Assembly (NCBI GenBank): GCA_964416445.1
Contig: CAYQEE010000010.1
Coordinates: 1,136 to 65,135, forward strand
Reading direction: 5' to 3'
Length of the DNA: 64,000 nt
DNA from: an uncultured Gammaproteobacteria bacterium
Lineage (GTDB): Bacteria > Patescibacteriota > Microgenomatia > Levybacterales > UBA12049
Translations under genes and position numbers: made by a program
Notes under the pieces: model-generated
Database searches by the model: none
What the model was told of the DNA's origin: nothing
What the model saw: the letters and a program-made list of their open reading frames with translations, nothing else
Part shown: positions 1 to 64,000 of the stretch, one piece after another
Layout of the letters: each line of letters starts with the position of its first letter
How positions within the stretch are numbered: the first letter of the stretch is position 1

Positions 1-145
1 AATGATTGTTCTATCAAAAGGACTAATATGCAATGTATCGCATTGCGTTAAGGTATATGCTTCTCGTTGTTTTTTATCAGGAGATACAATTAAAAAGCTG
101 TTCATATCCTTGTATTATAGCCAAAGTTTGTGTACGATAAAAGTA

Positions 146-1948
146 ATGCCCAACTCGGTAAATTCATCAAATTCTGTTCCTCCTGTACAAGGAGAACAAC
201 TAACAAATGCAGCCCAAAATACGGGGCAAGTAAATTCGTTTTCAGACAGTTCCAGAGATATTCTCGATATTCTTCTTGAGCAACATGCAATTAGTCAATC
301 TATTTATAATGAAGTCAAAACGAAAAGTGCAAGTTCAGGAAAATCTGCAGAAAAAATTTTGCTTGAACTGCATCTCGCAACTGAAGAAAAAATTGTTCAT
401 GCAAAAGCAGAACTTTTAAACACACCATTTGTCTCCCTTGCAACGATGGCATATTCGCCTGAAGCATTAAATTATGTTCCACAAGTAGTAGCACAGCGGT
501 TTAAACTCATTCCGTTTGCTTATGACGATAAATTAAAAATGTTATCCATTGCAATGGCAAATCCGATTGATTTAGAAGCACTCCAATTTGTTCGATTAAA
601 AACAGGATTAACTATTAAACCGTTTGCTGCAATTCCGAGTGAGGTACAAACCGCAATTGAAAATGAATATAACGAAGAACTTGCCGGTGAAGTCGGAAAA
701 GCAGTGCAAGAAACACAAGACTTAGATGTTAGAAAAACGGTTGATAGTAAACAAATAGGTGAACTCATTAAGGAAGCTCCCATTGCAAAAATCGTATCTA
801 CGATTCTTGAATATGGTGTCACCAGCAGAGCATCAGATATTCACATAGAACCGTTAGATGATCGAGTTCGAGTTCGTTATCGAATCGATGGTATTTTATA
901 TGAAAAATTAAATCTTCCAAAATCAGTACAGGAAGCAGTTATTTCTCGTATCAAAATTCTTTCTGAGATGAAAATTGATGAACATAGGACTCCACAAGAT
1001 GGTCGGTTTAATTTTAAAGTTGACGATCGAGAAGTCGATTTGCGTATTTCCGTATTACCTACCGTATTTGGGGAGAAAATTGTTATGCGATTACTGCTTA
1101 AATCCGGAGGTATACCTTCACTTGAGGAACTTGGATTAAATGGAACGTCACTGCTCAATCTCCAAACAGCAATGCTTCGACCACATGGCATTATTATTGT
1201 TTGTGGTCCAACAGGATCAGGAAAGACAACAACGCTCTACTCTGTCTTAAATAAATTAAATACTACTCGGGTGAATATTATGTCACTTGAAGACCCCGTT
1301 GAATATCAAATGGCTGGCGTTAACCAAGTACAAATTAATCCAGCTGTCGGCTTAACGTTTGCTTCGGGGCTTCGCGCATTCCTCCGACAAGACCCTAATA
1401 TTATTCTTGTTGGAGAAATTCGAGATGGTGAAACAGCAGAACTCGCGACCCAAGCAGCATTGACTGGCCATTTAGTATTTTCGACACTGCATACCTCGAA
1501 TGCAGCGGGGGCGTTACCTCGTCTTATTGATTTAGGAGCGGAACCTTTTTTAATTGCCTCAACAGTTAATGCGCTTCTTGGTCAACGTATTGTTCGAAAA
1601 AATTGTCAACATTGTAGAATTGGCTATAAACCTCCCCAACAATTAGTTGATGAAATTAAAAAAGAGCTTGGACCATTATTTCCGTCAACGTTACCTGAAG
1701 TAATTCTTTATAAAGGGAAAGGATGTATTGAATGTGGGGATAGTGGCTATTTCGGAAGAATTGGAATCTATGAAACATTACCAATTACCCAAAAAATAAC
1801 GCAGATTATTTTAACCCATCCAGACATCGCAGCGGTTGAAAAGCAAGCAATGGATGATGGTATGATTACCATGAAACAAGACGGCTATTTAAAAGTGTTA
1901 CAAGGAATAACCACAATAGAAGAAGTCCTTCGTGTGGCACAAGAGTAA
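146..1948 (+). CDS. pilB: Type IV pilus assembly ATPase PilB (GspE family)
   Basis: GSPII_E N-terminal domain pattern. Walker A GPTGSGKTT. Cys tetrad CQHC...CIEC. Length ~600 aa. The ORF-track N-terminal extension (2-145) is replaced by the first in-context ATG at 146. Confidence 0.85.
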   Translation: MPNSVNSSNSVPPVQGEQLTNAAQNTGQVNSFSDSSRDILDILLEQHAISQSIYNEVKTKSASSGKSAEKILLELHLATEEKIVHAKAELLNTPFVSLATMAYSPEALNYVPQVVAQRFKLIPFAYDDKLKMLSIAMANPIDLEALQFVRLKTGLTIKPFAAIPSEVQTAIENEYNEELAGEVGKAVQETQDLDVRKTVDSKQIGELIKEAPIAKIVSTILEYGVTSRASDIHIEPLDDRVRVRYRIDGILYEKLNLPKSVQEAVISRIKILSEMKIDEHRTPQDGRFNFKVDDREVDLRISVLPTVFGEKIVMRLLLKSGGIPSLEELGLNGTSLLNLQTAMLRPHGIIIVCGPTGSGKTTTLYSVLNKLNTTRVNIMSLEDPVEYQMAGVNQVQINPAVGLTFASGLRAFLRQDPNIILVGEIRDGETAELATQAALTGHLVFSTLHTSNAAGALPRLIDLGAEPFLIASTVNALLGQRIVRKNCQHCRIGYKPPQQLVDEIKKELGPLFPSTLPEVILYKGKGCIECGDSGYFGRIGIYETLPITQKITQIILTHPDIAAVEKQAMDDGMITMKQDGYLKVLQGITTIEEVLRVAQE

Positions 1949-1952
1949 TCCT

Positions 1953-3020
1953 ATGACAATTAAAGAATTATTGGATTTAACGGTTAAAAATAATGCATCA
2001 GATTTACATTTAATTCCTGATATCTCCCCTGTTCTTCGCATTGATGGGGAGCTGTTATATTTAACAGATTATGCGGATCTTTCTCAGCAAGATGTTGAAG
2101 AAATGATTTTTTCTATCATTAATGATGCGCAAAAGGAATTGCTAATCAATAATAAAGAACTTGATTTTTCTATCGCATATGGCGGTGGTGTTTTTGGAAA
2201 TTTAGGAAGATTTCGGGTGAATGCATATTTTCAACGAGGTGTTTTGTGTGGCGCGTTTCGGTATTTACCAAAAGCAATTCGGACGATCGATGAATTGCAT
2301 CTTCCCAGGGTTTGTCATAAATTTACCACAATGAGACAAGGGCTTGTTTTAGTAACGGGACCAACAGGACAAGGAAAATCAACCACACTGGCAGCAATTA
2401 TTAACGAAATTAACATGGATCGAGCAGCCCATATTTTAACTATTGAAGATCCTGTTGAGTATATTTATCCAAAGGGGCGAAGTATTATCTCGCAACGTGA
2501 AATGAAAATCGATACCCATTCTTGGAATTTAGCTCTTCGGAGTGCGCTTCGTGAAGACCCAGATGTCGTGCTCATTGGAGAAATGCGAGACGCTGACACG
2601 ATGGCAGCAGCCATGACCATTGCAGAAACTGGCCATTTAGTTTTTTCAACCCTCCATACTAATTCAGCAGCGCAAAGTGTTGATCGTATTATTGACTCAT
2701 TTCAGAGTAGCCAGCAAAACCAAATTCGTAAACAATTATCCTTGGTACTCAAAGGCATTGTTTCGCAACGATTACTTCCCCAAATTGGTGGGGGACGAGT
2801 TTTAGCAGTTGAAGTCATGTTGGGTACCTCAGCGATTGCCAGTAATATTCGAGATGGAAAAACACATTTAATCGATTCGGTTATTCAGACCTCAGTCGAT
2901 GTGGGAATGATCAGTTTAGATTCTTCGCTTTCGCAACTGGTGTTATCAGGTGCAGTCAGTTTGGAAGTCGCAAAAGAATATAGTATGCATCAAGACGAAT
3001 TTTTACATATGATTAGTTAA
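1953..3020 (+). CDS. pilT: Twitching-motility retraction ATPase PilT
   Basis: 362 aa. Walker A GPTGQGKSTT. HLVFSTLHTNSAAQSVDRI motif typical of PilT/PilU. ATG at 1953 lies 5 nt after the pilB stop with AAGAG upstream. An alternative ATG at 1932 would overlap pilB. Confidence 0.8.
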   Translation: MTIKELLDLTVKNNASDLHLIPDISPVLRIDGELLYLTDYADLSQQDVEEMIFSIINDAQKELLINNKELDFSIAYGGGVFGNLGRFRVNAYFQRGVLCGAFRYLPKAIRTIDELHLPRVCHKFTTMRQGLVLVTGPTGQGKSTTLAAIINEINMDRAAHILTIEDPVEYIYPKGRSIISQREMKIDTHSWNLALRSALREDPDVVLIGEMRDADTMAAAMTIAETGHLVFSTLHTNSAAQSVDRIIDSFQSSQQNQIRKQLSLVLKGIVSQRLLPQIGGGRVLAVEVMLGTSAIASNIRDGKTHLIDSVIQTSVDVGMISLDSSLSQLVLSGAVSLEVAKEYSMHQDEFLHMIS

Positions 3021-3025
3021 CGTCC

Positions 3026-4228
3026 ATGAAAATTATCTACAAAGCAGCGACGGCAAAAGGAGAAATTAAAGAAGGTATCATTGAGGCACGGGATGTGAAT
3101 CAAGCAGTCTATTTTATTCGAAGTAAAGATTTGCTTCCGATAACGGTCAAACAAAAACAAGACGCAGGTCTCCTTTTTACTTCCATCTTTAATTCCGTTG
3201 GGCAAAAAGATATAGTTCTTTTTACTCGGCAACTTTCTTCAATGATCTCATCAGGATTAACCCTTGTGCAATCGCTTGAAATTTTAAAAGAACAAATGCC
3301 CAATGCAGCACTTCGTGAAATTATTACCAGTGTTATTGCAGATGTTCAGGAAGGAAAGTTATTTTCTTATGCAATTAGCAAGTATCCGAAAATATTTTCC
3401 CCTATTTATATTTCGCTTGTAAAATCAGGAGAATCATCAGGACTTCTTGATAAAATTTTTGAACGTTTAGCAAATAACCTGGAAAAAAGTCAAAAAGTGC
3501 GTGGACAAGTTGTTTCATCCCTAATCTATCCGGCAATGGTATTTTCTCTGTTAATTATTGTGATGATTATTATGGTCATTTTCATTGTTCCGCAGATTGA
3601 AAACCTCTATGCGAGTTTAAATACCACGCTTCCTGTTCCTACCTTAATTGTTATTGGTATTTCTCATTTTCTTATTAATTTTTGGCCACTCTTTTTAGGA
3701 AGCATTGCGCTCGTTGTTTTCTCATATAAACGGTGGGTTTCAACAGATTTTGGAAGAATATTGCGTGATAAGTTTGTTATTTCTATTCCGCTTATTGGAC
3801 GGTTAGTCCAGTTGTCAGTGCTTACTGAATTTTCACGAACACTAGGGTTATTAATCAATTCTGGCACCCTGATTGTTGAATCATTACAAAAAACATCAGA
3901 TATTGCAGGAAATCGAATTTATCGTGATGCAATTATTGATATTTCTCATCGGGTCGAAAAAGGTATTACTCTAGGTGATGCGATGGCTACCTATGATATC
4001 TTTCCGCCCATTCTTGTCCAAATGGTAAAAATAGGTGAACAAACAGGCAAATTGGATGAATCGTTATTGAAAGTTTCTGAATATTTTGAACGAGAGGTTG
4101 AAGGTGTAGTGAAAGCACTGACAACGGCAATTGAACCTATTATTATGATTGTGCTAGGTCTCGGAGTGGCCTTTCTCTTAATTGCAATTATTACTCCAAT
4201 TTATAATATTACCACCCAAATTCATTAA
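3026..4228 (+). CDS. pilC: Type IV pilus inner-membrane platform protein PilC (GspF family)
   Basis: 400 aa with two GspF-like repeats and three hydrophobic segments. Immediately follows pilT. Confidence 0.8.
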   Translation: MKIIYKAATAKGEIKEGIIEARDVNQAVYFIRSKDLLPITVKQKQDAGLLFTSIFNSVGQKDIVLFTRQLSSMISSGLTLVQSLEILKEQMPNAALREIITSVIADVQEGKLFSYAISKYPKIFSPIYISLVKSGESSGLLDKIFERLANNLEKSQKVRGQVVSSLIYPAMVFSLLIIVMIIMVIFIVPQIENLYASLNTTLPVPTLIVIGISHFLINFWPLFLGSIALVVFSYKRWVSTDFGRILRDKFVISIPLIGRLVQLSVLTEFSRTLGLLINSGTLIVESLQKTSDIAGNRIYRDAIIDISHRVEKGITLGDAMATYDIFPPILVQMVKIGEQTGKLDESLLKVSEYFEREVEGVVKALTTAIEPIIMIVLGLGVAFLLIAIITPIYNITTQIH

Positions 4229-4311
4229 AAGTTTGATAGAGATTGATGCAGTTGACAACGAAGTAAGCAATATGGAATAGTAAATAAGGAGATAAAAAGA
4301 GAGTACCGAAT

Positions 4312-4887
4312 ATGATTGAACGACATCTTTGCCCTCAGCAACAAAAAGGATTTACTTTAGTAGAGCTTCTCATTGTTATTGCTATTATTGGTGTGTTAGC
4401 AGGAGTATTACTGGTTGCCTTAAATCCTTTTGAACAATTTGCTCGAGCACGGGATGCCGGACGTGTAAGTGCCGTAACTCAAATTGGCAGAGCAGTTGCT
4501 AATTATTATACGTCTCATGCAGGCAATACGTTCCCTCCCACATCTACTTGGTATACGGAACTTACTGCGAATTCGAGTGACATTAACACCTTATCTGTAC
4601 CTCTTGTTTCAGGTGCAAATACTAATTGTACAGTCAATGCACAATCAGCAAATAGTAATGTGTGTTATAACACAATTAGTTCTGGTGCTGATGCAGCTGT
4701 GTGGACTGCTGCGGAATCACAAAACGAAATTAATAAATATAAAGCTGGTAATGGTGGAACGGCATGTGCAAATCTTGTTGAGTTTGTGTATGTTTTTTCA
4801 AAAGGGCAAGTGTATCTTGATTGTCTCGCGAAAGCAACAAGTCCAGTCGTTACCGGTTCAACACCTGATGTTTTAGTTGCCCCTTAA
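4312..4887 (+). CDS. Type IV pilin (prepilin-type N-terminal cleavage/methylation domain), candidate major pilin
   Basis: Leader MIERHLCPQQQKG followed by FTLVELLIVIAIIGVLAGV (class III signal, E at +5). C-terminal Cys pairs. AGGAGA RBS. TTGACA at 4252-4257 upstream. Confidence 0.75.
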   Translation: MIERHLCPQQQKGFTLVELLIVIAIIGVLAGVLLVALNPFEQFARARDAGRVSAVTQIGRAVANYYTSHAGNTFPPTSTWYTELTANSSDINTLSVPLVSGANTNCTVNAQSANSNVCYNTISSGADAAVWTAAESQNEINKYKAGNGGTACANLVEFVYVFSKGQVYLDCLAKATSPVVTGSTPDVLVAP

Positions 4888-4920
4888 GTATTTTTGAAAA
4901 TAATATAGTATAGTATCATT

Positions 4921-5697
4921 GTGGTTTATTGGTTTTCGTTTATTTTCATCTTTTGTCTTGGTGCCGTTATTGGAAGTTTCCTCAACGTTTTGATTGATCG
5001 AATCCCACGTGGTGAAAATCCCTTACAAGGAAGGTCTCATTGTGACTATTGTCATCATAAGCTTGCATGGTATGATCTTATTCCCTATCTATCCTTTATC
5101 CTGTTAAGAGGAAACTGTCGGTATTGTCATAAGTTTATTGGTTGGAAATATCCCTTTATTGAACTTTCTACAGCATGTTTGTTTTTAGCAACAGTGGTAA
5201 GTATGTCATTTACTTCTTCATTTGATCTTGTCCGTCTTTTGTATCTGCTTCTTATTGATGCATCCCTCATATGTATTTTTTATACTGATTTATTTTCCGG
5301 TATTATTCCTGATGTTATCATTTTCCCAACGATGCTGATTGCCGGACTGTATGTCTTAACAACACAAGGCACCGGGAGTATGTTTTATCTGTTTTCTGCT
5401 GTAGGCGCACTGTTATTTTTTCTCTTGCTCTTTACGATTACAAAAGGTCGTGGTATGGGATTTGGGGATGTGAAATTTTCATTTTTAATTGGTCTCATTC
5501 TTGGATGGCCGAATACGTTTTTAAGCATCTATGTGGCATTCTTGACAGGTGCGGCAGTTGCTTTCATACTAATTTTATGGAAGAAAAAAAAACTACGGGG
5601 AAGTACCATACCATTTGGTCCATTTCTTGTTTTTGGAACGTTTATCTCGCTCTTTTTCGGAACATTTCTCCTGCATCGTATTATGACCATTCTGTGA
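4921..5697 (+). CDS. pilD: Prepilin peptidase / N-methyltransferase PilD (peptidase A24)
   Basis: N-terminal CxxC...CxxC zinc motif (CDYCHHKLAW...CRYCHKF). Multi-TM protein. GMGFGDVKF catalytic Asp motif. Confidence 0.8.
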   Translation: MVYWFSFIFIFCLGAVIGSFLNVLIDRIPRGENPLQGRSHCDYCHHKLAWYDLIPYLSFILLRGNCRYCHKFIGWKYPFIELSTACLFLATVVSMSFTSSFDLVRLLYLLLIDASLICIFYTDLFSGIIPDVIIFPTMLIAGLYVLTTQGTGSMFYLFSAVGALLFFLLLFTITKGRGMGFGDVKFSFLIGLILGWPNTFLSIYVAFLTGAAVAFILILWKKKKLRGSTIPFGPFLVFGTFISLFFGTFLLHRIMTIL

Positions 5698-6203
5698 AAA
5701 TCAAAAGACAACAAGGATTTGGATTCATACAAATGATTGTTGCTGCTGCTTTTTTCTTTGTCATTGGGAGTATTCTTGTCAATATTTTTCATCCAATTGC
5801 GGCACTTCAAAACTCCAATGATGCAATACGAAAAACGGATCTCAATACATTAGATACTGCTCTTGAAACGTATTATCAGAAATATAAGCGATATCCTGAT
5901 GCAAGTAATGATTTTAAAATCATGGTAAGTAAACAATCACTCCAGTGGGGTCAAGATGGATTTGTTCCCTACCTCACTGTGCTTCCGCAAGATCCACTTT
6001 CCAATCATCAATATGTCTATTACACAGCAGATAATAACCAAGCATTTTGGCTTTATGCATCCTTGGAAAATAATGCTGATAGTCAGGCATGTGGGAAAAA
6101 TTGTAATTTCGGAAATGGAGATATTCCCGCAACTGCTTGTAGCAAAAGTGATCCTTCCATTCAATGTAATTATGGGGTATCAAGTTCCAATGTTACTCCG
6201 TAA
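5691..6203 (+). CDS. Pilin-like protein with atypical class III signal (GTG start overlapping the pilD stop)
   Basis: Frame continuous with the ORF-track 5505 ORF. Reads (V/M)KIKRQQG|FGFIQMIVAAAFFFVIGSILV. Q replaces the usual E at +5. C-terminal Cys-rich pseudopilin-like region. An alternative ATG at 5733 would lack the leader. Confidence 0.5.
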   Translation, partial: SVKIKRQQGFGFIQMIVAAAFFFVIGSILVNIFHPIAALQNSNDAIRKTDLNTLDTALETYYQKYKRYPDASNDFKIMVSKQSLQWGQDGFVPYLTVLPQDPLSNHQYVYYTADNNQAFWLYASLENNADSQACGKNCNFGNGDIPATACSKSDPSIQCNYGVSSSNVTP

Positions 6204-6226
6204 GAAAATGTATATAATAGATTAAT

Positions 6227-6727
6227 ATGAGAAGAAGGCCATGTATACTATCAAAAGGATTTACGTTAGTTGAACTGCTTGTTGTCATGGGCGTTATTGC
6301 TGTTCTCGCCACTGTTTTAATTTCAGTGATTAATCCGAATACCCAGTTTGCAAAAGCTCGAGATGGACAGCGCAAAGCGTATCTTGAACAAATTCGTTCT
6401 GCGCTGGAACAATATCGTGCAGATCAGGGATCTTATCCCGTGGTACCGAATACCCAATATTATTTAATTACCTGTGGTACCGGTAATTCATTCTCTGGTG
6501 GTCAAACGACTTATATTGTGAATTTTCCTTGTGATCCACTCGGTTCTTCTCAATCATACAACGGCGGAAATTTTGTCTACCAAGGAACAACGGGAACGAC
6601 ATACAATTTGGTAGCTTGTTTGGAAATTGCAAGTGATCCGCAAGCGATCAGTGCATCGCAACTTCCCTCAGGAATACCATCCAGTAACTGTGGTACGAAA
6701 AAATTTTACTTAGTCACGAATCCATAA
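6227..6727 (+). CDS. Type IV pilin/pseudopilin (prepilin N-terminal domain)
   Basis: KGFTLVELLVVMGVIAVLATV class III signal. 166 aa. Confidence 0.75.
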   Translation: MRRRPCILSKGFTLVELLVVMGVIAVLATVLISVINPNTQFAKARDGQRKAYLEQIRSALEQYRADQGSYPVVPNTQYYLITCGTGNSFSGGQTTYIVNFPCDPLGSSQSYNGGNFVYQGTTGTTYNLVACLEIASDPQAISASQLPSGIPSSNCGTKKFYLVTNP

Positions 6728-6728
6728 T

Positions 6729-7259
6729 ATGGAAAATAAAATAACAACGAAACCTATCCAAAACGGGTTTACGTTAATTGAGCTTCTGATTGTTATGGCC
6801 ATTATTACCTTTATTGCTGCAGCAGGCGTTGTCCTCTCGGCAAATTATGGAACAACGCAGCTGATGCTAACGGCAAGCCAGGATATTCGTAACACACTCT
6901 ACAGTGCTCGTTCAGAAGCGCAATCAGTCGTGAGTCAACCTTGTCAAACAAGTTCATTTAATGGTGTCCAAGTTTCGTATTGTGCTTCAAGTGACACGAA
7001 TGGGCATAGTTGTAGTTCGCAGTGTGCTTCGAGTCCGTTACCTTCTTTTGAAGAAGATATTTCTTGTGGTGGACCAACCCCAACTCTCATGGTCGTGCAG
7101 ACGAAAACAGTAAATCCTCAAATAACAATCGTTCCGGATAATTGTACGCAATTGTTTCAACCACTCGGAAATGTTGTTACGGGAAGTGGTAATATCCAAG
7201 TATCCAATGGTTCGAAAACGCAAACAATAACCGTCAATTCGAATGGGGTGATTCAATGA
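6729..7259 (+). CDS. Type IV pilin/pseudopilin
   Basis: NGFTLIELLIVMAIITFIAA signal. 176 aa. Cys-rich C-terminus. Confidence 0.75.
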   Translation: MENKITTKPIQNGFTLIELLIVMAIITFIAAAGVVLSANYGTTQLMLTASQDIRNTLYSARSEAQSVVSQPCQTSSFNGVQVSYCASSDTNGHSCSSQCASSPLPSFEEDISCGGPTPTLMVVQTKTVNPQITIVPDNCTQLFQPLGNVVTGSGNIQVSNGSKTQTITVNSNGVIQ

Positions 7260-7783
7260 AAAAGCAGTCCGGACAAACATTAATTGAGGTACTGATTTCC
7301 TTAGTGGTTGCCGGAACAATTGTTACGGCAATTACCTTTTCGGTGATTAGTTCACTGAAAAATTCGCAGTATGCAAAAAATCAAACGTCGGCAACCGAAT
7401 ATGCTCAACAGGGTATCGAAATTGTGAAAAATGTGAGAGATCAAAATTATGGTACCTTTACAAGTTTAGGAGGCGTTTCCGGTGGTACCTATTGTCTTGC
7501 CGATAGTTGTACCAGTATTTCTTCAAATGTAAATGATCCTTGTGGGCCTCCCGCTTCCAAATGTAACCTCAATGTTCCCCTTCCTTCGCCAACGTTTATT
7601 CGGCAGGTTTTTATTCAACAACAAGCTGCAAATTGTACAGGGCCCTCTCTCGGTACCCAAGCAGGAGCACTTGTTAACGTTACGGTTTCCTGGACCGACG
7701 CACAATGTGCTGGAAGTAGTTATTGTCATCAAGTAAATAATGAGACGTGTTTAACAAACTATGGACAAATTGTATCACCATAA
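7256..7783 (+). CDS. Minor pilin-like protein (prepilin-type N-terminus, Q at +1)
   Basis: MKKQSG|QTLIEVLISLVVAGTIV. 175 aa. 4-nt overlap with the upstream gene. Confidence 0.6.
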   Translation: MKKQSGQTLIEVLISLVVAGTIVTAITFSVISSLKNSQYAKNQTSATEYAQQGIEIVKNVRDQNYGTFTSLGGVSGGTYCLADSCTSISSNVNDPCGPPASKCNLNVPLPSPTFIRQVFIQQQAANCTGPSLGTQAGALVNVTVSWTDAQCAGSSYCHQVNNETCLTNYGQIVSP

Positions 7784-8315
7784 CAAAAAAACATACGGAT
7801 TTACCTTAATTGAACTTTTGATTGTTATTGTCATTTTGGGGTCTGTTGGAACTATTGTGGCAATTATTCTGATTAATTCACTCCGCACGTCCACGAAAAC
7901 GGATATTCTCAATGTCATAAAAAATAACGGCGATTTTGCTATGTCACAAATTGTCCAAAATGCTCGATACGCTGCAAGTGTCTCCTGTCAATCATTGCCA
8001 AATCCTTCTCCTCAGTTAACCATTAATGCAGTAAACGGAGCGCAAACAATCTATACATGTTCAGGTACATCACTTACGTCGACTACAATTACGGGAGGAA
8101 CAACACCAACACCAGCGCCGTTACTTGATACTAACTCTGTTGCCGTGGTAGCAAATTCGTGTAACTTTATTTGTACTCAAGCAAATTCAACATCAAATGC
8201 ATTTGTCCAAATTATTTTTTCCTTGCAAACAACCAATACGGGAACGTTGCAAGAACAAACAGCACCAGCACAACGATTTTCAACATCAGTAACCTTGCGT
8301 AATGTGAGCCGATAA
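7761..8315 (+). CDS. Type IV pilin/pseudopilin
   Basis: YGFTLIELLIVIVILGSVGT signal. 184 aa. Confidence 0.7.
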   Translation: MDKLYHHNKKTYGFTLIELLIVIVILGSVGTIVAIILINSLRTSTKTDILNVIKNNGDFAMSQIVQNARYAASVSCQSLPNPSPQLTINAVNGAQTIYTCSGTSLTSTTITGGTTPTPAPLLDTNSVAVVANSCNFICTQANSTSNAFVQIIFSLQTTNTGTLQEQTAPAQRFSTSVTLRNVSR

Positions 8316-8360
8316 CGAAAGAGAGTTGACAGCGAAGGATGGGATTGTTACGCTACATTT

Positions 8361-9206
8361 ATGCCCAAAATTGTTGGTACTTGCTCTTCACAACGAGGAC
8401 AAACCCTGCTCGTCGTTATTATTGTTATGGTGGTTGTCTTAACCGTTGGATTGTCCCTTGCATCACGGAATGTTGTTAATTTAAAAACGACTACAGAACA
8501 ACAAAATTCTCAGAAAGCTCTTTCAGCTGCTGAAGCAGGTGTGGAACAAGCACTAGTTGGTAATGTCGTGAACAATCAGAGTTTAGGAAATGCTACCATT
8601 TCCAATGTGACAATTCAGCAAACTGCGGGAACCTCATTTTTATTAAATAATGGAAGTTATGTGAATCAAGATGACGGGCAAGATGTGTGGTTAACAACGT
8701 ATGATACGAATCCGCACAATCTCTATCAACCCCCTTTTTGGAATGGTTCATTAACGTTCTATTGGGGTTCTGCCTCAGATGTCTGTAGTAAAAATACCGA
8801 TCATGCGCCAAATACTATGGCAGCCCTCGAAGTGATTAAAATATTAAGTAGTAGCTCTTCAAGCTTTAACCCAATCATTGATCGACAAGTCTATGATCCT
8901 TGTAGTGCACGGGCGGCATTTAATCATTTTACGGTAGCGAATACCAACACATCAGTAACAATCAATGGTGTCACTCCTGCATATGCCACCAATCTCATGA
9001 ATTTAAGTGATGGTGTTATCGTTCGTGTGATTCCTCTTTACGCGAATGCGGTGATTGGTGTTGTAGGAACGAAGAATCTCCCTGTCCAAGGCAAAACAAT
9101 TACATCAACAGGGAATGCAGGATCGACCCAACGAACAATTTCTTATTATCAGCAAAATGATTCTGTTCCTTCAGAATTTTATTATTCTATTTTTTCAACT
9201 CAATAA
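8361..9206 (+). CDS. PilX-like large minor pilin
   Basis: N-terminus RGQTLLVVIIVMVVVLTVGLSLAS resembles the PilX_N pseudopilin segment. 281 aa. Confidence 0.5.
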   Translation: MPKIVGTCSSQRGQTLLVVIIVMVVVLTVGLSLASRNVVNLKTTTEQQNSQKALSAAEAGVEQALVGNVVNNQSLGNATISNVTIQQTAGTSFLLNNGSYVNQDDGQDVWLTTYDTNPHNLYQPPFWNGSLTFYWGSASDVCSKNTDHAPNTMAALEVIKILSSSSSSFNPIIDRQVYDPCSARAAFNHFTVANTNTSVTINGVTPAYATNLMNLSDGVIVRVIPLYANAVIGVVGTKNLPVQGKTITSTGNAGSTQRTISYYQQNDSVPSEFYYSIFSTQ

Positions 9207-10237
9207 TGAAAAACAAAGTATTTGGCCTTGATATTGGGGCAACATCACTCAAAGCAGTCTGGATGGATCGAAAGAAAGATGGCTATTTGCTGAATTCTGT
9301 TTTTACTGCGGCTTCCCCTCCAAAAGGCATGTTATCCGAATCGCCATTTGATCAAGAAGAAATGGCTGGTGTTATTGATAAATTATTAAAAGATGCCAAT
9401 ATTCGTGCGAAAAGTGTGAATATTTCTCTCCCTGAAAATCAAGTATTTACCAAAGTCATTGAAATGCCCTTATTAACAGAAAAAGAGATTGCGTCAGCAA
9501 TTTACTGGGAAGCGGAACAAAATATTCCTGTTCCCTTGAATACCATAACCCTTGATTATCAGATTTTACGCTACCCACAACCACAAGATGCCAATCAACG
9601 AATGACGGTCTTGTTAGTTGGTGCACCGACACAACTCATTAATAAATATGAAACTATTTTAGGAATTGCGGGACTCTCGATATCAGCGGTAGAAACAGAA
9701 ATTCTCTCCGTTGTTCGGTCCATTATTACAGAACAAAATTTTCCCACCTCACTTATTGTGAATGTCGGAGCTATTAGTACTTCCTTTGCTATTGTCAAGA
9801 ATAATATTGTCGTTTTTACCTACTCAGTGGCAGTTGGAGGAACAGCATTGAGTCGAGCCATTGCAGCAGATTTTGGTTTTTCAGCACAGCAAGCAGAGGA
9901 ATATAAAAAAGCATACGGTATTTCTGATAAAAACTTTGGAGGGAAAATAGGAAGAGCGACAGAACCGGTCCTTTCGTCGTTGCTTGCTGAAACAAAAAAG
10001 GCACTTGCGTATTATAACGAGAAGTATACGGACGATACGATCAAACAAATTATCTTATCCGGTGGTACTGCAAAACTTCCCGGGTTTAATACGTTTTTGG
10101 CTACCAATATTGGTATTGAAATCAATATTGCCAATCCTTGGAAAGTATTAGTGGCACAAGATGTCCCACGTGAAATTATTGATGACGCCCCCTCCTACTC
10201 AGTTGCAGTGGGACTTGCAATGAGAGATTATGAATAG
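9206..10237 (+). CDS. pilM: Type IV pilus assembly ATPase-fold protein PilM
   Basis: Actin/FtsA-like fold signature (VFGLDIGATSLKAV). 343 aa. Followed by PilN and PilO. Confidence 0.75.
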   Translation: MKNKVFGLDIGATSLKAVWMDRKKDGYLLNSVFTAASPPKGMLSESPFDQEEMAGVIDKLLKDANIRAKSVNISLPENQVFTKVIEMPLLTEKEIASAIYWEAEQNIPVPLNTITLDYQILRYPQPQDANQRMTVLLVGAPTQLINKYETILGIAGLSISAVETEILSVVRSIITEQNFPTSLIVNVGAISTSFAIVKNNIVVFTYSVAVGGTALSRAIAADFGFSAQQAEEYKKAYGISDKNFGGKIGRATEPVLSSLLAETKKALAYYNEKYTDDTIKQIILSGGTAKLPGFNTFLATNIGIEINIANPWKVLVAQDVPREIIDDAPSYSVAVGLAMRDYE

Positions 10238-10769
10238 ACAGATTAACTTAGTATCGCATAAAAAGAAAAATGTATTTAATCGAGATCGACTATTGCATGG
10301 AGCACAATATATTTCTCGATTCTCAATTGTTTTTGTCGTTGTCAGTGCGATTGGCTTATTTATCGTCAATCGTTCAGGAACGTTACCTATTCTTGAACAA
10401 CAGGACAAAACCTTTACGACCAATCTTACGTATGTGCAACAAAAAATTATTAAATTTCTTCTGATTCGTGAACGATTGCACAATGTTGATCCGCTTTTGA
10501 ATAACGGCTCACGAATTGATACGATTTTAACGCAAATTTCATCAGCGCTTCCCAATGGGGTGAATTTAGATAATCTGAGTTTATCTGATAAGAAATTTTC
10601 TTTGACAATATCCTCCGCCTCTTTAACGTCTTTGAGTACATTCCTTGATTTTGCGATTAATAAGGTAAATCAAAAAGATGTATTTAAAACGATTACCATA
10701 TCGAATTTCTCAGCTGATGCTGGAGCAGGGAAATACTCTGTCAATCTTGACATTACAACCTATGAATAA
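10230..10769 (+). CDS. pilN: PilN-like pilus assembly protein
   Basis: N-terminal INL(V) motif, single TM, ~180 aa. 8-nt overlap with pilM. Confidence 0.6.
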   Translation: MNRQINLVSHKKKNVFNRDRLLHGAQYISRFSIVFVVVSAIGLFIVNRSGTLPILEQQDKTFTTNLTYVQQKIIKFLLIRERLHNVDPLLNNGSRIDTILTQISSALPNGVNLDNLSLSDKKFSLTISSASLTSLSTFLDFAINKVNQKDVFKTITISNFSADAGAGKYSVNLDITTYE

Positions 10770-11466
10770 TCATTTATCATTTCTTAATCAAACAACACTT
10801 CGAATTTATACCTATAAATACAAGCCGTTTTTCATGCCGATCGTTATTACCCTTGTGTGTATCATATTAACCTTTACGCTCCTTATTCCCCAACTCAATA
10901 ATTGGTTAACGATACAACAGCAAATAGCGGATTCCCAACGCAGAATTAATATTTTGACACAAAATCTCAATTTAGCGGGGAAAATTAATGGGAATGTTGT
11001 TGATCAGTATTTGCAATTAGTTACCAAAGCACTTCCCACAAATAAAGATTTTATTGGTATTCTTGGTGCAATCTCAAATGCGTCGATTGATTCAGGAATT
11101 TCACTGAATGATTATTCCTTTGAAGTAGGAGATTTAACAAATAATACCAAAGACCAACTTTTATCCTTACCGGTTAATATTAGTATTACTGGGAGTTTTT
11201 CTGATTTAATTCGCTTCACGTCGTCCATTAAAAAACAATTGCCCTTATCGAAGATTACCAATATATCCTACGATGGCAATAACTCAGGTACACTGACCAT
11301 TGTATTTTATTACAAACCCTTCCCCGCCACTGTTTCTTTTCAACCATCCCAACCACTCCAAACCCTCTCATCCTCGGAAACGACATTGTTAAAACAGCTC
11401 ATTGCTCTTGATAATTTGTCTGCGCAATCACGCCTTTTGATTCAGCAACAATTGATCACGCAGTAA
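10762..11466 (+). CDS. pilO: PilO-like pilus assembly protein
   Basis: Single N-terminal TM then coiled-coil region. ATG at 10762 overlaps the pilN stop. The ORF-track start at 10678 is probably an over-extension. Confidence 0.5.
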   Translation: MNNHLSFLNQTTLRIYTYKYKPFFMPIVITLVCIILTFTLLIPQLNNWLTIQQQIADSQRRINILTQNLNLAGKINGNVVDQYLQLVTKALPTNKDFIGILGAISNASIDSGISLNDYSFEVGDLTNNTKDQLLSLPVNISITGSFSDLIRFTSSIKKQLPLSKITNISYDGNNSGTLTIVFYYKPFPATVSFQPSQPLQTLSSSETTLLKQLIALDNLSAQSRLLIQQQLITQ

Positions 11467-11471
11467 TCTAT

Positions 11472-11500
11472 TAGAGATTGAAACTCTACGCGTGTTTTTT
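11472..11500 (+). terminator. Putative intrinsic terminator after the pilus operon
   Basis: Hairpin TAGAG-attgaaa-CTCTA followed by CGCGTG and T6. Confidence 0.3.
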
Positions 11501-11860
11501 GGAAACCTACTCTCCGTAAAGTTTTTTTGGCAATTATTCTGTTTGTTTTCTTCTATCTCTATTTCTTGGCTCCCTATTTCTGTGGTATTGATTTGGGAAA
11601 TCAAGGAGGTCCCGAAATGGTACTTCACGCTCGACCTCAATCCTTTTTAATGACCATAAGCTAGTACTCATGTTTCCTTGATGGTAATCGTTATAGACAA
11701 AACCCTGTTGCTATTCTCATAGGTGTCACTCCCCTGCTCTTCTCGTATTTCTTTTCAGCAGTACTTGTTTTAATAATACAAAAAGTGCTAACAACTAAAT
11801 ATACTCAGGCAAAATGAAATCTTAAGAAGGCTCTTTTCGCGTTGTTTGCAATAAATAAGA

Positions 11861-12544
11861 TTATTTTTTCTCCAGAAGATCGGGACGGTGGATTTTTGTG
11901 ATTTTGGTAGCTTCTTCTTGTTTCCAAGTCTCAATATGTTTATGATTTCCTGATACCAAAACATCAGGGACATGCATGCCATTATATTCCCGTGGCATGG
12001 TATATTGGGGATGTTCAAGAAGGGATGTTGAAAATGATTCGATTGTGGTTGCCGGCTCTTTGAGAACGCCCGGTATGAGCCTTCCCACAGCATCTGCAAT
12101 GAGCATTGCGGGAAGTTCGCCACCTGTCACGATAAAATCTCCCAGTGATATCGTTTGGTCAACAAGAGATCGTACCCGTTCATCAACACCTTCATAATGA
12201 CCACAAATAAGGATGAGGTGTTTCAATGTACTTAATTCTTTTGCAACTGATTGGTGGAATTGCTTCCCACGTGCATCTAACAGAATAACTTGTTCTTCCT
12301 CTTTTGTGAGGGTTGGATCTTTGACATGGTCTATTGCATTACCTAATACGTCAACTCGTATGATCATACCAACTCCTCCCCCAAAGGGACGATCATCAAC
12401 AACACGATGTTTACCTAATCCAAAATCTCGAATATTAATCAAATTGATAGTCAGAAGGCCTTTTTCAGAAGCACGTTTAATAATGGAAAAATCAAAAGGT
12501 CCTGAAAACATTTCAGGAAACAAGGTGAGAATAGAAATTTTCAT
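11861..12544 (-). CDS. trmD: tRNA (guanine37-N1)-methyltransferase TrmD
   Basis: MKISILTLFPEMF N-terminus, SPOUT-fold motifs. 227 aa. Confidence 0.85.
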   Translation of the reverse strand: MKISILTLFPEMFSGPFDFSIIKRASEKGLLTINLINIRDFGLGKHRVVDDRPFGGGVGMIIRVDVLGNAIDHVKDPTLTKEEEQVILLDARGKQFHQSVAKELSTLKHLILICGHYEGVDERVRSLVDQTISLGDFIVTGGELPAMLIADAVGRLIPGVLKEPATTIESFSTSLLEHPQYTMPREYNGMHVPDVLVSGNHKHIETWKQEEATKITKIHRPDLLEKK

Positions 12545-12789
12545 GCAGCTGGTTGCTCTTCACCAATCGATACGCGGACTCGTTTATTCTGTTTTATTGC
12601 AGGAATTTTCATGACATTCCGAATAGCGCGAATTACTTTTCCATCTTTTCCAATGAGCTTGCCAACATCTTCATTAGCGACAGTAATGGTGTAATTGATA
12701 ATACCGTTTTCATCAATATCTTCAGAGATACTTACTGCAGTTGTATTATCAACAATTGAGGAAACAATATATTCCAACGCGTCTTTCAT
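12541..12789 (-). CDS. KH-domain RNA-binding protein (UPF0109/YlqC-like)
   Basis: VGKLIGKDGKVIRAIR KH GXXG loop. Sits between rpsP and trmD. Confidence 0.7.
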   Translation of the reverse strand: MKDALEYIVSSIVDNTTAVSISEDIDENGIINYTITVANEDVGKLIGKDGKVIRAIRNVMKIPAIKQNKRVRVSIGEEQPAA

Positions 12790-13016
12790 AAGCCTAAGAT
12801 TTTTCGTACTGTTACTGAGGGTTGAGCACCAACAGAAATCCAGTATTTCACTCGATCATCATTGAATTGTTTAAACTCTTTGCCACCAACATATTTGTGA
12901 TATGATCCTAATATCTCAACTGCTTTTCCGTCACGTCGATCGCGTTGTTCTTTCACAACAAGACGATATTTACTTTCACCTTTTTTTCCCACACGCATTA
13001 ATCGAATTACTAACAT
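12786..13016 (-). CDS. rpsP: 30S ribosomal protein S16
   Basis: MLVIRLMRVGKK... S16 N-terminus. 76 aa. Confidence 0.85.
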   Translation of the reverse strand: MLVIRLMRVGKKGESKYRLVVKEQRDRRDGKAVEILGSYHKYVGGKEFKQFNDDRVKYWISVGAQPSVTVRKILGL

Positions 13017-13030
13017 ATCTCCCTATTTTA

Positions 13031-13696
13031 TCATTCTTTCTCAATCTTCTCAAGAGCTTGTTTAGCCGCGTTTTCTTCAGCTTCCTGTTTTGACTTTCCT
13101 TTTCCTTCACCAACCAAAAGAGAGCCAATAAAGGCAGCAACCGTAAATTGCTTTGCATGAGGGGGACCTTCTTCAAGAACAACTTTATACAGAGGCGAAC
13201 CCTTTTTTTGGGATTGTGCGTATTCTTGTAACAAGCTTTTGGGATCTTTATATGTTTTTTGATCGATAATATGGTTTACGTGTGAGAGTAAGGTATCTTC
13301 AATAAAAAGAGAAACGACATTGAGTCCTTGATCGAGAAACAAGGCACCAATATATGCTTCATAGCTATCTGCCAAAATACTTTGGTTTTTTCTGCCTTGT
13401 GCTTCATGTTCACCTTTGGATAACTTTAAATAGTCCCCAAATCCTAATTCTTTTGCCGCTTCTGCCAAATTTTTTGTATTAACAAGGAGTGAACGAATGT
13501 TCGTTAAAATACCTTCGTCATAGGTGGGGTATTCCCGATAGAGATATTGAGAAACAACAAAAGACAGGATACTGTCACCTAAAAACTCAAGACGTTCATT
13601 AGAATCAAGATTTTTTTTCGATTCGTTTAAATATGATCGATGCGTGAATGCTTGTTCAAAAAGATTTTTATCAATAAATTTTGGAAGTTGTTTCAT
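13031..13696 (-). CDS. rnc: Ribonuclease III
   Basis: FTHRSY and ERLEFLGDSIL RNase III signature, C-terminal dsRBD. 221 aa. Confidence 0.85.
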   Translation of the reverse strand: MKQLPKFIDKNLFEQAFTHRSYLNESKKNLDSNERLEFLGDSILSFVVSQYLYREYPTYDEGILTNIRSLLVNTKNLAEAAKELGFGDYLKLSKGEHEAQGRKNQSILADSYEAYIGALFLDQGLNVVSLFIEDTLLSHVNHIIDQKTYKDPKSLLQEYAQSQKKGSPLYKVVLEEGPPHAKQFTVAAFIGSLLVGEGKGKSKQEAEENAAKQALEKIEKE

Positions 13697-14034
13697 ACTA
13701 ATTTTCCCAGTGCCCCATTAATAAAGGCAGGACTGGTATCTCCCCCATATTCTTTGGCAAGTTCAACTGCTTCATCGATAATAACTTTTGGCGGTGTTTG
13801 TTTTTCAATAAATAATTCATACACGGCAAGTCGAAGAATTGCTAAATCGACTTTATTAATTTTAATAACCGGAAATTCAGGCGCAGCTTTTGCAATTTGT
13901 TCATCAATCATGGCAAGATGGGAAAGAATTTCCTCAGCTGACTTGCTTACCTGTTGTTCATGAAATTCTCGGCTAAATAACTCTTCAACTAACTGTTTTC
14001 TCTTTTGGTGTCTGGGGTCATGAGGGCTCTTCAT
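13693..14034 (-). CDS. nusB: NusB-like transcription antitermination factor (short)
   Basis: AILRLAVYEL...IDEAVELAK...FINGAL motifs matching the NusB C-terminal half. 113 aa. Confidence 0.65.
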   Translation of the reverse strand: MKSPHDPRHQKRKQLVEELFSREFHEQQVSKSAEEILSHLAMIDEQIAKAAPEFPVIKINKVDLAILRLAVYELFIEKQTPPKVIIDEAVELAKEYGGDTSPAFINGALGKLV

Positions 14035-14041
14035 CGTAACC

Positions 14042-14230
14042 TTATTTCTTTACTTGTTTTTTTATTACTTCCCGGCCTTTATAAAATCCACATGCTTGGC
14101 AGACGGTATGAGGACGTGTCATGATGCCACAATTAGGGCATTTGATTGCTCTCTTGACCGCGAGTTTGATACTTGCGCGACGTTCCCCTTTTCTTTCACG
14201 AGAATGACGACGTTTGGGTTCATGTGGCAT
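14042..14230 (-). CDS. rpmF: 50S ribosomal protein L32
   Basis: MPHEPKRRHSRERKG...CPNCG...CQACG zinc ribbon. Start trimmed from the ORF-track 14269 to the conserved MxxxPKRR start. Confidence 0.8.
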   Translation of the reverse strand: MPHEPKRRHSRERKGERRASIKLAVKRAIKCPNCGIMTRPHTVCQACGFYKGREVIKKQVKK

Positions 14231-14240
14231 ATTGGAACAT

Positions 14241-14269
14241 ATTGTACCTAATTTTAGCTTTCTACGCAA
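14241..14269 (-). promoter_or_regulatory. Sigma70-like promoter for rpmF (TTGCGT-17-TACAAT)
   Basis: On the minus strand, -35 is the rc of 14264-14269 and -10 is the rc of 14241-14246, with a 17-nt spacer. The predicted start lies only a few nt before the ATG, giving a near-leaderless transcript. Confidence 0.4.
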
Positions 14270-14329
14270 CTGCTAAATAGGAAGGCTATTAGTTAAGGAT
14301 ATTTATAATTAATCGTATAAAATACTATA

Positions 14330-14358
14330 TTGACATCAATTGATCTTGATGCTACTGT
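14330..14358 (+). promoter_or_regulatory. Sigma70-like promoter for the stand-alone REC gene (TTGACA-17-TACTGT)
   Basis: TTGACA at 14330-14335, 17-nt spacer, TACTGT at 14353-14358. The start codon (GTG) lies about 8 nt downstream, so the transcript would be leaderless. Confidence 0.35.
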
Positions 14359-14364
14359 AAATTT

Positions 14365-14793
14365 GTGGAAGCTGGAAAAATATTGATCGTCGAAGACGAA
14401 CTTTTTCTCCGCGAACTTTATATTGATACACTAACGCAAGAAGGGTACCAGATAGATTGGGCGTCGGAAGGTGAAGAGGCTCTTCAAAAAATCCTCAAAG
14501 GAGGTTTTGATCTAATCCTTCTTGATATTATTCTTCCGAAAATGAATGCGTTTCAAATCATGGAATCCTTGAACAATAACCCTGCGTACAAAGGGAATCA
14601 AACACCGATTGTCTTTTTAACCAATATCGATAATGATGGTGATATTAAAAAAGCATTATCTCTTGGCGGAGCTGGTTATCTGATTAAAAGTCAAATTACC
14701 CCCGGTGATCTGGTACGAGAAGTGAAAGTTTATTTCACAAAAAACTCTTCTGATAATTCTGCAGGACAAAATCCTTCGCTAGGAAATAGTTAA
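14365..14793 (+). CDS. Stand-alone response-regulator receiver (CheY-like REC) protein
   Basis: KILIVEDE...DLILLDIILPKMNAF...KS REC signature, 142 aa, no output domain. GTG start. Confidence 0.75.
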   Translation: MEAGKILIVEDELFLRELYIDTLTQEGYQIDWASEGEEALQKILKGGFDLILLDIILPKMNAFQIMESLNNNPAYKGNQTPIVFLTNIDNDGDIKKALSLGGAGYLIKSQITPGDLVREVKVYFTKNSSDNSAGQNPSLGNS

Positions 14794-16184
14794 TTCGCAA
14801 TTTTTAAGGAAAAGGTAAATGTTGTTCCTTTGTTCTCCCCTTCTGATGCTACTGTTACTGTTCCTCCGTGCAGTTCAATAATTGATTTCGTGATATATAG
14901 TCCGAGACCTGTTCCCTGTGTTGAAGGTTTTGCGAAATAATTTCCCTCGATCATCCCAAATTTTTGGAAAAGCTTTGGCATATCTTCTGCTTTAATCCCT
15001 TTTCCGGTATCGGTGATTGCGGTAACAATCATATCATTTTGCTTCGAAAATGATACAGTAATACTTCCCCCAGCTGGAGTGAATTTGAGTGAATTACCGA
15101 TGAGATTAATAAAGACTTCTTTCAGTTTTTCACTATCAGCTTGCACATTGGGTAAAGCGTCTGAAGGTGGCTTAACAATCAGTGATAATTGTTGATTTTG
15201 AATACTTGGAAGCACTTCTGCGGTGACGTCATTGATGAGTTGTAACAGATTTGTTGGTTTTAAGTTAATTGTCATTCTTCCTGATTCGATACGAGACACA
15301 TTCAACATATCATTCACTAACTTAATCAGTCGTTCGGTAGAAAAATACACACGATCTAAATATACTTTTTGTTTTTCTGTGAGTGTTCCCAGATCTCCTC
15401 TTTGCTGCAACACAAGCCAAAGGTACGACTTAATGGCTGTCATAGGAGTTCGCAATTCATGGGAAGCAAGTGAAACGAATTCGTCTTTGAGCTTATCAAG
15501 TCCTTTCAGGCGTTCATTCGCATCCTCAAGTTTTTTATAAAGCAGTGCATTGTTGAGTGCAATGCCAATGACTCCTAAGAGTCGTTCTATCAACTTTCGT
15601 TGATAGGTAAACAGTGTATCTTCACTTTTGCCTAAATTAATAATAATGGTACCGATGATAGCATTATTTTTCATAAAAAGAGGACAGATTATTGAAGAAA
15701 CAATTTCATCTGAAAAAGGAACGTTTAGTGGATTATTTTCGGTATGTGATGTCGTAACTAAATCACGAAACGAATGTGTCGTTTTAATCGTTTTATCGAG
15801 AACACTTCTTACAATAAGGTTATTATTTTCTGAAAGCGGGAGTGAGGTTACATACATTTGTGGCGAATTTGAAAAAATTTTTTGTACATAAGGTGTTGAT
15901 GATACTGCAAGAAGGTTAAGGTGATCTTCTGAGACCATATAAATAGCTACCGCTTTAAACTGCGCTTCGGAAGCAACTTTATCAACTACTTGTTGAGCGA
16001 TTTGCTTCACATCGGTAGCGCTTCCTAAAATAATGTCATCAATGGTACTGAGTAATGAAAGGGTAATATTTGTTTCGGCAAGTTCAAAATTTTTTTTATA
16101 GAGTTCCTCTGTCACATGACTTGTCTCTTGAGGATTGATATTAGTGGAATCGACGAGTTGTGTAGTCACAGAAGAAGCTCCCAT
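14790..16184 (-). CDS. Cytoplasmic GAF-domain sensor histidine kinase
   Basis: N-terminal GAF-like region. HisKA H-box SHELRTPMTAIKSY. HATPase_c N/G boxes (GNSLKFTPAGG, GTGLGLYI). No TM segments. Convergent with the REC gene, with a 4-nt overlap. Confidence 0.8.
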   Translation of the reverse strand: MGASSVTTQLVDSTNINPQETSHVTEELYKKNFELAETNITLSLLSTIDDIILGSATDVKQIAQQVVDKVASEAQFKAVAIYMVSEDHLNLLAVSSTPYVQKIFSNSPQMYVTSLPLSENNNLIVRSVLDKTIKTTHSFRDLVTTSHTENNPLNVPFSDEIVSSIICPLFMKNNAIIGTIIINLGKSEDTLFTYQRKLIERLLGVIGIALNNALLYKKLEDANERLKGLDKLKDEFVSLASHELRTPMTAIKSYLWLVLQQRGDLGTLTEKQKVYLDRVYFSTERLIKLVNDMLNVSRIESGRMTINLKPTNLLQLINDVTAEVLPSIQNQQLSLIVKPPSDALPNVQADSEKLKEVFINLIGNSLKFTPAGGSITVSFSKQNDMIVTAITDTGKGIKAEDMPKLFQKFGMIEGNYFAKPSTQGTGLGLYITKSIIELHGGTVTVASEGENKGTTFTFSLKIAN

Positions 16185-16207
16185 TCAACAAATTATAATA
16201 TGACATG

Positions 16208-16486
16208 TTACCGGAGTAAAGCAGGAATTTGATTGGGGGAAAGTTGGGTAATAATACTACTGACCGCTTCTTTACATGCTTCAATTGATGCTCTTCCAAA
16301 CAAATGTTGATATTGTTCCACCAGATGTTCAACGACTTCGGTTTCATTACCGATAATATGTATTTCGTGTTTTGGCCAATTGATTTCAAGTCCTTTTACT
16401 TTCTGCGCTTGTTCTATAGCCAGAGGACCAATGATACTTTCCTGTTTTTCAATTATTTTTTCAGCCATGTCAGAATAGATATTCAT
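16208..16486 (-). CDS. Hypothetical small cytosolic protein (92 aa) between the membrane protein and the GAF kinase
   Basis: ORF with tight spacing in a same-strand operon context. No recognisable motif. Confidence 0.4.
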   Translation of the reverse strand: MNIYSDMAEKIIEKQESIIGPLAIEQAQKVKGLEINWPKHEIHIIGNETEVVEHLVEQYQHLFGRASIEACKEAVSSIITQLSPNQIPALLR

Positions 16487-16496
16487 AAAATAACTG

Positions 16497-17303
16497 TTAA
16501 TGCTCTTTTATTTTTGCAACAACCATTTGTAATTGAAAAATTCCAAATGCCATTAAAAAGTACGATAAAACGTAAAGATAATCTAATATGCTTCCTGGAT
16601 AGTAGTTATTCTTAAAAATAATAAAGAAATAGTCCGCAAGAAATTGGGAAAAAAATGCAAGTAAAATGAAGAGTATTTTTTGTTTCATGATACCTCCTAA
16701 AATATTTCTTGTTAAAAATAAACTGAGCAAAGCAATCGAAATGTAAATTGCCTGGCCTGTAGGGTAACCAAAATTAAGAAAGGTTTCAATGGGATCCTTC
16801 AGATCGAAACTATAGTTTTTTAATATCGTAAAGTAGGCAATCAGAAGAATAGTAAGAGGTATTATTATTGCTTGTAATTTCGATTGGAATGATCTGAGCG
16901 ATACTTTAACTCCGGAAGTTTTCGCAATAAGGTATGATGCATAAATATAGAATGGAATTGTTCCAAAAAATCCAATATCTCCAATGGAGGGATAAGGAAT
17001 ATTCACATGTAAAATGAAAATATAATAGGAATAAGCAACTTGTCCAAATTCTTGGGCAAAAAGACCAAGCGAAAGCATAATAATTGCCCGTCCCATCATG
17101 CTTTTTAAGCCTCCCCACTCTTTAGAAAGAAGTAAACCCCAAAGTGCTCCCCACAATGCAATGATGCCATAGAAATTGCCGTAGTAAGCGTAGAGAGCAT
17201 TGGTCTTAGGGAGGAATACCGTCATATATACCCACCACCCGGTAAAGAAAATGAAGAGAAATACCAGTATTTTTGCGTACCAATATTTCTGTATTGTTTT
17301 CAT
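16497..17303 (-). CDS. Polytopic membrane protein (about 8 TM), candidate membrane sensor partner
   Basis: 268 aa, multiple hydrophobic helices rich in aromatic residues. Sits upstream in the same putative operon as the small ORF and the GAF-HK. Confidence 0.5.
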   Translation of the reverse strand: MKTIQKYWYAKILVFLFIFFTGWWVYMTVFLPKTNALYAYYGNFYGIIALWGALWGLLLSKEWGGLKSMMGRAIIMLSLGLFAQEFGQVAYSYYIFILHVNIPYPSIGDIGFFGTIPFYIYASYLIAKTSGVKVSLRSFQSKLQAIIIPLTILLIAYFTILKNYSFDLKDPIETFLNFGYPTGQAIYISIALLSLFLTRNILGGIMKQKILFILLAFFSQFLADYFFIIFKNNYYPGSILDYLYVLSYFLMAFGIFQLQMVVAKIKEH

Positions 17304-17376
17304 AAGTAATACGTACCTACATCATACGCACAGTATATGTTATAATGTCAATAGGTAAACGAAGCGTTTATAATAA

Positions 17377-18285
17377 ATGATTTCAGCATATCCGAAATTT
17401 AAAAAACTTGAAGTTACCGACAAAGAACATATTGAAAGATATACTGCAAAATTTCCTCCTTATTCAGATTATAATTTTTTTAGTCTTTGGACATATAACA
17501 CGGCGGACGATATTATTTTTACTATCCTTCATGATAACTTAGTCTTACGATTTCGGGATTATATAACGAATAAGAAATTTTATACTTTTTTAGGGACAAA
17601 TCAGATACCTGATACAATTGAAACGTTACTACAACTGAGTGTGAGTGAAGGTTTAGAACCAGTTTTGAAGCTCATTCCTCATGCGTCAGTTAAAACAATT
17701 TTACCAGGTGAATTACCTTTTCATATAGAACAAGATAGGGATAATTTTGATTATGTTTATTTAGTAAGTGATATTCATGAATTACGAAATAGTCAGTATC
17801 ATGGTCAAAGAAATTTTATTAATCAATTTAATAAACTCTATCCACACTGTCGTCTGGTAACGTTGGATATATCAGATGATGCTATACAACAGCAAATAAT
17901 ACAACTCTTTCAAGTTTGGCAAAGAAATGCAAAAAAGAGTTTAGAGGAAACGGATCATGAGCTTATTGCAGTAAAGCGGGCTATTACTTTTGCCCATTAT
18001 GTTACTACCCTTTCGTTGGGGATTTATGATAATTCGAGACTCGTAGGGTTTATCATCGCTGATATTGCATCGCCTGAATATGCTCAATCGCATTTTGCCA
18101 AGTTTGATACTTCATATAAAGGAATTTTTTGTATCCTTTTCCATTCCCTTGCATCGGAGCTCTTTTCTCGTCATATTAGGTATGTCAATAATGAACAAGA
18201 CATGGGAATTCAGGGTTTACGAAACGCCAAAATGCAGTGGCATCCTCATCATTTTCTTGAGAAATATATTATTTCAAAAAAGTAA
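17377..18285 (+). CDS. Hypothetical protein (302 aa), possibly a DUF2156/acyltransferase-like fold
   Basis: Long ORF with clean start context. Assignment to the DUF2156 (MprF C-terminal-like) family is a weak recollection only. Confidence 0.4.
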   Translation: MISAYPKFKKLEVTDKEHIERYTAKFPPYSDYNFFSLWTYNTADDIIFTILHDNLVLRFRDYITNKKFYTFLGTNQIPDTIETLLQLSVSEGLEPVLKLIPHASVKTILPGELPFHIEQDRDNFDYVYLVSDIHELRNSQYHGQRNFINQFNKLYPHCRLVTLDISDDAIQQQIIQLFQVWQRNAKKSLEETDHELIAVKRAITFAHYVTTLSLGIYDNSRLVGFIIADIASPEYAQSHFAKFDTSYKGIFCILFHSLASELFSRHIRYVNNEQDMGIQGLRNAKMQWHPHHFLEKYIISKK

Positions 18286-18289
18286 GTGC

Positions 18290-19186
18290 CTAAATGAAAA
18301 TGAATACAAGACCAATGAGAATACAAAGTGAAAGCGTAATTTTTAACACAATAGTTTTTTTTGAGATAATTTCTTTAATAAGTTTTGGATACCAAAATGT
18401 TAAAACGATACCAATAATAACGAGAAACAATGTTTGTAATCCTTGAAGAACACTGACAATTGCGGGAGAGATCAAAATGAGTGCGATGTATAAGGAGAGT
18501 TGTGAAATCCGATAAATAATCTCGCTGATTGTTAAGGTTATGAAAATCTTTTTTGTCATTTTTTTAATTTGTTTTTGAACTATTATGACATTTTTTGGAT
18601 AAAGTAAGAGTGTAAGCATTCCTAATCCATTTCCCAATCCTTCAAATGGTATTGACTGCCAGTATCCCGTTTCACGAGCCCCCCACGAATACAAGAGATA
18701 CACAGTTGCAGAGAGAAAACTTGCGAGAACCATATACCAAAAAGCTTGGTTAATTGTAAAAGAACGTTTATCAAACTTTTTTATCGTAAAAAGAAAACTT
18801 GAGGTAATGATGAGTAAGCTTCCGAGAACTTGTCTTATGGTAAATTTCTCTTGAAAAATAACAATACTTACGATGATGACAATTACCGGAACCATCTGGA
18901 ACAGTGAAGCAACTCGAGATGTCTCATCCAGCGTTAATGCTTTGAAATAAGTAAGGAGAATAAATACCGAGAGATAACCTGATACGGTAATAATAAAAGC
19001 AGTAAGTAGACTTGGCGTATGTATTCCCACAAACAAAGCAATAATGATGCCAGTCAAACAAGCGATAAAACTACTGTAAATGGTTAAAGAAAGACTTTGG
19101 ATTTTATATTTACTGAGTAACAGTTTATCAATGTAGTTTATTACGGTGTCTAAAAAAGGAGGAATTATTGCCAATAGATATCCCAT
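18290..19186 (-). CDS. Multi-pass membrane protein (about 10 TM), DMT/EamA-like transporter candidate
   Basis: 298 aa with two halves of about 5 TM each. Adjacent to the AdoMet decarboxylase gene. Confidence 0.4.
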   Translation of the reverse strand: MGYLLAIIPPFLDTVINYIDKLLLSKYKIQSLSLTIYSSFIACLTGIIIALFVGIHTPSLLTAFIITVSGYLSVFILLTYFKALTLDETSRVASLFQMVPVIVIIVSIVIFQEKFTIRQVLGSLLIITSSFLFTIKKFDKRSFTINQAFWYMVLASFLSATVYLLYSWGARETGYWQSIPFEGLGNGLGMLTLLLYPKNVIIVQKQIKKMTKKIFITLTISEIIYRISQLSLYIALILISPAIVSVLQGLQTLFLVIIGIVLTFWYPKLIKEIISKKTIVLKITLSLCILIGLVFIFI

Positions 19187-19191
19187 GTAAC

Positions 19192-19602
19192 TTAATTATC
19201 AATGTCTTCGGCTGGGTATTTTTTTCCGCGAACTTCTATTTCTACTTCAACGTCATCAGTTTTGAATATTTTTTTAAATTTTTCGATAGCTTTTTCAGCA
19301 TCAAACTGTTTACATGAATAAATATCCATAGTTACAAATCGTCTTTTAATAAAGGTATGAATACTAATATGTGATTCTTGTATCATAACAAATCCCGACC
19401 ATCCTCCAGGGTCTTTTTTACCGTTTGGTTGAGCGAAAGTAACAACTGGTGGAGTCAGAATTTTCATCCCAAGTTCCTTAGGCAACGTTGCAAGGATATT
19501 TGTTACCAGTTCTTTATCGTTTAACGCGTCAGGGGCACAGTTATACATATCCATCATTACATGGAGTCCAAAAGGAACAGTTTGTCTAGTGGTTTTTTTC
19601 AT
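19192..19602 (-). CDS. speH: S-adenosylmethionine decarboxylase proenzyme (small SpeH/SpeD class)
   Basis: FVMIQESHISIHTF self-processing region (ES|HISIHT) and FGLHVMMDMYNC. 136 aa. Confidence 0.7.
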   Translation of the reverse strand: MKKTTRQTVPFGLHVMMDMYNCAPDALNDKELVTNILATLPKELGMKILTPPVVTFAQPNGKKDPGGWSGFVMIQESHISIHTFIKRRFVTMDIYSCKQFDAEKAIEKFKKIFKTDDVEVEIEVRGKKYPAEDIDN

Positions 19603-20042
19603 AGTTTTTTAGATATTATACGTAGCGATTAATTGGAAGAAATTGTTATAAGAATTACCAAGAGAGCGAGCACCGATATGAGGTGTATTATTCTGAAATA
19701 TTCTTATACAAGAATAGTCGTTTATCATAAATTTATATCCTATATATTTAATACTCTGTTAAGGACAATTTATTCTAACCGGAGTATAATATAATTATAG
19801 GCCTATGTCAAGAGCCTTTATTGAGGCTAAATATAACGTGCGGCCCATACTAATTTCTCATTTTCATCTAATAAATATAATATTTTAGTTGACCATCCAA
19901 AAATGACTACAGTTTATTTTGTCTTATAATATTTAATATAGTTATCTCATTACACAACAATGAAAATGTTCATTTTCTGTTCATTTTTTTCAGGTAGAGT
20001 TGCTTGCATCATTCGTTTTCGAACCAATGATATACTATTCGT

Positions 20043-20717
20043 ATGAGAATTCTTGTTGTTGAGGATGAAAAAATGCTTGCTCAGAGTATAAAGACAGGCC
20101 TTGTTGATGAGAAATTTGCTGTCGATGTTGTTCACGATGGACAGGAGGCATATGATCTCGCTTCATCTGAGGAATATGATGCAATTATTCTTGACCGCAT
20201 GTTGCCAGGTATGGATGGGATAACAATCTGCCAGAAACTACGAAAGAATGCGGTGATAACCCCGATTCTCATATTAACTGCAAAAGATACCGTTGAAGAT
20301 AAAATAGCAGGATTAGATAGTGGAGCTGACGACTATTTAGTCAAACCATTTTCCTTTGAGGAGCTCTTAGCAAGAGTTCGTTCACTGATTCGACGTACAA
20401 ACATTGTGACGAAGAGTACGGTGCTCAAAATTGATTCTCTTGAGCTTGATACCGCTTCCCATATTGTCAAACGGGCAAAGAAAGAAATTTCCTTAACAGG
20501 AAAAGAGTATGCGCTTCTTGAGTTTTTTATGTATCATCCGCAACAAATTCTCACGAGAGAAAAAATTCTGAGTCACGTTTGGGATTACTCGTATGATTCC
20601 TTCAGTAATGTTGTTGATGTACTCGTAAAGCGAATACGAAATAAAATTGATAGTGATTTCCCTGAGGAAAAGCAATTATTTACAACAATACGTGGTTTAG
20701 GATATAAGTTAGGTTAG
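20043..20717 (+). CDS. OmpR-family response regulator
   Basis: REC (MRILVVEDE...LDRMLPGMDG) plus winged-helix trans_reg_C (LTGKEYALLEFF...RGLGYKL). 224 aa. Confidence 0.85.
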   Translation: MRILVVEDEKMLAQSIKTGLVDEKFAVDVVHDGQEAYDLASSEEYDAIILDRMLPGMDGITICQKLRKNAVITPILILTAKDTVEDKIAGLDSGADDYLVKPFSFEELLARVRSLIRRTNIVTKSTVLKIDSLELDTASHIVKRAKKEISLTGKEYALLEFFMYHPQQILTREKILSHVWDYSYDSFSNVVDVLVKRIRNKIDSDFPEEKQLFTTIRGLGYKLG

Positions 20718-20719
20718 GG

Positions 20720-21736
20720 ATGAATACCTTACAGACACAAACTTCTTTCTCGCAGGCTCGAATCATTCTTACTGCGTGGTATTGTGTAACGCTTGCCATT
20801 ATTCTATTTGTCTTTTCAATTGCACTGTATAGTTCACAGTCAAAAGATTTTGTTCGTATTGTTTTGTTACAAGATTTTGGTAATCATACACCTCGGACAT
20901 TGACTCGGGTAGAGCGAAACGAAGTCCTTCAGCAAATTCAAGCACTACGGCAGACTACACGAGTGAGTTTACTTACTATTGATGCAATTGTCATGGTACT
21001 TGGGGCAGGACTTAGTTTTTTCCTTGCTGGTAAAACGTTGGAACCTATTGGTGTTATGCTCGAAAAGCAGACCCAATTTCTTGCAGACGCTTCTCATGAG
21101 CTTCGCACTCCCCTTTCAGCATTGCAAACCAGTACTGAAGTTGCCTTACGTTCTCAGCGTTCGAATGAAGAATATAAAGGAGTTATTACTGATGTTCATG
21201 CAGAAATTGTACGACTGGGGAAAATTGTTAATGATCTTTTATACCTTTCTCGTGCAGATAGTCAAGCAATATCGATTACGTTGAAACCAGTTGATTTAGC
21301 ACCTCTTATTCAGGAAACGCTTCAGAGTTTGGATCCGTTTATAAAGAAAAAAGCACTCCAAGTAAAAACAGACGTTGCAGAAAGCGTCGTTATTCTGGGC
21401 GACGAGGATAAGCTCAAACAACTTATTTTAATTTTCCTTGATAATGCAATAAAGTATACGCAAAGTGGTGGTACGATAACAGTACAGCTGAGCAAGAAAC
21501 CAAAGCCGATACTAACGATTATGGATACGGGGCTAGGATTGGATCAGAAAGAAATCAAACAACTCTTTCAACGATTTTATCGATCTGATCGGTCTCGTTC
21601 AACATCAGGTGTCGGACTTGGCCTTTCTATTGCAAAATCAATTATTGAACTGCATAATGCGAAAATTCTCGTAAAAAGTACTCCACAAAAAGGAAGTACC
21701 TTCGCTATTATTTTTCCGATAAATCCTGTACACTAA
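20720..21736 (+). CDS. Membrane sensor histidine kinase (HisKA + HATPase_c)
   Basis: Two TM segments. H-box ASHELRTPLSAL. N/G boxes DNAIKYT and GLGLSIAK. 338 aa. Operonic with the OmpR regulator. Confidence 0.85.
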   Translation: MNTLQTQTSFSQARIILTAWYCVTLAIILFVFSIALYSSQSKDFVRIVLLQDFGNHTPRTLTRVERNEVLQQIQALRQTTRVSLLTIDAIVMVLGAGLSFFLAGKTLEPIGVMLEKQTQFLADASHELRTPLSALQTSTEVALRSQRSNEEYKGVITDVHAEIVRLGKIVNDLLYLSRADSQAISITLKPVDLAPLIQETLQSLDPFIKKKALQVKTDVAESVVILGDEDKLKQLILIFLDNAIKYTQSGGTITVQLSKKPKPILTIMDTGLGLDQKEIKQLFQRFYRSDRSRSTSGVGLGLSIAKSIIELHNAKILVKSTPQKGSTFAIIFPINPVH

Positions 21737-21755
21737 AGGTATTCGTATAGATGTA

Positions 21756-22184
21756 TTGAATACTATGAAAGTAATTATTGAGTCTCCTTCATGCTTCTTT
21801 CTCCGATTTGATCGTGATGAGGAAGTTATCCAAGGAATCAAGAAATTTTGTCAAGAAAAACAAATCCTTGCGGGGACATTTACGATCATTGGTGCAGCAA
21901 AGGAAATACTACTCGCTTATTATGAATTAAAATCAAAAACATATACGGATATGCGGCTTGAAGAAGATGTTGAAATAACAGGAGTAACAGGAAATATTGC
22001 TACCATGGAAAAGGAGATCGTGATTCATGCGCATGGAACATTTTCTGATGAATTGTTTCGCACGTATGGAGGCCATGTAAAAAAACTTATTATTTCTGCG
22101 ACTGGAGAAGTAGCAATTACCGTACTGCAAGGGCCAATGCAAAGAAAATTTGATAAAAAAACAGGGCTCAACTTATTCGTATAA
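21756..22184 (+). CDS. PPC/DUF296 domain protein
   Basis: Pattern EVIQGIKKF...ILAGTFTIIGAAKEI...HAHGTF...GGHVKK matches the PPC (DUF296) fold. 142 aa. Confidence 0.55.
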   Translation: MNTMKVIIESPSCFFLRFDRDEEVIQGIKKFCQEKQILAGTFTIIGAAKEILLAYYELKSKTYTDMRLEEDVEITGVTGNIATMEKEIVIHAHGTFSDELFRTYGGHVKKLIISATGEVAITVLQGPMQRKFDKKTGLNLFV

Positions 22185-22228
22185 GACGCGTACCTTCATA
22201 CCAGCAGTACCCTCATGATGACAATACG

Positions 22229-23872
22229 TTATGCTGCTCTCAGCATTTTTTCATACGAAAACTTTTGTGCTAAAACACTTCGTGAAATCTCATTTACCGT
22301 TTCATAAAATTTGTTTCTACTCTCAGACAAAGCAAAAGGAATATGGATAATTTTCTTTTTTCCATCAGAGGTTGTATGCTCAATGATCCATACTTTCACG
22401 CCTCGTTTCAAATCTGCACTGGAAACGACTTGGTGAGTACCGGGTATCATATTCTTTCTATCGCCTACATACCCAATGCCGAAGAAAACTTTATTTGCCA
22501 GCATGCGGTGACTAAGTTCTTCTCCTACTCGTGAGCGGTTTATTACTCCACCATCATCGTTTATTATTATGTTCATTTCATTGACTCGTTTTACACTACT
22601 GATGTGATATCGTCTTCGACGATCACCCCACATCCTGTTTCGAATATGGTCTGCAATCTCGTACAGCTGCCTTTCTTGTTCTTCGGTACGTAACTGGTTA
22701 TGGAGCACTTGTGCTACATGTATATTTCGTTGTTTTTTTTGTTCAGCTGTTCGAACGGATGTTGTACTAAAGTCTCGTTTTTCTGAGATAAGTGGTGTTG
22801 GTTTTCCAGGTTCCCGTTGTTTTGCTCGTTCTTTTTTTGCTCTTTTGAGATGGGATGCATGAGTATCCCATTGACGCAGAGAACCTCCCGACGCAAATGT
22901 CTCGCGATCTCTTTGGAAGAGGTAGTCTTTATCCATTTTTGTGAGTTTTCGATTATGTATATAAAAGGGAATATGATCATGATGAGAAAGCCATCGTCTC
23001 AGCCCTTTTGCATTTCTGTTGAATGCATGTGCCAAAAAGGGAACTAGTGTGGCTTGTTCAATAAATCGGGCAGGTGTTTGGAGAATTGTTGTTGGGGCAA
23101 CCTGATTTTCGGCTGCTGAGATATACGGAAAGAGAGCATGGATTCCTTCTGGGTGCGTGATGGGCACCGCTTGTGCTTGTGCATGAGAATTTCTCACAAT
23201 ATACGCTTTAATTCCTTGTGTTTGGTTGGGAGAAATCGTGCCTCTGAGGTCTATCGGAATTTGATTTACGCTCACATAGCCAATACCTATCACGATCTCT
23301 TCAGTTTTTTTGATCACCGCGTTTGCTGATACTGTCAAAACATCTGCTTTATTCGTCATGGTAGGGTGACTCAAGTGGTCGTAGCTGACTTTTATTCCTG
23401 TCAATGAACGATTCGTATAACTTCCATCGTCGTTAAGATTGACCACAGGTTCGTACACTCGTGAAATTTTTGGAGTTACTTGCCAATGGTCATATTCGCG
23501 CTTCATCGATGTCGTACCGGCATCAATAAAAGCTCCTGCATCAAGAACTTCTCCTAATTTTTCCCAAAATCCTTTTTTGTGTGCAGCGTGCACATTTCGG
23601 TGCGTTACTTGTTTCGTCCATTGATACTTTATTTCCTCTGCAATTTGTGGAATGGGAGTTGTTTGCAGTTCTTGATCAAGCAATGAACAGGCTTCCCTGC
23701 CGAGCGCTGATTCTCGGTTGGGCTTGTTATTCTGGATTCGTTGTTCCTTCAGACGACGCCTAGCCACCAAGGTCCCTTTTATTTGCGCAGCTAAGGTTGT
23801 TGCTGTTTCAGTAACCCGATTACTCTGCATCGAAATATGTCGCAGTCTTGTTCCCAATTCAGTGCGTGGCAT
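22229..23872 (-). CDS. Large hypothetical protein (547 aa) with an internal duplication and a highly basic centre
   Basis: Only long ORF in the region. Repeated segments NDDGSYTNRSLTG...GIGYVSVNQIP and NDDGGVINRSRVG...GIGYVGDRKNMIP. A central K/R/Q/E-rich stretch. Visibly higher G+C and different codon texture from the flanking genes. Confidence 0.6.
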   Translation of the reverse strand: MPRTELGTRLRHISMQSNRVTETATTLAAQIKGTLVARRRLKEQRIQNNKPNRESALGREACSLLDQELQTTPIPQIAEEIKYQWTKQVTHRNVHAAHKKGFWEKLGEVLDAGAFIDAGTTSMKREYDHWQVTPKISRVYEPVVNLNDDGSYTNRSLTGIKVSYDHLSHPTMTNKADVLTVSANAVIKKTEEIVIGIGYVSVNQIPIDLRGTISPNQTQGIKAYIVRNSHAQAQAVPITHPEGIHALFPYISAAENQVAPTTILQTPARFIEQATLVPFLAHAFNRNAKGLRRWLSHHDHIPFYIHNRKLTKMDKDYLFQRDRETFASGGSLRQWDTHASHLKRAKKERAKQREPGKPTPLISEKRDFSTTSVRTAEQKKQRNIHVAQVLHNQLRTEEQERQLYEIADHIRNRMWGDRRRRYHISSVKRVNEMNIIINDDGGVINRSRVGEELSHRMLANKVFFGIGYVGDRKNMIPGTHQVVSSADLKRGVKVWIIEHTTSDGKKKIIHIPFALSESRNKFYETVNEISRSVLAQKFSYEKMLRAA

Positions 23873-23949
23873 AAAGTGTCTTATCGTAACATAGTCTCAG
23901 GGGAGCGTCAACTATAAGCTATTTTTAGATTCGGAAATACGATGGATTC

Positions 23950-24105
23950 GCAAAAAGGAATGAAGGCAACTTGGGAGAAAAAACGGTAGAAAATAAGAAA
24001 ACAAAAAAAACAAGAAAAATGTAAATGACAGTAGAGAAATAAAAATGGAAGCAAAAACGGAAAAGTACACATAAGACAATAAGCACTACAGAGAGCGAGG
24101 GTAAT
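23950..24105. repeat. Polypurine/polypyrimidine tract (~150 nt) upstream of the 547-aa gene
   Basis: The plus strand is almost exclusively A/G (aaaataagaaaacaaaaaaaacaagaaaaatg...ggaagcaaaaacggaaaag...agagagcgaggg). Confidence 0.7.
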
Positions 24106-24202
24106 CATGGTTCTCAAAGATGATAATAACAAATAGTTTCCTCTTTCTCTAGAGATCGCTTATCATTTCCAAAATTTTTCCTTATTTAGCTTCAATTTTG
24201 TC

Positions 24203-24247
24203 CAAAAAATGTCTCATTCTGGATGAGACACCCATGAGACTTTTTTT
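24203..24247. terminator. Bidirectional intrinsic terminator (recG 3' end)
   Basis: Perfect 7-bp hairpin GTCTCAT-tctgg-ATGAGAC (24211-24229) flanked by A7/T7 runs on both sides. A second ATGAGAC copy at 24234-24240 sits directly before T7. Confidence 0.6.
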
Positions 24248-24357
24248 ACGTGTTATTTTCGTATTTTAATCAGCTTTTTCCACAAGTTATTTTTTTCTCT
24301 CTAAGTAAAAATGAGGAAAAAAAGAATAAAACAGACGATAGGAAGGGAAAAAGAGCA

Positions 24358-26394
24358 TCAATCAGGACTTACCTGCTTTACGTTTATTTCTTGTATTTTT
24401 TTTGCTAAACGTGGATAGTCCTCAAGAAATGGAATAATTTTTTCCGCTTCCTTTTTGGCTTTTTCTATAAGACTAAAGTCAGAAAAAGATGCAATTTTTA
24501 ACATATTTTGTCCACTTTGCAGTGTTCCATAGATTTCTCCCGGTCCTCGCAACTGTAAATCGAGTTCAGCAAGTTCACTGCCGACATGCATCGTTTCCAT
24601 AGCGGCAAGTCGTTTTTTCGTTTGTGGACTTTGTGATTCGGTAAATAGTAAACAATACGATTGCTTATCTCCTCTCCCTACTCTCCCTCTGAGCTGATGA
24701 AGTTGGGCAAGTCCAAAACGTTCGGCTGCTTCAATAACAATAATAGTAGCATTAGGAATATCTATACCCACTTCAACAACAGGTGTCGCAATCAGAATGT
24801 CAATTTTCTTATCCCGAAAAGCTTGTAACACCGCATCTTTCTCTTTTGGTTTCATTTTTCCGTGAAGTAATCCAAGCGTCAGATTAGGGAACACTTCCCG
24901 TTGTAACCGTTCATACTCTTTTGAGGCAGCCTTAATAGTTACCATACTTTCTGATTCTTCAATAAACGGACAAACAATAAATGCTTGATCACCTTCCTTT
25001 ATTTTTTCTTCAATCCAATGATATCCATTTTCTCTTTTTTCATTGGGAACAAGCCACGTTTTAATTCGTTTTCTTCCCCTGGGCATTTCATCTAAAACTG
25101 ATAAATCTAAATCTCCATACAAGGTTAACGCAACGGTTCGAGGAATTGGCGTTGCGGTCATCGTGAGTACATGAGGATTATCCCCCTTTTGTCGAAGGAT
25201 TGCGCGCTGTTCAACACCAAATCGTTGCTGTTCATCAATGGCAATAAACCCTAATTTCTGAAACACTATTTTTTGCGATAACACTGCGTGAGTTCCCACC
25301 AGAATATCAAAATCATTTGATTTTGGTTTTTTATTTCCTGTAGCAAGTTCGATACGGACACCAAAAGGACTCAACATTTTTGAAGTCGTTGTAAAATGTT
25401 GTTCAGCCAAAATTTCTGTTGGTGCAGCAAGTACCGATTGGAATCCATTTAAATACGCTAAATACATACCAATAGCCGAGACGACTGTTTTTCCACTTCC
25501 TACATCGCCCTGCAATAATCGGTTCATTGGTTGCGTTTTCGCAAGATCAGCAAAAATATCAGTTACTGCTTTTTTTTGTGCTCCGGTTAATACAAACGGT
25601 AATTTTTCCCAGAACTGAGCAATTTCATTTTTATATTGGTCAATTGCGTACGCATGACCGAGTAATTTTTTACTCCATTCTTGTTTCCGAACTGAACTGG
25701 CAAGTTGCAGGAGAAAAATTTCATCAAATGATAGCCTTTCTTTTGCCTTTAAAGCATGATTAAGTGTTTTTGGAAAATGAATTTGCTCAATGGCTGATTG
25801 ATAATCCATAAGTTGATGATTTATAATAATTGAGGACGGTAAGTGTTCTGTAAGATTTTCTTTGTTTTCCTGGATAATTCGATAAGTTTGCCGGCGAATC
25901 CATTTTGATGAAACTCCCTTTGTCTCATGATAAATTGGAACAAGTCTTCCCGTATGAATTGATTCTCGAGGTTTTTCGACTCCTTCAGAAGTTTGAATAA
26001 TTTCGTACTCTGGCGAATAGAGTATCAAACGATTTTTATTTTGTTCTACCCTCCCTGATAGCGAAATAATTTCACCTGCATGAATCATTTTTGTTAGATA
26101 TATTTGGTTGAACCAGATAACATCAATTTCTCCAGTACTATCAGCAATTTTGGCCTGTTGTAGTTTTTTATATCGTTTTGTGAAAATATTTTTGATCTCC
26201 AAAACTTTTCCGTGAATGGTTACCACTTCCCCAGCTTGCAGCGTCCCAATGGGTGAAATTAAAGTGTAGTCCTCATACCGTGTGGGAATAAAATACAGGA
26301 AATCTTCGAGTGTTTTAATATTCAATTTTTCGAGGCGTGATGCATATAATTTTAATGCTCTCCCTCCATCTCGCACTGATATGTGTAAGCTCAT
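24358..26394 (-). CDS. recG: ATP-dependent DNA helicase RecG
   Basis: Wedge/OB N-terminus. Walker A GDVGSGKT. DEQQRFGV DExH box. TATPIPRT motif. 678 aa. Confidence 0.9.
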   Translation of the reverse strand: MSLHISVRDGGRALKLYASRLEKLNIKTLEDFLYFIPTRYEDYTLISPIGTLQAGEVVTIHGKVLEIKNIFTKRYKKLQQAKIADSTGEIDVIWFNQIYLTKMIHAGEIISLSGRVEQNKNRLILYSPEYEIIQTSEGVEKPRESIHTGRLVPIYHETKGVSSKWIRRQTYRIIQENKENLTEHLPSSIIINHQLMDYQSAIEQIHFPKTLNHALKAKERLSFDEIFLLQLASSVRKQEWSKKLLGHAYAIDQYKNEIAQFWEKLPFVLTGAQKKAVTDIFADLAKTQPMNRLLQGDVGSGKTVVSAIGMYLAYLNGFQSVLAAPTEILAEQHFTTTSKMLSPFGVRIELATGNKKPKSNDFDILVGTHAVLSQKIVFQKLGFIAIDEQQRFGVEQRAILRQKGDNPHVLTMTATPIPRTVALTLYGDLDLSVLDEMPRGRKRIKTWLVPNEKRENGYHWIEEKIKEGDQAFIVCPFIEESESMVTIKAASKEYERLQREVFPNLTLGLLHGKMKPKEKDAVLQAFRDKKIDILIATPVVEVGIDIPNATIIVIEAAERFGLAQLHQLRGRVGRGDKQSYCLLFTESQSPQTKKRLAAMETMHVGSELAELDLQLRGPGEIYGTLQSGQNMLKIASFSDFSLIEKAKKEAEKIIPFLEDYPRLAKKIQEINVKQVSPD

Positions 26395-26576
26395 AACTAT
26401 TAATTGATTATACTCAGTTCTATGGGATTGTCTAGGTTAGTTGCCATTACCGAGCGTGGAAATATAGGGAAGAATTGATGCGGCAATTAACGCTAGGCTC
26501 GCAATCGCGACAATTACTTTCCAAATATTTTGGTGTTTTCGAAACATTTCCATAGCAGTATTATACAAAAAAAAAC

Positions 26577-28127
26577 TTAATGCCAAAAGGCCCGTCGTCC
26601 AGTAAATACCATAGGTATTCCTGCTTTATCTGCTTCTGCAATAGAATCGTGATCTCTAATTGATCCGCCTTGCTGAATAATTGCGCCAATCTCATTTTGT
26701 GCGGCAAGTTTTACCGAATCACTGAACGGAAAGAAACTATCGCTTGCGAGAATACCGCCTTTTGTATACTGACCTGCTTGTTCTAAAGCAATTTTCGTTG
26801 CTCTAACACGTGATGTTTGTCCAGAGCCAATACCTCGAGTCATAGGCAGTTTTGCATCAACAACAATAACGGAATTTGATTTAATTCGAGAAATAAATTT
26901 CCAAGCATTTTGCATTTGTCTCATTTGCAATGCTGTAGGTTGAGTTTTTGTAACAATTTTCCATTCAGTAAATACGTGATCAATATCGGTATCGGCTGTT
27001 TGCAAAATAAAACCACCATCAATCCATTTGATATTCATCGGATCAACAATTTTGGGAAGCGGTCCAACGGTGTAAATTCCCATTGATTTTCGTAATGCTT
27101 GTAAATAATCTAAGCTATCTGTATCTATCTCTGGTGCTGCAACAATATCAATATTTCCTCGACGTTCGTCTTTGAATGCGCCAATCACTTTTGCTGTTTT
27201 ACTGTCAATAGCACTATTGAGAACAATAATACCCCCAAAAGCTGATTCAGGATCAGCCTCTATTGCAAGGCGCAATGCCTCATCAGGCGTCTTTCCTAGT
27301 GCAATACCTGATGGGCTGTTATGTTTAATGACTACCGCTGCAGGTTCTTGAAAGATCCGAACGGATTCAATTCCTGCATTAATGTCTGTTACATTAATCA
27401 GCGATAAATCTCTCCCCCATTTTTTCTCAAGATGTTGTAGTGAAGAGTGAAATCCAGGTCGCGTATAGACTGCTGCCTTTTGATGAGGATTTTCTCCATA
27501 ACGCAAATCAATCAATTTCCTTCCCGGAAGTGTTATCTCAGAGGGAAATGATTCATGGGAAAGATAGTTTGCAATTTGTGCATCGTAAAAGGAGAGATGC
27601 TGAAACGCTTTTGCTGCTAACATTTTTCGAAATTCTAATGAAAGCGATTTACCCACAATTTCCTTTGATGCACGTTCATAATCATTTGGGTCAACAAGAA
27701 CGAGAACATGCGTAAAGTTTTTGGCAGCAGCTCGAACCATTGTTGGTCCGCCAACATCAATATTTTCAATAGCCTGTGCAAGATTCATGGACGCATTTTT
27801 AACTGTTTTTTCGAATGGGTACAAATTGCATACAACAATGTCGATTGGTTTTATTCGAAGATCTTGCGCCTGTTTAATGTGTGATTTATTTGTTCGATCA
27901 TAAAGTATGCCCGATTCTATTTGAAAGCTTATTGTTTTCATTCTTCCGTCAAAACTCTCAGGGTTTCCCGTAATGTCTTGAACAGGAACAAAGGTAATAC
28001 TATGTTCTTGCAATACTTTCGCTGTTCCTCCAGTGGAAATAATGGTGTACCCTGCTTTTTCAAGCGTTCGACTAAATTCTACAATACCTTGCTTGTTTGA
28101 AACGCTGACTAATGCGAATTTTTCCAT
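26577..28127 (-). CDS. purH: Bifunctional AICAR transformylase / IMP cyclohydrolase PurH
   Basis: MGS-like N-domain (ALVSVSNKQGIVEF...GGTAKVL...DGRMKT) and AICARFT C-domain. 516 aa. Confidence 0.85.
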   Translation of the reverse strand: MEKFALVSVSNKQGIVEFSRTLEKAGYTIISTGGTAKVLQEHSITFVPVQDITGNPESFDGRMKTISFQIESGILYDRTNKSHIKQAQDLRIKPIDIVVCNLYPFEKTVKNASMNLAQAIENIDVGGPTMVRAAAKNFTHVLVLVDPNDYERASKEIVGKSLSLEFRKMLAAKAFQHLSFYDAQIANYLSHESFPSEITLPGRKLIDLRYGENPHQKAAVYTRPGFHSSLQHLEKKWGRDLSLINVTDINAGIESVRIFQEPAAVVIKHNSPSGIALGKTPDEALRLAIEADPESAFGGIIVLNSAIDSKTAKVIGAFKDERRGNIDIVAAPEIDTDSLDYLQALRKSMGIYTVGPLPKIVDPMNIKWIDGGFILQTADTDIDHVFTEWKIVTKTQPTALQMRQMQNAWKFISRIKSNSVIVVDAKLPMTRGIGSGQTSRVRATKIALEQAGQYTKGGILASDSFFPFSDSVKLAAQNEIGAIIQQGGSIRDHDSIAEADKAGIPMVFTGRRAFWH

Positions 28128-28135
28128 AACGATTG

Positions 28136-29341
28136 TTATTCCTCAACAGTGACTTCGATAAATTTTCGTTTTCCTACTTTAATAACCACGGAATCTCCAA
28201 TAGTAATCTCTTTATTTGGTTCGGTAATTCGTTCGTTATCGATTTCCACTCCACCTTGTTCAATAAGTCGTTTTGCTTCTGACTTACTGCTTGCAAGGCC
28301 TGTTGCGACGAGTAATTCAGCAATAATGAATAAATCATTATTTTTTTTGACGAAAAATTTTGGTACATCTACAGGCGCTTCTTTCTTTTGAACAGTTCTT
28401 TCGAAAGCATCCTGTGCATGTATTGCTGTTTGTTCCCCATGAAGAAGTTGAATAATTTCAAAAGCCAGCTTTTTTTTGTATTGCATAGGATGCATACCTT
28501 CTTTTATTGCTTTTTCAATAATTTGAATTTTTTGTTGCGGTATCTCAGTTAAGTAAAGAAAACCTTTTATAATCACTGAGTCAGGAAGTGACATGATTTT
28601 TCCAAACAAGTCACTTGGCGTATCGGTAAGAGCAATGACATTTCCTTCAGTTTTTCCTATTTTTCGTCCTTCAGCATCTGTCAGAAGCGGAGTTGTAAGG
28701 ACAAATTTCTCTCGCCCTTGCATTTCTCTAATTAAAGTTCTTCCACAAAGCATATTAAACGTTTGATCAGTTCCTCCAATTTCAAGGTCCACTGACATAG
28801 CAACTGAATCATATCCTTGCAGGAGAGGATAAATAAATTCTCGAAGATTTACTGGTTCGTTATTCTTAATTCGCTCTTGAAATAAATCCCTTTCAATCAT
28901 TTGTTGTAATGTAAAATGACCAGCAATATCAAGAATATCTACGAGTTTTAATGAATTTAACCAGTCGCCGTTATAGAGAATTTTTATGGGATTTTCACCG
29001 TCAAAACGAACAATATTGCCTGCTTGTTTAACATAATCAGTTGCATTCTTTCGAAGTTGTTCTCGAGTAAAGAACGTTTCTCGAGATTTCGTTTTTCCTG
29101 AAGGATCACCTGCTTGTCCTGTTCCATCTCCAATGAGAAATATGACATGATGACCTAAATCCTGCCATTGTTTGAGTTTCATAAGGCCAACCATATGTCC
29201 TATGTGAAGTTGGGTTCCTGTAGGATCAAATCCCATGTAAAGTGTTAATTTTTTCCCACTACGAAGAACTTTTTCGAGCTCCTCTTTTGATGGATATATT
29301 TTATCGACACCTCGAGTAAGTAGTTCAGTAATTTTATCCAT
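28136..29341 (-). CDS. tyrS: Tyrosyl-tRNA synthetase
   Basis: Class I HIGH motif (LHIGHMVG), KMSKS-like KIGKT, C-terminal S4 domain. 401 aa. Confidence 0.85.
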   Translation of the reverse strand: MDKITELLTRGVDKIYPSKEELEKVLRSGKKLTLYMGFDPTGTQLHIGHMVGLMKLKQWQDLGHHVIFLIGDGTGQAGDPSGKTKSRETFFTREQLRKNATDYVKQAGNIVRFDGENPIKILYNGDWLNSLKLVDILDIAGHFTLQQMIERDLFQERIKNNEPVNLREFIYPLLQGYDSVAMSVDLEIGGTDQTFNMLCGRTLIREMQGREKFVLTTPLLTDAEGRKIGKTEGNVIALTDTPSDLFGKIMSLPDSVIIKGFLYLTEIPQQKIQIIEKAIKEGMHPMQYKKKLAFEIIQLLHGEQTAIHAQDAFERTVQKKEAPVDVPKFFVKKNNDLFIIAELLVATGLASSKSEAKRLIEQGGVEIDNERITEPNKEITIGDSVVIKVGKRKFIEVTVEE

Positions 29342-29410
29342 TTTACCTTCATGAGTATATCATTTTACTTGGCAATTTTCATCTCTGCGGAAAAATACGT
29401 CGATATCATG

Positions 29411-31804
29411 TACTATAAAAGGAAGTTGATAAAAATCAATAAAAACACTTTTGGCAGCTCTTATTACAGGAAAGTATTTGTTTTGTGTTTGCTAGTATTT
29501 ATTTTACTTAGTATTTATCTGACAATTCTTTTATTATCACAGCGCCAACAGTTACAAGAGCATGCTGCAGGAAATGTTATTTATGCTAGTCCAGGTGATA
29601 ACCTAAACCAAAAAGTTAGTTCGCTTACTCCAGGTGATACGCTTATTTTTCATGATGGTATTTATAATGGATCGTTACCTGCAGCGAATATTCATGGTAC
29701 AAGTTCTCAACTTATAACAATTGAAGCAGAACATGATGGTATGGCAATCATTGATGGACAAAATACGGTAAGTACTGTTATTGATTTAAGTAATAGTTCT
29801 TACGTTCTCTTACAAGGTTTTGTTGCAAGGAATTCATCTGGCAGTGTCGTACGAGGCGATGGGAGTAATCATATAACCGTAAGTAGAGTTACTGCGTATA
29901 ATGCAGGGTCAGGAAATACGAATTGTTTTACCATGTCAAATGGGGCAAGTTATGATTTGGTTGTCGATGCAGCATCTTGGGGAAGATGCAGGTATGGTTT
30001 TCTCGCATACCATTCCAGTAATATAACGTTTCGCAGAACCTTTGCAAAATGGGAACAAACAGATAATTTTTCTCCTGCGCCTCGAAGTGGGTACGGAGCC
30101 TATGGGTCAACGTTTATCTCTTTTGAAAATGTAATCGGCTATGATATCCAACCAACAACCAATGTCTCCGACTTCTTTTCTGGCGTTTGGGAAACTTCTG
30201 ACGGTCCATCAACACATGATATTTCTTATTATGGTTCTATTTTTTATCATGTGTTAGGTGATGGAATTCGCGTAAATGACTTGCAAGCATTTCCTAATAC
30301 CATTATCAAAGATAGCTTTTTTAGCAATCCTCTGGTTCAAAATATTAGTTATCCCTTTACTAAAGGAGCAGGAATTGAATGGGTGACTCCAATAACTGGT
30401 ACGGTTAGTAATAATGTCTTTATGGGGAATAACATCGGAATCAATCAAGGAAACGGTGTCCCAAGTGTTATGAATAATATTTTTATGAATAATTCCACTG
30501 CAATATCGGGTTCAATTCAAGGAAGCTATAATGATTTTTGGCAAAATTCTAGTAATGGGTATACTCCAGGTTCAACAGATAAACAAATAGATCCAGCGTT
30601 TAATGTCGCAAAGTATGGATTAGGTGCATACTTTTTTGTACCTTCGACATCACCATTAAAAAATTCTGGACAGGGAGGAAGTGAAATTGGAGCAAATATT
30701 ATCTATGAGTATGTAAATGGTCAACTTACCAATGTCCCTCTATGGCCATGGCCTATGGAAAACAGAATTAAAGCAGAACGGGGTATTAGTGTTACATGGG
30801 CTTCAGGTGGAGGTTTTTGGAACTCTTTAGATGGTGTATATCCAAGTATTACTATTACTCTACCGATTTCTTCTCCCCAACCATCTCCTTCTAGTAGTCC
30901 AGTACCAACAAACACACCTCAACCAACAAGTCAACCAACGGGAACACCCAAACCAACGAGTACTCCTACTCCAACGCCAACGACGTATCCATCAGGCGTT
31001 ACTTATTGTGGAGCACATTGTCAATCCAATAGTGATTGTGATCAAAGTGGGGTAACCTGTGGAATTTGTGATCCTGACGCATTGGTCTGCACCACAGGAA
31101 ATGGTTCAATTACTCCTACTCCTTCCTTGTCTCTTACGCCAACCAGTGGTACTTCTGTAACACCAACTGATACCCCCTCACCAACTCAAACACGACTGAG
31201 TAGCCCTACTCCATTTACTACACTTACGCCTACCCCCACCCTTGGCCCAGCGGTGGGGATACTCTCTTTGCATTTTGAAGGAATTGATCCTCAAAACAAT
31301 AGTAAACCCACTCATCCCCAACGAAGTGTTCTACTTTCTTTTTATCCTACCAATGACTTTACAAAAACTCCTCAAACTACCCTTCCCGTGATTGTTTCTT
31401 TTAACTCTGCTGATCCACTGGGTTCTTTTGTCAACACCAATATTGATCTTTCCTCCATTCCACGAGGCAGTTACTATCTCCTCGCTAAATCTCCTGAAGG
31501 ATCTCTCAGAGAAGAACTCTCCTCACAACTGGTCTCTATCACCAATGGACAAACAGTCTCTCTCAATGGAACAACTCCTACCAATATGCAAATGGGTAAC
31601 ATTAATAATGATAATCAAATTGATCTATCTGACTATAATATTCTCGTTGATTGTTACGGAGCAAAACAAGCAAGCCCTGCCTGTAAAGTACATTCCATCT
31701 CAGACCAATACCAACCAAACTTCGCTGACCTCAATGACGATGGTATCGTCAATGGGGTCGATTACAATCTCTTAATAAGAAATTTTGGAAAAACTGGATA
31801 TTAA
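29411..31804 (+). CDS. Membrane-anchored or secreted right-handed beta-helix (pectate-lyase-fold) protein with Pro/Thr linker and C-terminal dockerin-like module
   Basis: N-terminal hydrophobic anchor. Periodic parallel-beta-helix repeats (NxxGSG.../SNH...). A roughly 120-aa low-complexity P/T/S linker (SPQPSPSSSPVPTNTPQPTSQPTGTPKPTSTPTPTPTT). Two dockerin-type Ca-binding repeats (NDNQIDLSDYNILVDCY; DLNDDGIVNGVDYNLLIRNF). Start moved from 29351 to the ATG at 29411 before the hydrophobic segment. Confidence 0.7.
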   Translation, partial: YYKRKLIKINKNTFGSSYYRKVFVLCLLVFILLSIYLTILLLSQRQQLQEHAAGNVIYASPGDNLNQKVSSLTPGDTLIFHDGIYNGSLPAANIHGTSSQLITIEAEHDGMAIIDGQNTVSTVIDLSNSSYVLLQGFVARNSSGSVVRGDGSNHITVSRVTAYNAGSGNTNCFTMSNGASYDLVVDAASWGRCRYGFLAYHSSNITFRRTFAKWEQTDNFSPAPRSGYGAYGSTFISFENVIGYDIQPTTNVSDFFSGVWETSDGPSTHDISYYGSIFYHVLGDGIRVNDLQAFPNTIIKDSFFSNPLVQNISYPFTKGAGIEWVTPITGTVSNNVFMGNNIGINQGNGVPSVMNNIFMNNSTAISGSIQGSYNDFWQNSSNGYTPGSTDKQIDPAFNVAKYGLGAYFFVPSTSPLKNSGQGGSEIGANIIYEYVNGQLTNVPLWPWPMENRIKAERGISVTWASGGGFWNSLDGVYPSITITLPISSPQPSPSSSPVPTNTPQPTSQPTGTPKPTSTPTPTPTTYPSGVTYCGAHCQSNSDCDQSGVTCGICDPDALVCTTGNGSITPTPSLSLTPTSGTSVTPTDTPSPTQTRLSSPTPFTTLTPTPTLGPAVGILSLHFEGIDPQNNSKPTHPQRSVLLSFYPTNDFTKTPQTTLPVIVSFNSADPLGSFVNTNIDLSSIPRGSYYLLAKSPEGSLREELSSQLVSITNGQTVSLNGTTPTNMQMGNINNDNQIDLSDYNILVDCYGAKQASPACKVHSISDQYQPNFADLNDDGIVNGVDYNLLIRNFGKTGY

Positions 31805-32080
31805 TTATTGTTCAATTTCCTCTGAAAATGAGAAAAAGATATGCCAAATTTTCTTAATGATCGTTTTTGGAATATTTTGTTCATCCGCCTTTTTCTCTAA
31901 TGCTTCAACTACTGTTTTTTCTCTTGGAAAATCTCGTATTTCAAATCCACCCGATTTTTTAAAATCGCCAATTTTTTTCATAATTTCAAGTCGTCTTTTA
32001 ACTAACTGTAATAATTCATTATCAAGTGCATCAATATCGCTTCGTAATTTTGCTAAATTGTCCGTATCGTTAACTTTCAT
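31805..32080 (-). CDS. Chorismate mutase (AroQ class, monofunctional, ~91 aa)
   Basis: LRSDIDALDNELLQLVKRRLEIMKKIG...R...K helical AroQ pattern. Start trimmed to the ATG at 32080 to give the usual size. 11-nt overlap with the pheA stop. Confidence 0.6.
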   Translation of the reverse strand: MKVNDTDNLAKLRSDIDALDNELLQLVKRRLEIMKKIGDFKKSGGFEIRDFPREKTVVEALEKKADEQNIPKTIIKKIWHIFFSFSEEIEQ

Positions 32081-32894
32081 AAATTGTGCCACGTTCATAG
32101 ACGCCAAGAATTTTATATGTGCTTGCATATTTTTGTAATATTTGTGAAATGAGATGCCTATCAATTAATGTAGGGGTAACTTCAACATCGATCCAAAATT
32201 GATATTCCCATTCAGTTCCGGGAATTGGGCGTGATTCAATTTTTGTTATATTAATCTTTCGGTCGGCTAATTGCATCAACAAATTCGCTAAGGAGCCTGG
32301 TGTATGGGGAATAGTAAAAATAATTGAAGACTTATTTCCTTGTGTTTCCTTCCTTTGAGAAGATACAAGGAAAAATCTGGTGATATTATAATGGTTATCC
32401 CCTATATTGGGCAATACAATAGTAAGGCGCGGGTCATTTGCTAATTCTTTACTTCCAATTGCCGCTGCACGTTTATCATCAATTTGCAGGATCAGATCTT
32501 TTGCATTTGCAGTACTTACTGTTTCTTGAAACGAAAGATGGTAGTTCTGGATAAAATTTTTGCACTGAGCAAGTGCTTTGGGGTGAGAATATACTTTTAT
32601 AATATCTTCAAGAGACGCAGTATGGAGTCCAATCAGATAAAGGTTTATTTTCAAATATGCTTCTTGTACTATCTTAAGATTTTCATGGAATAAATAATCC
32701 ATGTTTTCATGAATATTACTCGTGATTGAATTTTCAATGGGGAGCACTCCAATCGTGCGTGGATTTTCCATAACTTTTTCAACAATCTCTGCAAAGTTAG
32801 GACAGGACAATAACTGATAATCATCTCCAAAAACTTTTTTTGCAAGAATATGACTGTAGGAATTCTGTGGTCCTAAATAATATGCGCAAGTCAT
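32070..32894 (-). CDS. pheA: Prephenate dehydratase with C-terminal ACT domain
   Basis: PDT domain (YLGPQNSYSH...TIGVLPIENS...) plus ACT. 274 aa. Confidence 0.8.
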   Translation of the reverse strand: MTCAYYLGPQNSYSHILAKKVFGDDYQLLSCPNFAEIVEKVMENPRTIGVLPIENSITSNIHENMDYLFHENLKIVQEAYLKINLYLIGLHTASLEDIIKVYSHPKALAQCKNFIQNYHLSFQETVSTANAKDLILQIDDKRAAAIGSKELANDPRLTIVLPNIGDNHYNITRFFLVSSQRKETQGNKSSIIFTIPHTPGSLANLLMQLADRKINITKIESRPIPGTEWEYQFWIDVEVTPTLIDRHLISQILQKYASTYKILGVYERGTIYES

Positions 32895-33664
32895 CTAAAA
32901 TTTGCCTCCTTCTTTAATCTAATCAGTGTGTCAATACTGTGGGAAAGAAGCTGCCGGCTAAATTTATTATAAATAATCATATCAAGTAATAATGCTTTAT
33001 TAATCCCCATATAACTTAATGCTTCGAATAAGTAAGAGGGCGCTGGAGTATCAATAATAGTTGGGTTTAGTTTTTGCTCAGTGGCAAGATATCGTACCAT
33101 TTGTGCAAAAAATTGTGATTGCGCAACAAGTTTATCATGCTCCTGAGGATTCATTTCAGTGACTTGAATGCCAAGCGATTGAAAGTAATGCTTTACGCAA
33201 GCAAAGATGGTTTCAGGCGAAGAGACGTTATAAATTACCAAGGGCAATCCTGCTAATAGCCCTTCTTTTTTTGCAATACTTGTCGGCCCAAACATTGGAT
33301 GGGTAGCTATTATAGCAATATTTTTGGGAAGGTGTTTTTTGAGAATATTGACGGGGTATTCTTTTACTGAACAAACATCAATAATTGTTTGTGATGGGTT
33401 AATGAATTTTCCAATCTCTAACACGACAGCTTCAAATGATCGAATGGAAACAGCGGGGATAATTATATCTGCGGATTGTATGACTTCACCAATGGAAGCT
33501 TTAGGAGTGCAGTGTGTGGGTAAGGATTTTTTATGAATATGGGGAGAATAAACCACAATGCGGTTATTTGGAAATAAATTTTCACCTATTACTTCACCAA
33601 ATTTCCCATAACCGATGATTCCTAATGTTTTTTCTAACAAGTTGAAATGCATATGGTTATTCAT
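32891..33664 (-). CDS. tyrA: Prephenate/arogenate dehydrogenase
   Basis: Rossmann [12 protein letters not shown]-binding N-terminus, PDH C-domain. 257 aa. Embedded in the aro operon. Confidence 0.7.
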
Positions 33665-34749
33665 TCATTTTGTGCTTTATGCCGTAAGATATGATCCATG
33701 ATAACTAATGCGGCCATAGCATCAACAATTGGCACTGCGCGTGGTAGGACACAGGGGTCATGCCGACCAAATGCCTTTAGGGTGGTTTCCTCGCGTTGAC
33801 GGGTAATTGTTTTTTGCTCTCTCTGAATTGTAGACACTGGCTTAAATGCAACACGAAAATATATTGGTTGCCCTGTTGAGATACCACCTAAGGTACCACC
33901 TGCAAAATTAGTTCTTGTTTTTACATTTCCCTGTTGGTCTAAGTAAAATTCATCATTATGTTGGCTACCACGCAGTTCAACTCCTGAAAATCCTGAACCA
34001 AATTCAAATCCTTTTGTTGCGTTAATACTCATCATTGCTTTCGCAAGGTCTGCAGGAAGCTTATCGAAAACTGGTTCTCCAAGCCCTGCTGGCACCTGTT
34101 TGATGACTCCCCGGATAATTCCACCCACAGAATCTCCTTCATCTCGTATTTTTTCAATAAGGGCAATCATTTCTGAAGCAAGTTGCTTATCAGGACAACG
34201 CACAATAGTTGATTCGATCTGTTCTTTGGTGACTTCACGAAAGTCTATGTGCGTTTTAACTGTACCTACTTGTTCAACATAACTGAGAATTTCAATACCG
34301 TATTGTTCGGTTAGGTACTTTTTGGCAATGGCTCCAGCTGCTACACGTGCTAATGTTTCGCGTGCAGATGCTCGACCGCTTCCTCTCACATCGCGTATAC
34401 CATATTTTTTTTCGAAAGTATAATCTGCATGACCTGGCCGATAAACATTTGCTAAATGATCGTAATCTTCTGGCCTCATATCCATGTTATATGCAAGAAG
34501 AAGAATTGGTGTTCCCGTAGTTTTCCCTTCGAAGACACCAGACAGGATGTGAATACGGTCTTGTTCTTTTCTTGGTGTTGTTATACTGCTTTGACCGGGC
34601 TTTCGCCTATCAAGTTCTTTTTGAATTTCTTCCTGGGAAATCGATATGCCTGGGGGACATCCATCGACAACGCAACCCACTCCTCCCCCGTGAGATTCTC
34701 CAAATGTCGTTATTCGAAATAATTGTCCAAAAGTATTTCCTGGCATCAT
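33661..34749 (-). CDS. aroC: Chorismate synthase
   Basis: [18 protein letters not shown] signature. 362 aa. Confidence 0.9.
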
Positions 34750-35561
34750 TACTCCTTTTGCATAAGTACTCTTTCCATAATGTCTATTGGTGGTTCAACG
34801 CCTGTATATTGTGAAAATTTGAGAACTGCTTGCCAAAAAAGCATTCGTTCTCCATAAACTATTTTACACCCTTTTACTTGCGCATCTCGGATGAATTTTG
34901 TTTCCCGTGGTTTTGCAATTACATCCATAACGATTCGCTTTTCAGGAATTTCTGTTATGGGAACTACTGAATCATTCTCAGAATACATACCAACTGTTGT
35001 TGCTTGAATAATAATATCTGCATGCGATAATTCTTGTGAGAGATTTGTGAAAGAACCATACCTGCATGCAACTTTTTCAGCAAGATTCTTTGCATGTTCT
35101 TCGGTTCGATTTAAAATGATAACATTTGCCCCAGCATCTTTTAGTGCAAATGCTAACGCATGTGCAACTCCACCGGCACCAAGAAGCACAATGTTTTTTT
35201 TCGAGATTTCTGTTACTTCTTGCAATGCTTTTATTCCACCTTTTCCATCAGTATTTCCACCAATTAATTTCCCATTATGATTTGTAACGATATTGACTGC
35301 ACCAATTCTCTGCGCATCGTTATCAAGTTCATCGAGAAAAGGTATAATAGCAATTTTATAAGGTATGGTTACTCCTACGGCATGTAATCCTAATCCACGT
35401 ATTCCTTTTACTGCCTCAGCCAAATTTGTAACAATGAGAGGGATATAAATAAAATTAAGATTCAGTTCAGCAAAAGCAGCATTATATAATGCATACATTT
35501 TACTTGTTTTGTATGTTGTTCCCAAAAAACCTATTACTTTTGTTTCACCGTTAATTCTCAT
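34749..35561 (-). CDS. aroE: Shikimate dehydrogenase
   Basis: Shikimate-DH N-domain plus Rossmann GAGGVA. 270 aa. Confidence 0.8.
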
Positions 35562-36132
35562 AATTTTCTATTTTCATTACAATATCTGCCACAATTTCTT
35601 TTGGAAATTCTTGGTTAATTGGTATGTTAATATTTGCTAATCGTTCGTAGATTGGCATTCGAGTTGCTAAAAGTTCATCTAATGATTTTTTGGGATTATC
35701 TTGATATGGAAAAAAAGGAGGGATCCCTTTCGCACGTATCCTTTGCAATAATATTGATCGATCAACATTGAGATAAATAATTATTCCTAACGGTAATAGA
35801 AGCTTTTGATTATTCTCGGAAAGTATCGTGCCCCCCCCGACAGATAGCACGAACGGTTCGGATTGTTGCATATTTTTTATTAACTGTGCTAGTGCTGTAT
35901 GTTCGAGATTTCTGAAATTTTCAGAACCTTTTTTCTTGAAAATTTCTCGAGAAGAAAGTTTCTCAGAATATTTTTTTTCATATTCTTTTTCAAGTATCTG
36001 ATCTAATTCTAACTGGTGATATCCGAGCTTTTGGGCAAGCAGATTACCAATGGTAGTTTTACCACTGCCTTTCATTCCGATGAGAATAATATTTGGTTTA
36101 TTTCTCATAGAGCGTAAAGTTAGCTCCCGCAT
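35551..36132 (-). CDS. aroK: Shikimate kinase
   Basis: P-loop GMKGSGKTTIG. About 190 aa. The true start may be the internal ATG near 36108. Confidence 0.8.
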   Translation of the reverse strand: MRELTLRSMRNKPNIILIGMKGSGKTTIGNLLAQKLGYHQLELDQILEKEYEKKYSEKLSSREIFKKKGSENFRNLEHTALAQLIKNMQQSEPFVLSVGGGTILSENNQKLLLPLGIIIYLNVDRSILLQRIRAKGIPPFFPYQDNPKKSLDELLATRMPIYERLANINIPINQEFPKEIVADIVMKIENYEN

Positions 36133-37414
36133 CTTTCATATCGGGTATAAATGTATCAAATGATTTGTCTACCATTTGCGCATCAGAAATAGTTGTTTCT
36201 CCGTCAATTTGCATACCTGCAAGTGCGAATGAAAGAACCATTCGATGATCGAAATATCCATTAATTTGAGCAGCATGTAATTTCCAAGAACCATCATTAT
36301 CAATGAGTAATCCATCTTCTTTTTCAACTACTTTTGCACCCATTTTTTTAAGTTCTGTTGCTAAAGCACTGATACGATCACATTCTTTCCATCGAGCAGT
36401 TAATGCATTTTTAATTATTGTTTTTCCTTTTGCAAAACAGGCAGCGATGGCAATAGTAGGAACTTGGTCAGGTAAGTCATTCATATCAATTTCAAGTCCA
36501 TGTAATTGGCTTGTTCTTGCAGTAATTGTGTTGTTCTCAATAGTTATATCTGCTCCCATTTGTTCTAAGATCGTGAGAACTTTTTTATCTCCATACGGAT
36601 CTTGTAAATCCATTCCTCGTACTGTTATTTCTGATGAGGGTGTGAGCACGGCAGCTAATAATGGATAAGGTGGTGCAGACATTTCAAAGGGAATTTCCGC
36701 ATCAAATGAATGAGGTAATGTATTGCCTGAAAATTTATAATGATCATATCTATTATCGACATTTTCAAATGATACCCCTACTTTCTTAAACCAATACAAA
36801 AGTAAATCAATATATGCTTTTTCTCCAGGATTTCTAACAAATATCTCAACAGGTTTATTCGACATAGCTGAGGCAATAAGAACACTAAATACTGGTTGGC
36901 AACCTATACCATCCATATGCGCTACACCTCCATTTACTTTTCCTTTGATAAGGAATGGTGCCATTCCATCATTTTTTGTAGATATTATCGTTATGCCAAG
37001 TTGTTGAAATGGTTCAAGTAATTTCTCAGAAATTTTACGAAGCGTTCGAATTGATTTATCACCAGTAATAATAGACCATTCTGAACATGCTGCAGCGACA
37101 CCTAAAATAAAAAATAACATTGTTCCTGAATTGTTGACATTAATTATATCAGGAGGTGTATGTAAATTTCCTCCAACTCCAGTTATCTGAAAAATATTAG
37201 GTTCAAGTTCTTCGATTTTTGCTCCATACATTTTCATCGCATTTACAGCTTCATACCAATCAGCACTTACTTTTGGCTTTCGTATTATTGAAATCCCTTG
37301 AGCTAACGAAGCTAAGATAAGTGCTCGAAATGAATGTGTTTTACTTCGAGGCATACGAATATTCCCACGTAAATGTTTACTTTTTTTAACGGACAATATC
37401 ATGTTTTTTTTCAT
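36098..37414 (-). CDS. aroA: 3-phosphoshikimate 1-carboxyvinyltransferase (EPSP synthase)
   Basis: 438 aa. N-terminal LRGNIRMPRSKTHSFRALILASLAQG EPSPS signature. Confidence 0.85.
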   Translation of the reverse strand: MKKNMILSVKKSKHLRGNIRMPRSKTHSFRALILASLAQGISIIRKPKVSADWYEAVNAMKMYGAKIEELEPNIFQITGVGGNLHTPPDIINVNNSGTMLFFILGVAAACSEWSIITGDKSIRTLRKISEKLLEPFQQLGITIISTKNDGMAPFLIKGKVNGGVAHMDGIGCQPVFSVLIASAMSNKPVEIFVRNPGEKAYIDLLLYWFKKVGVSFENVDNRYDHYKFSGNTLPHSFDAEIPFEMSAPPYPLLAAVLTPSSEITVRGMDLQDPYGDKKVLTILEQMGADITIENNTITARTSQLHGLEIDMNDLPDQVPTIAIAACFAKGKTIIKNALTARWKECDRISALATELKKMGAKVVEKEDGLLIDNDGSWKLHAAQINGYFDHRMVLSFALAGMQIDGETTISDAQMVDKSFDTFIPDMKDAGANFTLYEK

Positions 37415-37417
37415 AAA

Positions 37418-37855
37418 TTATTTCCTTACATAAGTAACCAATTTTTTGAGACCTTCATAATAACTTTTCTCCTGTAATCCAACGATCTGATCAATCCGAA
37501 CATCGTCGAGTACATTGATTGCCTTACTAATTCCTGTTTTATGAATATCAGACATATGAACTTCTATAATAGGTTTACTGAAATCAATACATGCAGCGCG
37601 AAGACTATATCCATAACGAACGAGAGCTCCAGGATTTATTACTGCACCTTCTGCTGCTCGTGACGAATCTTGTTGGAGAAAGTCAATAATTGCTCCTTCA
37701 TGATTTGATTGAAAAATAGATAATTCGCATCCTAATGATTTACCAAGTATTTCAAGTTGATGGTTAATTTCCGAAAGTGTCAGTTTACCGTATTTATTGG
37801 AATCACGTTTTCCTAACATGTTAAGATTTGGCCCGTGAATAATTAATGCTTTCAT
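37418..37855 (-). CDS. aroQ: 3-dehydroquinate dehydratase, type II
   Basis: MKALIIHGPNLNMLGKR...H motif of type II DHQase. 145 aa. Confidence 0.85.
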   Translation of the reverse strand: MKALIIHGPNLNMLGKRDSNKYGKLTLSEINHQLEILGKSLGCELSIFQSNHEGAIIDFLQQDSSRAAEGAVINPGALVRYGYSLRAACIDFSKPIIEVHMSDIHKTGISKAINVLDDVRIDQIVGLQEKSYYEGLKKLVTYVRK

Positions 37856-37857
37856 AA

Positions 37858-38946
37858 TTATCTAATTTCTTTCAATGCTGTGCGAATAATGTTTTCAGAA
37901 ACTTGCTGGTTATATTTCGCTCTACCGATTTTTTCCAATAAGGTCCACTGTAAAACACCGTTCTCTATTTTTTTATCAAACATAATATTTCTCAGTATGT
38001 CTTCTTCGGTAATAAAGTGAATTGTTGTTTGAAGACCTGTATCTTTCAGCTTATGAATAACATATTCACTTTCTTCATGCGAGAGCAATTTCTGTAATTC
38101 AGATATTCGCGTTTCTACAATCATACCTAAAAGAATTGCTTCTCCATGCATAAGTGGCATACTCGAGGTAAAACTCAGAGATTCAATTGCATGACCAATA
38201 GTATGTCCAAAGTTAAGGATTTTCCTCAAACCTTTTTCTGTTGCATCTGTTTCAACTATTTTTGCTTTAATTTCAACAGATCGTAATATAATTTCTGCTA
38301 ACTCAGAATTGGTAAATTCAAAAGGTTTTTTAGCTGTTACTTTTTCAAAGTAGTTTCTATCTATGAGTAATCCATGTTTAATAATTTCAGCAAATCCTTC
38401 TAGGAACGCTCTTTTTGGTAATGTTTTTAGTGTCTCAATATCAATAATAACTGCTGAGGGTTGCGTGAACGTTCCAATATAATTTTTAAACTCATTTAAA
38501 TTAATACCGAGTTTTCCTCCGACCATAGCATCAACCTGAGCAGTAATGCTAGTTGGAATTTGAATGAATTCTATTCCTCGCATATACGTACTTGCTGCAA
38601 ATCCTCCCATATCTCCAATGACACCTCCTCCTAAGTTAATCACTAAGGAATTTCTATCAAATTGATTTTTGAGAAGATGATTCCATATCGTTGTTACGGT
38701 ATCAATAGTTTTTACTTTTTCCCCAGGAGGTAAAACCAATGGATAAAGAGGACTCTCCATACCTGATTGTAATTTTACTAACCAAGGTTTCTGTACATTA
38801 CTGTCAGTGATGACGGCAATTTTTGAGTATCCTTCTCTTGGTAATATTCGAGAAATATCTTTTAGCATATCTTCACCAATAAATACGGTATAAGAATGTG
38901 ACTTTTCCGGAATATGAATTGTTGTTTTATACATCATAGGTTTCAT
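37858..38946 (-). CDS. aroB: 3-dehydroquinate synthase
   Basis: 362 aa. GGGVIGDMGGFAA glycine-rich NAD motif. Metal-binding His residues. Confidence 0.85.
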   Translation of the reverse strand: MKPMMYKTTIHIPEKSHSYTVFIGEDMLKDISRILPREGYSKIAVITDSNVQKPWLVKLQSGMESPLYPLVLPPGEKVKTIDTVTTIWNHLLKNQFDRNSLVINLGGGVIGDMGGFAASTYMRGIEFIQIPTSITAQVDAMVGGKLGINLNEFKNYIGTFTQPSAVIIDIETLKTLPKRAFLEGFAEIIKHGLLIDRNYFEKVTAKKPFEFTNSELAEIILRSVEIKAKIVETDATEKGLRKILNFGHTIGHAIESLSFTSSMPLMHGEAILLGMIVETRISELQKLLSHEESEYVIHKLKDTGLQTTIHFITEEDILRNIMFDKKIENGVLQWTLLEKIGRAKYNQQVSENIIRTALKEIR

Positions 38947-38966
38947 AGAAATTTACTAATGATTAT

Positions 38967-39755
38967 CTATATTTTTTGTTTCGCTTTTTCCTTTTCAAGA
39001 TCGTCGGTTAATACTTGGAGTTGTTTCCAAGTTATTTGTTGTTTGGCATCAGTAACAGCAACCGATGGATTTGGATGTACTTCTATAATCAAGCCATCAA
39101 TGTTGTATTGGTTTGCTTCATGCGCAATTCGAAACACATTCTCGACAGTCCCTCCAGTATGTGATGGATCAAATACCATAGGAAGACCCGTTTTCTTTTT
39201 TATTCTCATTGACATCTCCCAATCAGGAATATTTCGATATCCTTGAGGGTTTTCTCCATAAGGTACAAAACCTCGGTGGCAAAGAATAAGATTTTCTTTT
39301 TTTACTCCTCCAGCAAGAACATGCTCTACAATTCCTTCCCAATGTTTTTCATCTGGCCATATTTGATTTTTAACCATAAGGACGATTCGCTTATCTTGTG
39401 CTGCTATCCGTGCGAGTTCTCGTTGGATATAATGATTTTGGTTTCTTGCTCCAATCCAAATCATAAGTTTTCCATTCTTTAATTCGGGAAGAACGGCATC
39501 AATCACTTTTTTTGCCTGTTCAGGAATGAGCGGTTCTACTGCAGGATTGAGACCAGCTTTTGCTGCTTGGATCAAAAATGGAATCCCATTCTCTCCAAAC
39601 CCTTCAAAACCAGGTTTTGTGCGTGGTTTCCATAAACTGAGCCTAATAAAATCAACACCGAAGTTTTTTGCTTGTGTGATTGATTCTGTCACCTGTGCTT
39701 GTGACTCAACTGCACAAGGTCCGGCAATAATTATTGTTTTTCTTCGTTTTTTCAT
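38967..39755 (-). CDS. aroG: 3-deoxy-7-phosphoheptulonate (DAHP) synthase, type I-beta (KDO8PS-like)
   Basis: IIIAGPCAVES...LWKPRT...DPSH pattern of the DAHPS/KDOPS family. Its position as first gene of the aro operon favours DAHPS. Start trimmed from the ORF-track 39866 to the ATG at 39755. Confidence 0.75.
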   Translation of the reverse strand: MKKRRKTIIIAGPCAVESQAQVTESITQAKNFGVDFIRLSLWKPRTKPGFEGFGENGIPFLIQAAKAGLNPAVEPLIPEQAKKVIDAVLPELKNGKLMIWIGARNQNHYIQRELARIAAQDKRIVLMVKNQIWPDEKHWEGIVEHVLAGGVKKENLILCHRGFVPYGENPQGYRNIPDWEMSMRIKKKTGLPMVFDPSHTGGTVENVFRIAHEANQYNIDGLIIEVHPNPSVAVTDAKQQITWKQLQVLTDDLEKEKAKQKI

Positions 39756-39765
39756 ATTTAGGTAT

Positions 39766-39788
39766 AAAAAAACCTCCCTTGTGGGAGG
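39766..39788 (-). terminator. Leader-region intrinsic terminator (attenuator 3:4 hairpin) directly upstream of aroG
   Basis: Minus-strand RNA CCUCCC-ACAA-GGGAGG followed by U7. It ends 11 nt before the aroG ATG. Confidence 0.6.
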
Positions 39789-39811
39789 TGCTGTTTCTTC
39801 TTTTGTGTGTT

Positions 39812-39886
39812 TTATTTTACACGAAACAACCTCCCGGGTTGGGAAGTAAAGTAAAAATAAAACCAACTTTTATTTTGTAAATGCAT
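39812..39886 (-). CDS. Aromatic amino-acid attenuation leader peptide (24 aa: MHLQNKSWFYFYFTSQPGRLFRVK)
   Basis: A small ORF in the aroG leader with a run of UGG UUU UAU UUU UAC UUU (W F Y F Y F) immediately 5' of hairpin arm 1 (CUUCCC, 39846-39841). Its stop codon lies between the alternative hairpins. Confidence 0.55.
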   Translation of the reverse strand: MHLQNKSWFYFYFTSQPGRLFRVK

Positions 39887-39895
39887 AACTCGTTC

Positions 39896-39924
39896 ATCTT
39901 ACCAAGGATTAATTGCCTTGTCAA
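39896..39924 (-). promoter_or_regulatory. Sigma70-like promoter of the aro operon (TTGACA-17-TAAGAT)
   Basis: On the minus strand, -35 is the rc of 39919-39924 and -10 is the rc of 39896-39901, with a 17-nt spacer. The predicted start (~39889) is only ~3 nt upstream of the leader-peptide ATG. Confidence 0.4.
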
Positions 39925-40202
39925 GCAATTTGACTATACCTTATATATTTATGAAAGAGGATAAGCATGTTACAATATTTCTACGCCTGAATTACTTCAT
40001 TCTCCAGATCAAAACGTCTTCCCCTCCTTGATTATTCTTTCTCACATTCATTTGATAAGTATCGTGCTCGTATACTGAGAGATCCGAACTTTTTAAGCAA
40101 ATCACTTTTGGAGAAGGTTATTTTGCATAATTAACAGAAGTAGAAGAACAATTTTTTAACAATCTCTGGACATTTTAAATACAAAAATTATACGAAAATA
40201 TC

Positions 40203-40232
40203 TTGCTATTTAGGTTTTAATACGAGTATACT
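40203..40232 (+). promoter_or_regulatory. Putative promoter for the PBP1A gene (TTGCTA-18-TATACT)
   Basis: -10 TATACT ends 5 nt before the ATG, so the transcript would be leaderless or nearly so. Confidence 0.3.
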
Positions 40233-40237
40233 AAAGC

Positions 40238-42571
40238 ATGGGGTTCGAGAGTCGTCGGCAGCGCATGAGAGCACGAGGTAGCCGAATTGTTCTTCTTAGT
40301 CGGATCAGCACTTTCATCTTCTTCGGTTTGATCGCAATTATCGTGATTGTGCTTCTTGGTTTTATTTGGTATGGACGTGATTTGCCAACTCCTGGAAAAT
40401 TAATTCAATCGCAAGGGAATCAATCAACTCGTATTTATGATAGAAATGGTGTTCTTCTCTATTCCGTATTTGCAAATCAGAATAGAGTTTATGTCAATTT
40501 AGCGGATATTCCTAAAAATCTACAAAATGCAACCATTTCAATAGAAGATAAAGGATTTTATAGTAATGCTGGGTTTTCTCCCCTTAGTTATTTGCGTGTT
40601 CTTAAAGATATTATATTACATGGAAATGTCACGGGAGGTTCTGGTATAACCCAACAACTAGTAAAAAACACGTTAATCTCTTCAGAAAGAACACTTCCCC
40701 GAAAAATTAAAGAATTGATTCTTGCAATTCAGGTAAACAATAAATATACAAAGAATCAAATTCTTGAAATGTATCTCAATGATGTTTCTTATGGAGGTAA
40801 TGATATTGGTGTAGAAGCAGCAGCTGAAACTTACTTTGGTAAACATGTGAATCAGTTGGATTTAGCACAAAGTGCTTTTCTTGCTGGACTTCCCCAAGGA
40901 CCATCATTATATGATCCCTTTAACGGAAATAAATATTACTTAACTCGAAGCCAACAAGTTTTGGATAGTATGGTATCGGACGGTATCATTTCTCAAAAAC
41001 AGGATACGGATGCATATAATGAAATTAAAGGTTTCCAATTTGTTAATCATGATCAATCAATAAAAGCGCCACACTTTGTTATGTACGTCAAACAGCTTCT
41101 CCAAGATAAACTTGGCTTTTCACCGACAATGATTCAAAATGGTGGATTACAAGTTACGACAACACTTGATTATGATTTTCAACAGAAAGCAGAAACAATT
41201 GTAAAGTCAGAAATAGATAATTTAAAAATCTATAAAGTGAGCAATGGTGCTGCAATTGTAACTGATCCGAAAACGGGTGAAGTGCTCACTATGGTAGGAA
41301 GTAAAGACTATTTTGATCAATCGATTGATGGTGAATACAATGATGCACTGGCAAATCGTCAACCAGGGTCATCATTAAAGCCGATCATGTATTCAGTCGC
41401 TTTTGAAAAAGGATATACCCCTGCAACTATGGTCATGGATGTCCAAACAGATTTTCCAACGAATGATCCCAAAACTCCAATATATACGCCAGTAAATTAT
41501 TCAGGTAAGTTCCAAGGACCAATTCAATTGCGATTTGCTCTGGGAAATTCGTTAAATATTCCCGCCGTTAAAATGCTTGCGAGAGTAGGTATTAAAGATG
41601 TTATGCAGAAAGCTTATGATATGGGAATTCAAAATTGGCAACCTACTCCACAAAATTTATCAAGTGTTGGCTTATCATTAGTTCTTGGAGGTCGAGAAAC
41701 AACACTTCTTGATGAAACGACTGCTTACGGTGTTTTTGCAAATGGAGGAGTCCGTCAAGATCCGATCTTTATACTGAAAGTTACCGATAGTAAAGGAAAT
41801 ATACTTTATCAAGCGCATCCTTCACAAGGGTCACGTGTATTATCACCAGAAGTTTCTTTTCTTATCTCTCATATTTTGTTAGATAATAATGCTCGTATTA
41901 TGGATTTTGGTCCAAATTCCTGGCTTGTTGTTCCAGGAAAAACAGTTTCTGTCAAAACAGGAACAACAGATAATAAGAAAGATAACTGGACAATGGGATA
42001 TACTCCATCCTATGTTGTAGGTGTTTGGGTAGGAAATAATGATGATACGCCTATGAATCAAGCTATCTCTTCAGGAGTAACTGGAGCATCCCCAATTTGG
42101 GAGAAAATTATGTCGGCAATATTGAAAGGGAAACCAGATGAAGCTCCTCAAAAACCTGATGATGTGAATGCCCTTACCATTGACTCAATTGGAGGTGGAT
42201 TACCTGTCTCTGGGCAACCTACGCGATCAGAATACTTTATTAAAGGCACAGAACCAACCGGTCCTTCTGCCATTTATCAAAATTTAAAGCTTTCGAAACA
42301 TGATCATGGGAAGTTAGCAAGCCCGTGGGAAGTAGCTAATAATCAATTTGATACTGGTGCATATATTGTCTTTCATGAAGATGATCCAGTCTCAACTGAT
42401 GGCCAAAATCGATGGCAAGCAGGAATTAATTCTTGGCTTCAGACGAACTATCAAGGTCAAGACCAATATCATCCGCCAACAGATACGTCCAGTTATTCTG
42501 AAGGTGGAGGTACACAACCTACTGCTACACCCACCCCAACGCAAACACCGACGCCGACCTCAAGCCAATAG
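40238..42571 (+). CDS. Bifunctional penicillin-binding protein 1A (GT51 transglycosylase + transpeptidase) with C-terminal Pro/Thr-rich tail
   Basis: N-terminal TM. GT51 motifs (EDKGFY, GGSGITQQLVKN). TP motifs (SxxK region, SGN-like, KTGTT). C-terminal TQPTATPTPTQTPTPTSSQ. 777 aa. Confidence 0.85.
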   Translation: MGFESRRQRMRARGSRIVLLSRISTFIFFGLIAIIVIVLLGFIWYGRDLPTPGKLIQSQGNQSTRIYDRNGVLLYSVFANQNRVYVNLADIPKNLQNATISIEDKGFYSNAGFSPLSYLRVLKDIILHGNVTGGSGITQQLVKNTLISSERTLPRKIKELILAIQVNNKYTKNQILEMYLNDVSYGGNDIGVEAAAETYFGKHVNQLDLAQSAFLAGLPQGPSLYDPFNGNKYYLTRSQQVLDSMVSDGIISQKQDTDAYNEIKGFQFVNHDQSIKAPHFVMYVKQLLQDKLGFSPTMIQNGGLQVTTTLDYDFQQKAETIVKSEIDNLKIYKVSNGAAIVTDPKTGEVLTMVGSKDYFDQSIDGEYNDALANRQPGSSLKPIMYSVAFEKGYTPATMVMDVQTDFPTNDPKTPIYTPVNYSGKFQGPIQLRFALGNSLNIPAVKMLARVGIKDVMQKAYDMGIQNWQPTPQNLSSVGLSLVLGGRETTLLDETTAYGVFANGGVRQDPIFILKVTDSKGNILYQAHPSQGSRVLSPEVSFLISHILLDNNARIMDFGPNSWLVVPGKTVSVKTGTTDNKKDNWTMGYTPSYVVGVWVGNNDDTPMNQAISSGVTGASPIWEKIMSAILKGKPDEAPQKPDDVNALTIDSIGGGLPVSGQPTRSEYFIKGTEPTGPSAIYQNLKLSKHDHGKLASPWEVANNQFDTGAYIVFHEDDPVSTDGQNRWQAGINSWLQTNYQGQDQYHPPTDTSSYSEGGGTQPTATPTPTQTPTPTSSQ

Positions 42572-42601
42572 TATATCAATGGAAAAATAAAGATTTTTTA
42601 C

Positions 42602-44563
42602 TTAAGATTTAACGCGAGCTTGAAATGTTTGAGAAACTGATGTAATTATTTTTTCTCGTATTGACTCTATTTCAAGATCAGTTAAATTTTGATTCTGATT
42701 TTGATAGATAATATGGAAGGTTCGTGAATTCTCAAATTGATCAAGCAAGTCTACTGATGTTATCAAATCACTTTGTTTTTTAATTTCCTTAATAATGTCT
42801 CCTGTTTTTACACTGGGGTCAATAATAAGAGCGAGATCTTCAATGACAGGAGGAAATTTGGGAATAGGAGTAAAGACTTTCTTTAAAGTTGAGTGCTTTT
42901 GAAAAATAACAAAATTTAATTCAAAGGAAACCATATTACTTTCAAGTACTTCTATATTTCCCAGAAAATCGTTTCCGATATAAATATCAGCTCCAACTCC
43001 CCCTTTTGTTAAATCTTTAAATTGCAGATTTTGTATACCACAATCTTTTGCTAATTGTTCAACGATTCCTTTCAAATGGTAAAAAGATATTCCATCTTGT
43101 TTCCATAGAGCTGCAAAAGTAAGTACTTCATTTGGTAAATCAAACTGTTTTTTATGATAAACATTTGCGATTTCAAATAACTTAATTTTCTCTTTTCCTG
43201 CATTTTCACGAGCGACCTCAAGCAAACTTGGGAGTACGGTTTTTCTCATATAGATATGGTCGGTATCAAGAGGGTTATCAATAATTACTGCTTCCTCTAA
43301 TGGTCCTTCATATAGTTTCTCTGAAACCATAGAATATGTATAGGTTTCGTTAAAACCCCAATATTTCATTGCATCTTTCACTCTGTCCTCCCAAAAAAAC
43401 TGATTCGTTTCTTGATGAAACGGTGTTGCAATGGTAAAAGAAGGAAGTTCACTTGGAATATTATGATATCCAAATACTCTAGCGATTTCTTCAATAACAT
43501 CTTCTTCAATTGTAATATCTTTGTTTCTCCAGGAAGGTACACTAACTTCGAGCGTATCTTTTAACTCTTTGATAGTAAATCCTAAGATTTGCAAAATATT
43601 GATCGATTGTTGGATGGGAATTGCAATTCCAATGACTTGACTAATTTTTGACTTAGTAACGGTAACAACTTTCGGTTTTAGTTTTTTTGGATAGATATCG
43701 AAAATATCTGAAATTACTTTTGCATTTGCATATTGTTGATATAATTCGATACCTCGTAATAATGCTGGCATAGCTAATTCTGGATCAACATCTTTTTCAT
43801 TAAGACCTGCAGCTTCCGTTCGAATTGCAAGTGACATTGAGGTTTTTCTTATTCTTTGCGGGTCGTTATTATCAATAAAAAATAATACTCGTTTTGTAGA
43901 ATTAGTAATTACACTATTCTCGGTTCCCATAACTCCAAGCAAATCGATTATTTCTCCTTCTCCATTATCTGCAACAATATCCCCTCCTAACAGAGTATGC
44001 TTCTTTTTATCTAACGTAACGATTGTTTCGCCTTTTTGAGAAGGACGAATAATGAGCTTTTTAGTAGTTAATCGATCGAAATCGAATGCATGAGTAGGAT
44101 GACCAATTTCATGCATAACATAATTAGTAATATCGATAAGGTTATTCAATGATCGTGTACCAGATGCTTCTAGCCGGTCCTTCATAAATTGGGGGGATTC
44201 ATGCATCTCAACTTCTAATATAACTGCACAAACTCGTCTGACTAACGTGTCATCGTTTTTAATATCTATTTGCTCTTTTTGTAGTGATGTATTGTGTGGT
44301 TTAACCGCTTGCGCAGGAATAAATGTTGCTGGTATTTCAAAACGAGGCAAAACTGCTGCAGCTTCGCGAGCTAGTCCAATGATAGAAGCCATATCTGGCC
44401 TATTCGTTGTTACTTCTACATGATAAATAAAATCATGAGAATTCCATGGTTCTATTTGTTCAATTGATGCGCTTGTTAATGAAAGAGCTTTCGCTATCTC
44501 ATTGGGCTTTGCTTCAGTTTTCAGATGGTCTCGCAACCAACTATCAAGTATTTTAATATCCAT
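42602..44563 (-). CDS. pheT: Phenylalanyl-tRNA synthetase beta subunit (short form)
   Basis: B3/4 and B5 domains with a class II-like C-terminal core. 653 aa versus ~800 in typical bacteria, lacking the N-terminal tRNA-binding domain. Follows pheS. Confidence 0.8.
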   Translation of the reverse strand: MDIKILDSWLRDHLKTEAKPNEIAKALSLTSASIEQIEPWNSHDFIYHVEVTTNRPDMASIIGLAREAAAVLPRFEIPATFIPAQAVKPHNTSLQKEQIDIKNDDTLVRRVCAVILEVEMHESPQFMKDRLEASGTRSLNNLIDITNYVMHEIGHPTHAFDFDRLTTKKLIIRPSQKGETIVTLDKKKHTLLGGDIVADNGEGEIIDLLGVMGTENSVITNSTKRVLFFIDNNDPQRIRKTSMSLAIRTEAAGLNEKDVDPELAMPALLRGIELYQQYANAKVISDIFDIYPKKLKPKVVTVTKSKISQVIGIAIPIQQSINILQILGFTIKELKDTLEVSVPSWRNKDITIEEDVIEEIARVFGYHNIPSELPSFTIATPFHQETNQFFWEDRVKDAMKYWGFNETYTYSMVSEKLYEGPLEEAVIIDNPLDTDHIYMRKTVLPSLLEVARENAGKEKIKLFEIANVYHKKQFDLPNEVLTFAALWKQDGISFYHLKGIVEQLAKDCGIQNLQFKDLTKGGVGADIYIGNDFLGNIEVLESNMVSFELNFVIFQKHSTLKKVFTPIPKFPPVIEDLALIIDPSVKTGDIIKEIKKQSDLITSVDLLDQFENSRTFHIIYQNQNQNLTDLEIESIREKIITSVSQTFQARVKS

Positions 44564-44565
44564 AA

Positions 44566-45600
44566 TTAAAATTGTTCAAGAAAATCTAGCTTATTTGAAT
44601 ATAAAAGCCGTAAATCATCAATTTCTATTCCTTCTTTCATCATTAAAACACGTTCAACCCCCCAACCAAAAGCGAAACCAGTATATTTTTTGGGATCTAT
44701 ACCACCACTCTTCAAAACATTTGGATGAACCATACCAGCTCCGCCAAGCTCTAACCATCCAGCTTTACATAATTTACATCCTTTTCCTAAACACACGCCA
44801 CAGGTAACGTCGACTTCAAATGATGGCTCCGTAAATTGGAAATGGTAAGGACGGATTCGTGATATCCTCTCTTCTCCAAAATACGAACGAACAAAATAGT
44901 CGAGAACCCCTTTAAGATGTACAATTGAAATATTTTCGCCAACAACCAGTCCTTCAAATTGATGAAACATCTGTGTATGTGAAACATCCGCTTGTCGACG
45001 GTAACATTTTGCAATATTAAGCATTCTAATTGGCAATCCGGCCTTTTCCATTTCCCGAACTTGGCCTGATGAGGTATGGGGAGTTAAAATTATTTTTCCT
45101 TTATTTTTATGGGGCTTTTCTGTGATGAAGAAAGTTTCCCAATCATCTCGTGCGGGATGATTTTCAGGAAAATTGAGTGCGCTAAATGCATACCAATCCC
45201 ATTCAACTTCCGGATAACGAACTCGAGTAAACCCTATTTTTTCAAAAATAGAGGTAATCTCCCGGATTGCTTGAGTAATAAGATGAAGATGCCCTAATGG
45301 TGGTAGTATTCCCGGATTGGTTATATCTAAATATGATTTTGCGGTTTTACGTATCTTTTCTTTTAGTGAACGGATTCTTTCTGCTAATGCGTCTTCTATA
45401 GCATTTTTAATTTCATTTGCAAATTTACCTGCCGCAGGACGATTTTGAATGGGTATATTTGGTATTTCTTTTAATGCACGTGTCAATTTGCCATTTCGAC
45501 CTAAAAATTGAATCCGTATCTCCTCAAGAGATTGAGGAGTATCAGCTCCTAAGATGAGAGATAATGCTTCATTTTTGATTTGAATTAATAATTCTTCCAT
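44566..45600 (-). CDS. pheS: Phenylalanyl-tRNA synthetase alpha subunit
   Basis: Class II motifs (FRxE, GLGxERxxM-like GFAFGWGVERVLM). Start trimmed to the ATG at 45600 (MEELLIQIKNE). Confidence 0.85.
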   Translation of the reverse strand: MEELLIQIKNEALSLILGADTPQSLEEIRIQFLGRNGKLTRALKEIPNIPIQNRPAAGKFANEIKNAIEDALAERIRSLKEKIRKTAKSYLDITNPGILPPLGHLHLITQAIREITSIFEKIGFTRVRYPEVEWDWYAFSALNFPENHPARDDWETFFITEKPHKNKGKIILTPHTSSGQVREMEKAGLPIRMLNIAKCYRRQADVSHTQMFHQFEGLVVGENISIVHLKGVLDYFVRSYFGEERISRIRPYHFQFTEPSFEVDVTCGVCLGKGCKLCKAGWLELGGAGMVHPNVLKSGGIDPKKYTGFAFGWGVERVLMMKEGIEIDDLRLLYSNKLDFLEQF

Positions 45601-45679
45601 TATAGCTATTGTACCATGATAAAATATGGCATCAGAATTATATCTAAGGAGACTAGCAAAAAGCAATGGGAGCAAGAGC

Positions 45680-46027
45680 TTAAACTTTTTTAACGGTATT
45701 GATTAATGCAGTAAATGTTTCTGGGTCATGAGTAACTAAATCACTAAGAATTTTTCTATCAAGAGTAATATTAGCCTTTTTGAGTTTATTCATAAAGACA
45801 CTATATGAAAGATCATGAGCTTTCACTGCACCAGAAATACGTGTAATCCAAAGTGCTCTGAAGTCTCGCTTTTTATTTTTTCTTCCTTGAATCGCATATT
45901 GACCAGCTTGCAATACTGCTGTTTTAGCTGTTCGAATAAGCCTATTTCTTGAACCGCGATAGCCTTTTGCAAGATCAAAAATTTTATTATGTTTTCGTTT
46001 TGATGTTAATCCTCTTTTAACTCGCAT
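45680..46027 (-). CDS. rplT: 50S ribosomal protein L20
   Basis: MRVKRGLTSKRKHNKI... N-terminus typical of L20. 115 aa. Confidence 0.9.
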   Translation of the reverse strand: MRVKRGLTSKRKHNKIFDLAKGYRGSRNRLIRTAKTAVLQAGQYAIQGRKNKKRDFRALWITRISGAVKAHDLSYSVFMNKLKKANITLDRKILSDLVTHDPETFTALINTVKKV

Positions 46028-46030
46028 ATA

Positions 46031-46228
46031 TTATAAATATCCCAGCATTCTCTTGATTTTCTTAGAGAATCCTTTACTGAGAATTCCGGGTTCCTTTCCT
46101 CGTCGATTTCTACTATTTGACCGGTATGCCTTATGATGCCCTTGGTTTTGGTGAGCATACATAACTTTACCTGTTTTAGTAACTTTAAATCGTCTTTGAA
46201 CCGATCTTCTAATTTTCTTCTTTGGCAT
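46031..46228 (-). CDS. rpmI: 50S ribosomal protein L35
   Basis: MPKKKIRRSVQRRFKVTKTGKV. 65 aa. Confidence 0.85.
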   Translation of the reverse strand: MPKKKIRRSVQRRFKVTKTGKVMYAHQNQGHHKAYRSNSRNRRGKEPGILSKGFSKKIKRMLGYL

Positions 46229-46772
46229 GTTTTGATTTCCTTTCTGGAGATAACAAAGTTATCAGTTGTTTTCCTTCAAACTTTGGATCTCTATCTATCT
46301 TTGATATATCATTTAATGCTTCGGTTACTTTTTGAATAATTTGTTGTCCAAATTGAGGATGAATTATTTCTCTTCCTTTAAACTTGACAACTAATCTCAC
46401 TTTATCGCCATCTTCTAAAAAACCTTTCGCTCGTCCAATCATGACCTGTAAATCATTATCACTCATGTGTGGACCAAAGCGAACTTCTTTAGTTCCCGAA
46501 ACTTTTGCTTTTCGCTTTTCTTCTTGTTTCTTCTTTTCTTGTTGATACAAGAATTTTTTAAAGTCTATAATTTTTGCCACAGGCGGCTGTGCCATTGGGG
46601 CAATTTCTACCAAATCCATCTCTAATTCTCTTGCTTTTGCTAAGGCTTCATCTCTTGATAATAACCCAATTTGCTTTCCTTCTGTATCTAAAACACGCAA
46701 TTGAGCAGCCCAAATACGCTCATTGATACGATAGTGTCTTGATGTATCTTGTCTATGAAACCTTTTGTTCAA
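46209..46772 (-). CDS. infC: Translation initiation factor IF-3
   Basis: INERIWAAQLRVLDTEGKQIGLLSRDEALAKARELEMDLVEI matches the IF3 N-domain. The start is uncertain because IF3 often uses a non-AUG start. Overlaps the thrS end. Confidence 0.75.
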   Translation of the reverse strand: MNKRFHRQDTSRHYRINERIWAAQLRVLDTEGKQIGLLSRDEALAKARELEMDLVEIAPMAQPPVAKIIDFKKFLYQQEKKKQEEKRKAKVSGTKEVRFGPHMSDNDLQVMIGRAKGFLEDGDKVRLVVKFKGREIIHPQFGQQIIQKVTEALNDISKIDRDPKFEGKQLITLLSPERKSKHAKEEN

Positions 46773-48510
46773 TTTTTTCTTTTAAAAATAATACAAACGC
46801 GTCTATTCCCATTTGTCCTAGGTCTTTTCCATCTCGAGTTCTTAGAGAAACTGACTTCGTTTGTAACTCCTTGTCCCCTATTATACCCATAAATGGTATT
46901 TTTTGTAAAGTAGCGGTGCGTATTTTAGCCTGTAATCTCTCAGAATTAGCCTCAACTATGGTACGTATATTATGGTGTTTCAGTGTATTCTCAATGGTTT
47001 GCGCGTACGAATTATGTCTATCAGCTATAGGCAAAAGAGCTACTTGAATCGGAGCAATCCATAATGGAAAAGCACCTGCAGTATGTTCAATATAAACTGA
47101 TAAAAATCTTTCTATAGAACCCATAAGAGCATAGTGAACCATTACTGGAGTTTGTGCTTGTCCCGCTTCATCAGTATATGTTAGACCGAAACGTTTCGGT
47201 TGCACAAAGTCAAGTTGAGGTGTCGCTAATTGCCATTCTCTTCCCAACGCATCTATAACCATAAAATCAATTTTCGGTCCATAAAATGCTGCTTCACCTT
47301 CTACGATGTAATAATCTAATTTCTCTTCTTGAGCAATTTTTAAAATTATCTCTTGCGCTTTTTCCCAGAGATTTTCCTCACCTAAATATTTTTCAGGTGT
47401 TTGGGGATCTCGAAAAGAAAGACGTGCACGATACGTCATCTGTAAAGTGTCATAAAATTTTCTCGTTATCGTAATTAACATTTTATAGACTTCTTCAATT
47501 TGTTCAGGGGTACAGAATGTGTGACTATCATCTTGAGTAGCAGAACGGACTCGGGATAGTCCTAAAAGTTCGCCAGCTTTTTCATCACGATAGATAGTTG
47601 TCGTTTCAAGATATTTTATTGGTAAATCTCGATAACTTCGAGGACGAGAAGCATAAATTTGTTGATGATGAGGGCAATTCATTGGTTTCATAACCATTTC
47701 ATCGCTTGTCTCTTGACTTTTTACGATAAAAAGTTCTTTGCCAAATTTTGCCCAATGTCCACTCGTTTCATATAATTCCTTTTTCGTAATATGAGGAATC
47801 CAGACTTTCTGAAAACCCTGATCTATTCTCAATTTTTGCGAAAAATCGTTTAATATATCTCTAAGGAGAGTTCCTTTAGGAGTGAAAAGAGGTAATCCTT
47901 TTCCGACCAGGTCAGAAAATAAAAAGAGATCGAGTTCTTTACCCAATTTCCTATGATCTCTTTTTTCTGCTTCTTCAAGCATATGGAGATACGCATGCAA
48001 GTCATCCTTACTTGTAAACGCGGTGCCATAAATTCTTGTTAACATAGTATTTTTTTCATTACCTCTCCAATAAGCGCCCGCAAGCTTTAACAATTTAAAA
48101 TATTTGAGTTGTTCTTTTGGATTTGCAATATGACCACCTTTACATAAATCCCAATAATTCCCTGATCTGTAAAAAGTAACTTTTTCACCATTTTGCGTAA
48201 ATTCTTCGATAAGTTCCTTTTTATATGGATTATCTTTAAATTCTGCTAACGCTTCATCTTTTGTTAATTCATATTTCTCAAATGACTGCCATTGTTTTGC
48301 AATCTCATGCATCTTTTGTTCTATTTTGGGAAAATCTTTTTCTGAGATAGGAGTTGAGAATTCAAAATCGAAATAAAACCCATTATCTATTGCTGGACCA
48401 ATTGTCCGTTTTGTGTCAGGCCATAGTTCCATAACAGCAGCTGCAAGAAGATGAGCTGTAGAATGACGTAAATGAGCGTTTATTTCCTTAGCGGTTGCCT
48501 CGTTTTTCAT
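46753..48510 (-). CDS. thrS: Threonyl-tRNA synthetase (N-terminally short)
   Basis: HxxxH editing-domain remnant (HLRHSTAHLLA), class II catalytic core, C-terminal anticodon-binding domain. 585 aa, no TGS domain. Confidence 0.85.
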   Translation of the reverse strand: MKNEATAKEINAHLRHSTAHLLAAAVMELWPDTKRTIGPAIDNGFYFDFEFSTPISEKDFPKIEQKMHEIAKQWQSFEKYELTKDEALAEFKDNPYKKELIEEFTQNGEKVTFYRSGNYWDLCKGGHIANPKEQLKYFKLLKLAGAYWRGNEKNTMLTRIYGTAFTSKDDLHAYLHMLEEAEKRDHRKLGKELDLFLFSDLVGKGLPLFTPKGTLLRDILNDFSQKLRIDQGFQKVWIPHITKKELYETSGHWAKFGKELFIVKSQETSDEMVMKPMNCPHHQQIYASRPRSYRDLPIKYLETTTIYRDEKAGELLGLSRVRSATQDDSHTFCTPEQIEEVYKMLITITRKFYDTLQMTYRARLSFRDPQTPEKYLGEENLWEKAQEIILKIAQEEKLDYYIVEGEAAFYGPKIDFMVIDALGREWQLATPQLDFVQPKRFGLTYTDEAGQAQTPVMVHYALMGSIERFLSVYIEHTAGAFPLWIAPIQVALLPIADRHNSYAQTIENTLKHHNIRTIVEANSERLQAKIRTATLQKIPFMGIIGDKELQTKSVSLRTRDGKDLGQMGIDAFVLFLKEKIEQKVS

Positions 48511-48602
48511 ATGCTCACTATAACAAAAATCATTTGATAAATAAAGTATTTGAGTAGAGGCGTACTATAATCGGTGCTATCAGTAGTGAGACACTTTTAT
48601 GA

Positions 48603-49181
48603 TTACATTCCAAGAATATCGCTAATTCCTTGCATAGCAATAAGCGTAACTGTTATAAATTCTTCAAGTGAAATTCCTAATTTTGTTTCGCATAACTTAA
48701 TATTTTCCCGATCAACTCCTTTTGAGAATGATGGTGTATTAAATCGTTTCATAACAAATGGAGTATTAATAGATTTTAATTTTTTATCTGGATGAATGAG
48801 TGCTGATGAGACGATAAGCCCTGTTAGTTGATCAACACAAGTGATTCCCCAATCTAAATCAGACTTAGGGTGTACACCGGTTTTTGTATAATTATGTGAT
48901 TTGATAGCATGCGCCATAGGTTCAGGAATAATATCTGGGTTTCTTTCAAAAAGAAGTATTCCATGTTTATCTAATTTATCTTCCTTTTGTGCGACCTCAT
49001 AATCGATATCATGTAGTAAACCGGTAATGCCCCATATTTCTTCAGTTTGAGGATTATAATCCTTCTTGTGTAAATAGTTATAGATACCTTTCATACCTGC
49101 TTCAGCAGCAATACTATGTTTGATTAGATTTTTATTCGTGAGATATTCTGTGAGCAGTTGGTATGCTTCAGTTCGATTCAT
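48603..49181 (-). CDS. HD-domain phosphohydrolase
   Basis: H...HD motif (LLHDIDYE). 192 aa. Confidence 0.6.
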   Translation of the reverse strand: MNRTEAYQLLTEYLTNKNLIKHSIAAEAGMKGIYNYLHKKDYNPQTEEIWGITGLLHDIDYEVAQKEDKLDKHGILLFERNPDIIPEPMAHAIKSHNYTKTGVHPKSDLDWGITCVDQLTGLIVSSALIHPDKKLKSINTPFVMKRFNTPSFSKGVDRENIKLCETKLGISLEEFITVTLIAMQGISDILGM

Positions 49182-49253
49182 ATGAGTTGATTATATAGTA
49201 ATCATAGGGTGCAAGCAAATAATGTTCATCGTAAAATGTATCATATTCTATTT

Positions 49254-49802
49254 CTAAGATAGTTTTTTAACAATTTCAAGAAGTAATGGAAATTGACTAT
49301 AACCAGAATCAGTATTGAGGTGTCCTCCTTGATGAATAATGTAAGGAGTAATCTGCAACTGTTGTGAAAGTTTTTGCAATGTTTGTTGTGGAACAAATGG
49401 GTCATTATCACCATAAATAACTGAGAAATATTCTGCGTTATGTTTAATTTTATTAAAGTTAATTTTTTTTCCTTTCATGAAATAATTATTTAACGGGCTT
49501 CCGTAATCTTCAGCAAAACCTGATACGGAAATCAACGCTTTTACTTTTGTTTTACTTATTTCAATAAAGTCGAGTGCTGATGCCACTCCGAGAGAATGGG
49601 CTATGATAATTAATTCATTCGTTGGAATATGATTAACTACATGTTCTATTGTAGTTAACCAAACTTGCCTACTTGGGTGATCTGCCTGAGGTAATGTCGG
49701 CATGATAACTGAATTCCCCATTTTTTCAAGCGAGTCATGTAACCATTGTTGCCAATGTATTCCCGCATATCCATCGATACCATGGAGAATTAGGATTGTC
49801 AT
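49254..49802 (-). CDS. Alpha/beta-fold serine hydrolase (YdeN/RBBP9-like)
   Basis: ILILHG start. Nucleophile elbow AHSLG. 182 aa. Confidence 0.6.
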   Translation of the reverse strand: MTILILHGIDGYAGIHWQQWLHDSLEKMGNSVIMPTLPQADHPSRQVWLTTIEHVVNHIPTNELIIIAHSLGVASALDFIEISKTKVKALISVSGFAEDYGSPLNNYFMKGKKINFNKIKHNAEYFSVIYGDNDPFVPQQTLQKLSQQLQITPYIIHQGGHLNTDSGYSQFPLLLEIVKKLS

Positions 49803-49947
49803 AAAGCAGATTATACTCTTGAAACGCCTGAAAAAATAGGAGAAATGTATTTTTCTTTTTTTACCTCCTGTATTATAAGCATTGGTAACGAATAGTTGGT
49901 TATTTTCTATAAATGATGTTGCAATGAAAAGTTGTTACAATACGAGA

Positions 49948-51147
49948 ATGGGAAAAACAATTGTGTACTTCAGTTACCGAGGTCTTGGACATTTTAATCC
50001 AACGAGTATTTTTGCGGCAGAATTGGTAAAACGAGGACATAACGTAATATACTATGCGGCAGATCAGTATCGTGACACACTTCATTCGTTAGGTATTCAC
50101 CAAAAATCCTATCCCCAATGGCATTTTAGTGAAGGAAATGCACATGGTAATTTAGGAGTACTTGCAAGAGAAGTAGTTGAAATAACAAATCGATCTCTGC
50201 CAATATTACTTGAAGAAATGCGAAATATAAATCCTGATATCATTCTTTATGACACTATTGCTATGTGGGGAAATGTTATTGCACATGTTCGTCAGAAACC
50301 CTCCGTTGCTCTCTTTACCACATTTGCCTTTAATGCTCATGTTTCAAGACATTTTCCATCAATTTATCTATCTCTATTGATAAAAGCACTTCTTAAGAAG
50401 CCTGATGGAATTTATGCTTATTATCGATATTGCAAACTTGCAAAAAAATATTCCCTTTCGCCAAAATCACTTACTGAATTTCTTCTTAGTAAAGGGACGA
50501 TGAATATTGTTTTCACCTCGGGTTATTTTCAACCGTGCTCTGAAAGTTTTGATAATTCATTTCATTTTGTTGGTCCTTCCCTATCAAAGAGAAAAGAAAC
50601 GATTGATTTTTGGAATAAACTTGATTTAAAGAAAAAAACAATCTACATTTCTCTTGGATCTATTTTGACTGATAATTTAAATTTCTATAAACTCTGTATA
50701 AATACATTTGCTAACGCTCCATATCAAGTAATTTTGTCTTTAGGTAATACGTTTACTATAAAAGATTTACCTCCAATACCCCAGAATATTTTTGTAAAAA
50801 ATTATATACCGCAACTTGAGATACTTCAAAAAACAGATGTTTTCATAACTCATGGTGGGATGAATAGTGTTAGCGAGGGTTTATATTACGGAGTACCCTT
50901 AGTCATAATACCTCATACAGACGAAATGAAAATGAACGCAAAGCGTGTCGTTGAATTAAGAGCTGGTGTACAACTGTCAAAAGATCATCTTACTTCACAA
51001 AAACTCAAAAATGCAGTTGCATTACTCTTACAAGAAAAACGGTATTCGCAGCATGCTGCGATGATTCAATCTTCATTTCGAAATGCAGGTGGATATAAAA
51101 AAGCATGCAAAATTGTTGATGATTACTTGAAAGAAAATCGTAGATAA
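49948..51147 (+). CDS. GT1-family UDP-glycosyltransferase (MGT/UGT-like GT-B)
   Basis: N-terminal GHxNP motif (GLGHFNPT). C-terminal UDPGT signature region (THGGMNSVSEGLYYGVPLVIIPHTDEMKMNAKRV). Start set at the ATG at 49948 (MGKTIVYF). Confidence 0.7.
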   Translation: MGKTIVYFSYRGLGHFNPTSIFAAELVKRGHNVIYYAADQYRDTLHSLGIHQKSYPQWHFSEGNAHGNLGVLAREVVEITNRSLPILLEEMRNINPDIILYDTIAMWGNVIAHVRQKPSVALFTTFAFNAHVSRHFPSIYLSLLIKALLKKPDGIYAYYRYCKLAKKYSLSPKSLTEFLLSKGTMNIVFTSGYFQPCSESFDNSFHFVGPSLSKRKETIDFWNKLDLKKKTIYISLGSILTDNLNFYKLCINTFANAPYQVILSLGNTFTIKDLPPIPQNIFVKNYIPQLEILQKTDVFITHGGMNSVSEGLYYGVPLVIIPHTDEMKMNAKRVVELRAGVQLSKDHLTSQKLKNAVALLLQEKRYSQHAAMIQSSFRNAGGYKKACKIVDDYLKENRR

Positions 51148-51854
51148 TGAAAGCTGAATCTCTTACTATAGTTAATAATAAAAATCAGAAACTTCACGGA
51201 ACTTTTTATAGAAATACATCTAAAACTCTTGTAATTATGTGTCATGGTATTGAGTCATTTACTGATTTTCCTGGAATGGAGAAAGTATATACCGCATATT
51301 TTAAAACGGGTAGCTCTGTTTTCTTTTTTGATTTTTCAGGTTATGGAAAAAGTGAAGGTAAAAAAGTATTAAGTATAAAACAACGGGTAGAAGATATTGG
51401 GAGTGTAATTCGTTATTTTGATGAATATCAAGAGATCATTCTTTATGGAGTAAGCTTGTCTGGCATTGTTGTGTTGATTGCTGCGGGAAAATATAAAAAA
51501 GTTACCAAATTAATTACTATTAATGGTTTATTCTCAATTCAGTTAGCGCATTTATATTTACGTCAAGCATTTATCCTATATAGCTACTTACTTTTTCATC
51601 CAAATAGCTGGAGTGATGTGTACTATATAATAAAAAATGCTAATCCAAAACAAATTACGATACCAGTTCTAGTAGTATATGGTGAAAAGGATTCTATAGT
51701 AAAACCTAAACAGTCAGTAGACTTTTACAAGAAAATACGTACAAGCAAAACACTCATCACGGTTCCCAATGGTGATCATCCATTAATGAAAACTGAATTT
51801 GAAAAGGTAACTATTAGTATTCCTCAATGGATAGCTGGGTGGGTTATTAAGTGA
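51147..51854 (+). CDS. Alpha/beta hydrolase (GxSxG), translationally coupled to the glycosyltransferase
   Basis: HG oxyanion region (VIMCHG). GVSLSG nucleophile elbow. C-terminal GDHP. The start overlaps the GT stop. Confidence 0.6.
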   Translation: MKAESLTIVNNKNQKLHGTFYRNTSKTLVIMCHGIESFTDFPGMEKVYTAYFKTGSSVFFFDFSGYGKSEGKKVLSIKQRVEDIGSVIRYFDEYQEIILYGVSLSGIVVLIAAGKYKKVTKLITINGLFSIQLAHLYLRQAFILYSYLLFHPNSWSDVYYIIKNANPKQITIPVLVVYGEKDSIVKPKQSVDFYKKIRTSKTLITVPNGDHPLMKTEFEKVTISIPQWIAGWVIK

Positions 51855-51875
51855 TACCTGATGAATTTAACTTAC

Positions 51876-51952
51876 TGGTGGAGCCAAGTGGACTTGAACC
51901 ACTGACCTTTACAATGTCAATGTAACGCTCTAGCCAGCTGAGCTATGGCTCC
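51876..51952 (-). tRNA. tRNA-Val (anticodon GAC), CCA encoded
   Basis: Manual fold of GGAGCCAUAGCUCAGCUGGCUAGAGCG-UUACA-UUGACAU-UGUAA-AGGUC-AGUGGUUCAAGUCCACU-UGGCUCC-A-CCA. 7-bp acceptor, anticodon loop UUGACAU. Confidence 0.8.
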
Positions 51953-51982
51953 GTGTAGCCCATTATAGCAAACATGGATATT

Positions 51983-53068
51983 TTACGAAAGTGAAAGAAG
52001 GAAATTCTTTAAGATATTATAGTATTCAAAAAGACTTTTTATTTCAACGCATTCATTATCCCCATGCTGGTTCTTCCCTACAACACCAAACTCAATGCCC
52101 AAACAACCAACGTCATTATAGAACCGCAAATCTGATGTTGCATGAGCTACTCGTAAATGAGCCTTTTTATTAGTTGTTCTTTCTATATGTTTTCTTAATT
52201 GGGTAATATAATTATTATCCTCGCTAATAAAGGTTGGATTAGTATTTTGAACAATAGTTAATTTTATATTTGCTGGGATGACTTGTTTGATTTTTTCCAA
52301 CACCGTTTCTTGGTCTTCGTGGACAAATCGTAAATCAATATGTGCAGTTGCTTCTTCAGGAACTGCATTAAACGTTTTATTACTTGTCTCGATTCTTGCT
52401 AAATTTATTGTCGTTACCCAAGCCTCTTTGGAAGGTACAGGATAGAGTTTTCTGATTTTGTATAGCGTATCTGTTAACTTCCAAAGAGCATTTTCTCCTC
52501 TCCATGGATATCCTCCATGCGCTGTGGATCCTGCTGCTGTTAAGGTGAACCAAAGGGCACCTTTCGATTTGTGAATAATATCCAAGTTTGAAGAACATTC
52601 TCCGCAGATGATAAAATCTCCTCTCACCCCTTGTTTAATTTGATATTGTGTTGAATTTTCGCTTGAATTTTCTTCATCTGTAACAATTTGCAACGCAATT
52701 GGATAGGAAACCTGATTAGCAATTTCATTAAAAACAAGTATCATAACTGCAGCGGCTGCTTTCATATCATAAGCGCCACGACCATAAAGATAACCGTCTC
52801 TTTCCTCTGGTTGATATTGTTCTCTTTTCCCGGGGACTACATCAAGATGTGCATTCAAGATAATTTTATAACGAGAATTTTTTGTTAAACTATTATGAAT
52901 AAGTAAACTAGGAATCTTATTTGATTCAAATCTTTTCGTAACAAACGTGGGTGCTACTACTTCTTGCACAATATGTAAGATATTATCTAATGCATTAAGG
53001 TTATCTCTTGTTGATGGTATCGTAATAAGTTTTTTTGTTAATGTAAGAATTTCTGTCTTTGTTACCAT
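51983..53068 (-). CDS. M20-family metallopeptidase (ArgE/DapE-like deacylase)
   Basis: HLDVVPG. GRGAYDMKAAAAVM. Metal-binding His/Glu pattern. 361 aa. Confidence 0.7.
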   Translation of the reverse strand: MVTKTEILTLTKKLITIPSTRDNLNALDNILHIVQEVVAPTFVTKRFESNKIPSLLIHNSLTKNSRYKIILNAHLDVVPGKREQYQPEERDGYLYGRGAYDMKAAAAVMILVFNEIANQVSYPIALQIVTDEENSSENSTQYQIKQGVRGDFIICGECSSNLDIIHKSKGALWFTLTAAGSTAHGGYPWRGENALWKLTDTLYKIRKLYPVPSKEAWVTTINLARIETSNKTFNAVPEEATAHIDLRFVHEDQETVLEKIKQVIPANIKLTIVQNTNPTFISEDNNYITQLRKHIERTTNKKAHLRVAHATSDLRFYNDVGCLGIEFGVVGKNQHGDNECVEIKSLFEYYNILKNFLLSLS

Positions 53069-53191
53069 TGAAATATTTTAGATTTGATTATGAGCAGTTT
53101 TTAGGCATGCATATTCTATCTAGTATACCGTATACAGGTAATTCATCAAAGTAATTCTTAAATTCCTTCGTGTACTTGGAAAGAGGAGTAT

Positions 53192-53416
53192 TTAATTCAT
53201 AAAGAGAATAAAAAACACCATTAGTCCAACTGAAAATATTGCAAAAAATGTACCAATTTTCATTAATGCTATTGAAAGGCCAGGTAATTCTAGTCCAAGT
53301 TGATGTCGTACTTTTTCGATTCTCACTTTATAGATCCAGTTATATATACCTATTAAAGCCGTGATGCTTAGAAGGACAACGTATACTGAATTTGTTACAT
53401 TACTCATTATTACCAC
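53192..53416 (-). CDS. Tiny 2-TM membrane protein (module copy 1)
   Basis: 74 aa. Two hydrophobic helices flanking a basic loop (KVRIEKVRHQ). 7-nt overlap with the upstream bPH_2 gene. A paralog with the same layout sits at 59713-59913. Confidence 0.5.
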   Translation of the reverse strand: MVIMSNVTNSVYVVLLSITALIGIYNWIYKVRIEKVRHQLGLELPGLSIALMKIGTFFAIFSVGLMVFFILFMN

Positions 53417-54054
53417 CTCCCTCCTAATGAAAATCTTCCTGTGCCTTGTTTACTTATCGCTTCAGGGGCTGTTGTCTGATGTGCTCGGAACCAAATTGGA
53501 CGAATTGCATTTGCATCCAATGTTGAGAACATATTATTCAAAAGGACAGCGATTTTTCTCGGATTTTGTATATCAGTTAAAATAAATTCCTCTTGATGAG
53601 TTGGACGATCAAATGTTATGACAATATCACCCATATCAACAAGTTCATTTAATATGCCATGTTTTTTCTCATCAATCTCTGTGCATCGAACTTGGTCCAG
53701 TAATACAATATTAATCCGATAAAAATATAATGGCGAAAAATAGACTTCTAAAATTTTTCTATTTGTCACAATGAACAGATGGAAATACCAGTCTACACTT
53801 GCTTTAACTATTAAACTCAACGTTGCACAAATTACCACCAATATACCTGAAATAAAAAGGGTTGGATAGTCGAGCAATTTGTCAAAAAGGACAAATAGAA
53901 TTAAGTAAAAAGGTATACTCAGTGCAATAATATTTATTATTTCACGACATAAGATTACCGGATGTTTTCTTTCTGCTAGCACTAACTGCTCATCAGGAAG
54001 GGTAATAAAATATTCGAGAGGACTTGGTATTTTTTTTTCAGTTATTCCTGCCAT
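53410..54054 (-). CDS. bPH_2 (YdbS/YdbT-like bacterial PH-domain) membrane protein (module copy 1)
   Basis: Two N-terminal TM helices followed by the WYFHLFIVTNRKILEV bPH_2 core. Clear paralog of 59917-60489 (WYFTFYIVTNKRLIIR). Confidence 0.6.
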   Translation of the reverse strand: MAGITEKKIPSPLEYFITLPDEQLVLAERKHPVILCREIINIIALSIPFYLILFVLFDKLLDYPTLFISGILVVICATLSLIVKASVDWYFHLFIVTNRKILEVYFSPLYFYRINIVLLDQVRCTEIDEKKHGILNELVDMGDIVITFDRPTHQEEFILTDIQNPRKIAVLLNNMFSTLDANAIRPIWFRAHQTTAPEAISKQGTGRFSLGGRW

Positions 54055-54227
54055 AACGTACCTCCTTTATCCGTCTCTTAATAGGTGTTTTCTAAAAGTA
54101 GTTATTCATATTTCGTTTCTTTGCCCCCTAACGTTACTCTTTTTAATTTTAAATGCAGTGAGATATCTTACCAAATACTAGTAATTTTAATTGCAATTTT
54201 ACTTTTTTATACTATAATTTCCCTATC

Positions 54228-54878
54228 TTGAATACGGAAACGTTTAAAAAGGTAAATGCATTCTTTCTACAATTCAATTCGTTTCATTATAAAAAACGAG
54301 AAACTATTCTATTCACTAAAGATGTTCCTCCTGGCGTGTTTTATATAACAAAAGGTTATGTGCGAAGTTACCTCCTTTCCAAAGAGGGTAAAGAATTAAC
54401 AGTAACTTTGCTCAAACCATTTGATGTTTTTCCCATGCATTGGGTTATTAATAACGTTCTTACGTCTCATTATTACGAAGCATTAGTACCGGTGGAAGTG
54501 TATCGATGTCCAAAAAAAAATTTTCTGTTCTTCTTAGAACAAAATCATGATGTCTTTTTTTATATAATCAGCTTAATTCTTTTAAGACTCCAAAATTCTT
54601 CAGAACGAATAGAAGCTGCTGTGCTGGGGAATGCCTCTGCGAAAATAGCAGGTATGCTTGAGTTTCTTATCGAAATTGCAGGAACAAAAAGCGGAAGTGG
54701 CGTTGTAATCGATTTACCGATAACTCATAAAGATATTGCCGCTTTTATAGGACTAGCGAGAGAAACAGTAAGTATCGAAGTAGAGAGACTACGAAGAGAA
54801 GGGATTTTAGAACAAAAAGCACACCGATTTGTTATTAAAGATTTAAAAAAACTTAAAGAGGAAACCAATATTGATTGA
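54228..54878 (+). CDS. Crp/Fnr-family transcriptional regulator (module copy 1)
   Basis: cNMP-binding beta-roll (GVFYITKGYVRSYLLSKEGKELTV) plus C-terminal HTH (IAAFIGLARETVSIEVERLRREG). Divergent from the bPH_2 gene. Confidence 0.7.
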   Translation: MNTETFKKVNAFFLQFNSFHYKKRETILFTKDVPPGVFYITKGYVRSYLLSKEGKELTVTLLKPFDVFPMHWVINNVLTSHYYEALVPVEVYRCPKKNFLFFLEQNHDVFFYIISLILLRLQNSSERIEAAVLGNASAKIAGMLEFLIEIAGTKSGSGVVIDLPITHKDIAAFIGLARETVSIEVERLRREGILEQKAHRFVIKDLKKLKEETNID

Positions 54879-54886
54879 ATTTACTC

Positions 54887-55555
54887 TTAACCTGCTTGTG
54901 TGGCTATTGCTCGTTCACCTGATAGACTAAATTTCGTTCCATGTTTTTTAGCCATATCCCAATAATTTGGTTTCTTCTTTTTACTAGCCATCCCTTGTTT
55001 TTGTTTTCCATTCATGGTTGTTAACCAAACACTTGCATTATCGATTTTCTGACGTGCATCTCGAACAACTGACAGCACCCAGTTAAAGAATGATTTATGA
55101 TATTTACCTGGACTTACTAGCGTTTGTCCTGTCGCTTCAACAATTTCCTTTTCTAATTGCTTGGTACTACTTGCTAAACTTTTTAATTCTAAAATAACTT
55201 CTTGTATTTCCTGTTTTGTTTTTTGTTCATCTACATGGTTTTTCTCGCCAGCTCGGAGGATTTCACCAATATAATCGATACCTGGTCGAATTGCTTGTGC
55301 GTGGTTTTCTACTGATTGTAGTTTCTTTGTTTCAGCTTGTTGTTGTGCTTTATGAGATTTTAGATCGAGTTCTTGACCTGGCTGAAGATCGCCTTTCTTA
55401 GGCAATGCAAAAAGTTCGTGAACTACTTCACTGAAGATTTCTTTTGTTTGTTGTTTAGTTTCTTCTCCAAACTCCCGAATTACTTCATACGGATTAACGT
55501 ATGAGTTCTTTAGGTTGTTTTTTTTCTTTTTCTGTACTATAGGGTCACCTAGCAT
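54887..55555 (-). CDS. Hypothetical charged/coiled-coil protein (222 aa)
   Basis: K/Q/E-rich, no recognised motif. Confidence 0.4.
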   Translation of the reverse strand: MLGDPIVQKKKKNNLKNSYVNPYEVIREFGEETKQQTKEIFSEVVHELFALPKKGDLQPGQELDLKSHKAQQQAETKKLQSVENHAQAIRPGIDYIGEILRAGEKNHVDEQKTKQEIQEVILELKSLASSTKQLEKEIVEATGQTLVSPGKYHKSFFNWVLSVVRDARQKIDNASVWLTTMNGKQKQGMASKKKKPNYWDMAKKHGTKFSLSGERAIATQAG

Positions 55556-55570
55556 AGTTGTATAACCCTA

Positions 55571-56419
55571 TCACAAATTCTTGAGAAAATCAAGTGTTTT
55601 CTGTTGTCTAAGTATACTGGCAAGGAGATAGACATTCGATTCTAATTGCTTTCGCTCTGTATCATCTTTTGCTTTTTTCAGAGCTTCCTCTACTTCTTCT
55701 GGATTGACTGCTATTTTCTCTACTTCAGCAATTTTTTGTAAAGCAAATTCAAATTTTATATCGTTTTCCGCCTTGGTTTGATATTCACTTTTTAAAGATT
55801 CTATTGATTTTCCTGTTGATGCAATATATTGGTCAAGGGAAAGTCCTAATGATTTGATCTCTGAGAGTAATTGAGAGAGAAGTCTTTCGACCTCTCCTTC
55901 TACGAGAATTTTGGGAACAGTTACCGTTATTTTATCAAGGAGTACTTTGACAATATCATCAAAATTAGGTTGTTGAGGCTCCTTACCGGGAATGACAATT
56001 TTACTTTTTACTGTTATGTTTTTAATAGCGTCTTTATAGTCATTTAACGCAACTTCAGGCATTTCACAAGTTGAAGCCGTAAATACCCAATCTTTCCCTT
56101 CCTCAAAATTTTCCACATGAATTTTAGGGTTAATGATTGGTTTAATATTATGTTCTGAGACTGCTTTTGAATATGCATCGGGCAATAGTTTTTTTAATAC
56201 TTCCTCACGTACTTTTTCAAAATTAATATGGTTTATTGCCACATTTTTTGGTGCTTTACCCTGTCTAAAGCCAGGAACCGTAACATATTGAACTGCTTTA
56301 TCAATCTCTATTTCTGTAGCTTTTTGCACATCTGCAGTAGGAAGCGTAATGGTAAAAGTAATAGTTCCATCAGTGTCTTTTTTTATAGTTGATATAGGTT
56401 TTGTTGTATCTTTTTTCAT
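55571..56419 (-). CDS. tig: Trigger factor (shortened, about 282 aa)
   Basis: Ribosome-binding signature VPGFRQGKAPKNV in the N-domain and C-terminal chaperone arm. About 150 aa shorter than canonical, so the PPIase domain is apparently absent. The ORF-track start (56506) reads through tRNA-Leu and was trimmed to the ATG at 56419. Confidence 0.7.
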   Translation of the reverse strand: MKKDTTKPISTIKKDTDGTITFTITLPTADVQKATEIEIDKAVQYVTVPGFRQGKAPKNVAINHINFEKVREEVLKKLLPDAYSKAVSEHNIKPIINPKIHVENFEEGKDWVFTASTCEMPEVALNDYKDAIKNITVKSKIVIPGKEPQQPNFDDIVKVLLDKITVTVPKILVEGEVERLLSQLLSEIKSLGLSLDQYIASTGKSIESLKSEYQTKAENDIKFEFALQKIAEVEKIAVNPEEVEEALKKAKDDTERKQLESNVYLLASILRQQKTLDFLKNL

Positions 56420-56430
56420 AGTTATATTAG

Positions 56431-56512
56431 TGGGTCGGAGAGGAATCGAACCTCCAACCCGTAAGGGATACGGTCCTAAACCGTACGCGTATGCCAGTTC
56501 CGCCACCGACCC
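56431..56512 (-). tRNA. tRNA-Leu (anticodon UAG), class II long variable arm
   Basis: Manual fold. Acceptor GGGUCGG/CCGACCC + A. Anticodon stem UACGG/CCGUA with loop UUUAGGA. Long variable arm. T-arm GGAGG-UUCGAUU-CCUCU. No encoded CCA. Confidence 0.75.
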
Positions 56513-56536
56513 GAAATTTTCTTAAGTATACTTTAT

Positions 56537-57133
56537 TTATAAGGAAATTGGAAGAGTCGGAACGAGTTGTGATTCATAATTTAATTTCGATGCTTCCATT
56601 TGAACTAAGAAAAAACGAGTATGTGTTGGCCAAGCATCTGAAGAAGCATAAACATGACCGATCTCTTCCAGACTCGAGAGGTGAAATTTATCAATATAAT
56701 CTTCCCTTAAGGATTTCGAAACAGTTTTAATTGATTCTTCGTAGGAAGTAAAGCAAGTCATATGGCCTGTATAAATTCCAAAACCAAAAGGGTTATTACA
56801 ATTTGCGGGAACTTCCTGTCCAAAGGTGGATTCAGTTCCTGCCACAGCAGCAACTAAATTCCATGGTAGGTTATATAAGTCCGCCTGATCTATGAATACT
56901 TGTGCATATTGCGATAGTGGGGAATTCCACTTTTGCAAATATTCTTTCAAAACCTCAACTCTGTAATCTTTTTTCTTTAGTGTTAACTGAGCCTCACGTG
57001 TTGCTCCTTGAGTTTCAAGAGCTGTGACATTAGGAGTGAGTTCAGCACTGTCTCCTGCCGCGTGTGCTTGCTTTATATTGAGAAGGGACAGTATGAGAAA
57101 AAAGAAAACAAAAATAGTAATTTTTGCTTTCAT
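56537..57133 (-). CDS. Secreted glucosaminidase-family (PF01832-like) peptidoglycan hydrolase, paralog A
   Basis: Signal peptide MKAKITIFVFFFLILSLLNIKQAHAAG. Core LVAAVAGTESTFGQ...NNPFGFGIYTGH. Paralogous to 57251-57859. Confidence 0.55.
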   Translation of the reverse strand: MKAKITIFVFFFLILSLLNIKQAHAAGDSAELTPNVTALETQGATREAQLTLKKKDYRVEVLKEYLQKWNSPLSQYAQVFIDQADLYNLPWNLVAAVAGTESTFGQEVPANCNNPFGFGIYTGHMTCFTSYEESIKTVSKSLREDYIDKFHLSSLEEIGHVYASSDAWPTHTRFFLVQMEASKLNYESQLVPTLPISL

Positions 57134-57250
57134 ACGAAATTGGCAATTATTTTGCCATAAAAAAAATCCTAACGTATGCATTTGAGAGGCATACCTTAGG
57201 ATCTAGAAAGTAGTATATCACACGACTATAGGTTTGTCAAGACCCCGTTT

Positions 57251-57859
57251 TTAGAGGATAGTAGATATCTGGTTCATGAAATAATTAACCTTACTTGACC
57301 AGCCATTATTATTGGTTGGGTTATAAAATTGTTGAATTTGCTCTGGGGTAATATACCCTTTTTTTATGTAATTTTGGGCAAATAATTTAGAGATTGTTTC
57401 GATTGCAGTTGGATAATCTTGAAAGCTTGTAGTATGACCATGATATATTCCCCACCCCCAGCAATTATTAGTATTTGGTATCTCAGTTTTACAAAGTTGA
57501 GATTCCTGAGCGGCAATTGCAGGAAGATATCGATAATCAATATTATAATGATCTGCAGCGTCAATGATATTTTGCGCATATTGTTCCAATACAGATCCAT
57601 ATAAATGGAAAAACGATTTCACACGTGCTACACGCGTATCTCCTGTACCCACAATTCCTGTTACTTCTGTCTCCGCAGATGGTAATGCTGCGTACGTTAT
57701 GGAAGAATTAGCAGTGAATTTTGTAGACAGCGTGAGGAATTGTTGTTTTTGATTTAAACTATAGGAATAGAAAGCAAAGAAAATAATACTAACTATGATA
57801 ACACAAGGTGTTATCGTAAAGAAACTTATAAGCAGAAATAAATTTCTCATGGATAACAA
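57251..57859 (-). CDS. Membrane-anchored glucosaminidase-family peptidoglycan hydrolase, paralog B
   Basis: N-terminal TM anchor. Core LPAIAAQESQLCK...NNCWGWGIYHGH, same motif spacing as paralog A. Confidence 0.55.
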   Translation of the reverse strand: MLSMRNLFLLISFFTITPCVIIVSIIFFAFYSYSLNQKQQFLTLSTKFTANSSITYAALPSAETEVTGIVGTGDTRVARVKSFFHLYGSVLEQYAQNIIDAADHYNIDYRYLPAIAAQESQLCKTEIPNTNNCWGWGIYHGHTTSFQDYPTAIETISKLFAQNYIKKGYITPEQIQQFYNPTNNNGWSSKVNYFMNQISTIL

Positions 57860-57925
57860 TTTATATTGGCATATTTCAAATAGGTTGTCAAGAAAAATTG
57901 CTTTTGTTACAATGGTTTGACTTTA

Positions 57926-58009
57926 GCCCAGGTGGCGGAATGGTAGACGCGCTAGCTTCAGGAGCTAGTTCCCTCAACAGGAGTGGGAGTTCGAGTCTCC
58001 CCTTGGGCA
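57926..58009 (+). tRNA. tRNA-Leu (anticodon CAG), class II
   Basis: Manual fold. Acceptor GCCCAGG/CUUGGGC (one G-U) + A73. Anticodon stem CUAGC/GCUAG with loop UUCAGGA. Long variable arm. T-arm GGGAG-UUCGAGU-CUCCC. Confidence 0.75.
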
Positions 58010-58156
58010 CTTTAATCGCCTGCAGTAAATATGAATTGATGTTTGAAGTAAAATAAATATATATTCCTCATTGCAATGAGGGTAAAATTTATTGCACCCA
58101 AATAATAAATCCAATATTCTCATATATATAAGAATATCTGTTGAAATTTATAAAAT

Positions 58157-58591
58157 ATGAATATACAAATTCGTGAAGCTAAAAAAGAAGATGTGTCTTG
58201 GATTGTTAACTCTGCAAATCAAACACGTGAACTTTGGAGTAGTAAAAAATCAAGGTGGTTTAAAGAAGAAGATATTCATATATTGCTCGATAAAAGGAAT
58301 ACGGATACAATTTTCTTAATTGCTGAGGCTGATTTTTCGCCTGTTGGATTTATTTTAGTACAACAACTCCATGTTTGGGCTATATGTTTTGGTCTTTATG
58401 TTACGTCAGATTTTCGAAGTAAAGGTATAGGAAAACAATTATTAAAAACTGTAGAAAATATATTACTTACAAGAGGTATTCAAACATTGGATTTGTTGGT
58501 AGAGAGGGATAATAGAAAAGCATTGGGATTTTATAAAAGAGAGGGTTTCGATCAAGGGTTTGAATTCTATTGGATGAGTAAAACTTTATAG
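58157..58591 (+). CDS. GNAT-family N-acetyltransferase
   Basis: Acetyl-CoA motif A region (FRSKGIGKQLL). 144 aa. Confidence 0.65.
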   Translation: MNIQIREAKKEDVSWIVNSANQTRELWSSKKSRWFKEEDIHILLDKRNTDTIFLIAEADFSPVGFILVQQLHVWAICFGLYVTSDFRSKGIGKQLLKTVENILLTRGIQTLDLLVERDNRKALGFYKREGFDQGFEFYWMSKTL

Positions 58592-58861
58592 CCGTCTGAA
58601 AAATAGAACTGTACCAAAATTATTACGACTAAATTAGGGATAATTTACGTTAACCTGACATAATTTTGTAATTGAAAATAAATAGTAAATATAGTTTCCA
58701 AAAGAATTTGATAATCGACAACTTCTGTGCACTTATCCCCAAATATAAAAACCTATGCTAATTTTTAAGGTTATAAGTTCAATTCTCCTTCGCAGTACTT
58801 TCTATCTTGATAAGGAATCTTTCCTGAGCTTTTATTTTTATAGTATAATTTAGTTAAATCT

Positions 58862-59686
58862 ATGGATGTATCAGCTATAGAACATTTACCACAAGAATAT
58901 ACAAAAAAAGACATTAGTACACAAAATGAGATATCTTTAGAAAAAGTAGAAAATAGATCGCCTGGTATCCGTGGATTTATCACTGAGATAACATCTAAAT
59001 ATTTCGACCCTACCACTGGAAAAAAGTCATTACCTAAAACAGATGAAGAAGTTGAGGAAATAGCGAGGATATACGGAATAGACGTAATCGGTATGGGTTC
59101 AGAGTCTGTCGTCTTTGCTAAACCTTCACGAACTGGCACATTAACAAAAACTGGTCATGAACAAGTGATTTCTCTGTTTTGGCAACCACACAATGAAAAC
59201 GAACTTAAGCAAATACAACTTGTAAGTGAAATTTTACATACTATTTATCCAGATGCATATCCGTTAATACAAAGCTTTATAGGTAAAGTTAAGTGGAATT
59301 TTACTGGCGTAGAGATACCGGTTACTGGAACAATTAGAGAAAGAGTTAGAACTTTACCTAATAACCAAATAGTTGGCAATATAGAAGATCAAATTTCAAT
59401 GGCTCATTCTGTCTGGGATGAATTTAATTTACCATTCAATTATCAGAATATGCTTGATATTGAAGAAGCTCACGGCAACGTAGGTATAAGGGAAACAAAA
59501 GAAGGAAAGTTCACAAATGTTTTTTTAGATACTATTCGTGGTGAAAAAAATTTTGAACTTCCTGATTTAGTAGGATTTGCAAACTACTTACGTGGTCAAG
59601 ATTCCAAACTTCCTCATACTCCTCTCCCTGAATCTGAAATTGGAAGGACAATAGAAAAAGTTTCTGATTTGATTAAATTAGTGTAA
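58862..59686 (+). CDS. Hypothetical protein (274 aa), weak kinase-like features
   Basis: Glycine-rich GMGSESVVF followed by K. HGNVGI...FLD motifs loosely reminiscent of a protein-kinase-like fold. Unconfirmed. Confidence 0.35.
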   Translation: MDVSAIEHLPQEYTKKDISTQNEISLEKVENRSPGIRGFITEITSKYFDPTTGKKSLPKTDEEVEEIARIYGIDVIGMGSESVVFAKPSRTGTLTKTGHEQVISLFWQPHNENELKQIQLVSEILHTIYPDAYPLIQSFIGKVKWNFTGVEIPVTGTIRERVRTLPNNQIVGNIEDQISMAHSVWDEFNLPFNYQNMLDIEEAHGNVGIRETKEGKFTNVFLDTIRGEKNFELPDLVGFANYLRGQDSKLPHTPLPESEIGRTIEKVSDLIKLV

Positions 59687-59712
59687 TTATTATTTCCTTT
59701 TATAGGTAGCTA

Positions 59713-59913
59713 CTAGGGAAAAAATCCAATAATAAAAAGTGTTCCAAGTATAAGTAGTACGTTAAATATGACAACATATTTCCAAACTTTATGGATACTA
59801 AGATGTGATTTTTTTTCAGCACGCCTAATTTTCATTACAATATAGAGGTATGCTAAAAGCATACATAATTCACAGAAGAAAAAAATAATTTTTATGTAAT
59901 ATGCGACGGTCAT
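59713..59913 (-). CDS. Tiny 2-TM membrane protein (module copy 2)
   Basis: 66 aa. TM, basic loop (MKIRRAEKKSHLSIHKVWKY), TM. 3 nt downstream of the bPH_2 gene stop. Confidence 0.45.
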   Translation of the reverse strand: MTVAYYIKIIFFFCELCMLLAYLYIVMKIRRAEKKSHLSIHKVWKYVVIFNVLLILGTLFIIGFFP

Positions 59914-59916
59914 ATA

Positions 59917-60489
59917 CTATTGTTTCACCATATTTGTTTCTATTTCTGCAAGTGCTTTTTCAATTTGTTCCGGATGATGTGGAGTTTTAAAACTGAATGG
60001 TTCGGGAATATCTTCTGTATGAATTGTTACGTAAATATCTTCTATATCAAGAAAATCATAAATAATATTTAATGTAATCCGTTTTGTTTCCAGTTCAACA
60101 CGGTTTTGTAATAGAAGTTCCTGATAGTATGTTCCAACAACTTTAAAATATTGTCTTATGATAAGGCGTTTATTTGTAACTATATAAAAAGTGAAATACC
60201 ACTTCATACTCGTATATGTTCCAACGATTGCTAATAGAGAGAGAAAAAGAAGTGACATATAGACAAAAACCTCCCAAAAATTTGGTAGCAATTTGAAGAT
60301 AAAGAGAAAGGTAAGAGTTATAAAAACAAACGCAATAAGCAACGTATGTGTGATAAAAAGCATTGCTAAAGCAATAGGATGTTGTCTCTGAACATTCAGC
60401 ACCTGTTCTTCAGGTAAAAGATCTATTGCTAATCTGCTATGTTCATACACAACTTGTTTGTTTTCCATATAAATCCATAGTTTCCACAA
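59917..60489 (-). CDS. bPH_2 (YdbS/YdbT-like) membrane protein (module copy 2)
   Basis: Two TM helices plus the WYFTFYIVTNKRLIIRQ core. 190 aa. Confidence 0.6.
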   Translation of the reverse strand: MWKLWIYMENKQVVYEHSRLAIDLLPEEQVLNVQRQHPIALAMLFITHTLLIAFVFITLTFLFIFKLLPNFWEVFVYMSLLFLSLLAIVGTYTSMKWYFTFYIVTNKRLIIRQYFKVVGTYYQELLLQNRVELETKRITLNIIYDFLDIEDIYVTIHTEDIPEPFSFKTPHHPEQIEKALAEIETNMVKQ

Positions 60490-60729
60490 TATTTTTATCT
60501 GAATGATAGTGAATATATTTTCCTTTTTGATAAAGTACCAGTTCCTAAAGTATTATAGTTGCAAAAATATAAAACAATAAATACCGTCTTAAGAAAATTT
60601 GCTCTGCCAAAGATGGGAAACGTATTATTTGTGATCTTGTTAAAATGTTGCATTATATACCCTCCTTGTTCTCACCTGCTATACTACTCTTGTTATAGCA
60701 AGAAGACAGTGATGACTGACACACATATT

Positions 60730-61377
60730 ATGGATATACAGGTAAACGAAAAAGTAACAAATTTCTTTACAAAATATAAAAAACAACAATTTAAAAAAGG
60801 CGAAATACTTATTCGTGCCGATGAAGATCCTCAAGGGATTTTTTATCTTGCAGATGGTATTGTCAGAAGCTACTATATTTCAAAAAAAGGTGACGAAATA
60901 ACCCTTAATATGTTTAAACCTCATACGTTTTTTCCAATGTCATGGGTTGTAAGTGACATTCACAATCAGCGTTATTTTGAAGCAATGACTGCATGCATTA
61001 CTTATAAAGTACCAAAGGAAAAAGTGTTAGCATTTATTAAAAAAGAACCAGATGTCGTTTTGGATTTGCTGAGACGTGTCTATATAGGTATTGAAGGTTT
61101 ATGGATGCATATTGAATACTTATCAAGCGGTAATGCGCTTGAAAAGTTAATTTCGACACTTCTCATTCTTGGGAAAAGGTTTGGAAGAGAAGAAGGTGGA
61201 AGAACGACAATTCAATTGAAATTAACAGAAAAAGAATTAGGAGAATACTCAGGCATGTATAGAGAAACGGTAAGCCGCGAAATGCAACTATTAAAAGAAA
61301 AAGGACTAGTGGTATTTAGTAAAGGAACTATCACTATTCCTGATCTTAAAAAATTGGAGAATGCTCTGCCATTATAA
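60730..61377 (+). CDS. Crp/Fnr-family transcriptional regulator (module copy 2)
   Basis: GIFYLADGIVRSYYISKKGDEITL beta-roll and C-terminal HTH (LGEYSGMYRETVSREMQLLKEKG). Start set at the ATG at 60730 by alignment with the copy-1 N-terminus. The ORF-track start at 60559 is probably an over-extension. Confidence 0.65.
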   Translation: MDIQVNEKVTNFFTKYKKQQFKKGEILIRADEDPQGIFYLADGIVRSYYISKKGDEITLNMFKPHTFFPMSWVVSDIHNQRYFEAMTACITYKVPKEKVLAFIKKEPDVVLDLLRRVYIGIEGLWMHIEYLSSGNALEKLISTLLILGKRFGREEGGRTTIQLKLTEKELGEYSGMYRETVSREMQLLKEKGLVVFSKGTITIPDLKKLENALPL

Positions 61378-61770
61378 CCAGGAAGCACCAAATTGTTCTC
61401 CGACCATAACTTTTGTAATTAATTCTTTTGTAGGTGTGATTGGATATTGTTTTTCTTGTTTTTTTGTACTTACAGGTAAACCCTCAGGTAATAAATACCC
61501 TTGCCATTTCCCTTCTCCGACAAATAATTCCAAATGTATCTCTGGTGTAAGTTTTTCTTCATAATGCACATGATAAAGTCGGTAACTTCCTTCGGCTAAC
61601 GTATTTTCTTCTTGTATTTTCCCATAAAACCTCTCAATAATTTCACCTGCATTACCTACGTTAAACCAAGCAAAAGTATCTTTGTTATTAAGGATGAGTA
61701 TTCTTTTTTTTTCGGTTGTTTCTATCAGCCGGTACTGACCTCGGTTAATAATACTAATCATATTTTTCAT
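61372..61770 (-). CDS. Hypothetical protein (132 aa)
   Basis: ORF convergent with the Crp copy-2 gene. No motif recognised. Confidence 0.35.
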   Translation of the reverse strand: MKNMISIINRGQYRLIETTEKKRILILNNKDTFAWFNVGNAGEIIERFYGKIQEENTLAEGSYRLYHVHYEEKLTPEIHLELFVGEGKWQGYLLPEGLPVSTKKQEKQYPITPTKELITKVMVGEQFGASWL

Positions 61771-62003
61771 ATTCTCATATTTTGTTAATTTTTTATGTGA
61801 CGATAAACACTTTTCTATTGTGATTATAGCTACGGAAATTTATGTTGATCATTTTTATTATTTATGATATAGCGCATTGTATATGAAACAACATATTACT
61901 TTTATCAATGAATTAATTAAATATACATTCCTTGATATTTATGGTATCTATCATGCATAGAAAGTAGGAGTAACTGTACGGGTGATATAGAAAAGAGTAT
62001 CGT

Positions 62004-62753
62004 ATGAGGCTAAAAAATAAAGTAGCAATCATCACAGGAGGAGGAACGGGCATTGGACGGGGTATTGCATTAGAATTTGCTAAACAAGGAGCATGTGTCG
62101 CTATTTGCGGTAGACATAAAGAACAACTAGATGATGTTGCTCATGAGATTACCTTAAATGGAGGAAGTAGTATAGGCTACGTTGCAGATGTCTCATCTGA
62201 AGAACAAATTAAAGATATGGTAGATAGTGTTATTTCCCACTTCGGAACCGTTGATATTTTGATAAATAATGCTGGGATTTATCTTCCTCATGAAGTTTTA
62301 TATACCTCAGAAAATGAATGGGATGCCACTTTTTGTATAGACATAAAAGGCATATTTTTAACTTCAAAAAAAATTCTTTCTGAAATGATAAAACACGAGT
62401 ATGGAAAAATAGTTAACATTGCATCTATTGCAGGTGTTGTTGGATTTGAAAAATCTGCTGCATATTGTGCTGCAAAAGGAGCTGTTATGAGTCTAACTCG
62501 TCAAATGGCACTCGATTATGCAAGAGAGAAAATCACTATAAATGCAATAGCTCCCGGAGTTATCTTTACAAATATGACTAAAGATTCTTTATCTTCCAAA
62601 GAAGCAACAGACGCAATACTACGAAAAATTCCAATAGGTCGAATTGGAACATCTCAAGATATTGCTAATGCAGCACTTTTCCTCGCATCTAATGAATCAA
62701 GTTACATAACAGGACAAACGCTTGTTGTTGATGGCGGTTGGACAATCCAGTAA
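62004..62753 (+). CDS. Short-chain dehydrogenase/reductase (FabG-like SDR)
   Basis: TGGGTGIGRG cofactor motif. NNAG. Catalytic Y-x3-K (YCAAKGAV). 249 aa. Confidence 0.8.
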   Translation: MRLKNKVAIITGGGTGIGRGIALEFAKQGACVAICGRHKEQLDDVAHEITLNGGSSIGYVADVSSEEQIKDMVDSVISHFGTVDILINNAGIYLPHEVLYTSENEWDATFCIDIKGIFLTSKKILSEMIKHEYGKIVNIASIAGVVGFEKSAAYCAAKGAVMSLTRQMALDYAREKITINAIAPGVIFTNMTKDSLSSKEATDAILRKIPIGRIGTSQDIANAALFLASNESSYITGQTLVVDGGWTIQ

Positions 62754-62870
62754 CCATTTGTATAAAACATAGGATATTACCATTTAGCTACGCAATATTT
62801 TACAATTTGGATCAATAATGATTGGTATGTTACCAATCATTTATTAATAAATAATGCAATGAACACAAAA

Positions 62871-62900
62871 ATCTCCAAGCAATTGGAGATTTTTGTTGTA
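62871..62900. terminator. Bidirectional intrinsic terminator
   Basis: Perfect 8-bp hairpin ATCTCCAA-GCAA-TTGGAGAT (GNRA loop). Flanked by TTTTTGTTG on the plus side and TTTTGTGTT on the minus side. Confidence 0.6.
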
Positions 62901-62902
62901 TG

Positions 62903-62990
62903 AGTCGCCAGGGATTTGAACCCTGATCTGTCTTCTTTCATTGCTGGAAGGAGGTAGTTCTTGCGCTTGAACTAGCGACCCGCATATGTG
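62903..62990 (-). ncRNA. tRNA-like element (88 nt) lacking a canonical anticodon arm. Possible degenerate tRNA or novel tRNA-like RNA.
   Basis: Minus-strand RNA GGGUCGC-UA-GUUC(AAGCGCAA)GAAC-...-CAGGG-UUCAAAU-CCCUG-GCGACUC-A. Perfect 7-bp acceptor (one G-U), 4-bp D-stem, canonical T-arm with a UUCAAAU loop. The 30-nt central region cannot form a 5-bp/7-nt anticodon stem-loop. Followed by a terminator. Confidence 0.4.
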
Positions 62991-63059
62991 CGCTCGGGGA
63001 GCCTTCCACTTCTGTCTTATTATCTTTAGAACTTTCATCCTATTTGCTTAAAGATAACA

Positions 63060-63086
63060 CGCTCTATCAAGTGAGCTACGGGCGCG
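63060..63086 (-). pseudogene. Orphan tRNA 5'-half fragment (acceptor strand + D-arm)
   Basis: Minus-strand GCGCCCG-UA-GCUC-ACUUGAUA-GAGC-G is a textbook tRNA 5' segment. No matching 3' acceptor strand is found downstream. Confidence 0.35.
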
Positions 63087-63357
63087 TGTCTATTTGAAAG
63101 TGTTTTAAAGAACAAGATAAATATAACTATATAAAAGAGTTTTTGCAGTGATGCCGATCACGAAATATGTGGGACAGCTTTTGTTAAGAAGTTAGAATGG
63201 ATTCATATAAGATTTAATTCTTAAATTACAGTTGTCTTAAAATTTTTACTACTTCCCTACTCTTTCATTCTAGTCTGTGTATAATGCTACGAAGAGATCT
63301 TGAAGAGTGATTCCTATCACTGCGGAATTCCTTTACTTATGATACAGGTAAATTAAT

Positions 63358-63861
63358 ATGGGAAATGTCTGGGGTATACTTTTCGGATTAGTTTTTGTCT
63401 CTCTAGGTGTTGGGCTTATCTTTGGAATTAACCTGTGGCGATATTTTTGGCCGATTCTCCTTATTCTTATCGGATTTAGCATTCTCTATAATCAATCATC
63501 CAATAGAGTCTCTAAGCAAGTAACTCACGAAAGTGCTCTTGACTATTCTGCCGTATTTGGAGGAGAAAATAAGAAAGTTATTACCGATGATTATCAAGGA
63601 GGAAAAGTCACATCAGTATTTAGTCGGGTAACTCTTGATCTGAGAGATGCAAAAATACCTAAAAACTCGACGGTAGTGCTTGAGGTAAGTGCAGTATTTG
63701 GAAGCGCGAAAATAATTGTACCTAAGACATGGTTAGTACAAGGATCACTTGCTGGCGTATTTGGAGGATATAATAACGCTACTACTGTTCCGGAGAAACC
63801 AGATGGAACACTCATTTTGAAAGGCGTAGCGGTTTTCGGAAGCGGTGAAGTTATCAATTAG
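63358..63861 (+). CDS. LiaF-like (DUF2154/DUF4097-type) membrane protein
   Basis: Two N-terminal TM helices, then a beta-rich C-domain with reiterated (S/A)VFG(G/S) motifs (SAVFGGENK, SAVFGSAKIIVPK, AGVFGGYNN, VAVFGSGEV). TGn-extended -10 TGTGTATAAT at 63276-63285 upstream. Confidence 0.45.
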   Translation: MGNVWGILFGLVFVSLGVGLIFGINLWRYFWPILLILIGFSILYNQSSNRVSKQVTHESALDYSAVFGGENKKVITDDYQGGKVTSVFSRVTLDLRDAKIPKNSTVVLEVSAVFGSAKIIVPKTWLVQGSLAGVFGGYNNATTVPEKPDGTLILKGVAVFGSGEVIN

Positions 63862-64000
63862 TAATTTCTCAAAAAGAGAAATTTAATGCACAGTATTATG
63901 AAGAATGATAACTCTATTATTTTACTAAGAATCATTCACGGACTGTTTGCAGGCTATTTTATCATTTGTGTTTTATATATTGACTATTCAGCATTAATTT

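Follow-up and report, generated by a model that had tools for sequence, protein, structure and literature searches.

A probable fusion of two paralogous proteins, most likely acquired horizontally, in a Patescibacteria chromosome

Results

An intact gene between recG and a PCC-domain gene

The stretch of DNA analysed here (the window, 64 kb in length) comes from a Patescibacteria (CPR) genome, and at positions 22229-23872 of its minus strand, stop codon included, it carries an ATG-initiated open reading frame for a protein of 547 amino acids that we call P0001. The ORF list and its translation agree with the coordinates and length given in a sequence-only reading of the same DNA, and this is a real, intact gene. 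A protein identical to P0001 is encoded on three further metagenome contigs, and the one coding SNP found between samples is synonymous; no second copy was found within the 64-kb window. Its neighbours are recG to one side and, to the other, the PCC-domain gene together with genes for a response regulator and a histidine kinase, a position that the sequence-only reading had given correctly; recG and the PCC gene are convergent. These surroundings are core chromosome, comprising recG, purH, tyrS and the two-component system, with aro genes farther off.

A promoter scan predicts a sigma-70-type promoter (TTGACG-17-TACGAT with a TG extension; 23883-23911, minus strand) that ends 10 nt before the ATG, and the mRNA, with a predicted start around 23876, would therefore be nearly leaderless. 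A homologue gene in locus L089 has a similar TATAGTTGAC...ACTATGTTAC element in its upstream region, and other family genes likewise have close predicted promoters. Upstream of the promoter is an A-rich tract (23952-24101, plus strand; pyrimidine-rich on the sense strand of the gene) that had been described as about 150 nt of almost pure purine, capable of forming triplex or H-DNA. This is indeed the most purine-rich 150-nt window in the 64 kb (80%, versus a mean of 48% and a standard deviation of 6%), but the description is overstated because one-fifth of the tract is pyrimidine (A86 G34 T15 C15) and its longest pure purine run is 11 nt. There is no long homopurine run, and the tract lacks purine mirror repeats whose arms reach 8 nt, which leaves the proposed triplex potential unsupported. 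The tract is not conserved upstream of homologues, and it contains three of the five SNPs found relative to contig L001.

A palindromic hairpin with T-runs (inverted repeat I23; 24204-24247, minus strand), likely the recG terminator, parts recG from the P0001 gene. At the other end, a terminator scan detects a hairpin followed by a T-run (22231-22246, plus strand) that is likely the terminator of the convergent PCC gene and that overlaps the last P0001 codons. Rfam covariance models gave no match at E up to 1 between positions 21500 and 24600. Metagenome contigs break at the 24204-24247 hairpin in every sample, and for contigs with the P0001 gene, the PCC gene or recG the break points all lie within 24179-24239, which we regard as an assembly effect because the break coincides with the palindromic terminator.

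Composition and comparison with relatives point to horizontal acquisition

The raised G+C content and odd codon texture remarked on earlier are borne out, though they are modest. Among the 62 window ORFs of at least 120 amino acids that served as the reference set, the P0001 gene ranks second both in GC content (42.2% versus a mean of 36.2%, standard deviation 2.9; z 2.1) and in GC3 (33.8% versus a mean of 26.2%; z 2.0). Its synonymous codon usage, which is mildly atypical, ranks fourth (z 3.1) and is shifted toward codons ending in C or G. The overall compositional shift is about two standard deviations and not extreme. At the protein level, arginine is enriched 2.4-fold and histidine 2.2-fold.

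In the nearest relative found (L012, whose recG is 74% identical), recG and the PCC gene are separated by nothing, their stops falling at adjacent positions (1404 for recG, 1405 for PCC). Because the two genes abut there, the 2.17 kb at 22185-24357 constitute extra DNA relative to L012. Of the relatives whose recG is 53% or more identical, none has the P0001 gene, and clear orthologs at the same syntenic position, which would have spoken against acquisition, were not found among relatives. A check of metagenome contigs for presence/absence polymorphism found no contig with an empty site. The empty junction in L012, the shifted GC content and codons, and the rare and patchy distribution of the family described below together support the horizontal acquisition proposed from the sequence, and the gene is most likely foreign.

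The sequence-only reading had also found the locus consistent with a mobile cargo gene, which the searches made here do not show. Around 22185-24357 we found no transposase or recombinase, no terminal repeats, whether inverted or direct, and no target duplication; a 10-nt near-repeat noticed by inspection close to the ends of this segment was rejected as a terminal repeat, being within chance expectation. Searches with tblastn returned nothing from INPHARED phages and no match for P0001 or P0007 from PLSDB plasmids; a hand-made degenerate DNA pattern, used to seek related loci and IMG/VR sequences, found nothing in IMG/VR. In PHROGs, P0001 reached E values of 0.12 or higher, and the 29 family members gave one match, which is unrelated.

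A domain that occurs twice in P0001

The internal duplication reported earlier holds. A domain of about 140 residues is found twice in P0001 by a profile HMM built from other proteins only: copy 1 (residues 134-275; 23048-23473, minus strand) scores 46.3 bits (E 1.7e-16), with tblastn against homologue loci giving E of about 1e-6, and copy 2 (residues 405-539; 22256-22660, minus strand) scores 115.9 bits (E 6.9e-38). A BLASTP comparison of the two halves of P0001 gives E 3e-08 at 24% identity, and in tblastn both copies match the single domain of homologues. Each half matches the corresponding type of homologue, A for the N-terminal half and B for the C-terminal half; copy 2 is B-type, and copy 1, at 46 bits, was assigned to the A-type range (49-82 bits).

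Residues 1-275 (23048-23872, minus strand) make up an A-type unit, in which a helical N-terminal region is followed by domain copy 1, and residues 36-88 match the pre-domain segment of the A-type protein P0025 (45% identity, E 2.4e-10). The basic linker that follows (residues 276-404; 22661-23047, minus strand; 27 K/R versus 14 D/E) weakly resembles the segments that precede the domain in B-type proteins (E 2.5e-4 to 3e-3). It appears to contain a remnant of the A-type tail motif (KGLRRWL), a likeness read off the sequences, together with the pre-domain region of the B unit. The ‘MPRTE..’ N-terminus was considered as a B-type signal shifted to the front of the fusion, an idea we set aside because residues 1-45, judged by eye, are similar to A-type N-termini as well. 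The highly basic centre pointed out in the earlier reading is real (pI 10.5 for residues 276-404) but not distinctive, since the whole protein has a pI of 10.0. P0001 has neither a signal peptide nor a transmembrane segment. Single-sequence AlphaFold modeling of the full-length protein gave a pLDDT of 37, and the N-terminal and linker regions are predicted, with low confidence, to be helical.

A rare family and its two-gene arrangement

Word-indexed protein searches with the query alone, the full-length alignment or the domain alignment returned almost nothing, probably because low-complexity words swamped the candidates. The family was recovered by exhaustive HMMER searching, in which a full run over 1.84 billion (1.84e9) representatives yielded 31 hits, with about 29 credible clusters. 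The domain family is rare and patchy. One candidate, P0030 (1259 amino acids with 18 matched stretches), proved to be a translated tandem repeat and was discarded. Only one close homologue was recovered (58% identity), and it is a truncated fragment whose genomic surroundings differ. Other relatives reside on soil contigs with 40-53% GC, often beside IS elements or recombinases: their neighbours include IS1, an IS3 fragment and a putative IS256-like gene start identified by eye, and small and large serine recombinases adjoin family genes in two loci. A RadC-like N-terminal region near relatives is weak and falls under the Pfam cut-off. Several family members are broken by IS elements. The conserved part of these proteins is the alpha+beta domain, the charged regions being poorly conserved in sequence, and motifs are conserved at both termini.

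An A gene precedes a B gene in four independent soil loci. In L095/L096/L101, L102 and L103 the A-type gene lies 64-84 nt upstream of the B-type gene on the same strand, and L100 has the same order. The A and B proteins of these two-gene loci are 270-330 residues long, the L095 pair measuring 269 and 310 residues, and each gene is predicted to have a promoter of its own. P0001 is the only family member with two domains in one chain. Judged by these sequence comparisons, P0001 is an A-B fusion of two paralogues whose genes stand next to each other in soil bacteria. The remark that the P0001 gene has no operon partners is thus correct for this genome, but the protein itself joins what are adjacent genes elsewhere.

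No match to known families or folds

An AlphaFold model of residues 403-547 (pLDDT 90.8, pTM 0.83) predicts a helix, four strands, a short helix, two strands and a long helix, in that order. Foldseek comparison of this model with the PDB found no match (best E 0.42), and the same was true of BFVD (best E 0.026, TM 0.32), with TM-scores of 0.38 or less throughout. The top Foldseek hits, Ugi and Bet v 1/START-like ‘helix-grip’ proteins, have in common with the domain an antiparallel sheet packed by helices and a small alpha+beta build, but they are non-significant (E of at least 0.4, probability of 0.3 or less, query-normalised TM of 0.25 or less) and give no evidence of a relationship. A PDB sequence-profile search was empty; Lmo1757 (4hn3, E 0.0028) was dismissed as a spurious PDB match, aligning poorly across the domain edge and the linker.

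For P0001, Pfam-A gave Peptidase_S64 alone, below threshold (13 bits versus a cut-off of 23.6), and NCBIfam gave no match; no Pfam or NCBIfam family is common to the 29 family members. Neither these searches of the 29 members nor Foldseek detected any likeness to a toxin family by sequence or fold. PADLOC-DB 2.0 contains no match to P0001, and the 29 members are without a credible match, one protein showing weak PbeC matches (E 0.003-0.005). The earlier suggestion that the gene is defence-related has no test in its favour. In the libraries searched, the domain family is without a match to any known family or solved fold. Toxicity, enzymatic activity and nucleic-acid binding are likewise not apparent from the sequence.

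A conserved Ala-Ala terminus

P0001 ends in two alanines (..MLRAA-COOH; codons at 22232-22237, minus strand), a terminal motif found family-wide: about 20 of the 22 complete B-type proteins end in AA, often as LAA, AAA or AAAA, and many homologues have arginine-rich C-terminal tails (e.g. RRQVRRYHKPTQAAA, GRSHRRNRPNAAAA). The ssrA tag and C-terminal alanine tails are signals for ClpXP degradation (PMC8012679), and P0001 has the free Ala-Ala end characteristic of ClpXP C-degrons. By analogy, its terminal alanines resemble such a degron and may act as one. The extreme Ala-Ala end shared by P0001 and about 20 of 22 B-type proteins is the same as in ssrA-tag and RqcH alanine-tail degrons (PMC8012679). 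Those tails are added after ribosome stalling, whereas the genome itself encodes the alanines of P0001, as the normal last residues of the complete protein. Neither clpX nor clpP was seen among the annotated parts of the window.

Discussion

Our best explanation, which we hold tentatively and at somewhat less than an even chance, is that P0001 is a horizontally acquired A-B fusion from a new family that serves as a proteolysis-controlled accessory ‘conflict’ element. According to this proposal, P0001 would be a basic, cytoplasmic protein that unites in one chain the A and B partners of a two-gene paralogue module, each unit consisting of a charged helical region and then an alpha+beta domain of about 140 residues; its gene, with its own promoter, would have been taken up horizontally by a Patescibacteria chromosome. 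The two domains might associate intramolecularly, in the way that A and B, when made as separate proteins, would associate with each other. If the Ala-Ala end of the B unit is a ClpXP-type degron, then the level of the protein would be set by proteolysis. The module as a whole would be an accessory ‘conflict’ element (toxin-antitoxin-like, addiction or defence) and not a housekeeping one, a role that seems most likely because of the patchy spread of the family and its mobile-DNA neighbours.

A type II toxin-antitoxin module consists of two neighbouring genes that form one unit. A and B do follow one another on one strand, 64-84 nt apart, but each gene seems to have a promoter of its own, unlike in classical toxin-antitoxin operons, and the A and B proteins are far larger than typical toxin-antitoxin proteins and have no recognised toxic fold. 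Two other comparisons are of interest. CapRel(SJ46) is a single-chain (fused) toxin-antitoxin defence protein, and P0001 resembles it in combining in one polypeptide paired modules that are separate genes elsewhere, and in being accessory, horizontally spread and solitary; it differs in that it has no toxin or antitoxin likeness by sequence or fold, its halves are paralogous and PADLOC gives no match. Polymorphic-toxin loci contain tandem paralogue arrays of immunity-type proteins, for example of the SUKH superfamily. Here the likeness lies in small alpha+beta domains, adjacent paralogous genes, occasional fused repeats, variable regions rich in mobile elements, and patchy spread. The family has no match to the SUKH or Imm families of Pfam, however, and immunity proteins do not typically have its long, charged N-terminal regions or its conserved motifs at the termini. 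Nor was a toxin gene seen beside family genes. A more specific proposal, which strikes us as unlikely, is that A and B constitute an unrecognised two-component system of the toxin-antitoxin, abortive-infection or addiction class with a new alpha+beta fold, wherein B, bearing terminal signals among them an Ala-Ala degron, gates its paralogue A via regulated proteolysis. The module would then move between soil and CPR bacteria, with a single-chain version residing in a minimal episymbiont genome.

The charge of the protein raises a different prospect, that its basic helices bind DNA or RNA while the paired domains oligomerise, making P0001 a nucleoid-associated protein or a regulator of mobile-element transcription or replication. 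The high pI of the whole protein and of its centre, the arginine enrichment, the tentatively helical N-terminal and linker regions, and the recombinases adjoining relatives are all compatible with this role. Basic charge by itself, however, is weak evidence; none of the 29 members matched a helix-turn-helix, ribbon-helix-helix, zinc-finger or other family that binds DNA or RNA, and conservation resides in the alpha+beta domain and not in the charged regions, so we judge such a function rather improbable. The conserved termini could also be export signals, for example for conjugative type IV secretion, in which case the N-terminal motif and an arginine-rich Ala-Ala tail would direct P0001 to act in another cell, for instance a conjugation recipient or the cell that hosts the CPR episymbiont. 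Positively charged signals are a feature of type IV secretion, and the arginine-rich tails of many homologues resemble them; the mobile-element neighbourhoods of relatives, including the weak RadC-like neighbour, fit as well. However, the tail of P0001 itself (SYEKMLRAA) is not arginine-rich, genes for type IV secretion, a relaxase or a coupling protein are absent from the vicinity of its gene, the type IV pilus genes found 18 kb away are of the ordinary kind, and the protein lacks a signal peptide or transmembrane segment. Translocation is thus very unlikely in our estimation.

The case for acquisition must also be weighed against vertical descent of a native, lineage-specific CPR gene with an ordinary role, lost in the sampled relatives and owing its composition to its amino-acid content. 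The locus lies inside the core chromosome, neither mobility genes nor repeats flank it, its composition deviates by only some two standard deviations, with arginine and alanine richness explaining part of the GC rise, and L012, only 74% identical in recG, may have lost the gene. Amino-acid content is insufficient as the cause, however, because GC3 and synonymous choice are shifted too. The gene is also missing from every relative with recG at least 53% identical, and its sole close homologue is truncated and in another context, the rest residing in higher-GC soil organisms. We therefore consider a native origin quite unlikely. Finally, the lack of annotated relatives, the fragmentary closest homologue and the IS-interrupted family members could suggest a chance ORF or a decaying pseudogene. 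Yet 547 uninterrupted codons at 36% GC are very unlikely to arise by chance, the terminal AA and the predicted promoter are kept, and the single coding SNP is synonymous. The matches of both domain copies to an independent profile and the confident AlphaFold model effectively refute this extremely improbable explanation.

CPR genomes carry many unassignable genes, most of which are dead ends without relatives, whereas P0001 has distant relatives that can be recovered. The A-then-B architecture and its natural fusion predict a physical interaction between A and B, and the near-invariant C-terminal Ala-Ala provides a directly testable proteolysis hypothesis. If P0001 is indeed part of a conflict or addiction system, it would represent a new fold and a new design in which one paralogue gates another, and it would be a record of genes passing between soil bacteria and the ultra-small genomes of CPR bacteria. 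Otherwise, these proteins still constitute a well-defined new domain family that is ready for curation.

An intact gene with a moderately atypical composition and a duplicated domain

The open reading frame at 22229-23872 on the minus strand starts with ATG and runs for 547 codons, as a sequence-only reading of the window had reported. The encoded protein is unchanged across several samples of one study, and a second contig, from another sample, differs from the window by five SNPs in 9.1 kb, of which one is a synonymous change in this gene and three fall in an A-rich tract upstream of it. A spurious ORF is ruled out by the profile matches and the confident structural model described below, and we concluded that the gene is real and intact.

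The departure from neighbouring composition claimed by the earlier reading is present but modest. Among the 62 window ORFs of at least 120 aa, the gene ranks second in G+C content (42.2% versus a mean of 36.2%, sd 2.9; z 2.1) and second in GC3 (33.8% versus 26.2%). When codons were resampled from the remaining window with amino-acid content held fixed, it ranked fourth in synonymous codon choice (z 3.1), with a lean to the C/G-ending codons AAC, CAC, CCC, GTG, CTG and GAC. Arginine and histidine are enriched 2.4-fold and 2.2-fold in the protein. On the GC, GC3 and codon values, the gene is therefore atypical, yet moderately so.

The internal duplication is real. BLASTP aligns the two halves of the protein (E 3e-08), and a profile built from other proteins only matches both copies, at aa 134-275 (46 bits, E 1.7e-16) and aa 405-539 (116 bits, E 6.9e-38). 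The basic centre between them (aa 276-404) does have a pI of 10.5, but the whole protein is basic too (pI 10.0).

A rare family of two domain types

A word-indexed search of 5.8 billion proteins returned the query itself as the sole match, and an exhaustive HMMER search of 1.84 billion cluster representatives gave 31 matches (E up to 1e-3), 30 of which fall on the C-terminal third of the query. One match, P0030, proved to be a translated tandem repeat and was discarded. P0002, with 58% identity across about 100 residues, is the closest relative and is a fragment whose reading frame decays on either side; it is cut off beside what appears, read by eye, to be the start of an IS256-type transposase. 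The other relatives (27-37% identity, 245-526 aa) come from short contigs of 40-53% GC in soil and other metagenomes. Searches of 29 members with Pfam, NCBIfam, PHROGs and PADLOC yielded isolated noise only, and nothing was found when the family was sought among all PDB sequences (by profile), in 50,697 phage and 72,556 plasmid records (by tblastn) or among IMG/VR viral contigs.

The conserved unit spans about 140 aa. It starts with IAE.I....W.D ... I.I..DGT.INRSR.G..LSY, passes through a variable loop and continues with L.FGIGYFGDR..IIPEAQ..VSDEDL..GVKAYFVE ... IP.AY..S...F...LY.SA....P. An AlphaFold2 model of aa 403-547, made from 21 aligned sequences (pLDDT 90.8, pTM 0.83, all five models at least 88), predicts a helix, four antiparallel strands, a short helix, two strands and a 29-residue C-terminal helix.

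Two types of member can be distinguished. B-type proteins, whose domains score 90-210 bits, often begin with M.REGQPRGIQRL..FKR or MPRTE..R.I., carry a long charged region bearing several short conserved motifs, and finish in a basic tail that ends in Ala-Ala in about 20 of the 22 complete sequences (LAA, AAA, AAAA, IAA, EAA, QAA or RAA). One of them, the 526-aa P0020, comes from the same study as the window organism (SRR12266071) and sits on another contig between a weak GNAT-like gene and a gene for a DUF4386 membrane protein; a promoter element closely like that of the window gene, TATAGTTGAC...ACTATGTTAC, lies directly ahead of its ATG. A-type proteins (P0025, P0031, a 269-aa protein of locus L095 and the upstream genes of loci L102 and L103) differ in their N-terminal region (..PAGLPE.FQP.., ..C..L..E.....L..IAE.I...W). 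The domain in these proteins has diverged further, scoring 49-82 bits where recognisable, and the tails combine basic with aromatic residues (GFFRRLFKKG, KKGWWRRLIDG, GKGWR) and lack Ala-Ala.

Four independent loci encode both types, the A-type gene standing immediately 5' of the B-type gene and in the same orientation. The intergenic gap is 64-84 nt in L102, L103 and L095/L096/L101, three contigs that we counted as one locus; in L100, the A gene is also fused to TPR repeats. The front half of the window protein is A-like, with aa 36-88 sharing 45% identity with the pre-domain segment of P0025 (E 2.4e-10), a first domain copy that scores like an A-type domain, and a KGLRRWL segment (aa 290-296) resembling an A-type tail. 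Its linker weakly matches B-type pre-domain regions (E 2.5e-4 to 3e-3), the second copy is a good B-type domain, and the C-terminus reads ..MLRAA. Taken together, these sequence similarities identify the protein as an A-B fusion, and it alone among the members found carries both domains in one chain. The joining of neighbouring paralogues that are otherwise encoded separately is classical 'Rosetta-stone' evidence of interaction, and the occurrence of A and B as neighbours elsewhere and as a fusion here thus suggests that the two domains pair.

Genomic setting and origin

On one side, the gene is flanked by genes for a response regulator, a histidine kinase and a PCC-domain protein, on the other by recG, purH and tyrS, all of them ordinary chromosomal genes. 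Farther away are type IV pilus genes, shikimate-pathway enzymes, a class A penicillin-binding protein and tRNA synthetases. The pilus machinery (2-4228) comprises a PilB-like ATPase with an MshEN domain, a PilT-like ATPase and a PilC-like platform protein, and the small ORFs that follow, to about 11466, may be pilins. Chorismate synthase and EPSP synthase (33661-34749 and 36098-37414) belong to an apparent aro run at 32070-39866, and prephenate dehydratase and chorismate mutase are annotated farther along the chromosome of this organism (contig L108); to our knowledge, aromatic amino-acid biosynthesis is uncommon in reduced CPR genomes. The plus-strand gene at 29351-31804 is the top codon-usage outlier of the window (z 5.6), exceeding the fusion gene, and may be a second foreign gene; its 817-aa product combines a pectate-lyase/chondroitinase-B-like beta-helix with a dockerin type I domain at the C-terminus. 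The 5' end of a listed 311-aa GTG ORF at 55571-56506 (minus strand) overlaps tRNA-Leu(tag) at 56430-56512 on the same strand, and therefore its real start must lie farther downstream.

A RecG scan of one genome per species assigned the window to Patescibacteria (CPR), the best match being a MAG labelled 'Patescibacteria group' (L012; 74% identical across the part that is present), with a Candidatus Levyibacteriota MAG (L009) at 67%. In L012, the recG stop codon (1402-1404) immediately adjoins the convergent PCC stop (1405-) with zero intervening DNA, and therefore the 2.17 kb at 22185-24357 are extra relative to the nearest available relative. L009 keeps tyrS-purH-recG and lacks both the PCC gene and the fusion gene. 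Among 80 RecG loci, none carries a gene related to this one, and we found no transposase, recombinase, terminal inverted repeat or target duplication at the locus. The gene may have been inherited vertically and lost in relatives, given that the nearest genome is just 74% identical in RecG, but its shifted GC3 and codon choice and the distribution of its family argue against this history.

Relatives are found near mobile elements. Insertion sequences break two members, P0023 (L003/L004/L094), which has an IS3-type transposase remnant on one side and IS1 InsA/InsB on the other, and the P0002 fragment (L008) with its apparent IS256-type neighbour. Two different soil loci (L095 at 3931-5741 and L099 at 1609-2886) carry the same gene pair downstream of the family gene, coding for a conserved 230-aa protein without a Pfam match and a 190-aa Hin/resolvase-type serine recombinase, with a large serine recombinase a few kb beyond; the shared genes may be a conserved mobile or invertible element. 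Other family neighbours include a weak RadC-like gene and a DUF4379/CapR-type zinc-finger protein. These neighbours point to a place for the module in the flexible gene pool, which is home to toxin-antitoxin, addiction and defence modules.

Upstream tract and transcription signals

The proposed polypurine tract is the most purine-rich 150-nt window in the 64 kb (23952-24101; 80% versus a mean of 48%, sd 6%; A86 G34 T15 C15), but it is not almost pure, with no purine run longer than 11 nt. These short runs and the lack of a purine mirror repeat give no support to the suggested triplex or H-DNA structure. The tract is not conserved upstream of homologues, Rfam gave no match to the upstream region, and we conclude that it is A-rich spacer DNA with no triplex-forming element. 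Three of the five SNPs (23984, 24032 and 24037) fall in a 54-nt stretch inside it, which is either a hotspot of mutation or noise from the sequencing or assembly of low-complexity DNA.

Judging from predicted signals, the gene appears to be transcribed on its own. A probable recG terminator, a palindromic hairpin with T-runs, lies at 24204-24247, and a predicted promoter (TTGACG-17-TACGAT with a TG extension) ends 10 nt ahead of the ATG. The likely PCC-gene terminator, a hairpin and T-run at 22231-22246, overlaps the final codons of the gene; this hairpin is made of the codons for its last residues (..KMLRAA), and therefore the Ala-Ala codons also serve in the putative terminator stem. Independent metagenome assemblies of the window organism all break at 24179-24239, where gene-side contigs begin at 24179 and recG-side contigs stop at 24239. 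This break coincides with the palindromic recG terminator and appears to come from assembly, not from a boundary in the genome itself.

A putative proteolysis-controlled module

We propose that an A domain pairs with a B domain, as separate proteins in the soil bacteria and inside a single chain in the window protein, and that the conserved C-terminal Ala-Ala is a putative degron. The key determinants of such degrons are the last two alanines and the free carboxylate. ClpXP recognises both the ssrA tag and the alanine tails that RqcH adds (PMC8012679). If Ala-Ala acts likewise, proteolysis would set the level of B, which in the window organism means that of the entire fusion. A labile subunit with a stable paralogue would follow the logic of toxin-antitoxin, addiction and defence modules, and a module of this kind is a hypothesis with modest support.

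Other functions can be considered. The protein may be nucleic-acid-binding, as the sequence-only reading held, or regulatory; charge is the sole basis for this idea, and no DNA- or RNA-binding family was detected. Arg-rich tails in many homologues could also indicate a translocated effector with terminal export signals, but this is a weak account of the window protein, which lacks an Arg-rich tail and whose gene has no secretion genes nearby.

In the tests run, the locus matched no curated family, defence system, phage or plasmid gene, transposon, RNA family, solved fold or H-DNA element. The window protein resembles fused toxin-antitoxin proteins in logic and ssrA and Ala-tail degrons in its last two residues; apart from this dipeptide, no criterion tested places it in either group. 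By sequence, its family lies outside every described kind searched, and the modelled fold provisionally does so as well. ORFans are common in CPR genomes, and thus the finding is unsurprising in kind; biologically, the product remains a hypothetical protein, like those of many CPR genes. With a confident model, a predicted interaction and a putative degron open to testing, it is unusually tractable, and it could reveal a new type of module.

Follow-up and report, generated by a model that had tools for sequence, protein, structure and literature searches.

An ORF near the middle of the analyzed stretch of DNA (64 kb, hereafter the window) appears to encode an exported modular surface enzyme, in which a Sec leader, a parallel β-helix, and a spacer are followed by a C-terminal tag resembling the X-module/dockerin (XDoc) dyads, by which the protein would be held on a membrane-anchored cohesin. 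We estimate the probability of this reading at about 55%. Taken alone, the 798-aa protein is, by prediction, an ordinary modular secreted enzyme.

Gene, leader, and linkers

The open frame spans 29351..31804; translation probably begins at the ATG at 29408, yielding a product of 798 aa. The first-pass annotation recognized a real gene but began it at 29411, one codon inside, and counted 800 aa. An identical (100%) 798-aa protein is present in NCBI/Logan (P0001), the gene call is the same in Logan contig L006, and a homolog search returned 91 further homologs. The protein consists of a leader with one hydrophobic segment, the β-helix, a linker, a six-cysteine insert, a second linker, a β-sandwich, and the dockerin; all structures of this protein are AF2 predictions. 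The features are as follows.

29342..29407, no strand: divergent intergenic region, 66 nt, between the tyrS start (29341, minus strand) and the start of the dockerin protein gene (29408)
29408..31804, plus strand: complete ORF of the dockerin protein, 798 aa and a stop codon
29408..29566, plus strand: putative export leader, residues 1-53; basic n-region, hydrophobic segment 23-44, then SQRQQLQEHAAG (hydropathy)
29567..30847, plus strand: right-handed parallel β-helix with conserved C-terminal cap (LWPWPMENRI), residues 54-480 (AF2, Foldseek, family alignment)
30848..30985, plus strand: P/T/S linker 1, residues 481-526, 76% P/T/S
30986..31102, plus strand: six-cysteine mini-module, residues 527-565, C-x3-C-x5-C-x6-C-x2-C-x6-C (sequence)
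31103..31243, plus strand: P/T/S linker 2, residues 566-612, 72% P/T/S
31244..31591, plus strand: X-module-like β-sandwich, residues 613-728, 116 aa (AF2, Foldseek)
31592..31801, plus strand: dockerin, residues 729-798, two Ca-loop/helix repeats (loops at 31598-31633 and 31727-31762)

For the β-helix and the dockerin, the first-pass annotation had named a lack of HMM matches as the outcome that would speak against them. Pfam returned both above cutoff, i.e., Dockerin_1 (PF00404) with 24.9 bits against a cutoff of 22.9 over residues 732-792, and Chondroitinas_B with 24.1 bits against a cutoff of 24, the latter over residues 64-122 only (profile positions 5-63 of 426).

A membrane anchor or signal had been suggested for the N-terminus, in agreement with the single hydrophobic segment at residues 23-44 that follows the basic N-region. 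The leader would route the protein through the Sec pathway, with cleavage probably at the conserved small-residue motif HAAG, directly before the β-helix. Of 76 XDoc cargo proteins, 47 share the Q-rich leader motif with its A(A)G ending, as do homologs that consist of the β-helix only; its conservation extends to where the mature domain begins, and NCBIfam contains no model matching the leader. It is also conceivable, although unlikely, that the leader remains uncleaved and its hydrophobic segment is a true membrane anchor, in which case the outward-facing XDoc would act as an adaptor that recruits cohesin-bearing proteins (e.g., cohesin-dockerin fusions) or binds a cohesin-like receptor of a different cell, so that the protein would work as an adhesin or a bridge. 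The 22-residue length of the hydrophobic segment behind a long basic n-region, the unusually long distance of about 10 residues from this segment to the putative cleavage site, the internal position of XDoc in two proteins where more domains follow it (P0002 and P0003), so that it is not always a terminal anchor, and the existence of cohesin-dockerin fusions that could form chains are all consistent with an uncleaved anchor. However, in many unrelated cargoes the A(A)G motif immediately precedes the mature domain, a pattern typical of a signal-peptidase site, and the cohesin proteins adjoining XDoc genes are themselves membrane-anchored, which fits a cohesin that serves as the anchor and an XDoc that serves as the tag.

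The long P/T/S linker proposed previously has the expected composition; however, it is in fact two linkers separated by the six-cysteine insert. This insert is confined to the cluster of the protein itself among the 334 fetched proteins, and it has no match in Pfam or PDB. Under the cleaved-leader model of a surface enzyme, the two P/T/S linkers, together approximately 90 residues long, would act as a spacer that keeps the enzyme off its attachment point.

The β-helix domain

The parallel β-helix, which was already noticed in the initial reading of the sequence, is supported by an AF2 model with pLDDT 94.6 and pTM 0.94 and by Foldseek matches to carbohydrate-active enzymes, the best of them being Pel9A, GH136, and PL6/PL31 lyases. 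Pel9A (PL9 pectate lyase, PDB 1RU4) and the GH136 lacto-N-biosidases (LnbX, BsaX) are its top structural neighbors, with identity of 10-13% (13% for Pel9A, the top fold match), TM scores of 0.49-0.58, and catalytic residues that cannot be mapped onto our protein. At the sequence level, about 90 N-terminal residues, comprising the cap and the first coils, align with PL6 (PDB profile E 1e-13). The β-helix alone gave no match against PDB sequences, and a profile search of PDB with the central coils gave no significant match to any solved enzyme, the mannuronan C5-epimerase being at a non-significant E of 0.08. Membership in PL6 was rejected, since the whole-helix match fails, only the first ~90 residues align, and the central region is without a significant match. 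The protein was likewise not filed under PL9: a precomputed match to Pel9A-like_beta_helix (PF22842) is on record for it, and hmmscan at E<=1 did not reproduce that match. The β-helix is a distant relative only of the PL6 and PL9 lyases.

The PL6 enzymes (chondroitinase B, the alginate lyases AlyGC, Pedsa0632, and others) and the studied family have in common the right-handed β-helix fold and the homologous first ~90 residues, whereas their catalytic coils cannot be aligned. Chondroitinase B uses a catalytic Lys/Arg pair and binds calcium by Asn/Glu/Glu, residues that did not align with the studied family; the alignment of this family contains no invariant Lys and apparently no conserved Lys base. 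The family has its own E-D / R-R / E-N ladder, and its LWPWPME C-terminal cap is not found in PL6. The conserved polar ladder spans four successive coils and includes D187, R195, R209, R210, Y232, E240, and N241, all of which are kept in the target protein. In this protein and in a relative 83% identical to it, Val stands at the position of E186, a residue found in 94% of the family, and therefore the catalytic competence of the target protein is uncertain. In total, four sequences are without Glu186, and they share a second change (WGRCRY).

The loss of Glu186 also bears on the possibility that the β-helix is not an enzyme and acts as a glycan-binding or adhesive module of a surface adhesin. 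Much of the cargo carried by XDoc is lectin-like (CBM_4_9, ricin, F5/8 type C), and an adhesin role was proposed for non-cellulosomal dockerin proteins (PMC10066038; PMC10633639). Nevertheless, we consider this explanation distinctly improbable, because the other ladder residues are all retained and the WGRCRY change common to the Glu-less sequences speaks for a functional variant of a subfamily more than for decay. As the working part of a surface enzyme, the predicted β-helix of the carbohydrate-active type would use the groove marked by its Asp/Arg/Glu/Asn ladder to bind and cleave what is most likely a polysaccharide, possibly one containing uronic acids. Homologs with 30-33% identity over the β-helix were found by a genome contig scan in Nitrospirota and Cytophagia. 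A link to glycans is seen in the gene neighborhoods of two homologs, one of which sits in a polysaccharide-synthesis cluster with UDP-glucose dehydrogenase, while the other is flanked by GT2 glycosyltransferases.

The C-terminal β-sandwich/dockerin dyad

A dockerin does occupy the extreme C-terminus, as annotated in the first pass; however, it is not bare, being preceded by the 116-aa β-sandwich that was overlooked there. Its Ca loops, NINNDNQIDLSD in the first repeat and DLNDDGIVNGVD in the second one, are the sole such motifs in the six frames of the window. They form two tandem 12-residue loops with Asp/Asn at positions 1, 3, 5, 9, and 12, and each of them is followed by a helix in the AF2 model. 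Both repeats had been described as canonical, which holds for loop 2; loop 1 departs from the consensus, with N replacing D at position 1 and G at position 6. Close relatives of the protein score 33-47 bits with Dockerin_1. In the family, the Cys pair between the repeats (C749 and C759) and the DYN motifs vary little or not at all, and the DYN(I/L)L helix face is present in both repeats and invariant across the family.

The β-sandwich and the dockerin were modeled by AF2 as one rigid unit (pLDDT 93.4, pTM 0.87). The top five PDB matches of this unit in Foldseek are all XDoc dyads of Clostridium thermocellum CipA/CipB (CipA, PDB 2B59, 5G5D, 3KCP, and 4FL4; CipB, 5M0Y), with E from 4e-6 to 4e-4 and full-length alignments of 188-200 columns. 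When the family profile was compared with all solved chains, the CipA type II XDoc was the best match (E 1.4e-6), with an alignment that reaches into the last strands of the X-module, and the type I dockerins followed with E from 1e-4 to 1e-3. Hence, in its predicted fold and in its sequence profile, the C-terminus matches the X-module/type II dockerin dyads. NCBIfam contains no model matching the dyad. The β-sandwich also has weak sub-threshold matches to the T9SS sorting domain.

The CipA XDoc has the same domain order, an Ig-like β-sandwich followed by a two-repeat dockerin, and a Cys at the equivalent site where helix 1 ends; by analogy, the expected role would also be the same, namely attachment to a cell-surface cohesin. 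The two systems differ in several respects. The identity to the CipA/CipB dyads reaches just 16-18%, and the structures superpose only loosely (TM 0.48-0.59, rmsd 6-7 Å). The target family has the inter-repeat Cys pair and a DYN motif in both repeats, unlike CipA. The tag is found here on an enzyme and on many single cargo proteins, whereas in CipA it belongs to a multi-cohesin scaffoldin, and the bacteria that carry it are apparently Patescibacteria rather than cellulolytic Firmicutes.

A search with a single query, the C-terminal 186 aa, gave one match, and relatives of the dyad were thus collected with a five-sequence profile, which returned 106 of them. The XDoc-like tag comprises 1,668 clusters at E<=1e-30, in which it is nearly always C-terminal, and the β-sandwich is conserved together with the dockerin across the family. 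Besides the lectin-like proteins, its cargo includes esterases, proteases (subtilase), and glycosidases (GH39, GH99). Since more than 1,000 other proteins carry the tag, with Patescibacteria (CPR) accounting for most of the named ones, it is probably a general cell-surface attachment tag in CPR bacteria.

Candidate cohesin partners and genomic setting

The absence of a cohesin from the 64-kb window, first noted by eye, agrees with our Pfam scan of ten candidate secreted ORFs and with the scan by an HMM built from five CPR cohesins. Over the window and the fetched loci, this HMM recovered only its training sequences. No cohesin was found in the short contig flanks beyond the window or adjoining three other XDoc genes (P0004, P0153, and P0123). 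Cohesins do occur elsewhere among the relatives. Two proteins (P0184 and P0188) combine a signal peptide and a cohesin (36 and 33 bits, respectively) with a dockerin of the same Cys-pair type. In the Saccharimonadales loci L016/L017, three genes of the XDoc type are interleaved with an equal number of genes for small cohesin proteins, which have an N-terminal membrane segment and a single cohesin; two of these cohesins score above the cutoff (29.2 and 24.2 bits) and one below it (19 bits). Because the dockerins of relatives are fused to a cohesin or encoded beside membrane-anchored cohesins, it is plausible by analogy that the partner of our protein is encoded elsewhere in the genome. A cellulosome was rejected, as there is no multi-cohesin scaffoldin in the window or flanks and the cohesin proteins of the relatives carry one cohesin each. 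In contrast to the CipA system, these single cohesins are placed on an N-terminal membrane segment and not on SLH-anchored proteins.

Another explanation is that this organism makes no cohesin partner for the dockerin-like module, which would then be a calcium-stabilized fold that binds glycan, cell wall, or nothing. Many non-cellulosomal dockerins are reported from genomes that lack recognizable cohesins (Peer et al. 2009, as cited in PMC10066038). The missing cohesin in the window and beside the three other XDoc genes and the T9SS-like signal of the β-sandwich point in the same direction. We nonetheless regard a partnerless dockerin as very unlikely, given the DYN(I/L)L helix face kept in both repeats and invariant in the family, the interleaving of cohesin and XDoc genes in L016/L017, and the P0184 and P0188 fusions, which join a cohesin to this dockerin subtype. 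According to the tethered-enzyme model, the rigid XDoc-like dyad would bind, with calcium, a cohesin on a small membrane-anchored protein encoded elsewhere, so that the enzyme would be held on the cell surface instead of diffusing off, and many other secreted proteins would use the XDoc-like tag likewise.

A broader proposal, which we put forward only tentatively, is that CPR bacteria possess their own widespread cohesin-dockerin surface display, in which membrane proteins with a single cohesin hold more than 1,600 clusters of XDoc cargo, the studied protein included. Such a system, if real, would supply the part of the cell in contact with its host or surroundings. The dockerin-domain protein SEML1_0315 is essential in the cultivated saccharibacterium Southlakia epibionticum (PMC10633639). 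It, too, is a cell-envelope protein with a dockerin from a Patescibacteria-type organism, with a proposed role in host-glycan binding or degradation. This comparison is by description, as that report names a dockerin domain only and mentions neither the X-module dyad and the neighboring membrane-anchored cohesins nor the size and cargo range of the family. Little is known about how ultra-small CPR bacteria equip their surface and interact with hosts or substrates. If the XDoc tag is a general signal paired with membrane cohesins, the CPR surface proteome would become readable from sequence, a testable pair of binding partners would be at hand, and cohesin-dockerin assembly would extend well beyond plant-cell-wall degradation.

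The gene is transcribed divergently from tyrS, as annotated previously, and the distance between the starts, given there as about 70 nt, is 66 nt. Promoter-like hexamers are present on both strands (plus strand, 29369-29396; minus strand, 29439-29412 and 29382-29354); in a promoter and terminator scan of the intergenic region, their count was within that of shuffles and not above chance. The first-pass annotation also assigned the sequence to a minimal, episymbiont-like genome and suggested a host-surface role in glycan degradation or adhesion, which is speculative. The placement among Patescibacteria was drawn solely from named homologs. The window holds a complete ten-gene shikimate/Phe/Tyr operon as well as purH, and thus its content does not support the label of a minimal genome.

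Gene and domain architecture of the beta-helix protein

The region beside tyrS contains a single long plus-strand ORF (29351..31804), in which the ATG at 29408 opens a 798-aa product. On Logan contig L006 the predicted gene agrees with this ORF, and an identical protein of 798 aa is available from NCBI/Logan (P0001, 100% identity). The first-pass annotation had read the ORF itself correctly but began it at 29411, one codon inside; its description of the gene as divergent from tyrS at about 70 nt holds, since tyrS starts 66 nt from the ATG. The spacer contains promoter-like hexamers on both strands, and the hexamer count of the tyrS/target region is not above that of shuffles.

Features around the target gene (window coordinates)
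28136..29341, minus strand: tyrS (Pfam tRNA-synt_1b)
29408-29566, plus strand: target leader, with SQRQQLQEHAAG after the hydrophobic segment
31802-31804, plus strand: target stop codon
31805-39866, minus strand: ten-gene shikimate and Phe/Tyr operon

Domain layout of the target (residues of the 798-aa product)
1-22: basic N-region
23-44: sole strongly hydrophobic segment
45-53: SQRQQLQEHAAG
54-480: beta-helix
481-526: linker, 76% P/T/S
527-565 (window 30986-31102): six-cysteine insert, C-x3-C-x5-C-x6-C-x2-C-x6-C
566-612: linker, 72% P/T/S
613-728: beta-sandwich
729-798: dockerin

Two Pfam families exceed their curated cutoffs on the target, namely Chondroitinas_B (24.1 bits versus 24, confined to residues 64-122) and Dockerin_1 (24.9 bits versus 22.9, residues 732-792). 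These matches, together with the structural models, support the beta-helix and dockerin of the first-pass annotation; its single linker, however, is split by the six-cysteine insert, and a beta-sandwich precedes the dockerin. The insert matches nothing in Pfam or the PDB, and it is missing from P0002, P0003, and P0004, the nearest homologs, as well as from all 334 proteins retrieved. A P/T-rich tail resembling the target linkers, …TQPTATPTPTQTPTPTSSQ, was also seen in a 777-aa ORF (40238-42571) recognised by eye as class A penicillin-binding-protein-like.

The target thus combines two known kinds of module, a beta-helix domain of carbohydrate-active type and an XDoc-like tag, an architecture with folds and family relations established by sequence or prediction. 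The first-pass observation stands overall, and its interpretation is borne out in part.

The beta-helix and its putative active site

The homolog search returned 92 proteins, mostly of 450-600 aa and consisting of the beta-helix alone, with remoter copies in Nitrospirota and Cytophagia genomes. Few of them are named, as "chondroitinase-B domain-containing protein" in Gottesmanbacteria and Caldilineaceae and as hypothetical protein in Desulfobacteraceae. The AlphaFold2 model, built on a 70-sequence alignment, is a right-handed beta-helix (pLDDT 94.6, pTM 0.94). In a Foldseek comparison with the PDB it comes closest to Pel9A (PL9), GH136 lacto-N-biosidases, a PL31 alginate lyase, and many PL6 lyases, in every case with identities of 10-14% and TM values of 0.4-0.6. 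The family profile matches PL6 structures with an E of about 1e-13 over the first ~90 residues only; neither the target beta-helix sequence alone (no match) nor the profile of the central coils (nothing significant) was matched among PDB sequences. We therefore regard the domain, as judged from sequence, as a distant relative of PL6/PL9-type enzymes that lies outside PL6 and probably also outside PL9.

Ten polar residues are near-invariant in the family (R160, N170, E186, D187, R195, R209, R210, Y232, E240, and N241) and, by the strand pattern of the AlphaFold2 model, sit at one and the same turn in four successive coils. Beta-helix enzymes usually carry the substrate groove at such a turn, and this polar ladder likely marks it here. 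Conservation within the family is highest in the C-terminal cap (…PLWPWPMENRI…SVTW…). The target retains every near-invariant polar residue but E186 (window 29963-29965), which is Glu in 94% of the family and Val both here and in P0002, a relative with 83% identity to the target. This replacement favors a rival explanation in which the target is a non-catalytic adhesin; all four sequences lacking Glu186, however, carry WGRCRY, not WGxGRY, so that the loss of E186 and the Cys of WGRCRY look like a co-varying active-site variant.

The gene neighborhoods of three homologs give a weak hint of acidic exopolysaccharide substrates, with lyase and hydrolase both candidate activities: P0010 lies within a polysaccharide-synthesis cluster (UDP-glucose dehydrogenase, priming transferase, deacetylases), P0004 is flanked by GT2 glycosyltransferases, and P0031 adjoins a phosphoesterase gene.

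The XDoc-like tag and the leader

In a six-frame motif scan of the window, the Ca-loop motifs NINNDNQIDLSD and DLNDDGIVNGVD occur only in the target ORF. Of the two Ca-binding repeats called canonical in the first-pass annotation, loop 2 is so, whereas loop 1 has Asn at positions 1 and 6. In the dyad alignment, DYN motifs are invariant after both loops, as is a Cys pair in the inter-repeat linker, which presumably forms a disulfide. The AlphaFold2 model of residues 605-798, built with 66 sequences, reached a pLDDT of 93.4 and a pTM of 0.87, high for a two-domain piece and thus indicating a fixed arrangement of sandwich and dockerin. Its five best Foldseek matches (5G5D_B, 2B59_B, 3KCP_A, 4FL4_L, and 5M0Y_B; E 4e-6 to 4e-4, 188-200 aligned columns) are without exception X-module/type II dockerin dyads from Clostridium thermocellum CipA and CipB, and all other matches have E >= 7e-3. 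Independently of the fold match, the dyad sequence profile against all PDB chains scored CipA XDoc best (E 1.4e-6), with an alignment beginning in the last X-module strands, and type I dockerins lower. The predicted C-terminus is thus an XDoc-like dyad, alike to those of CipA and CipB in both fold and sequence profile.

Sandwich and dockerin are kept together in the closest full-architecture relatives, P0002 (83% identity), P0003 (48%), and P0004 (49%), and P0096 joins the same pair to a different N-terminal part. The XDoc is internal in P0002 and P0003, with further domains behind it (residues ~740-1095 and ~750-1152, respectively) that have no Pfam match at E<=0.01; by eye, the one in P0002 resembles GH5 and the one in P0003 a beta-propeller.

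A dyad profile search of a 5.8-billion-protein set identified 106 relatives. Six of these are named, five of them from Patescibacteria (Saccharimonadales, Levybacteria, "PAT1"); the named homologs of the target point to a placement of the organism toward this group. A search run exhaustively over 1.84 billion cluster representatives yielded 6,710 proteins at E<=0.001, falling to 2,382 at E<=1e-10 and to 1,668 at E<=1e-30; the match nearly always terminates at the C-terminus. The dyad as a whole is covered by no Pfam or NCBIfam model. In 76 longer family members scanned with Pfam, CBM_4_9 was the most frequent cargo (14 members), besides ricin and F5/8 type C lectins, BD-FAE esterases, phosphoesterases, VWA, subtilase, GH39, GH99, a pectate-lyase-like helix, and a PG-binding domain. 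This system level, a large tag family with mostly patescibacterial named members, is of more interest than the single protein.

In 47 of these 76 proteins the hydrophobic segment is followed by a Q-rich stretch ending R-S/Q-R/K-A-(A)-G, with the pattern '...LTV..SQQxQ(E/D)xR(S/Q)(R/K)A(A)G', with which SQRQQLQEHAAGN of the target agrees. The motif, noted among P0203-P0334 and P0006-P0025, is also carried by many beta-helix-only homologs, so it is lineage-typical and not bound to the tag. It corresponds to no curated model and may represent a signal-peptide processing region typical of the lineage; the small residues conserved immediately ahead of the mature domain point to a putative signal-peptidase site there. 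A rival explanation takes the N-terminal segment as an uncleaved anchor and the XDoc as an outward adaptor. A second secreted protein of the window carries …NIKQAHAAGDS.

Candidate cohesin partners and genomic context

As the first-pass annotation had stated, the window lacks cohesins: none was found by Pfam on ten candidate secreted ORFs or by phmmer/HMM searches with CPR cohesins in six frames, nor was one present in the recovered short flanks or adjoining P0004, P0153, or P0123. One rival explanation is accordingly that the XDoc of the target has no cohesin partner at all. Relatives do pair the two modules: P0184 and P0188 consist of a signal peptide, a cohesin (36.1 and 33.3 bits; cutoff 24.1), and the same Cys-pair dockerin. 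Moreover, two Saccharimonadales assemblies (L016, and L017, contig DATIIO010000026.1, 10001-17032) share a same-strand cluster in which three XDoc-type secreted Cys-rich proteins alternate with three small cohesin or cohesin-like proteins, each of the latter with an N-terminal hydrophobic segment.

Gene order of the L016/L017 cluster
Gene 1: P0103, XDoc protein
Gene 2: 554-aa XDoc-type protein
Gene 3: 203-aa cohesin protein (24.2 bits)
Gene 4: 491-aa XDoc-type protein
Gene 5: 193-aa cohesin protein (29.2 bits)
Gene 6: 298-aa protein with a membrane segment at the C-terminus, encoded between the second and the third of the cohesin genes
Gene 7: 183-aa cohesin-like protein (19 bits, below cutoff)

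Behind the cluster lies a cupredoxin gene. Such an order would be predicted for membrane-anchored cohesins that retain XDoc-tagged proteins at the cell surface, although as context from a single locus type in relatives it is no proof for the organism of the window; by sequence the tag is paired with putatively membrane-anchored cohesins in at least one lineage. We propose that the leader exports the target protein and is probably cleaved, that the beta-helix would act on a polysaccharide with a reach lent by the long P/T/S spacers, and that the XDoc would bind calcium and dock to a cohesin that is anchored in the membrane and encoded outside the window. Dockerins outside cellulosomes have been described (Peer et al., 2009, cited in PMC10066038), and Southlakia epibionticum, a saccharibacterium, has an essential dockerin-domain protein for which host glycans were proposed as the target (PMC10633639). 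The literature searched, limited in coverage and no proof of novelty, describes no XDoc dyad or cohesin-dockerin system for Patescibacteria.

The labels of a minimal genome and of an episymbiont are not sustained by the window (GC content 31-42%), which contains many housekeeping genes, purH, and a complete operon for DAHP synthase, DHQ synthase, DHQase II, EPSP synthase, shikimate kinase, shikimate dehydrogenase, chorismate synthase, prephenate dehydrogenase, prephenate dehydratase, and chorismate mutase; this operon speaks against a strongly reduced metabolism. The last operon gene, convergent chorismate mutase, abuts the target stop with its own stop codon at 31805. A type IV pilus gene cluster (2-11466) encodes two T2SSE ATPases, a T2SSF platform protein, several pilin-like proteins with GFTLxE leaders, a prepilin-peptidase-like membrane protein, and PilM/N/O-like proteins. 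Two adjoining minus-strand genes (56537-57181 and 57251-57859) encode small secreted or membrane proteins with weak, sub-threshold glucosaminidase/SLT (lysozyme-like) matches, which could be cell-wall hydrolases; the signal peptide of the former ends in AHAAG. ARAGORN called an 81-nt tRNA-Cys (62901-62981, minus strand; anticodon at position 38), which the Rfam tRNA model did not report at its gathering score. The mechanical ORF of trigger factor (55571-56506, GTG start) overlaps the tRNA-Leu gene (56430-56512), and its actual start is probably further downstream, because the Pfam match begins at residue 40.

Follow-up and report, generated by a model that had tools for sequence, protein, structure and literature searches.

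The paradigm for the mechanism proposed here is E. coli trpL (Rfam RF00513), in which hairpin 1:2 is the stable default and a stalled ribosome masks region 1, so that the 2:3 helix forms and the 3:4 terminator is prevented. The pheL-pheA attenuator (Rfam RF01859, Phe_leader), a proven system, combines a short ORF that carries its regulatory codons in a run with 1:2/2:3/3:4 alternatives and an intrinsic terminator. It has been reported from the gamma subdivision, with a Phe-only run immediately upstream of pheA and, in E. coli, a Shine-Dalgarno (SD) sequence before the leader ORF (PMC3082878). In the actinobacterium C. glutamicum, the DAHP synthase gene aroF is preceded by an experimentally tested attenuator whose leader peptide, aroR, contains Phe-Tyr-Phe (Neshat et al., 2014, as cited in PMC11802643; PMC4046766). 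Tyr availability is reportedly without effect on it. The ilvBNC leader peptide of C. glutamicum is reported to be produced without a ribosome-binding site.

At the locus described here, a leader peptide with mixed aromatic codons likewise precedes a DAHP synthase gene, a likeness to aroR-aroF in functional arrangement; aroR has three aromatic codons versus six here, belongs to an actinobacterium and controls fewer genes. Sequence features, comparative evidence and folding models together argue that this leader very probably acts as a ribosome-mediated (leader-peptide) transcription attenuator of an aromatic amino-acid operon. It combines an ORF with codons for the products of the pathway, an intrinsic terminator, a mutually exclusive antiterminator and, by a footprint model, a placement of codon run and stop codon that fits the attenuator class.

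Anatomy of the leader and its operon

The window, the 64,000-nt stretch of DNA analysed here, derives from an uncultured Levybacteria-like CPR bacterium (Microgenomates). Its minus strand carries the putatively regulated operon (31805..39755), ten tightly packed or overlapping genes defined by ORFs and Pfam. The first, aroG (39755-38967), encodes DAHP synthase and is followed by aroB (DHQ synthase), aroQ (type II dehydroquinase), aroA (EPSP synthase), aroK (shikimate kinase), aroE (shikimate dehydrogenase), aroC (chorismate synthase), tyrA (prephenate dehydrogenase), pheA (prephenate dehydratase, the ninth gene) and a chorismate mutase gene that ends at 31805. At least one large CPR group, the Levybacteria-like Microgenomates, encodes the full shikimate-to-Phe/Tyr pathway. 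The first-pass annotation had proposed that the leader governs this whole DAHP-to-Phe/Tyr operon, and the identification of all ten genes by Pfam supports that proposal.

The leader is only ~120 nt long and lies, like the operon, on the minus strand. It begins with a sigma-70-type promoter (39896..39924) composed of a -35 hexamer TTGACA (39924-39919), a 17-nt spacer ending in TGg (an extended -10) and a -10 hexamer TAAGAT (39901-39896); a promoter scan scored it at 10/12 matches plus the TG. Nine nucleotides separate the -10 hexamer from the ATG (39886) of the leader ORF, MHLQNKSWFYFYFTSQPGRLFRVK (39812..39886; 24 codons plus stop). From this distance, the leader mRNA is predicted to be leaderless or to have a 5' UTR of just 1-3 nt. 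The ORF contains the aromatic codon run UGG UUU UAU UUU UAC UUU (W-F-Y-F-Y-F; 39848..39865).

Directly after the run comes region 1, ACUUCCC (39841..39847), the 5' arm of hairpin 1:2, which closes over the loop AACCC with GGGAGGU (39835-39829) and folds at -9.2 kcal/mol. Region 2 (39823..39835) comprises this GGGAGGU and an extension, UGUUUC (39828-39823), and has two alternative partners, namely region 1 on the one hand and region 3 plus the GAAACA complement of the extension on the other. Next is a GUGUAA(AAUAA) motif (39812..39822) that includes the leader stop codon UAA (39814-39812); it is kept in relatives irrespective of reading frame and is present in the Rfam Phe_leader consensus too. 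The spacer between GGGAGG of hairpin 1 and CCUCCC of the terminator measures 41 nt. Region 3 (39783..39797) consists of GAAACA (39797-39792), a GC bulge and ACCUCCC (39789-39783), the terminator 5' arm, and region 4 with the U-tract (39766..39778) provides the 3' arm GGGAGGU (39778-39772) and U7 (39772-39766). This intrinsic terminator, found by a terminator scan, has a 7-bp G+C-rich stem with the tetraloop ACAA ahead of U7; the 3:4 helix folds at -12.0 kcal/mol. Ten nucleotides lie between U7 and the aroG ATG (39755), and a premature 3' end of the leader transcript is predicted at ~39766-39768.

The elements listed in the first-pass annotation were recovered nearly without change. The TTGACA-17-TAAGAT promoter, the 24-codon ORF with six consecutive aromatic codons, the 41-nt spacer and the CCUCCC-ACAA-GGGAGG hairpin with U7 just before aroG are all present, as are both arms and the loop of hairpin 1; its 5' arm, which had been placed 3 nt past the aromatic run, actually begins 0-1 nt after it.

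The leader ORF has no SD sequence. A near-leaderless mRNA had been deemed unusual at first pass, yet it is the norm here. SD-like motifs precede 5 of the 56 genes in the window, which is background level, and ~45 related leaders have an equivalent promoter at the same distance, with a -10 box that ends 6-12 nt before the ATG and no SD. A near-leaderless start is thus normal in this lineage, and the genome barely uses SD sequences. If the prediction of the 5' end is right, the leader would provide a clear case from nature of a leader peptide translated from a leaderless mRNA. Upstream of aroG, there is no SD at a usable distance either, the nearest GGGAGG being 17 nt from the ATG. Translational control of aroG with the terminator GGGAGG as its SD was rejected for the window on the grounds of this 17-nt spacing and a genome that does without SD sequences.

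Distribution of the leader and relation to Phe_leader

Among 80 GTDB species genomes, ~61 have this leader architecture ahead of a homologous DAHP synthase gene, as do four closer relatives from metagenomes. Carriers are CPR Microgenomates, in which it is widespread, Vampirovibrio/Melainabacteria and a few cyanobacteria; the earlier view that attenuation and aromatic biosynthesis are unexpected in a CPR-like genome does not hold against this distribution. In the four close relatives (DAHP synthase 79-84 % identical), the promoter, the ORF, a W-(F/Y)-Y-F-Y-F run and the terminator are all kept; the N- and C-termini of the leader peptide vary, and one relative (L002) has an in-frame 3-nt deletion. 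Conservation was the check that the first-pass annotation had named, and related genomes do retain the small ORF, the aromatic run and the GGGAGG/CCUCCC complementarity. A search of 502 kb with a covariance model built from 11 CPR leaders gave 56 matches at E<0.01, every one of them upstream of the gene and in the sense orientation; the window contains a single match. L082 (Waddliaceae, 'MDGGYYYY..') was taken as a chance match and excluded from the alignments.

The leader resembles Phe_leader in sequence as well as in layout. The alignment runs end to end through the motifs UUUAC(C)UUCCC..GGGAGG..UUUCGU(C)GUGUAAA and CCUCCC-loop-GGGAGG-U7, and the window leader scores 43.0 bits against the Rfam model (E 2.4e-6, full model). 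Other CPR leaders reach 52.6 (L005), 47.7 (L008), 45.0 (L066), 41.3 (L080) and 41.2 bits (L069); all of these scores lie below the curated Rfam gathering threshold of 55 bits, so that by threshold the leader is not a member of RF01859. The Melainabacteria and cyanobacteria leaders did not match the Phe_leader model, and the Rfam search returned no sequence match between the window leader and trpL RF00513. In the reverse search, the CPR model recovered E. coli pheL (30.3 bits, E 2.7e-4) as the sole significant match in 8 kb. Some CPR leaders end in ..F-T-P-stop, close to the ..F-T-F-P-stop of E. coli pheL.

Several features set the two apart. The long helix of the Rfam model, between the Phe codons and a GAA-rich segment, is not kept here, where its pairs are non-canonical. 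The regulatory codons are mixed F/Y/W here and Phe only in pheL; the first gene is that for DAHP synthase, with ten genes controlled, instead of pheA alone. The leader ORF appears leaderless and lacks an SD, whereas E. coli pheL has one (PMC3082878), and the hosts are CPR bacteria, Melainabacteria and cyanobacteria, as opposed to the gamma subdivision. The resemblance may reflect common descent, transfer or convergence. We offer only tentatively, as a possibility that we consider somewhat improbable, that the CPR/Melainabacteria leader and gammaproteobacterial pheL are true homologues, a single regulatory RNA-plus-peptide module of ~110 nt, either of great age or transferred across phyla and from one first gene to another (pheA versus DAHP synthase). 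If so, the module would have been re-fitted to a 5'-terminal AUG in a lineage where nearly all initiation takes place on leaderless mRNAs, and it would be evidence for tight transcription-translation coupling in CPR bacteria.

Within the searchable literature, where absence is not proof of novelty, no prior description of leader-peptide attenuators in Patescibacteria or of the shikimate pathway in CPR Microgenomates was found, and in that scope the leader family has not previously been described in these lineages. Current Rfam thresholds leave this family of ~60 GTDB species unannotated, although it is linked by sequence to the classical pheL attenuator. In metagenome bins, a covariance model of the leader could help to recognize aromatic-pathway operons and to locate where they truly start.

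Competing helices and the position of the ribosome

In the mechanism that we propose, transcription would start a few nucleotides before the leader AUG, and a ribosome would load on this 5'-terminal AUG and trail RNA polymerase. Given an ample supply of charged tRNA-Phe and tRNA-Tyr, and perhaps of tRNA-Trp as well, this ribosome would reach the UAA at 39814-39812 and cover the region 2 extension while hairpin 1:2 re-forms behind it. Region 3, left free, would pair with region 4, and ACCUCCC-ACAA-GGGAGGU-U7 would terminate transcription ~10 nt before aroG. When charging of tRNA-Phe or tRNA-Tyr is low, the ribosome would stall in the last codons of W-F-Y-F-Y-F with its footprint over region 1; region 2 and its extension would then pair with region 3 as soon as it is made, forming a 13-bp antiterminator. 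With the terminator prevented in this way, polymerase would read into the ten genes. We infer that the ORF is translated, that ribosome and polymerase are coupled, how the kinetic competition ends and which codons do the sensing. The Trp codon precedes region 1 by 15 nt, and a ribosome stalled on UGG would leave region 1 uncovered, so its role as a working sensor codon is uncertain. Of the mixed W/F/Y regulatory codons emphasized at first pass, the run itself is present; sensing of Trp is uncertain on these grounds, and mixed codons have a precedent in aroR/aroF. Control by a device that would need a ribosome close behind polymerase bears on the self-sufficiency of supposedly dependent CPR organisms, and the leader bears on whether transcription-translation coupling exists in CPR at all.

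Covariation supports the helices that the terminated state would contain. In a covariance-model alignment of 56 leaders, helices 1:2 and 3:4 are paired in 91.6 % of cells, compensatory changes are seen in 11 of their 14 pairs, and the covariation score is 0.295; shuffles score 0.148, and no slid control exceeds 0.089. For the 3:4 terminator helix alone, 97.9 % of cells pair, and compensatory changes occur in five of seven pairs (56 leaders). An alignment made with MAFFT and analysed by RNAalifold, using all 56 trimmed leaders, yielded a consensus of four pairs at -0.13 kcal/mol, nearly nothing, because the helices were out of register; it was replaced by the covariance-model alignment.

The 2:3 antiterminator was assessed by counting its pairs on an alignment not fitted to 2:3, where 81 % of cells pair versus 49-60 % in slid controls and none of 500 shuffles matches the observed value. 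Its fixed-column covariation support is modest (0.137 versus 0.092 for shuffles, the best slid control being 0.115). In a partner-swap test, each leader's own spacer folded with its own terminator arm at -15.1 kcal/mol, compared with -11.6 kcal/mol for foreign arms, and the 2:3 antiterminator tracks changes of the terminator stem across loci. In the window, the antiterminator comprises 13 bp including the UGUUUC:GAAACA extension, exceeds the 6-bp core and folds at -18.0 kcal/mol.

We folded truncated RNAs under ribosome masks whose footprints were modelled, not measured. When the mask stands for a ribosome stalled on the last aromatic codon, 45 of 57 leaders have the terminator 5' arm sequestered (mean 0.85 versus 0.48 with shuffled spacers); when it stands for a ribosome at the stop codon, 6 of 57 do (mean 0.27). 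The window leader gives 1.00 and 0.14 in these two states, and folding it explicitly with a ribosome on the stop codon returns 1:2 plus 3:4. The first-pass proposal of mutually exclusive 1:2/2:3/3:4 structures is thus borne out by conservation, covariation and masked folds. Its corollary, that a stalled ribosome favours 2:3, stands for the truncated folds and fails for the full-length RNA at equilibrium, where the terminator state still wins with region 1 masked (-22.3 kcal/mol). A purely thermodynamic switch was rejected, as full-length folds under the stalled mask give the terminator for stalls on the last four codons. Since the terminator prevails at equilibrium even with region 1 masked, read-through would require 2:3 to be trapped kinetically before region 4 has been transcribed. 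We infer a kinetic, co-transcriptional switch, whose outcome folding itself cannot demonstrate.

In the free RNA, 2:3 (-18.0 kcal/mol) is much more stable than 1:2, as opposed to trp with its stable 1:2 default. Compared with the trp paradigm, hairpin 1:2 would thus be less effective as an anti-antiterminator, and where the terminating ribosome sits is probably of greater consequence. In these folding models, the untranslated default state may be read-through, and the role of anti-antiterminator probably falls to the terminating ribosome, along with hairpin 1:2 as it re-forms in its wake.

Codon run, genomic setting and alternative readings

The aromatic run is kept in relatives through synonymous changes (TTT/TTC, TAT/TAC) and F/Y swaps as the remaining peptide drifts. 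Its variants include WFYFYF, YFWFYF, FYFFYFY, FYFYF and FYFFFYF, with differences in length and flanks as well. This pattern bears on the idea that the nascent aromatic peptide (..WFYFYF-T-S/P..) acts from within the exit tunnel in the manner of TnaC, stalling the ribosome when free aromatic amino acids are present and not when charged tRNA runs short, with the same RNA switch downstream. The RNA evidence is silent on why the ribosome pauses, a T-S/P is fairly conserved after the run, and some leaders end in Pro-stop (..FTP*), described as a slowly terminating context in the pheL paper (PMC3082878). However, composition, length and flanks of the run vary freely, which fits codon counting better than an arrest motif, and the conserved 'TSQPGR' is explained at the RNA level, since the nucleotides that encode it make up regions 1 and 2. 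Moreover, with an inducer-type sensor the sign would be wrong, as abundance of the product would switch its own biosynthetic operon on. We consider peptide arrest very unlikely, and attenuation by counting of aromatic codons remains the preferred reading.

The strong promoter and strong intrinsic terminator could also delimit a stand-alone unit that produces an aromatic micro-protein or a small RNA, with the operon transcribed from elsewhere. Between the terminator and aroG, a promoter scan detected no further site that strongly resembles a promoter, a result that is neutral here; the 10 nt from the U-tract to the aroG ATG leave no space for another promoter. Across phyla, nearly all occurrences of the leader are immediately upstream of aromatic-pathway genes, the peptide shows no conservation outside the aromatic run, and the complement of the terminator arm covaries with the arm, which would be purposeless in a plain terminator. 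All this makes an independent unit highly improbable and argues for an attenuator that belongs to the operon.

The terminator/antiterminator alternative is real in itself, and any effector could in principle operate it, be it a riboswitch, a T-box or a TRAP/PyrR-type RNA-binding protein acting without translation; we give such control hardly any weight, as the leader has no Rfam riboswitch or T-box match (gathering threshold, or E up to 10, where Phe_leader was the only credible match), its ~120 nt hold no conserved aptamer-like core, and an in-frame stop at or just after region 2 in ~65 leaders, each with an in-frame ATG and an open frame, would go unexplained unless the ORF is translated.

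By itself, the aromatic run is just mildly unusual. W-F-Y-F-Y-F is the sole run of at least six aromatic codons in the six frames of the window, and dinucleotide shuffles produce 0.35 per window. A shorter run, FYFYF at 19234 (plus strand), was considered as a second aromatic leader and dismissed, since it lies antisense to a 136-aa gene. Chance is excluded by the position of the leader and its conservation in other genomes. The combination of a short ORF with an aromatic run and a terminator occurs once in the window; across genomes it was found 50 times in ~38 kb upstream of DAHP synthase genes versus nine times in ~839 kb elsewhere, and seven of these nine are the same leader located further upstream.

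Architecture of the leader and its operon

Helix covariation, a conserved run of aromatic codons and position-dependent folds make ribosome-mediated attenuation, as proposed in the first-pass annotation, the best explanation of the element 5' of the DAHP synthase gene aroG. The element itself is real, and we are highly confident in this reading, which places it among the classical leader-peptide attenuators. On the minus strand, a −35 TTGACA (39924-39919), a 17-nt spacer with TGg at its 3' end and a −10 TAAGAT (39901-39896) form a promoter that scores 10/12 plus an extended −10 in a promoter scan. Nine nucleotides after the −10 begins a 24-codon ORF encoding MHLQNKSWFYFYFTSQPGRLFRVK (ATG 39886, end 39812), which contains the run UGG UUU UAU UUU UAC UUU (39865-39848). 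Region 1 (ACUUCCC, 39847-39841) follows the run at once, not 3 nt past it as annotated, and is separated by the loop AACCC from region 2 (GGGAGGU, 39835-39829), its partner in hairpin 1:2. After a spacer come region 3 (ACCUCCC, 39789-39783), the 5' arm of the intrinsic terminator 3:4, the loop ACAA, region 4 (GGGAGGU, 39778-39772) and U7 (39772-39766), ten nt before the aroG ATG (39755). Apart from the hairpin 1 spacing, every element annotated at 39924-39756 is present as described.

The ten downstream genes, all on the minus strand, are tightly packed or overlapping and encode DAHP synthase, DHQ synthase, type II dehydroquinase, EPSP synthase, shikimate kinase, shikimate dehydrogenase, chorismate synthase, prephenate dehydrogenase, prephenate dehydratase (with an ACT domain) and chorismate mutase. 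The upstream neighbor, a class A penicillin-binding protein gene, is divergent, so the terminator cannot be that of an upstream gene. At the other end an 817-aa ORF (29351-31804, plus strand) with weak matches to dockerin type I and chondroitinase-B-like proteins converges on the operon, its stop abutting that of chorismate mutase; a dockerin-labelled protein likewise flanks the operon of the related locus L003. The PheRS beta gene (42602-44563, minus) and the 344-aa ORF upstream of it (44563-45600, minus), presumably pheS, lack an aromatic leader; a −10-like TACAAT lies directly 5' of the ATG at 45600 (minus). E. coli pheST is attenuated.

The annotation considered the near-leaderless start of the leader ORF unusual, which does not hold in this lineage. 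SD-like motifs accompany 5 of the 56 long ORFs (at least 150 aa) in the window, the background frequency (8.9 %), and many window genes have a TATAAT-like box 6–12 nt 5' of the ATG, with examples starting at 58862, 6227, 20043 and 40238 on the plus strand and 26394, 49802, 49181, 45600 and 16184 on the minus strand. From sequence, the host genome seems to rely mainly on leaderless mRNAs. In ~45 related leaders the −10 hexamer ends 6–12 nt (mode 9–10) before the leader ATG, again with no SD. Rare SD motifs and short −10-to-ATG spacing thus argue that a leaderless or near-leaderless start is the normal mode of the lineage, conserved in the leader family. Translation of the leader could then begin once the 5' end leaves polymerase.

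Conservation and covariation

Because the window has a G+C content of about 36 %, F and Y codons are cheap; one run of at least six aromatic codons (that of the leader) is observed against 0.35 expected per shuffled window, so the run alone is weak evidence. Strength against chance comes from context and conservation. A scan for ORFs of up to 60 codons that have at least four consecutive W/F/Y codons and are followed by an intrinsic terminator gave one match in the whole window, both strands included. Across 84 related loci it gave 50 matches within the ~38 kb immediately 5' of DAHP synthase homologues; the other ~839 kb gave 9, 7 of which are similar leaders further upstream.

For host placement we used DAHP synthase and the housekeeping PheRS beta subunit (42602-44563, minus), whose named homologues come from Levybacteria, Daviesbacteria, Microgenomates or "Patescibacteria group", bearing out the annotation of the host as CPR-like. 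In four metagenomic relatives (L002-L005; DAHP synthase 79–84 % identical), a TTGACA-17-TGnTAnnnT promoter, a short ORF and a CCUCCC-loop-GGGAGG-U7 terminator are present in all. Their leader peptides (MNLSRNYWFYFYFTQPGRLCSVK, MKMDKRNWFYFYFTSQPGRLVV, MKKQAFSWYYFYFTSQPGRLFGVK and MKLLNTYWFYFYFTP) have unrelated N-termini and keep the run despite TTT/TTC and TAC/TAT substitutions and a single F-to-Y replacement; three nucleotides are deleted in frame in L002, and in L005 the stop lies within the hairpin 1 loop. A wider survey of one genome per GTDB species, scanned with a DAHP synthase alignment, yielded 80 loci, about 61 of which have a comparable leader, so that the small ORF and its run prove conserved, as the annotation had asked of them. 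In all survey leaders the stop codon lies 18–45 nt 5' of the terminator 5' arm.

To build a covariance model (R1), we took 11 CPR leaders and specified no helices other than 1:2 and 3:4. The 56 matches (E<0.01) in 502 kb all lie on the sense strand, 5' of the DAHP synthase gene; the window gave one match. With filters off, the best match of R1 was the leader in 12/12 melainabacterial and cyanobacterial loci (19.7–32 bits). In the R1 alignment, 91.6 % of cells pair in 1:2 and 3:4, with compensatory changes in 11/14 pairs; the covariation score is 0.295, where shuffles give 0.148 and slid controls do not exceed 0.089. For the 2:3 antiterminator, to which this alignment had not been fitted, 81.0 % of cells pair versus 49–60 % when slid; percentage paired, double-change cells and covariation score each exceed all 500 shuffles. 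The margin of 2:3 covariation over the best slid control (0.137 versus 0.115) is modest, in part owing to a 2:3 register that differs from one terminator class to another. This shift is dealt with by an independent partner-swap test: the post-run spacer of a leader pairs with the 5' arm of that leader's terminator at a mean of −15.1 kcal/mol versus −11.6 for foreign arms, and for each of the three main classes (CCUCC, GCUCCC, CCCCGC) the matching class binds best. The annotated complementarity between region 2 and the terminator arm is therefore retained in relatives.

Predicted switching by ribosome position

In the window leader, the energies are −9.2 (1:2), −12.0 (3:4) and −18.0 kcal/mol (2:3 extended by pairing GGGAGGU plus UGUUUC with GAAACA, gc and ACCUCCC). 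We folded the RNA as before synthesis of region 4, with the ribosome footprint masked. A ribosome on the last aromatic codon leaves the terminator 5' arm sequestered in 45/57 leaders (mean 0.85, versus 0.48 with shuffled spacers), and one at the stop codon in 6/57 (mean 0.27). With a ribosome on the UAA of the window leader, the region 2 extension is covered, 1:2 is re-established behind the ribosome and 3:4 is formed. A full-length equilibrium fold still favors the terminator state when region 1 is masked (−22.3 kcal/mol); thus, the decision must be kinetic, as it is in known attenuators. In naked RNA the stability of 2:3 exceeds that of 1:2, which points to the terminating ribosome, more than hairpin 1:2, as the probable block to antitermination. 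The UGG codon lies 15 nt upstream of region 1, and the geometry of the footprint suggests that only stalls on the last three to four codons (F, Y) would free region 2 by masking region 1.

Relation to known attenuators and host range

Rfam gave no match in the leader at the gathering threshold. With E-value reporting, RF01859 (Phe_leader) is the sole credible match, its alignment spanning the full model with 43.0 bits (cut-off 55; E 2.4e-6); other CPR leaders score 41–52.6 bits, and Melainabacteria leaders gave no match to this model. Shared features are UUUAC(C)UUCCC..GGGAGG, UUUCGU(C)GUGUAAA and the CCUCCC/GGGAGG terminator, whereas the long helix by which the Rfam model joins its Phe codons to a GAA-rich segment is not preserved. 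In the reverse search of an 8-kb E. coli stretch, R1 found the pheL attenuator as its only significant match, in the same register (30.3 bits, E 2.7e-4). By sequence comparison the leader is outside Phe_leader at the family threshold, yet significantly and reciprocally similar to it. The GUGUAA motif, part of the Phe_leader consensus, lies just 3' of region 2 (39812-39822, minus) and is conserved in or out of the leader frame; some leaders have their stop codon within it, and in L005 it is 3' of the stop. The motif may serve as pause site, as spacer hairpin or as context for termination.

Mechanistically this is a textbook case, and every single feature has precedent. The pheL attenuator described in the gamma subdivision has an SD, and its run consists of Phe codons only (PMC3082878). 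In C. glutamicum a mixed Phe-Tyr-Phe leader, aroR, 5' of the DAHP synthase gene aroF has been described and tested, as has a leader peptide whose synthesis needs no ribosome-binding site (PMC11802643, PMC4046766). A full-text literature search returned nothing linking leader-peptide attenuation to Patescibacteria or CPR; within that literature, the distribution and a possible homology with pheL are new. The host range (CPR, Melainabacteria, some cyanobacteria), the mixed F/Y(/W) run, the leaderless ORF and the size of the predicted regulated operon are what make this attenuator notable.

CPR leaders occur in the Microgenomates lineages Levy-, Davies-, Roizman- and Pacebacteria and in many unnamed bins (typical peptides MSSAQAWFYFYFTSLTGR, MKLTQNYFWFYFTSPTEG and MNKFAAFYFYFTSLTGR); Vampirovibrio/Melainabacteria (for example MKNTRWQNSFYFFYFYGFPVGVVC) and a few cyanobacterial bins carry the leader too. 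In the GTDB survey, chlamydial (Parachlamydia, Waddliaceae) and Bacteroidetes DAHP synthase homologues have none. The DAHP synthase subfamily (43–66 % identity) is common to CPR, Melainabacteria, some cyanobacteria, environmental chlamydiae and one Bacteroidetes bin; among these groups the aromatic leader is confined to the first three (L032-L055 being melainabacterial and cyanobacterial) and is missing from L076, L081, L083, L084 and L085 (chlamydiae, Bacteroidetes).

In several relatives two attenuators, complete with separate aromatic-run ORFs and terminators, stand in tandem upstream of one DAHP synthase gene (L062 2239-2467, L063 2230-2445, L064 1958-2150, L065 2188-2450, L067 2186-2460, L074 2089-2415), which would mean steeper or two-input control. 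A PfkB-family sugar kinase lies between leader and DAHP synthase gene in some CPR relatives: L017 (676-2471, together with a class II fructose-bisphosphate aldolase), L031 (1575-2501; its operon includes an aminotransferase) and L051 (1575-2489). Given this position, the attenuator is predicted to govern these genes too, and they may supply precursors. A CPR-type DAHP synthase and leader are found in many GTDB records under the title "uncultured Gammaproteobacteria" or "Pseudomonadales", from "binchicken" and co-assembly bins (L009, L012, L021, L023, L026, L028, L031, L033, L041, L051, L053, L064, L066-L069, L071, L077-L079); these titles look like wrong taxonomic labels.
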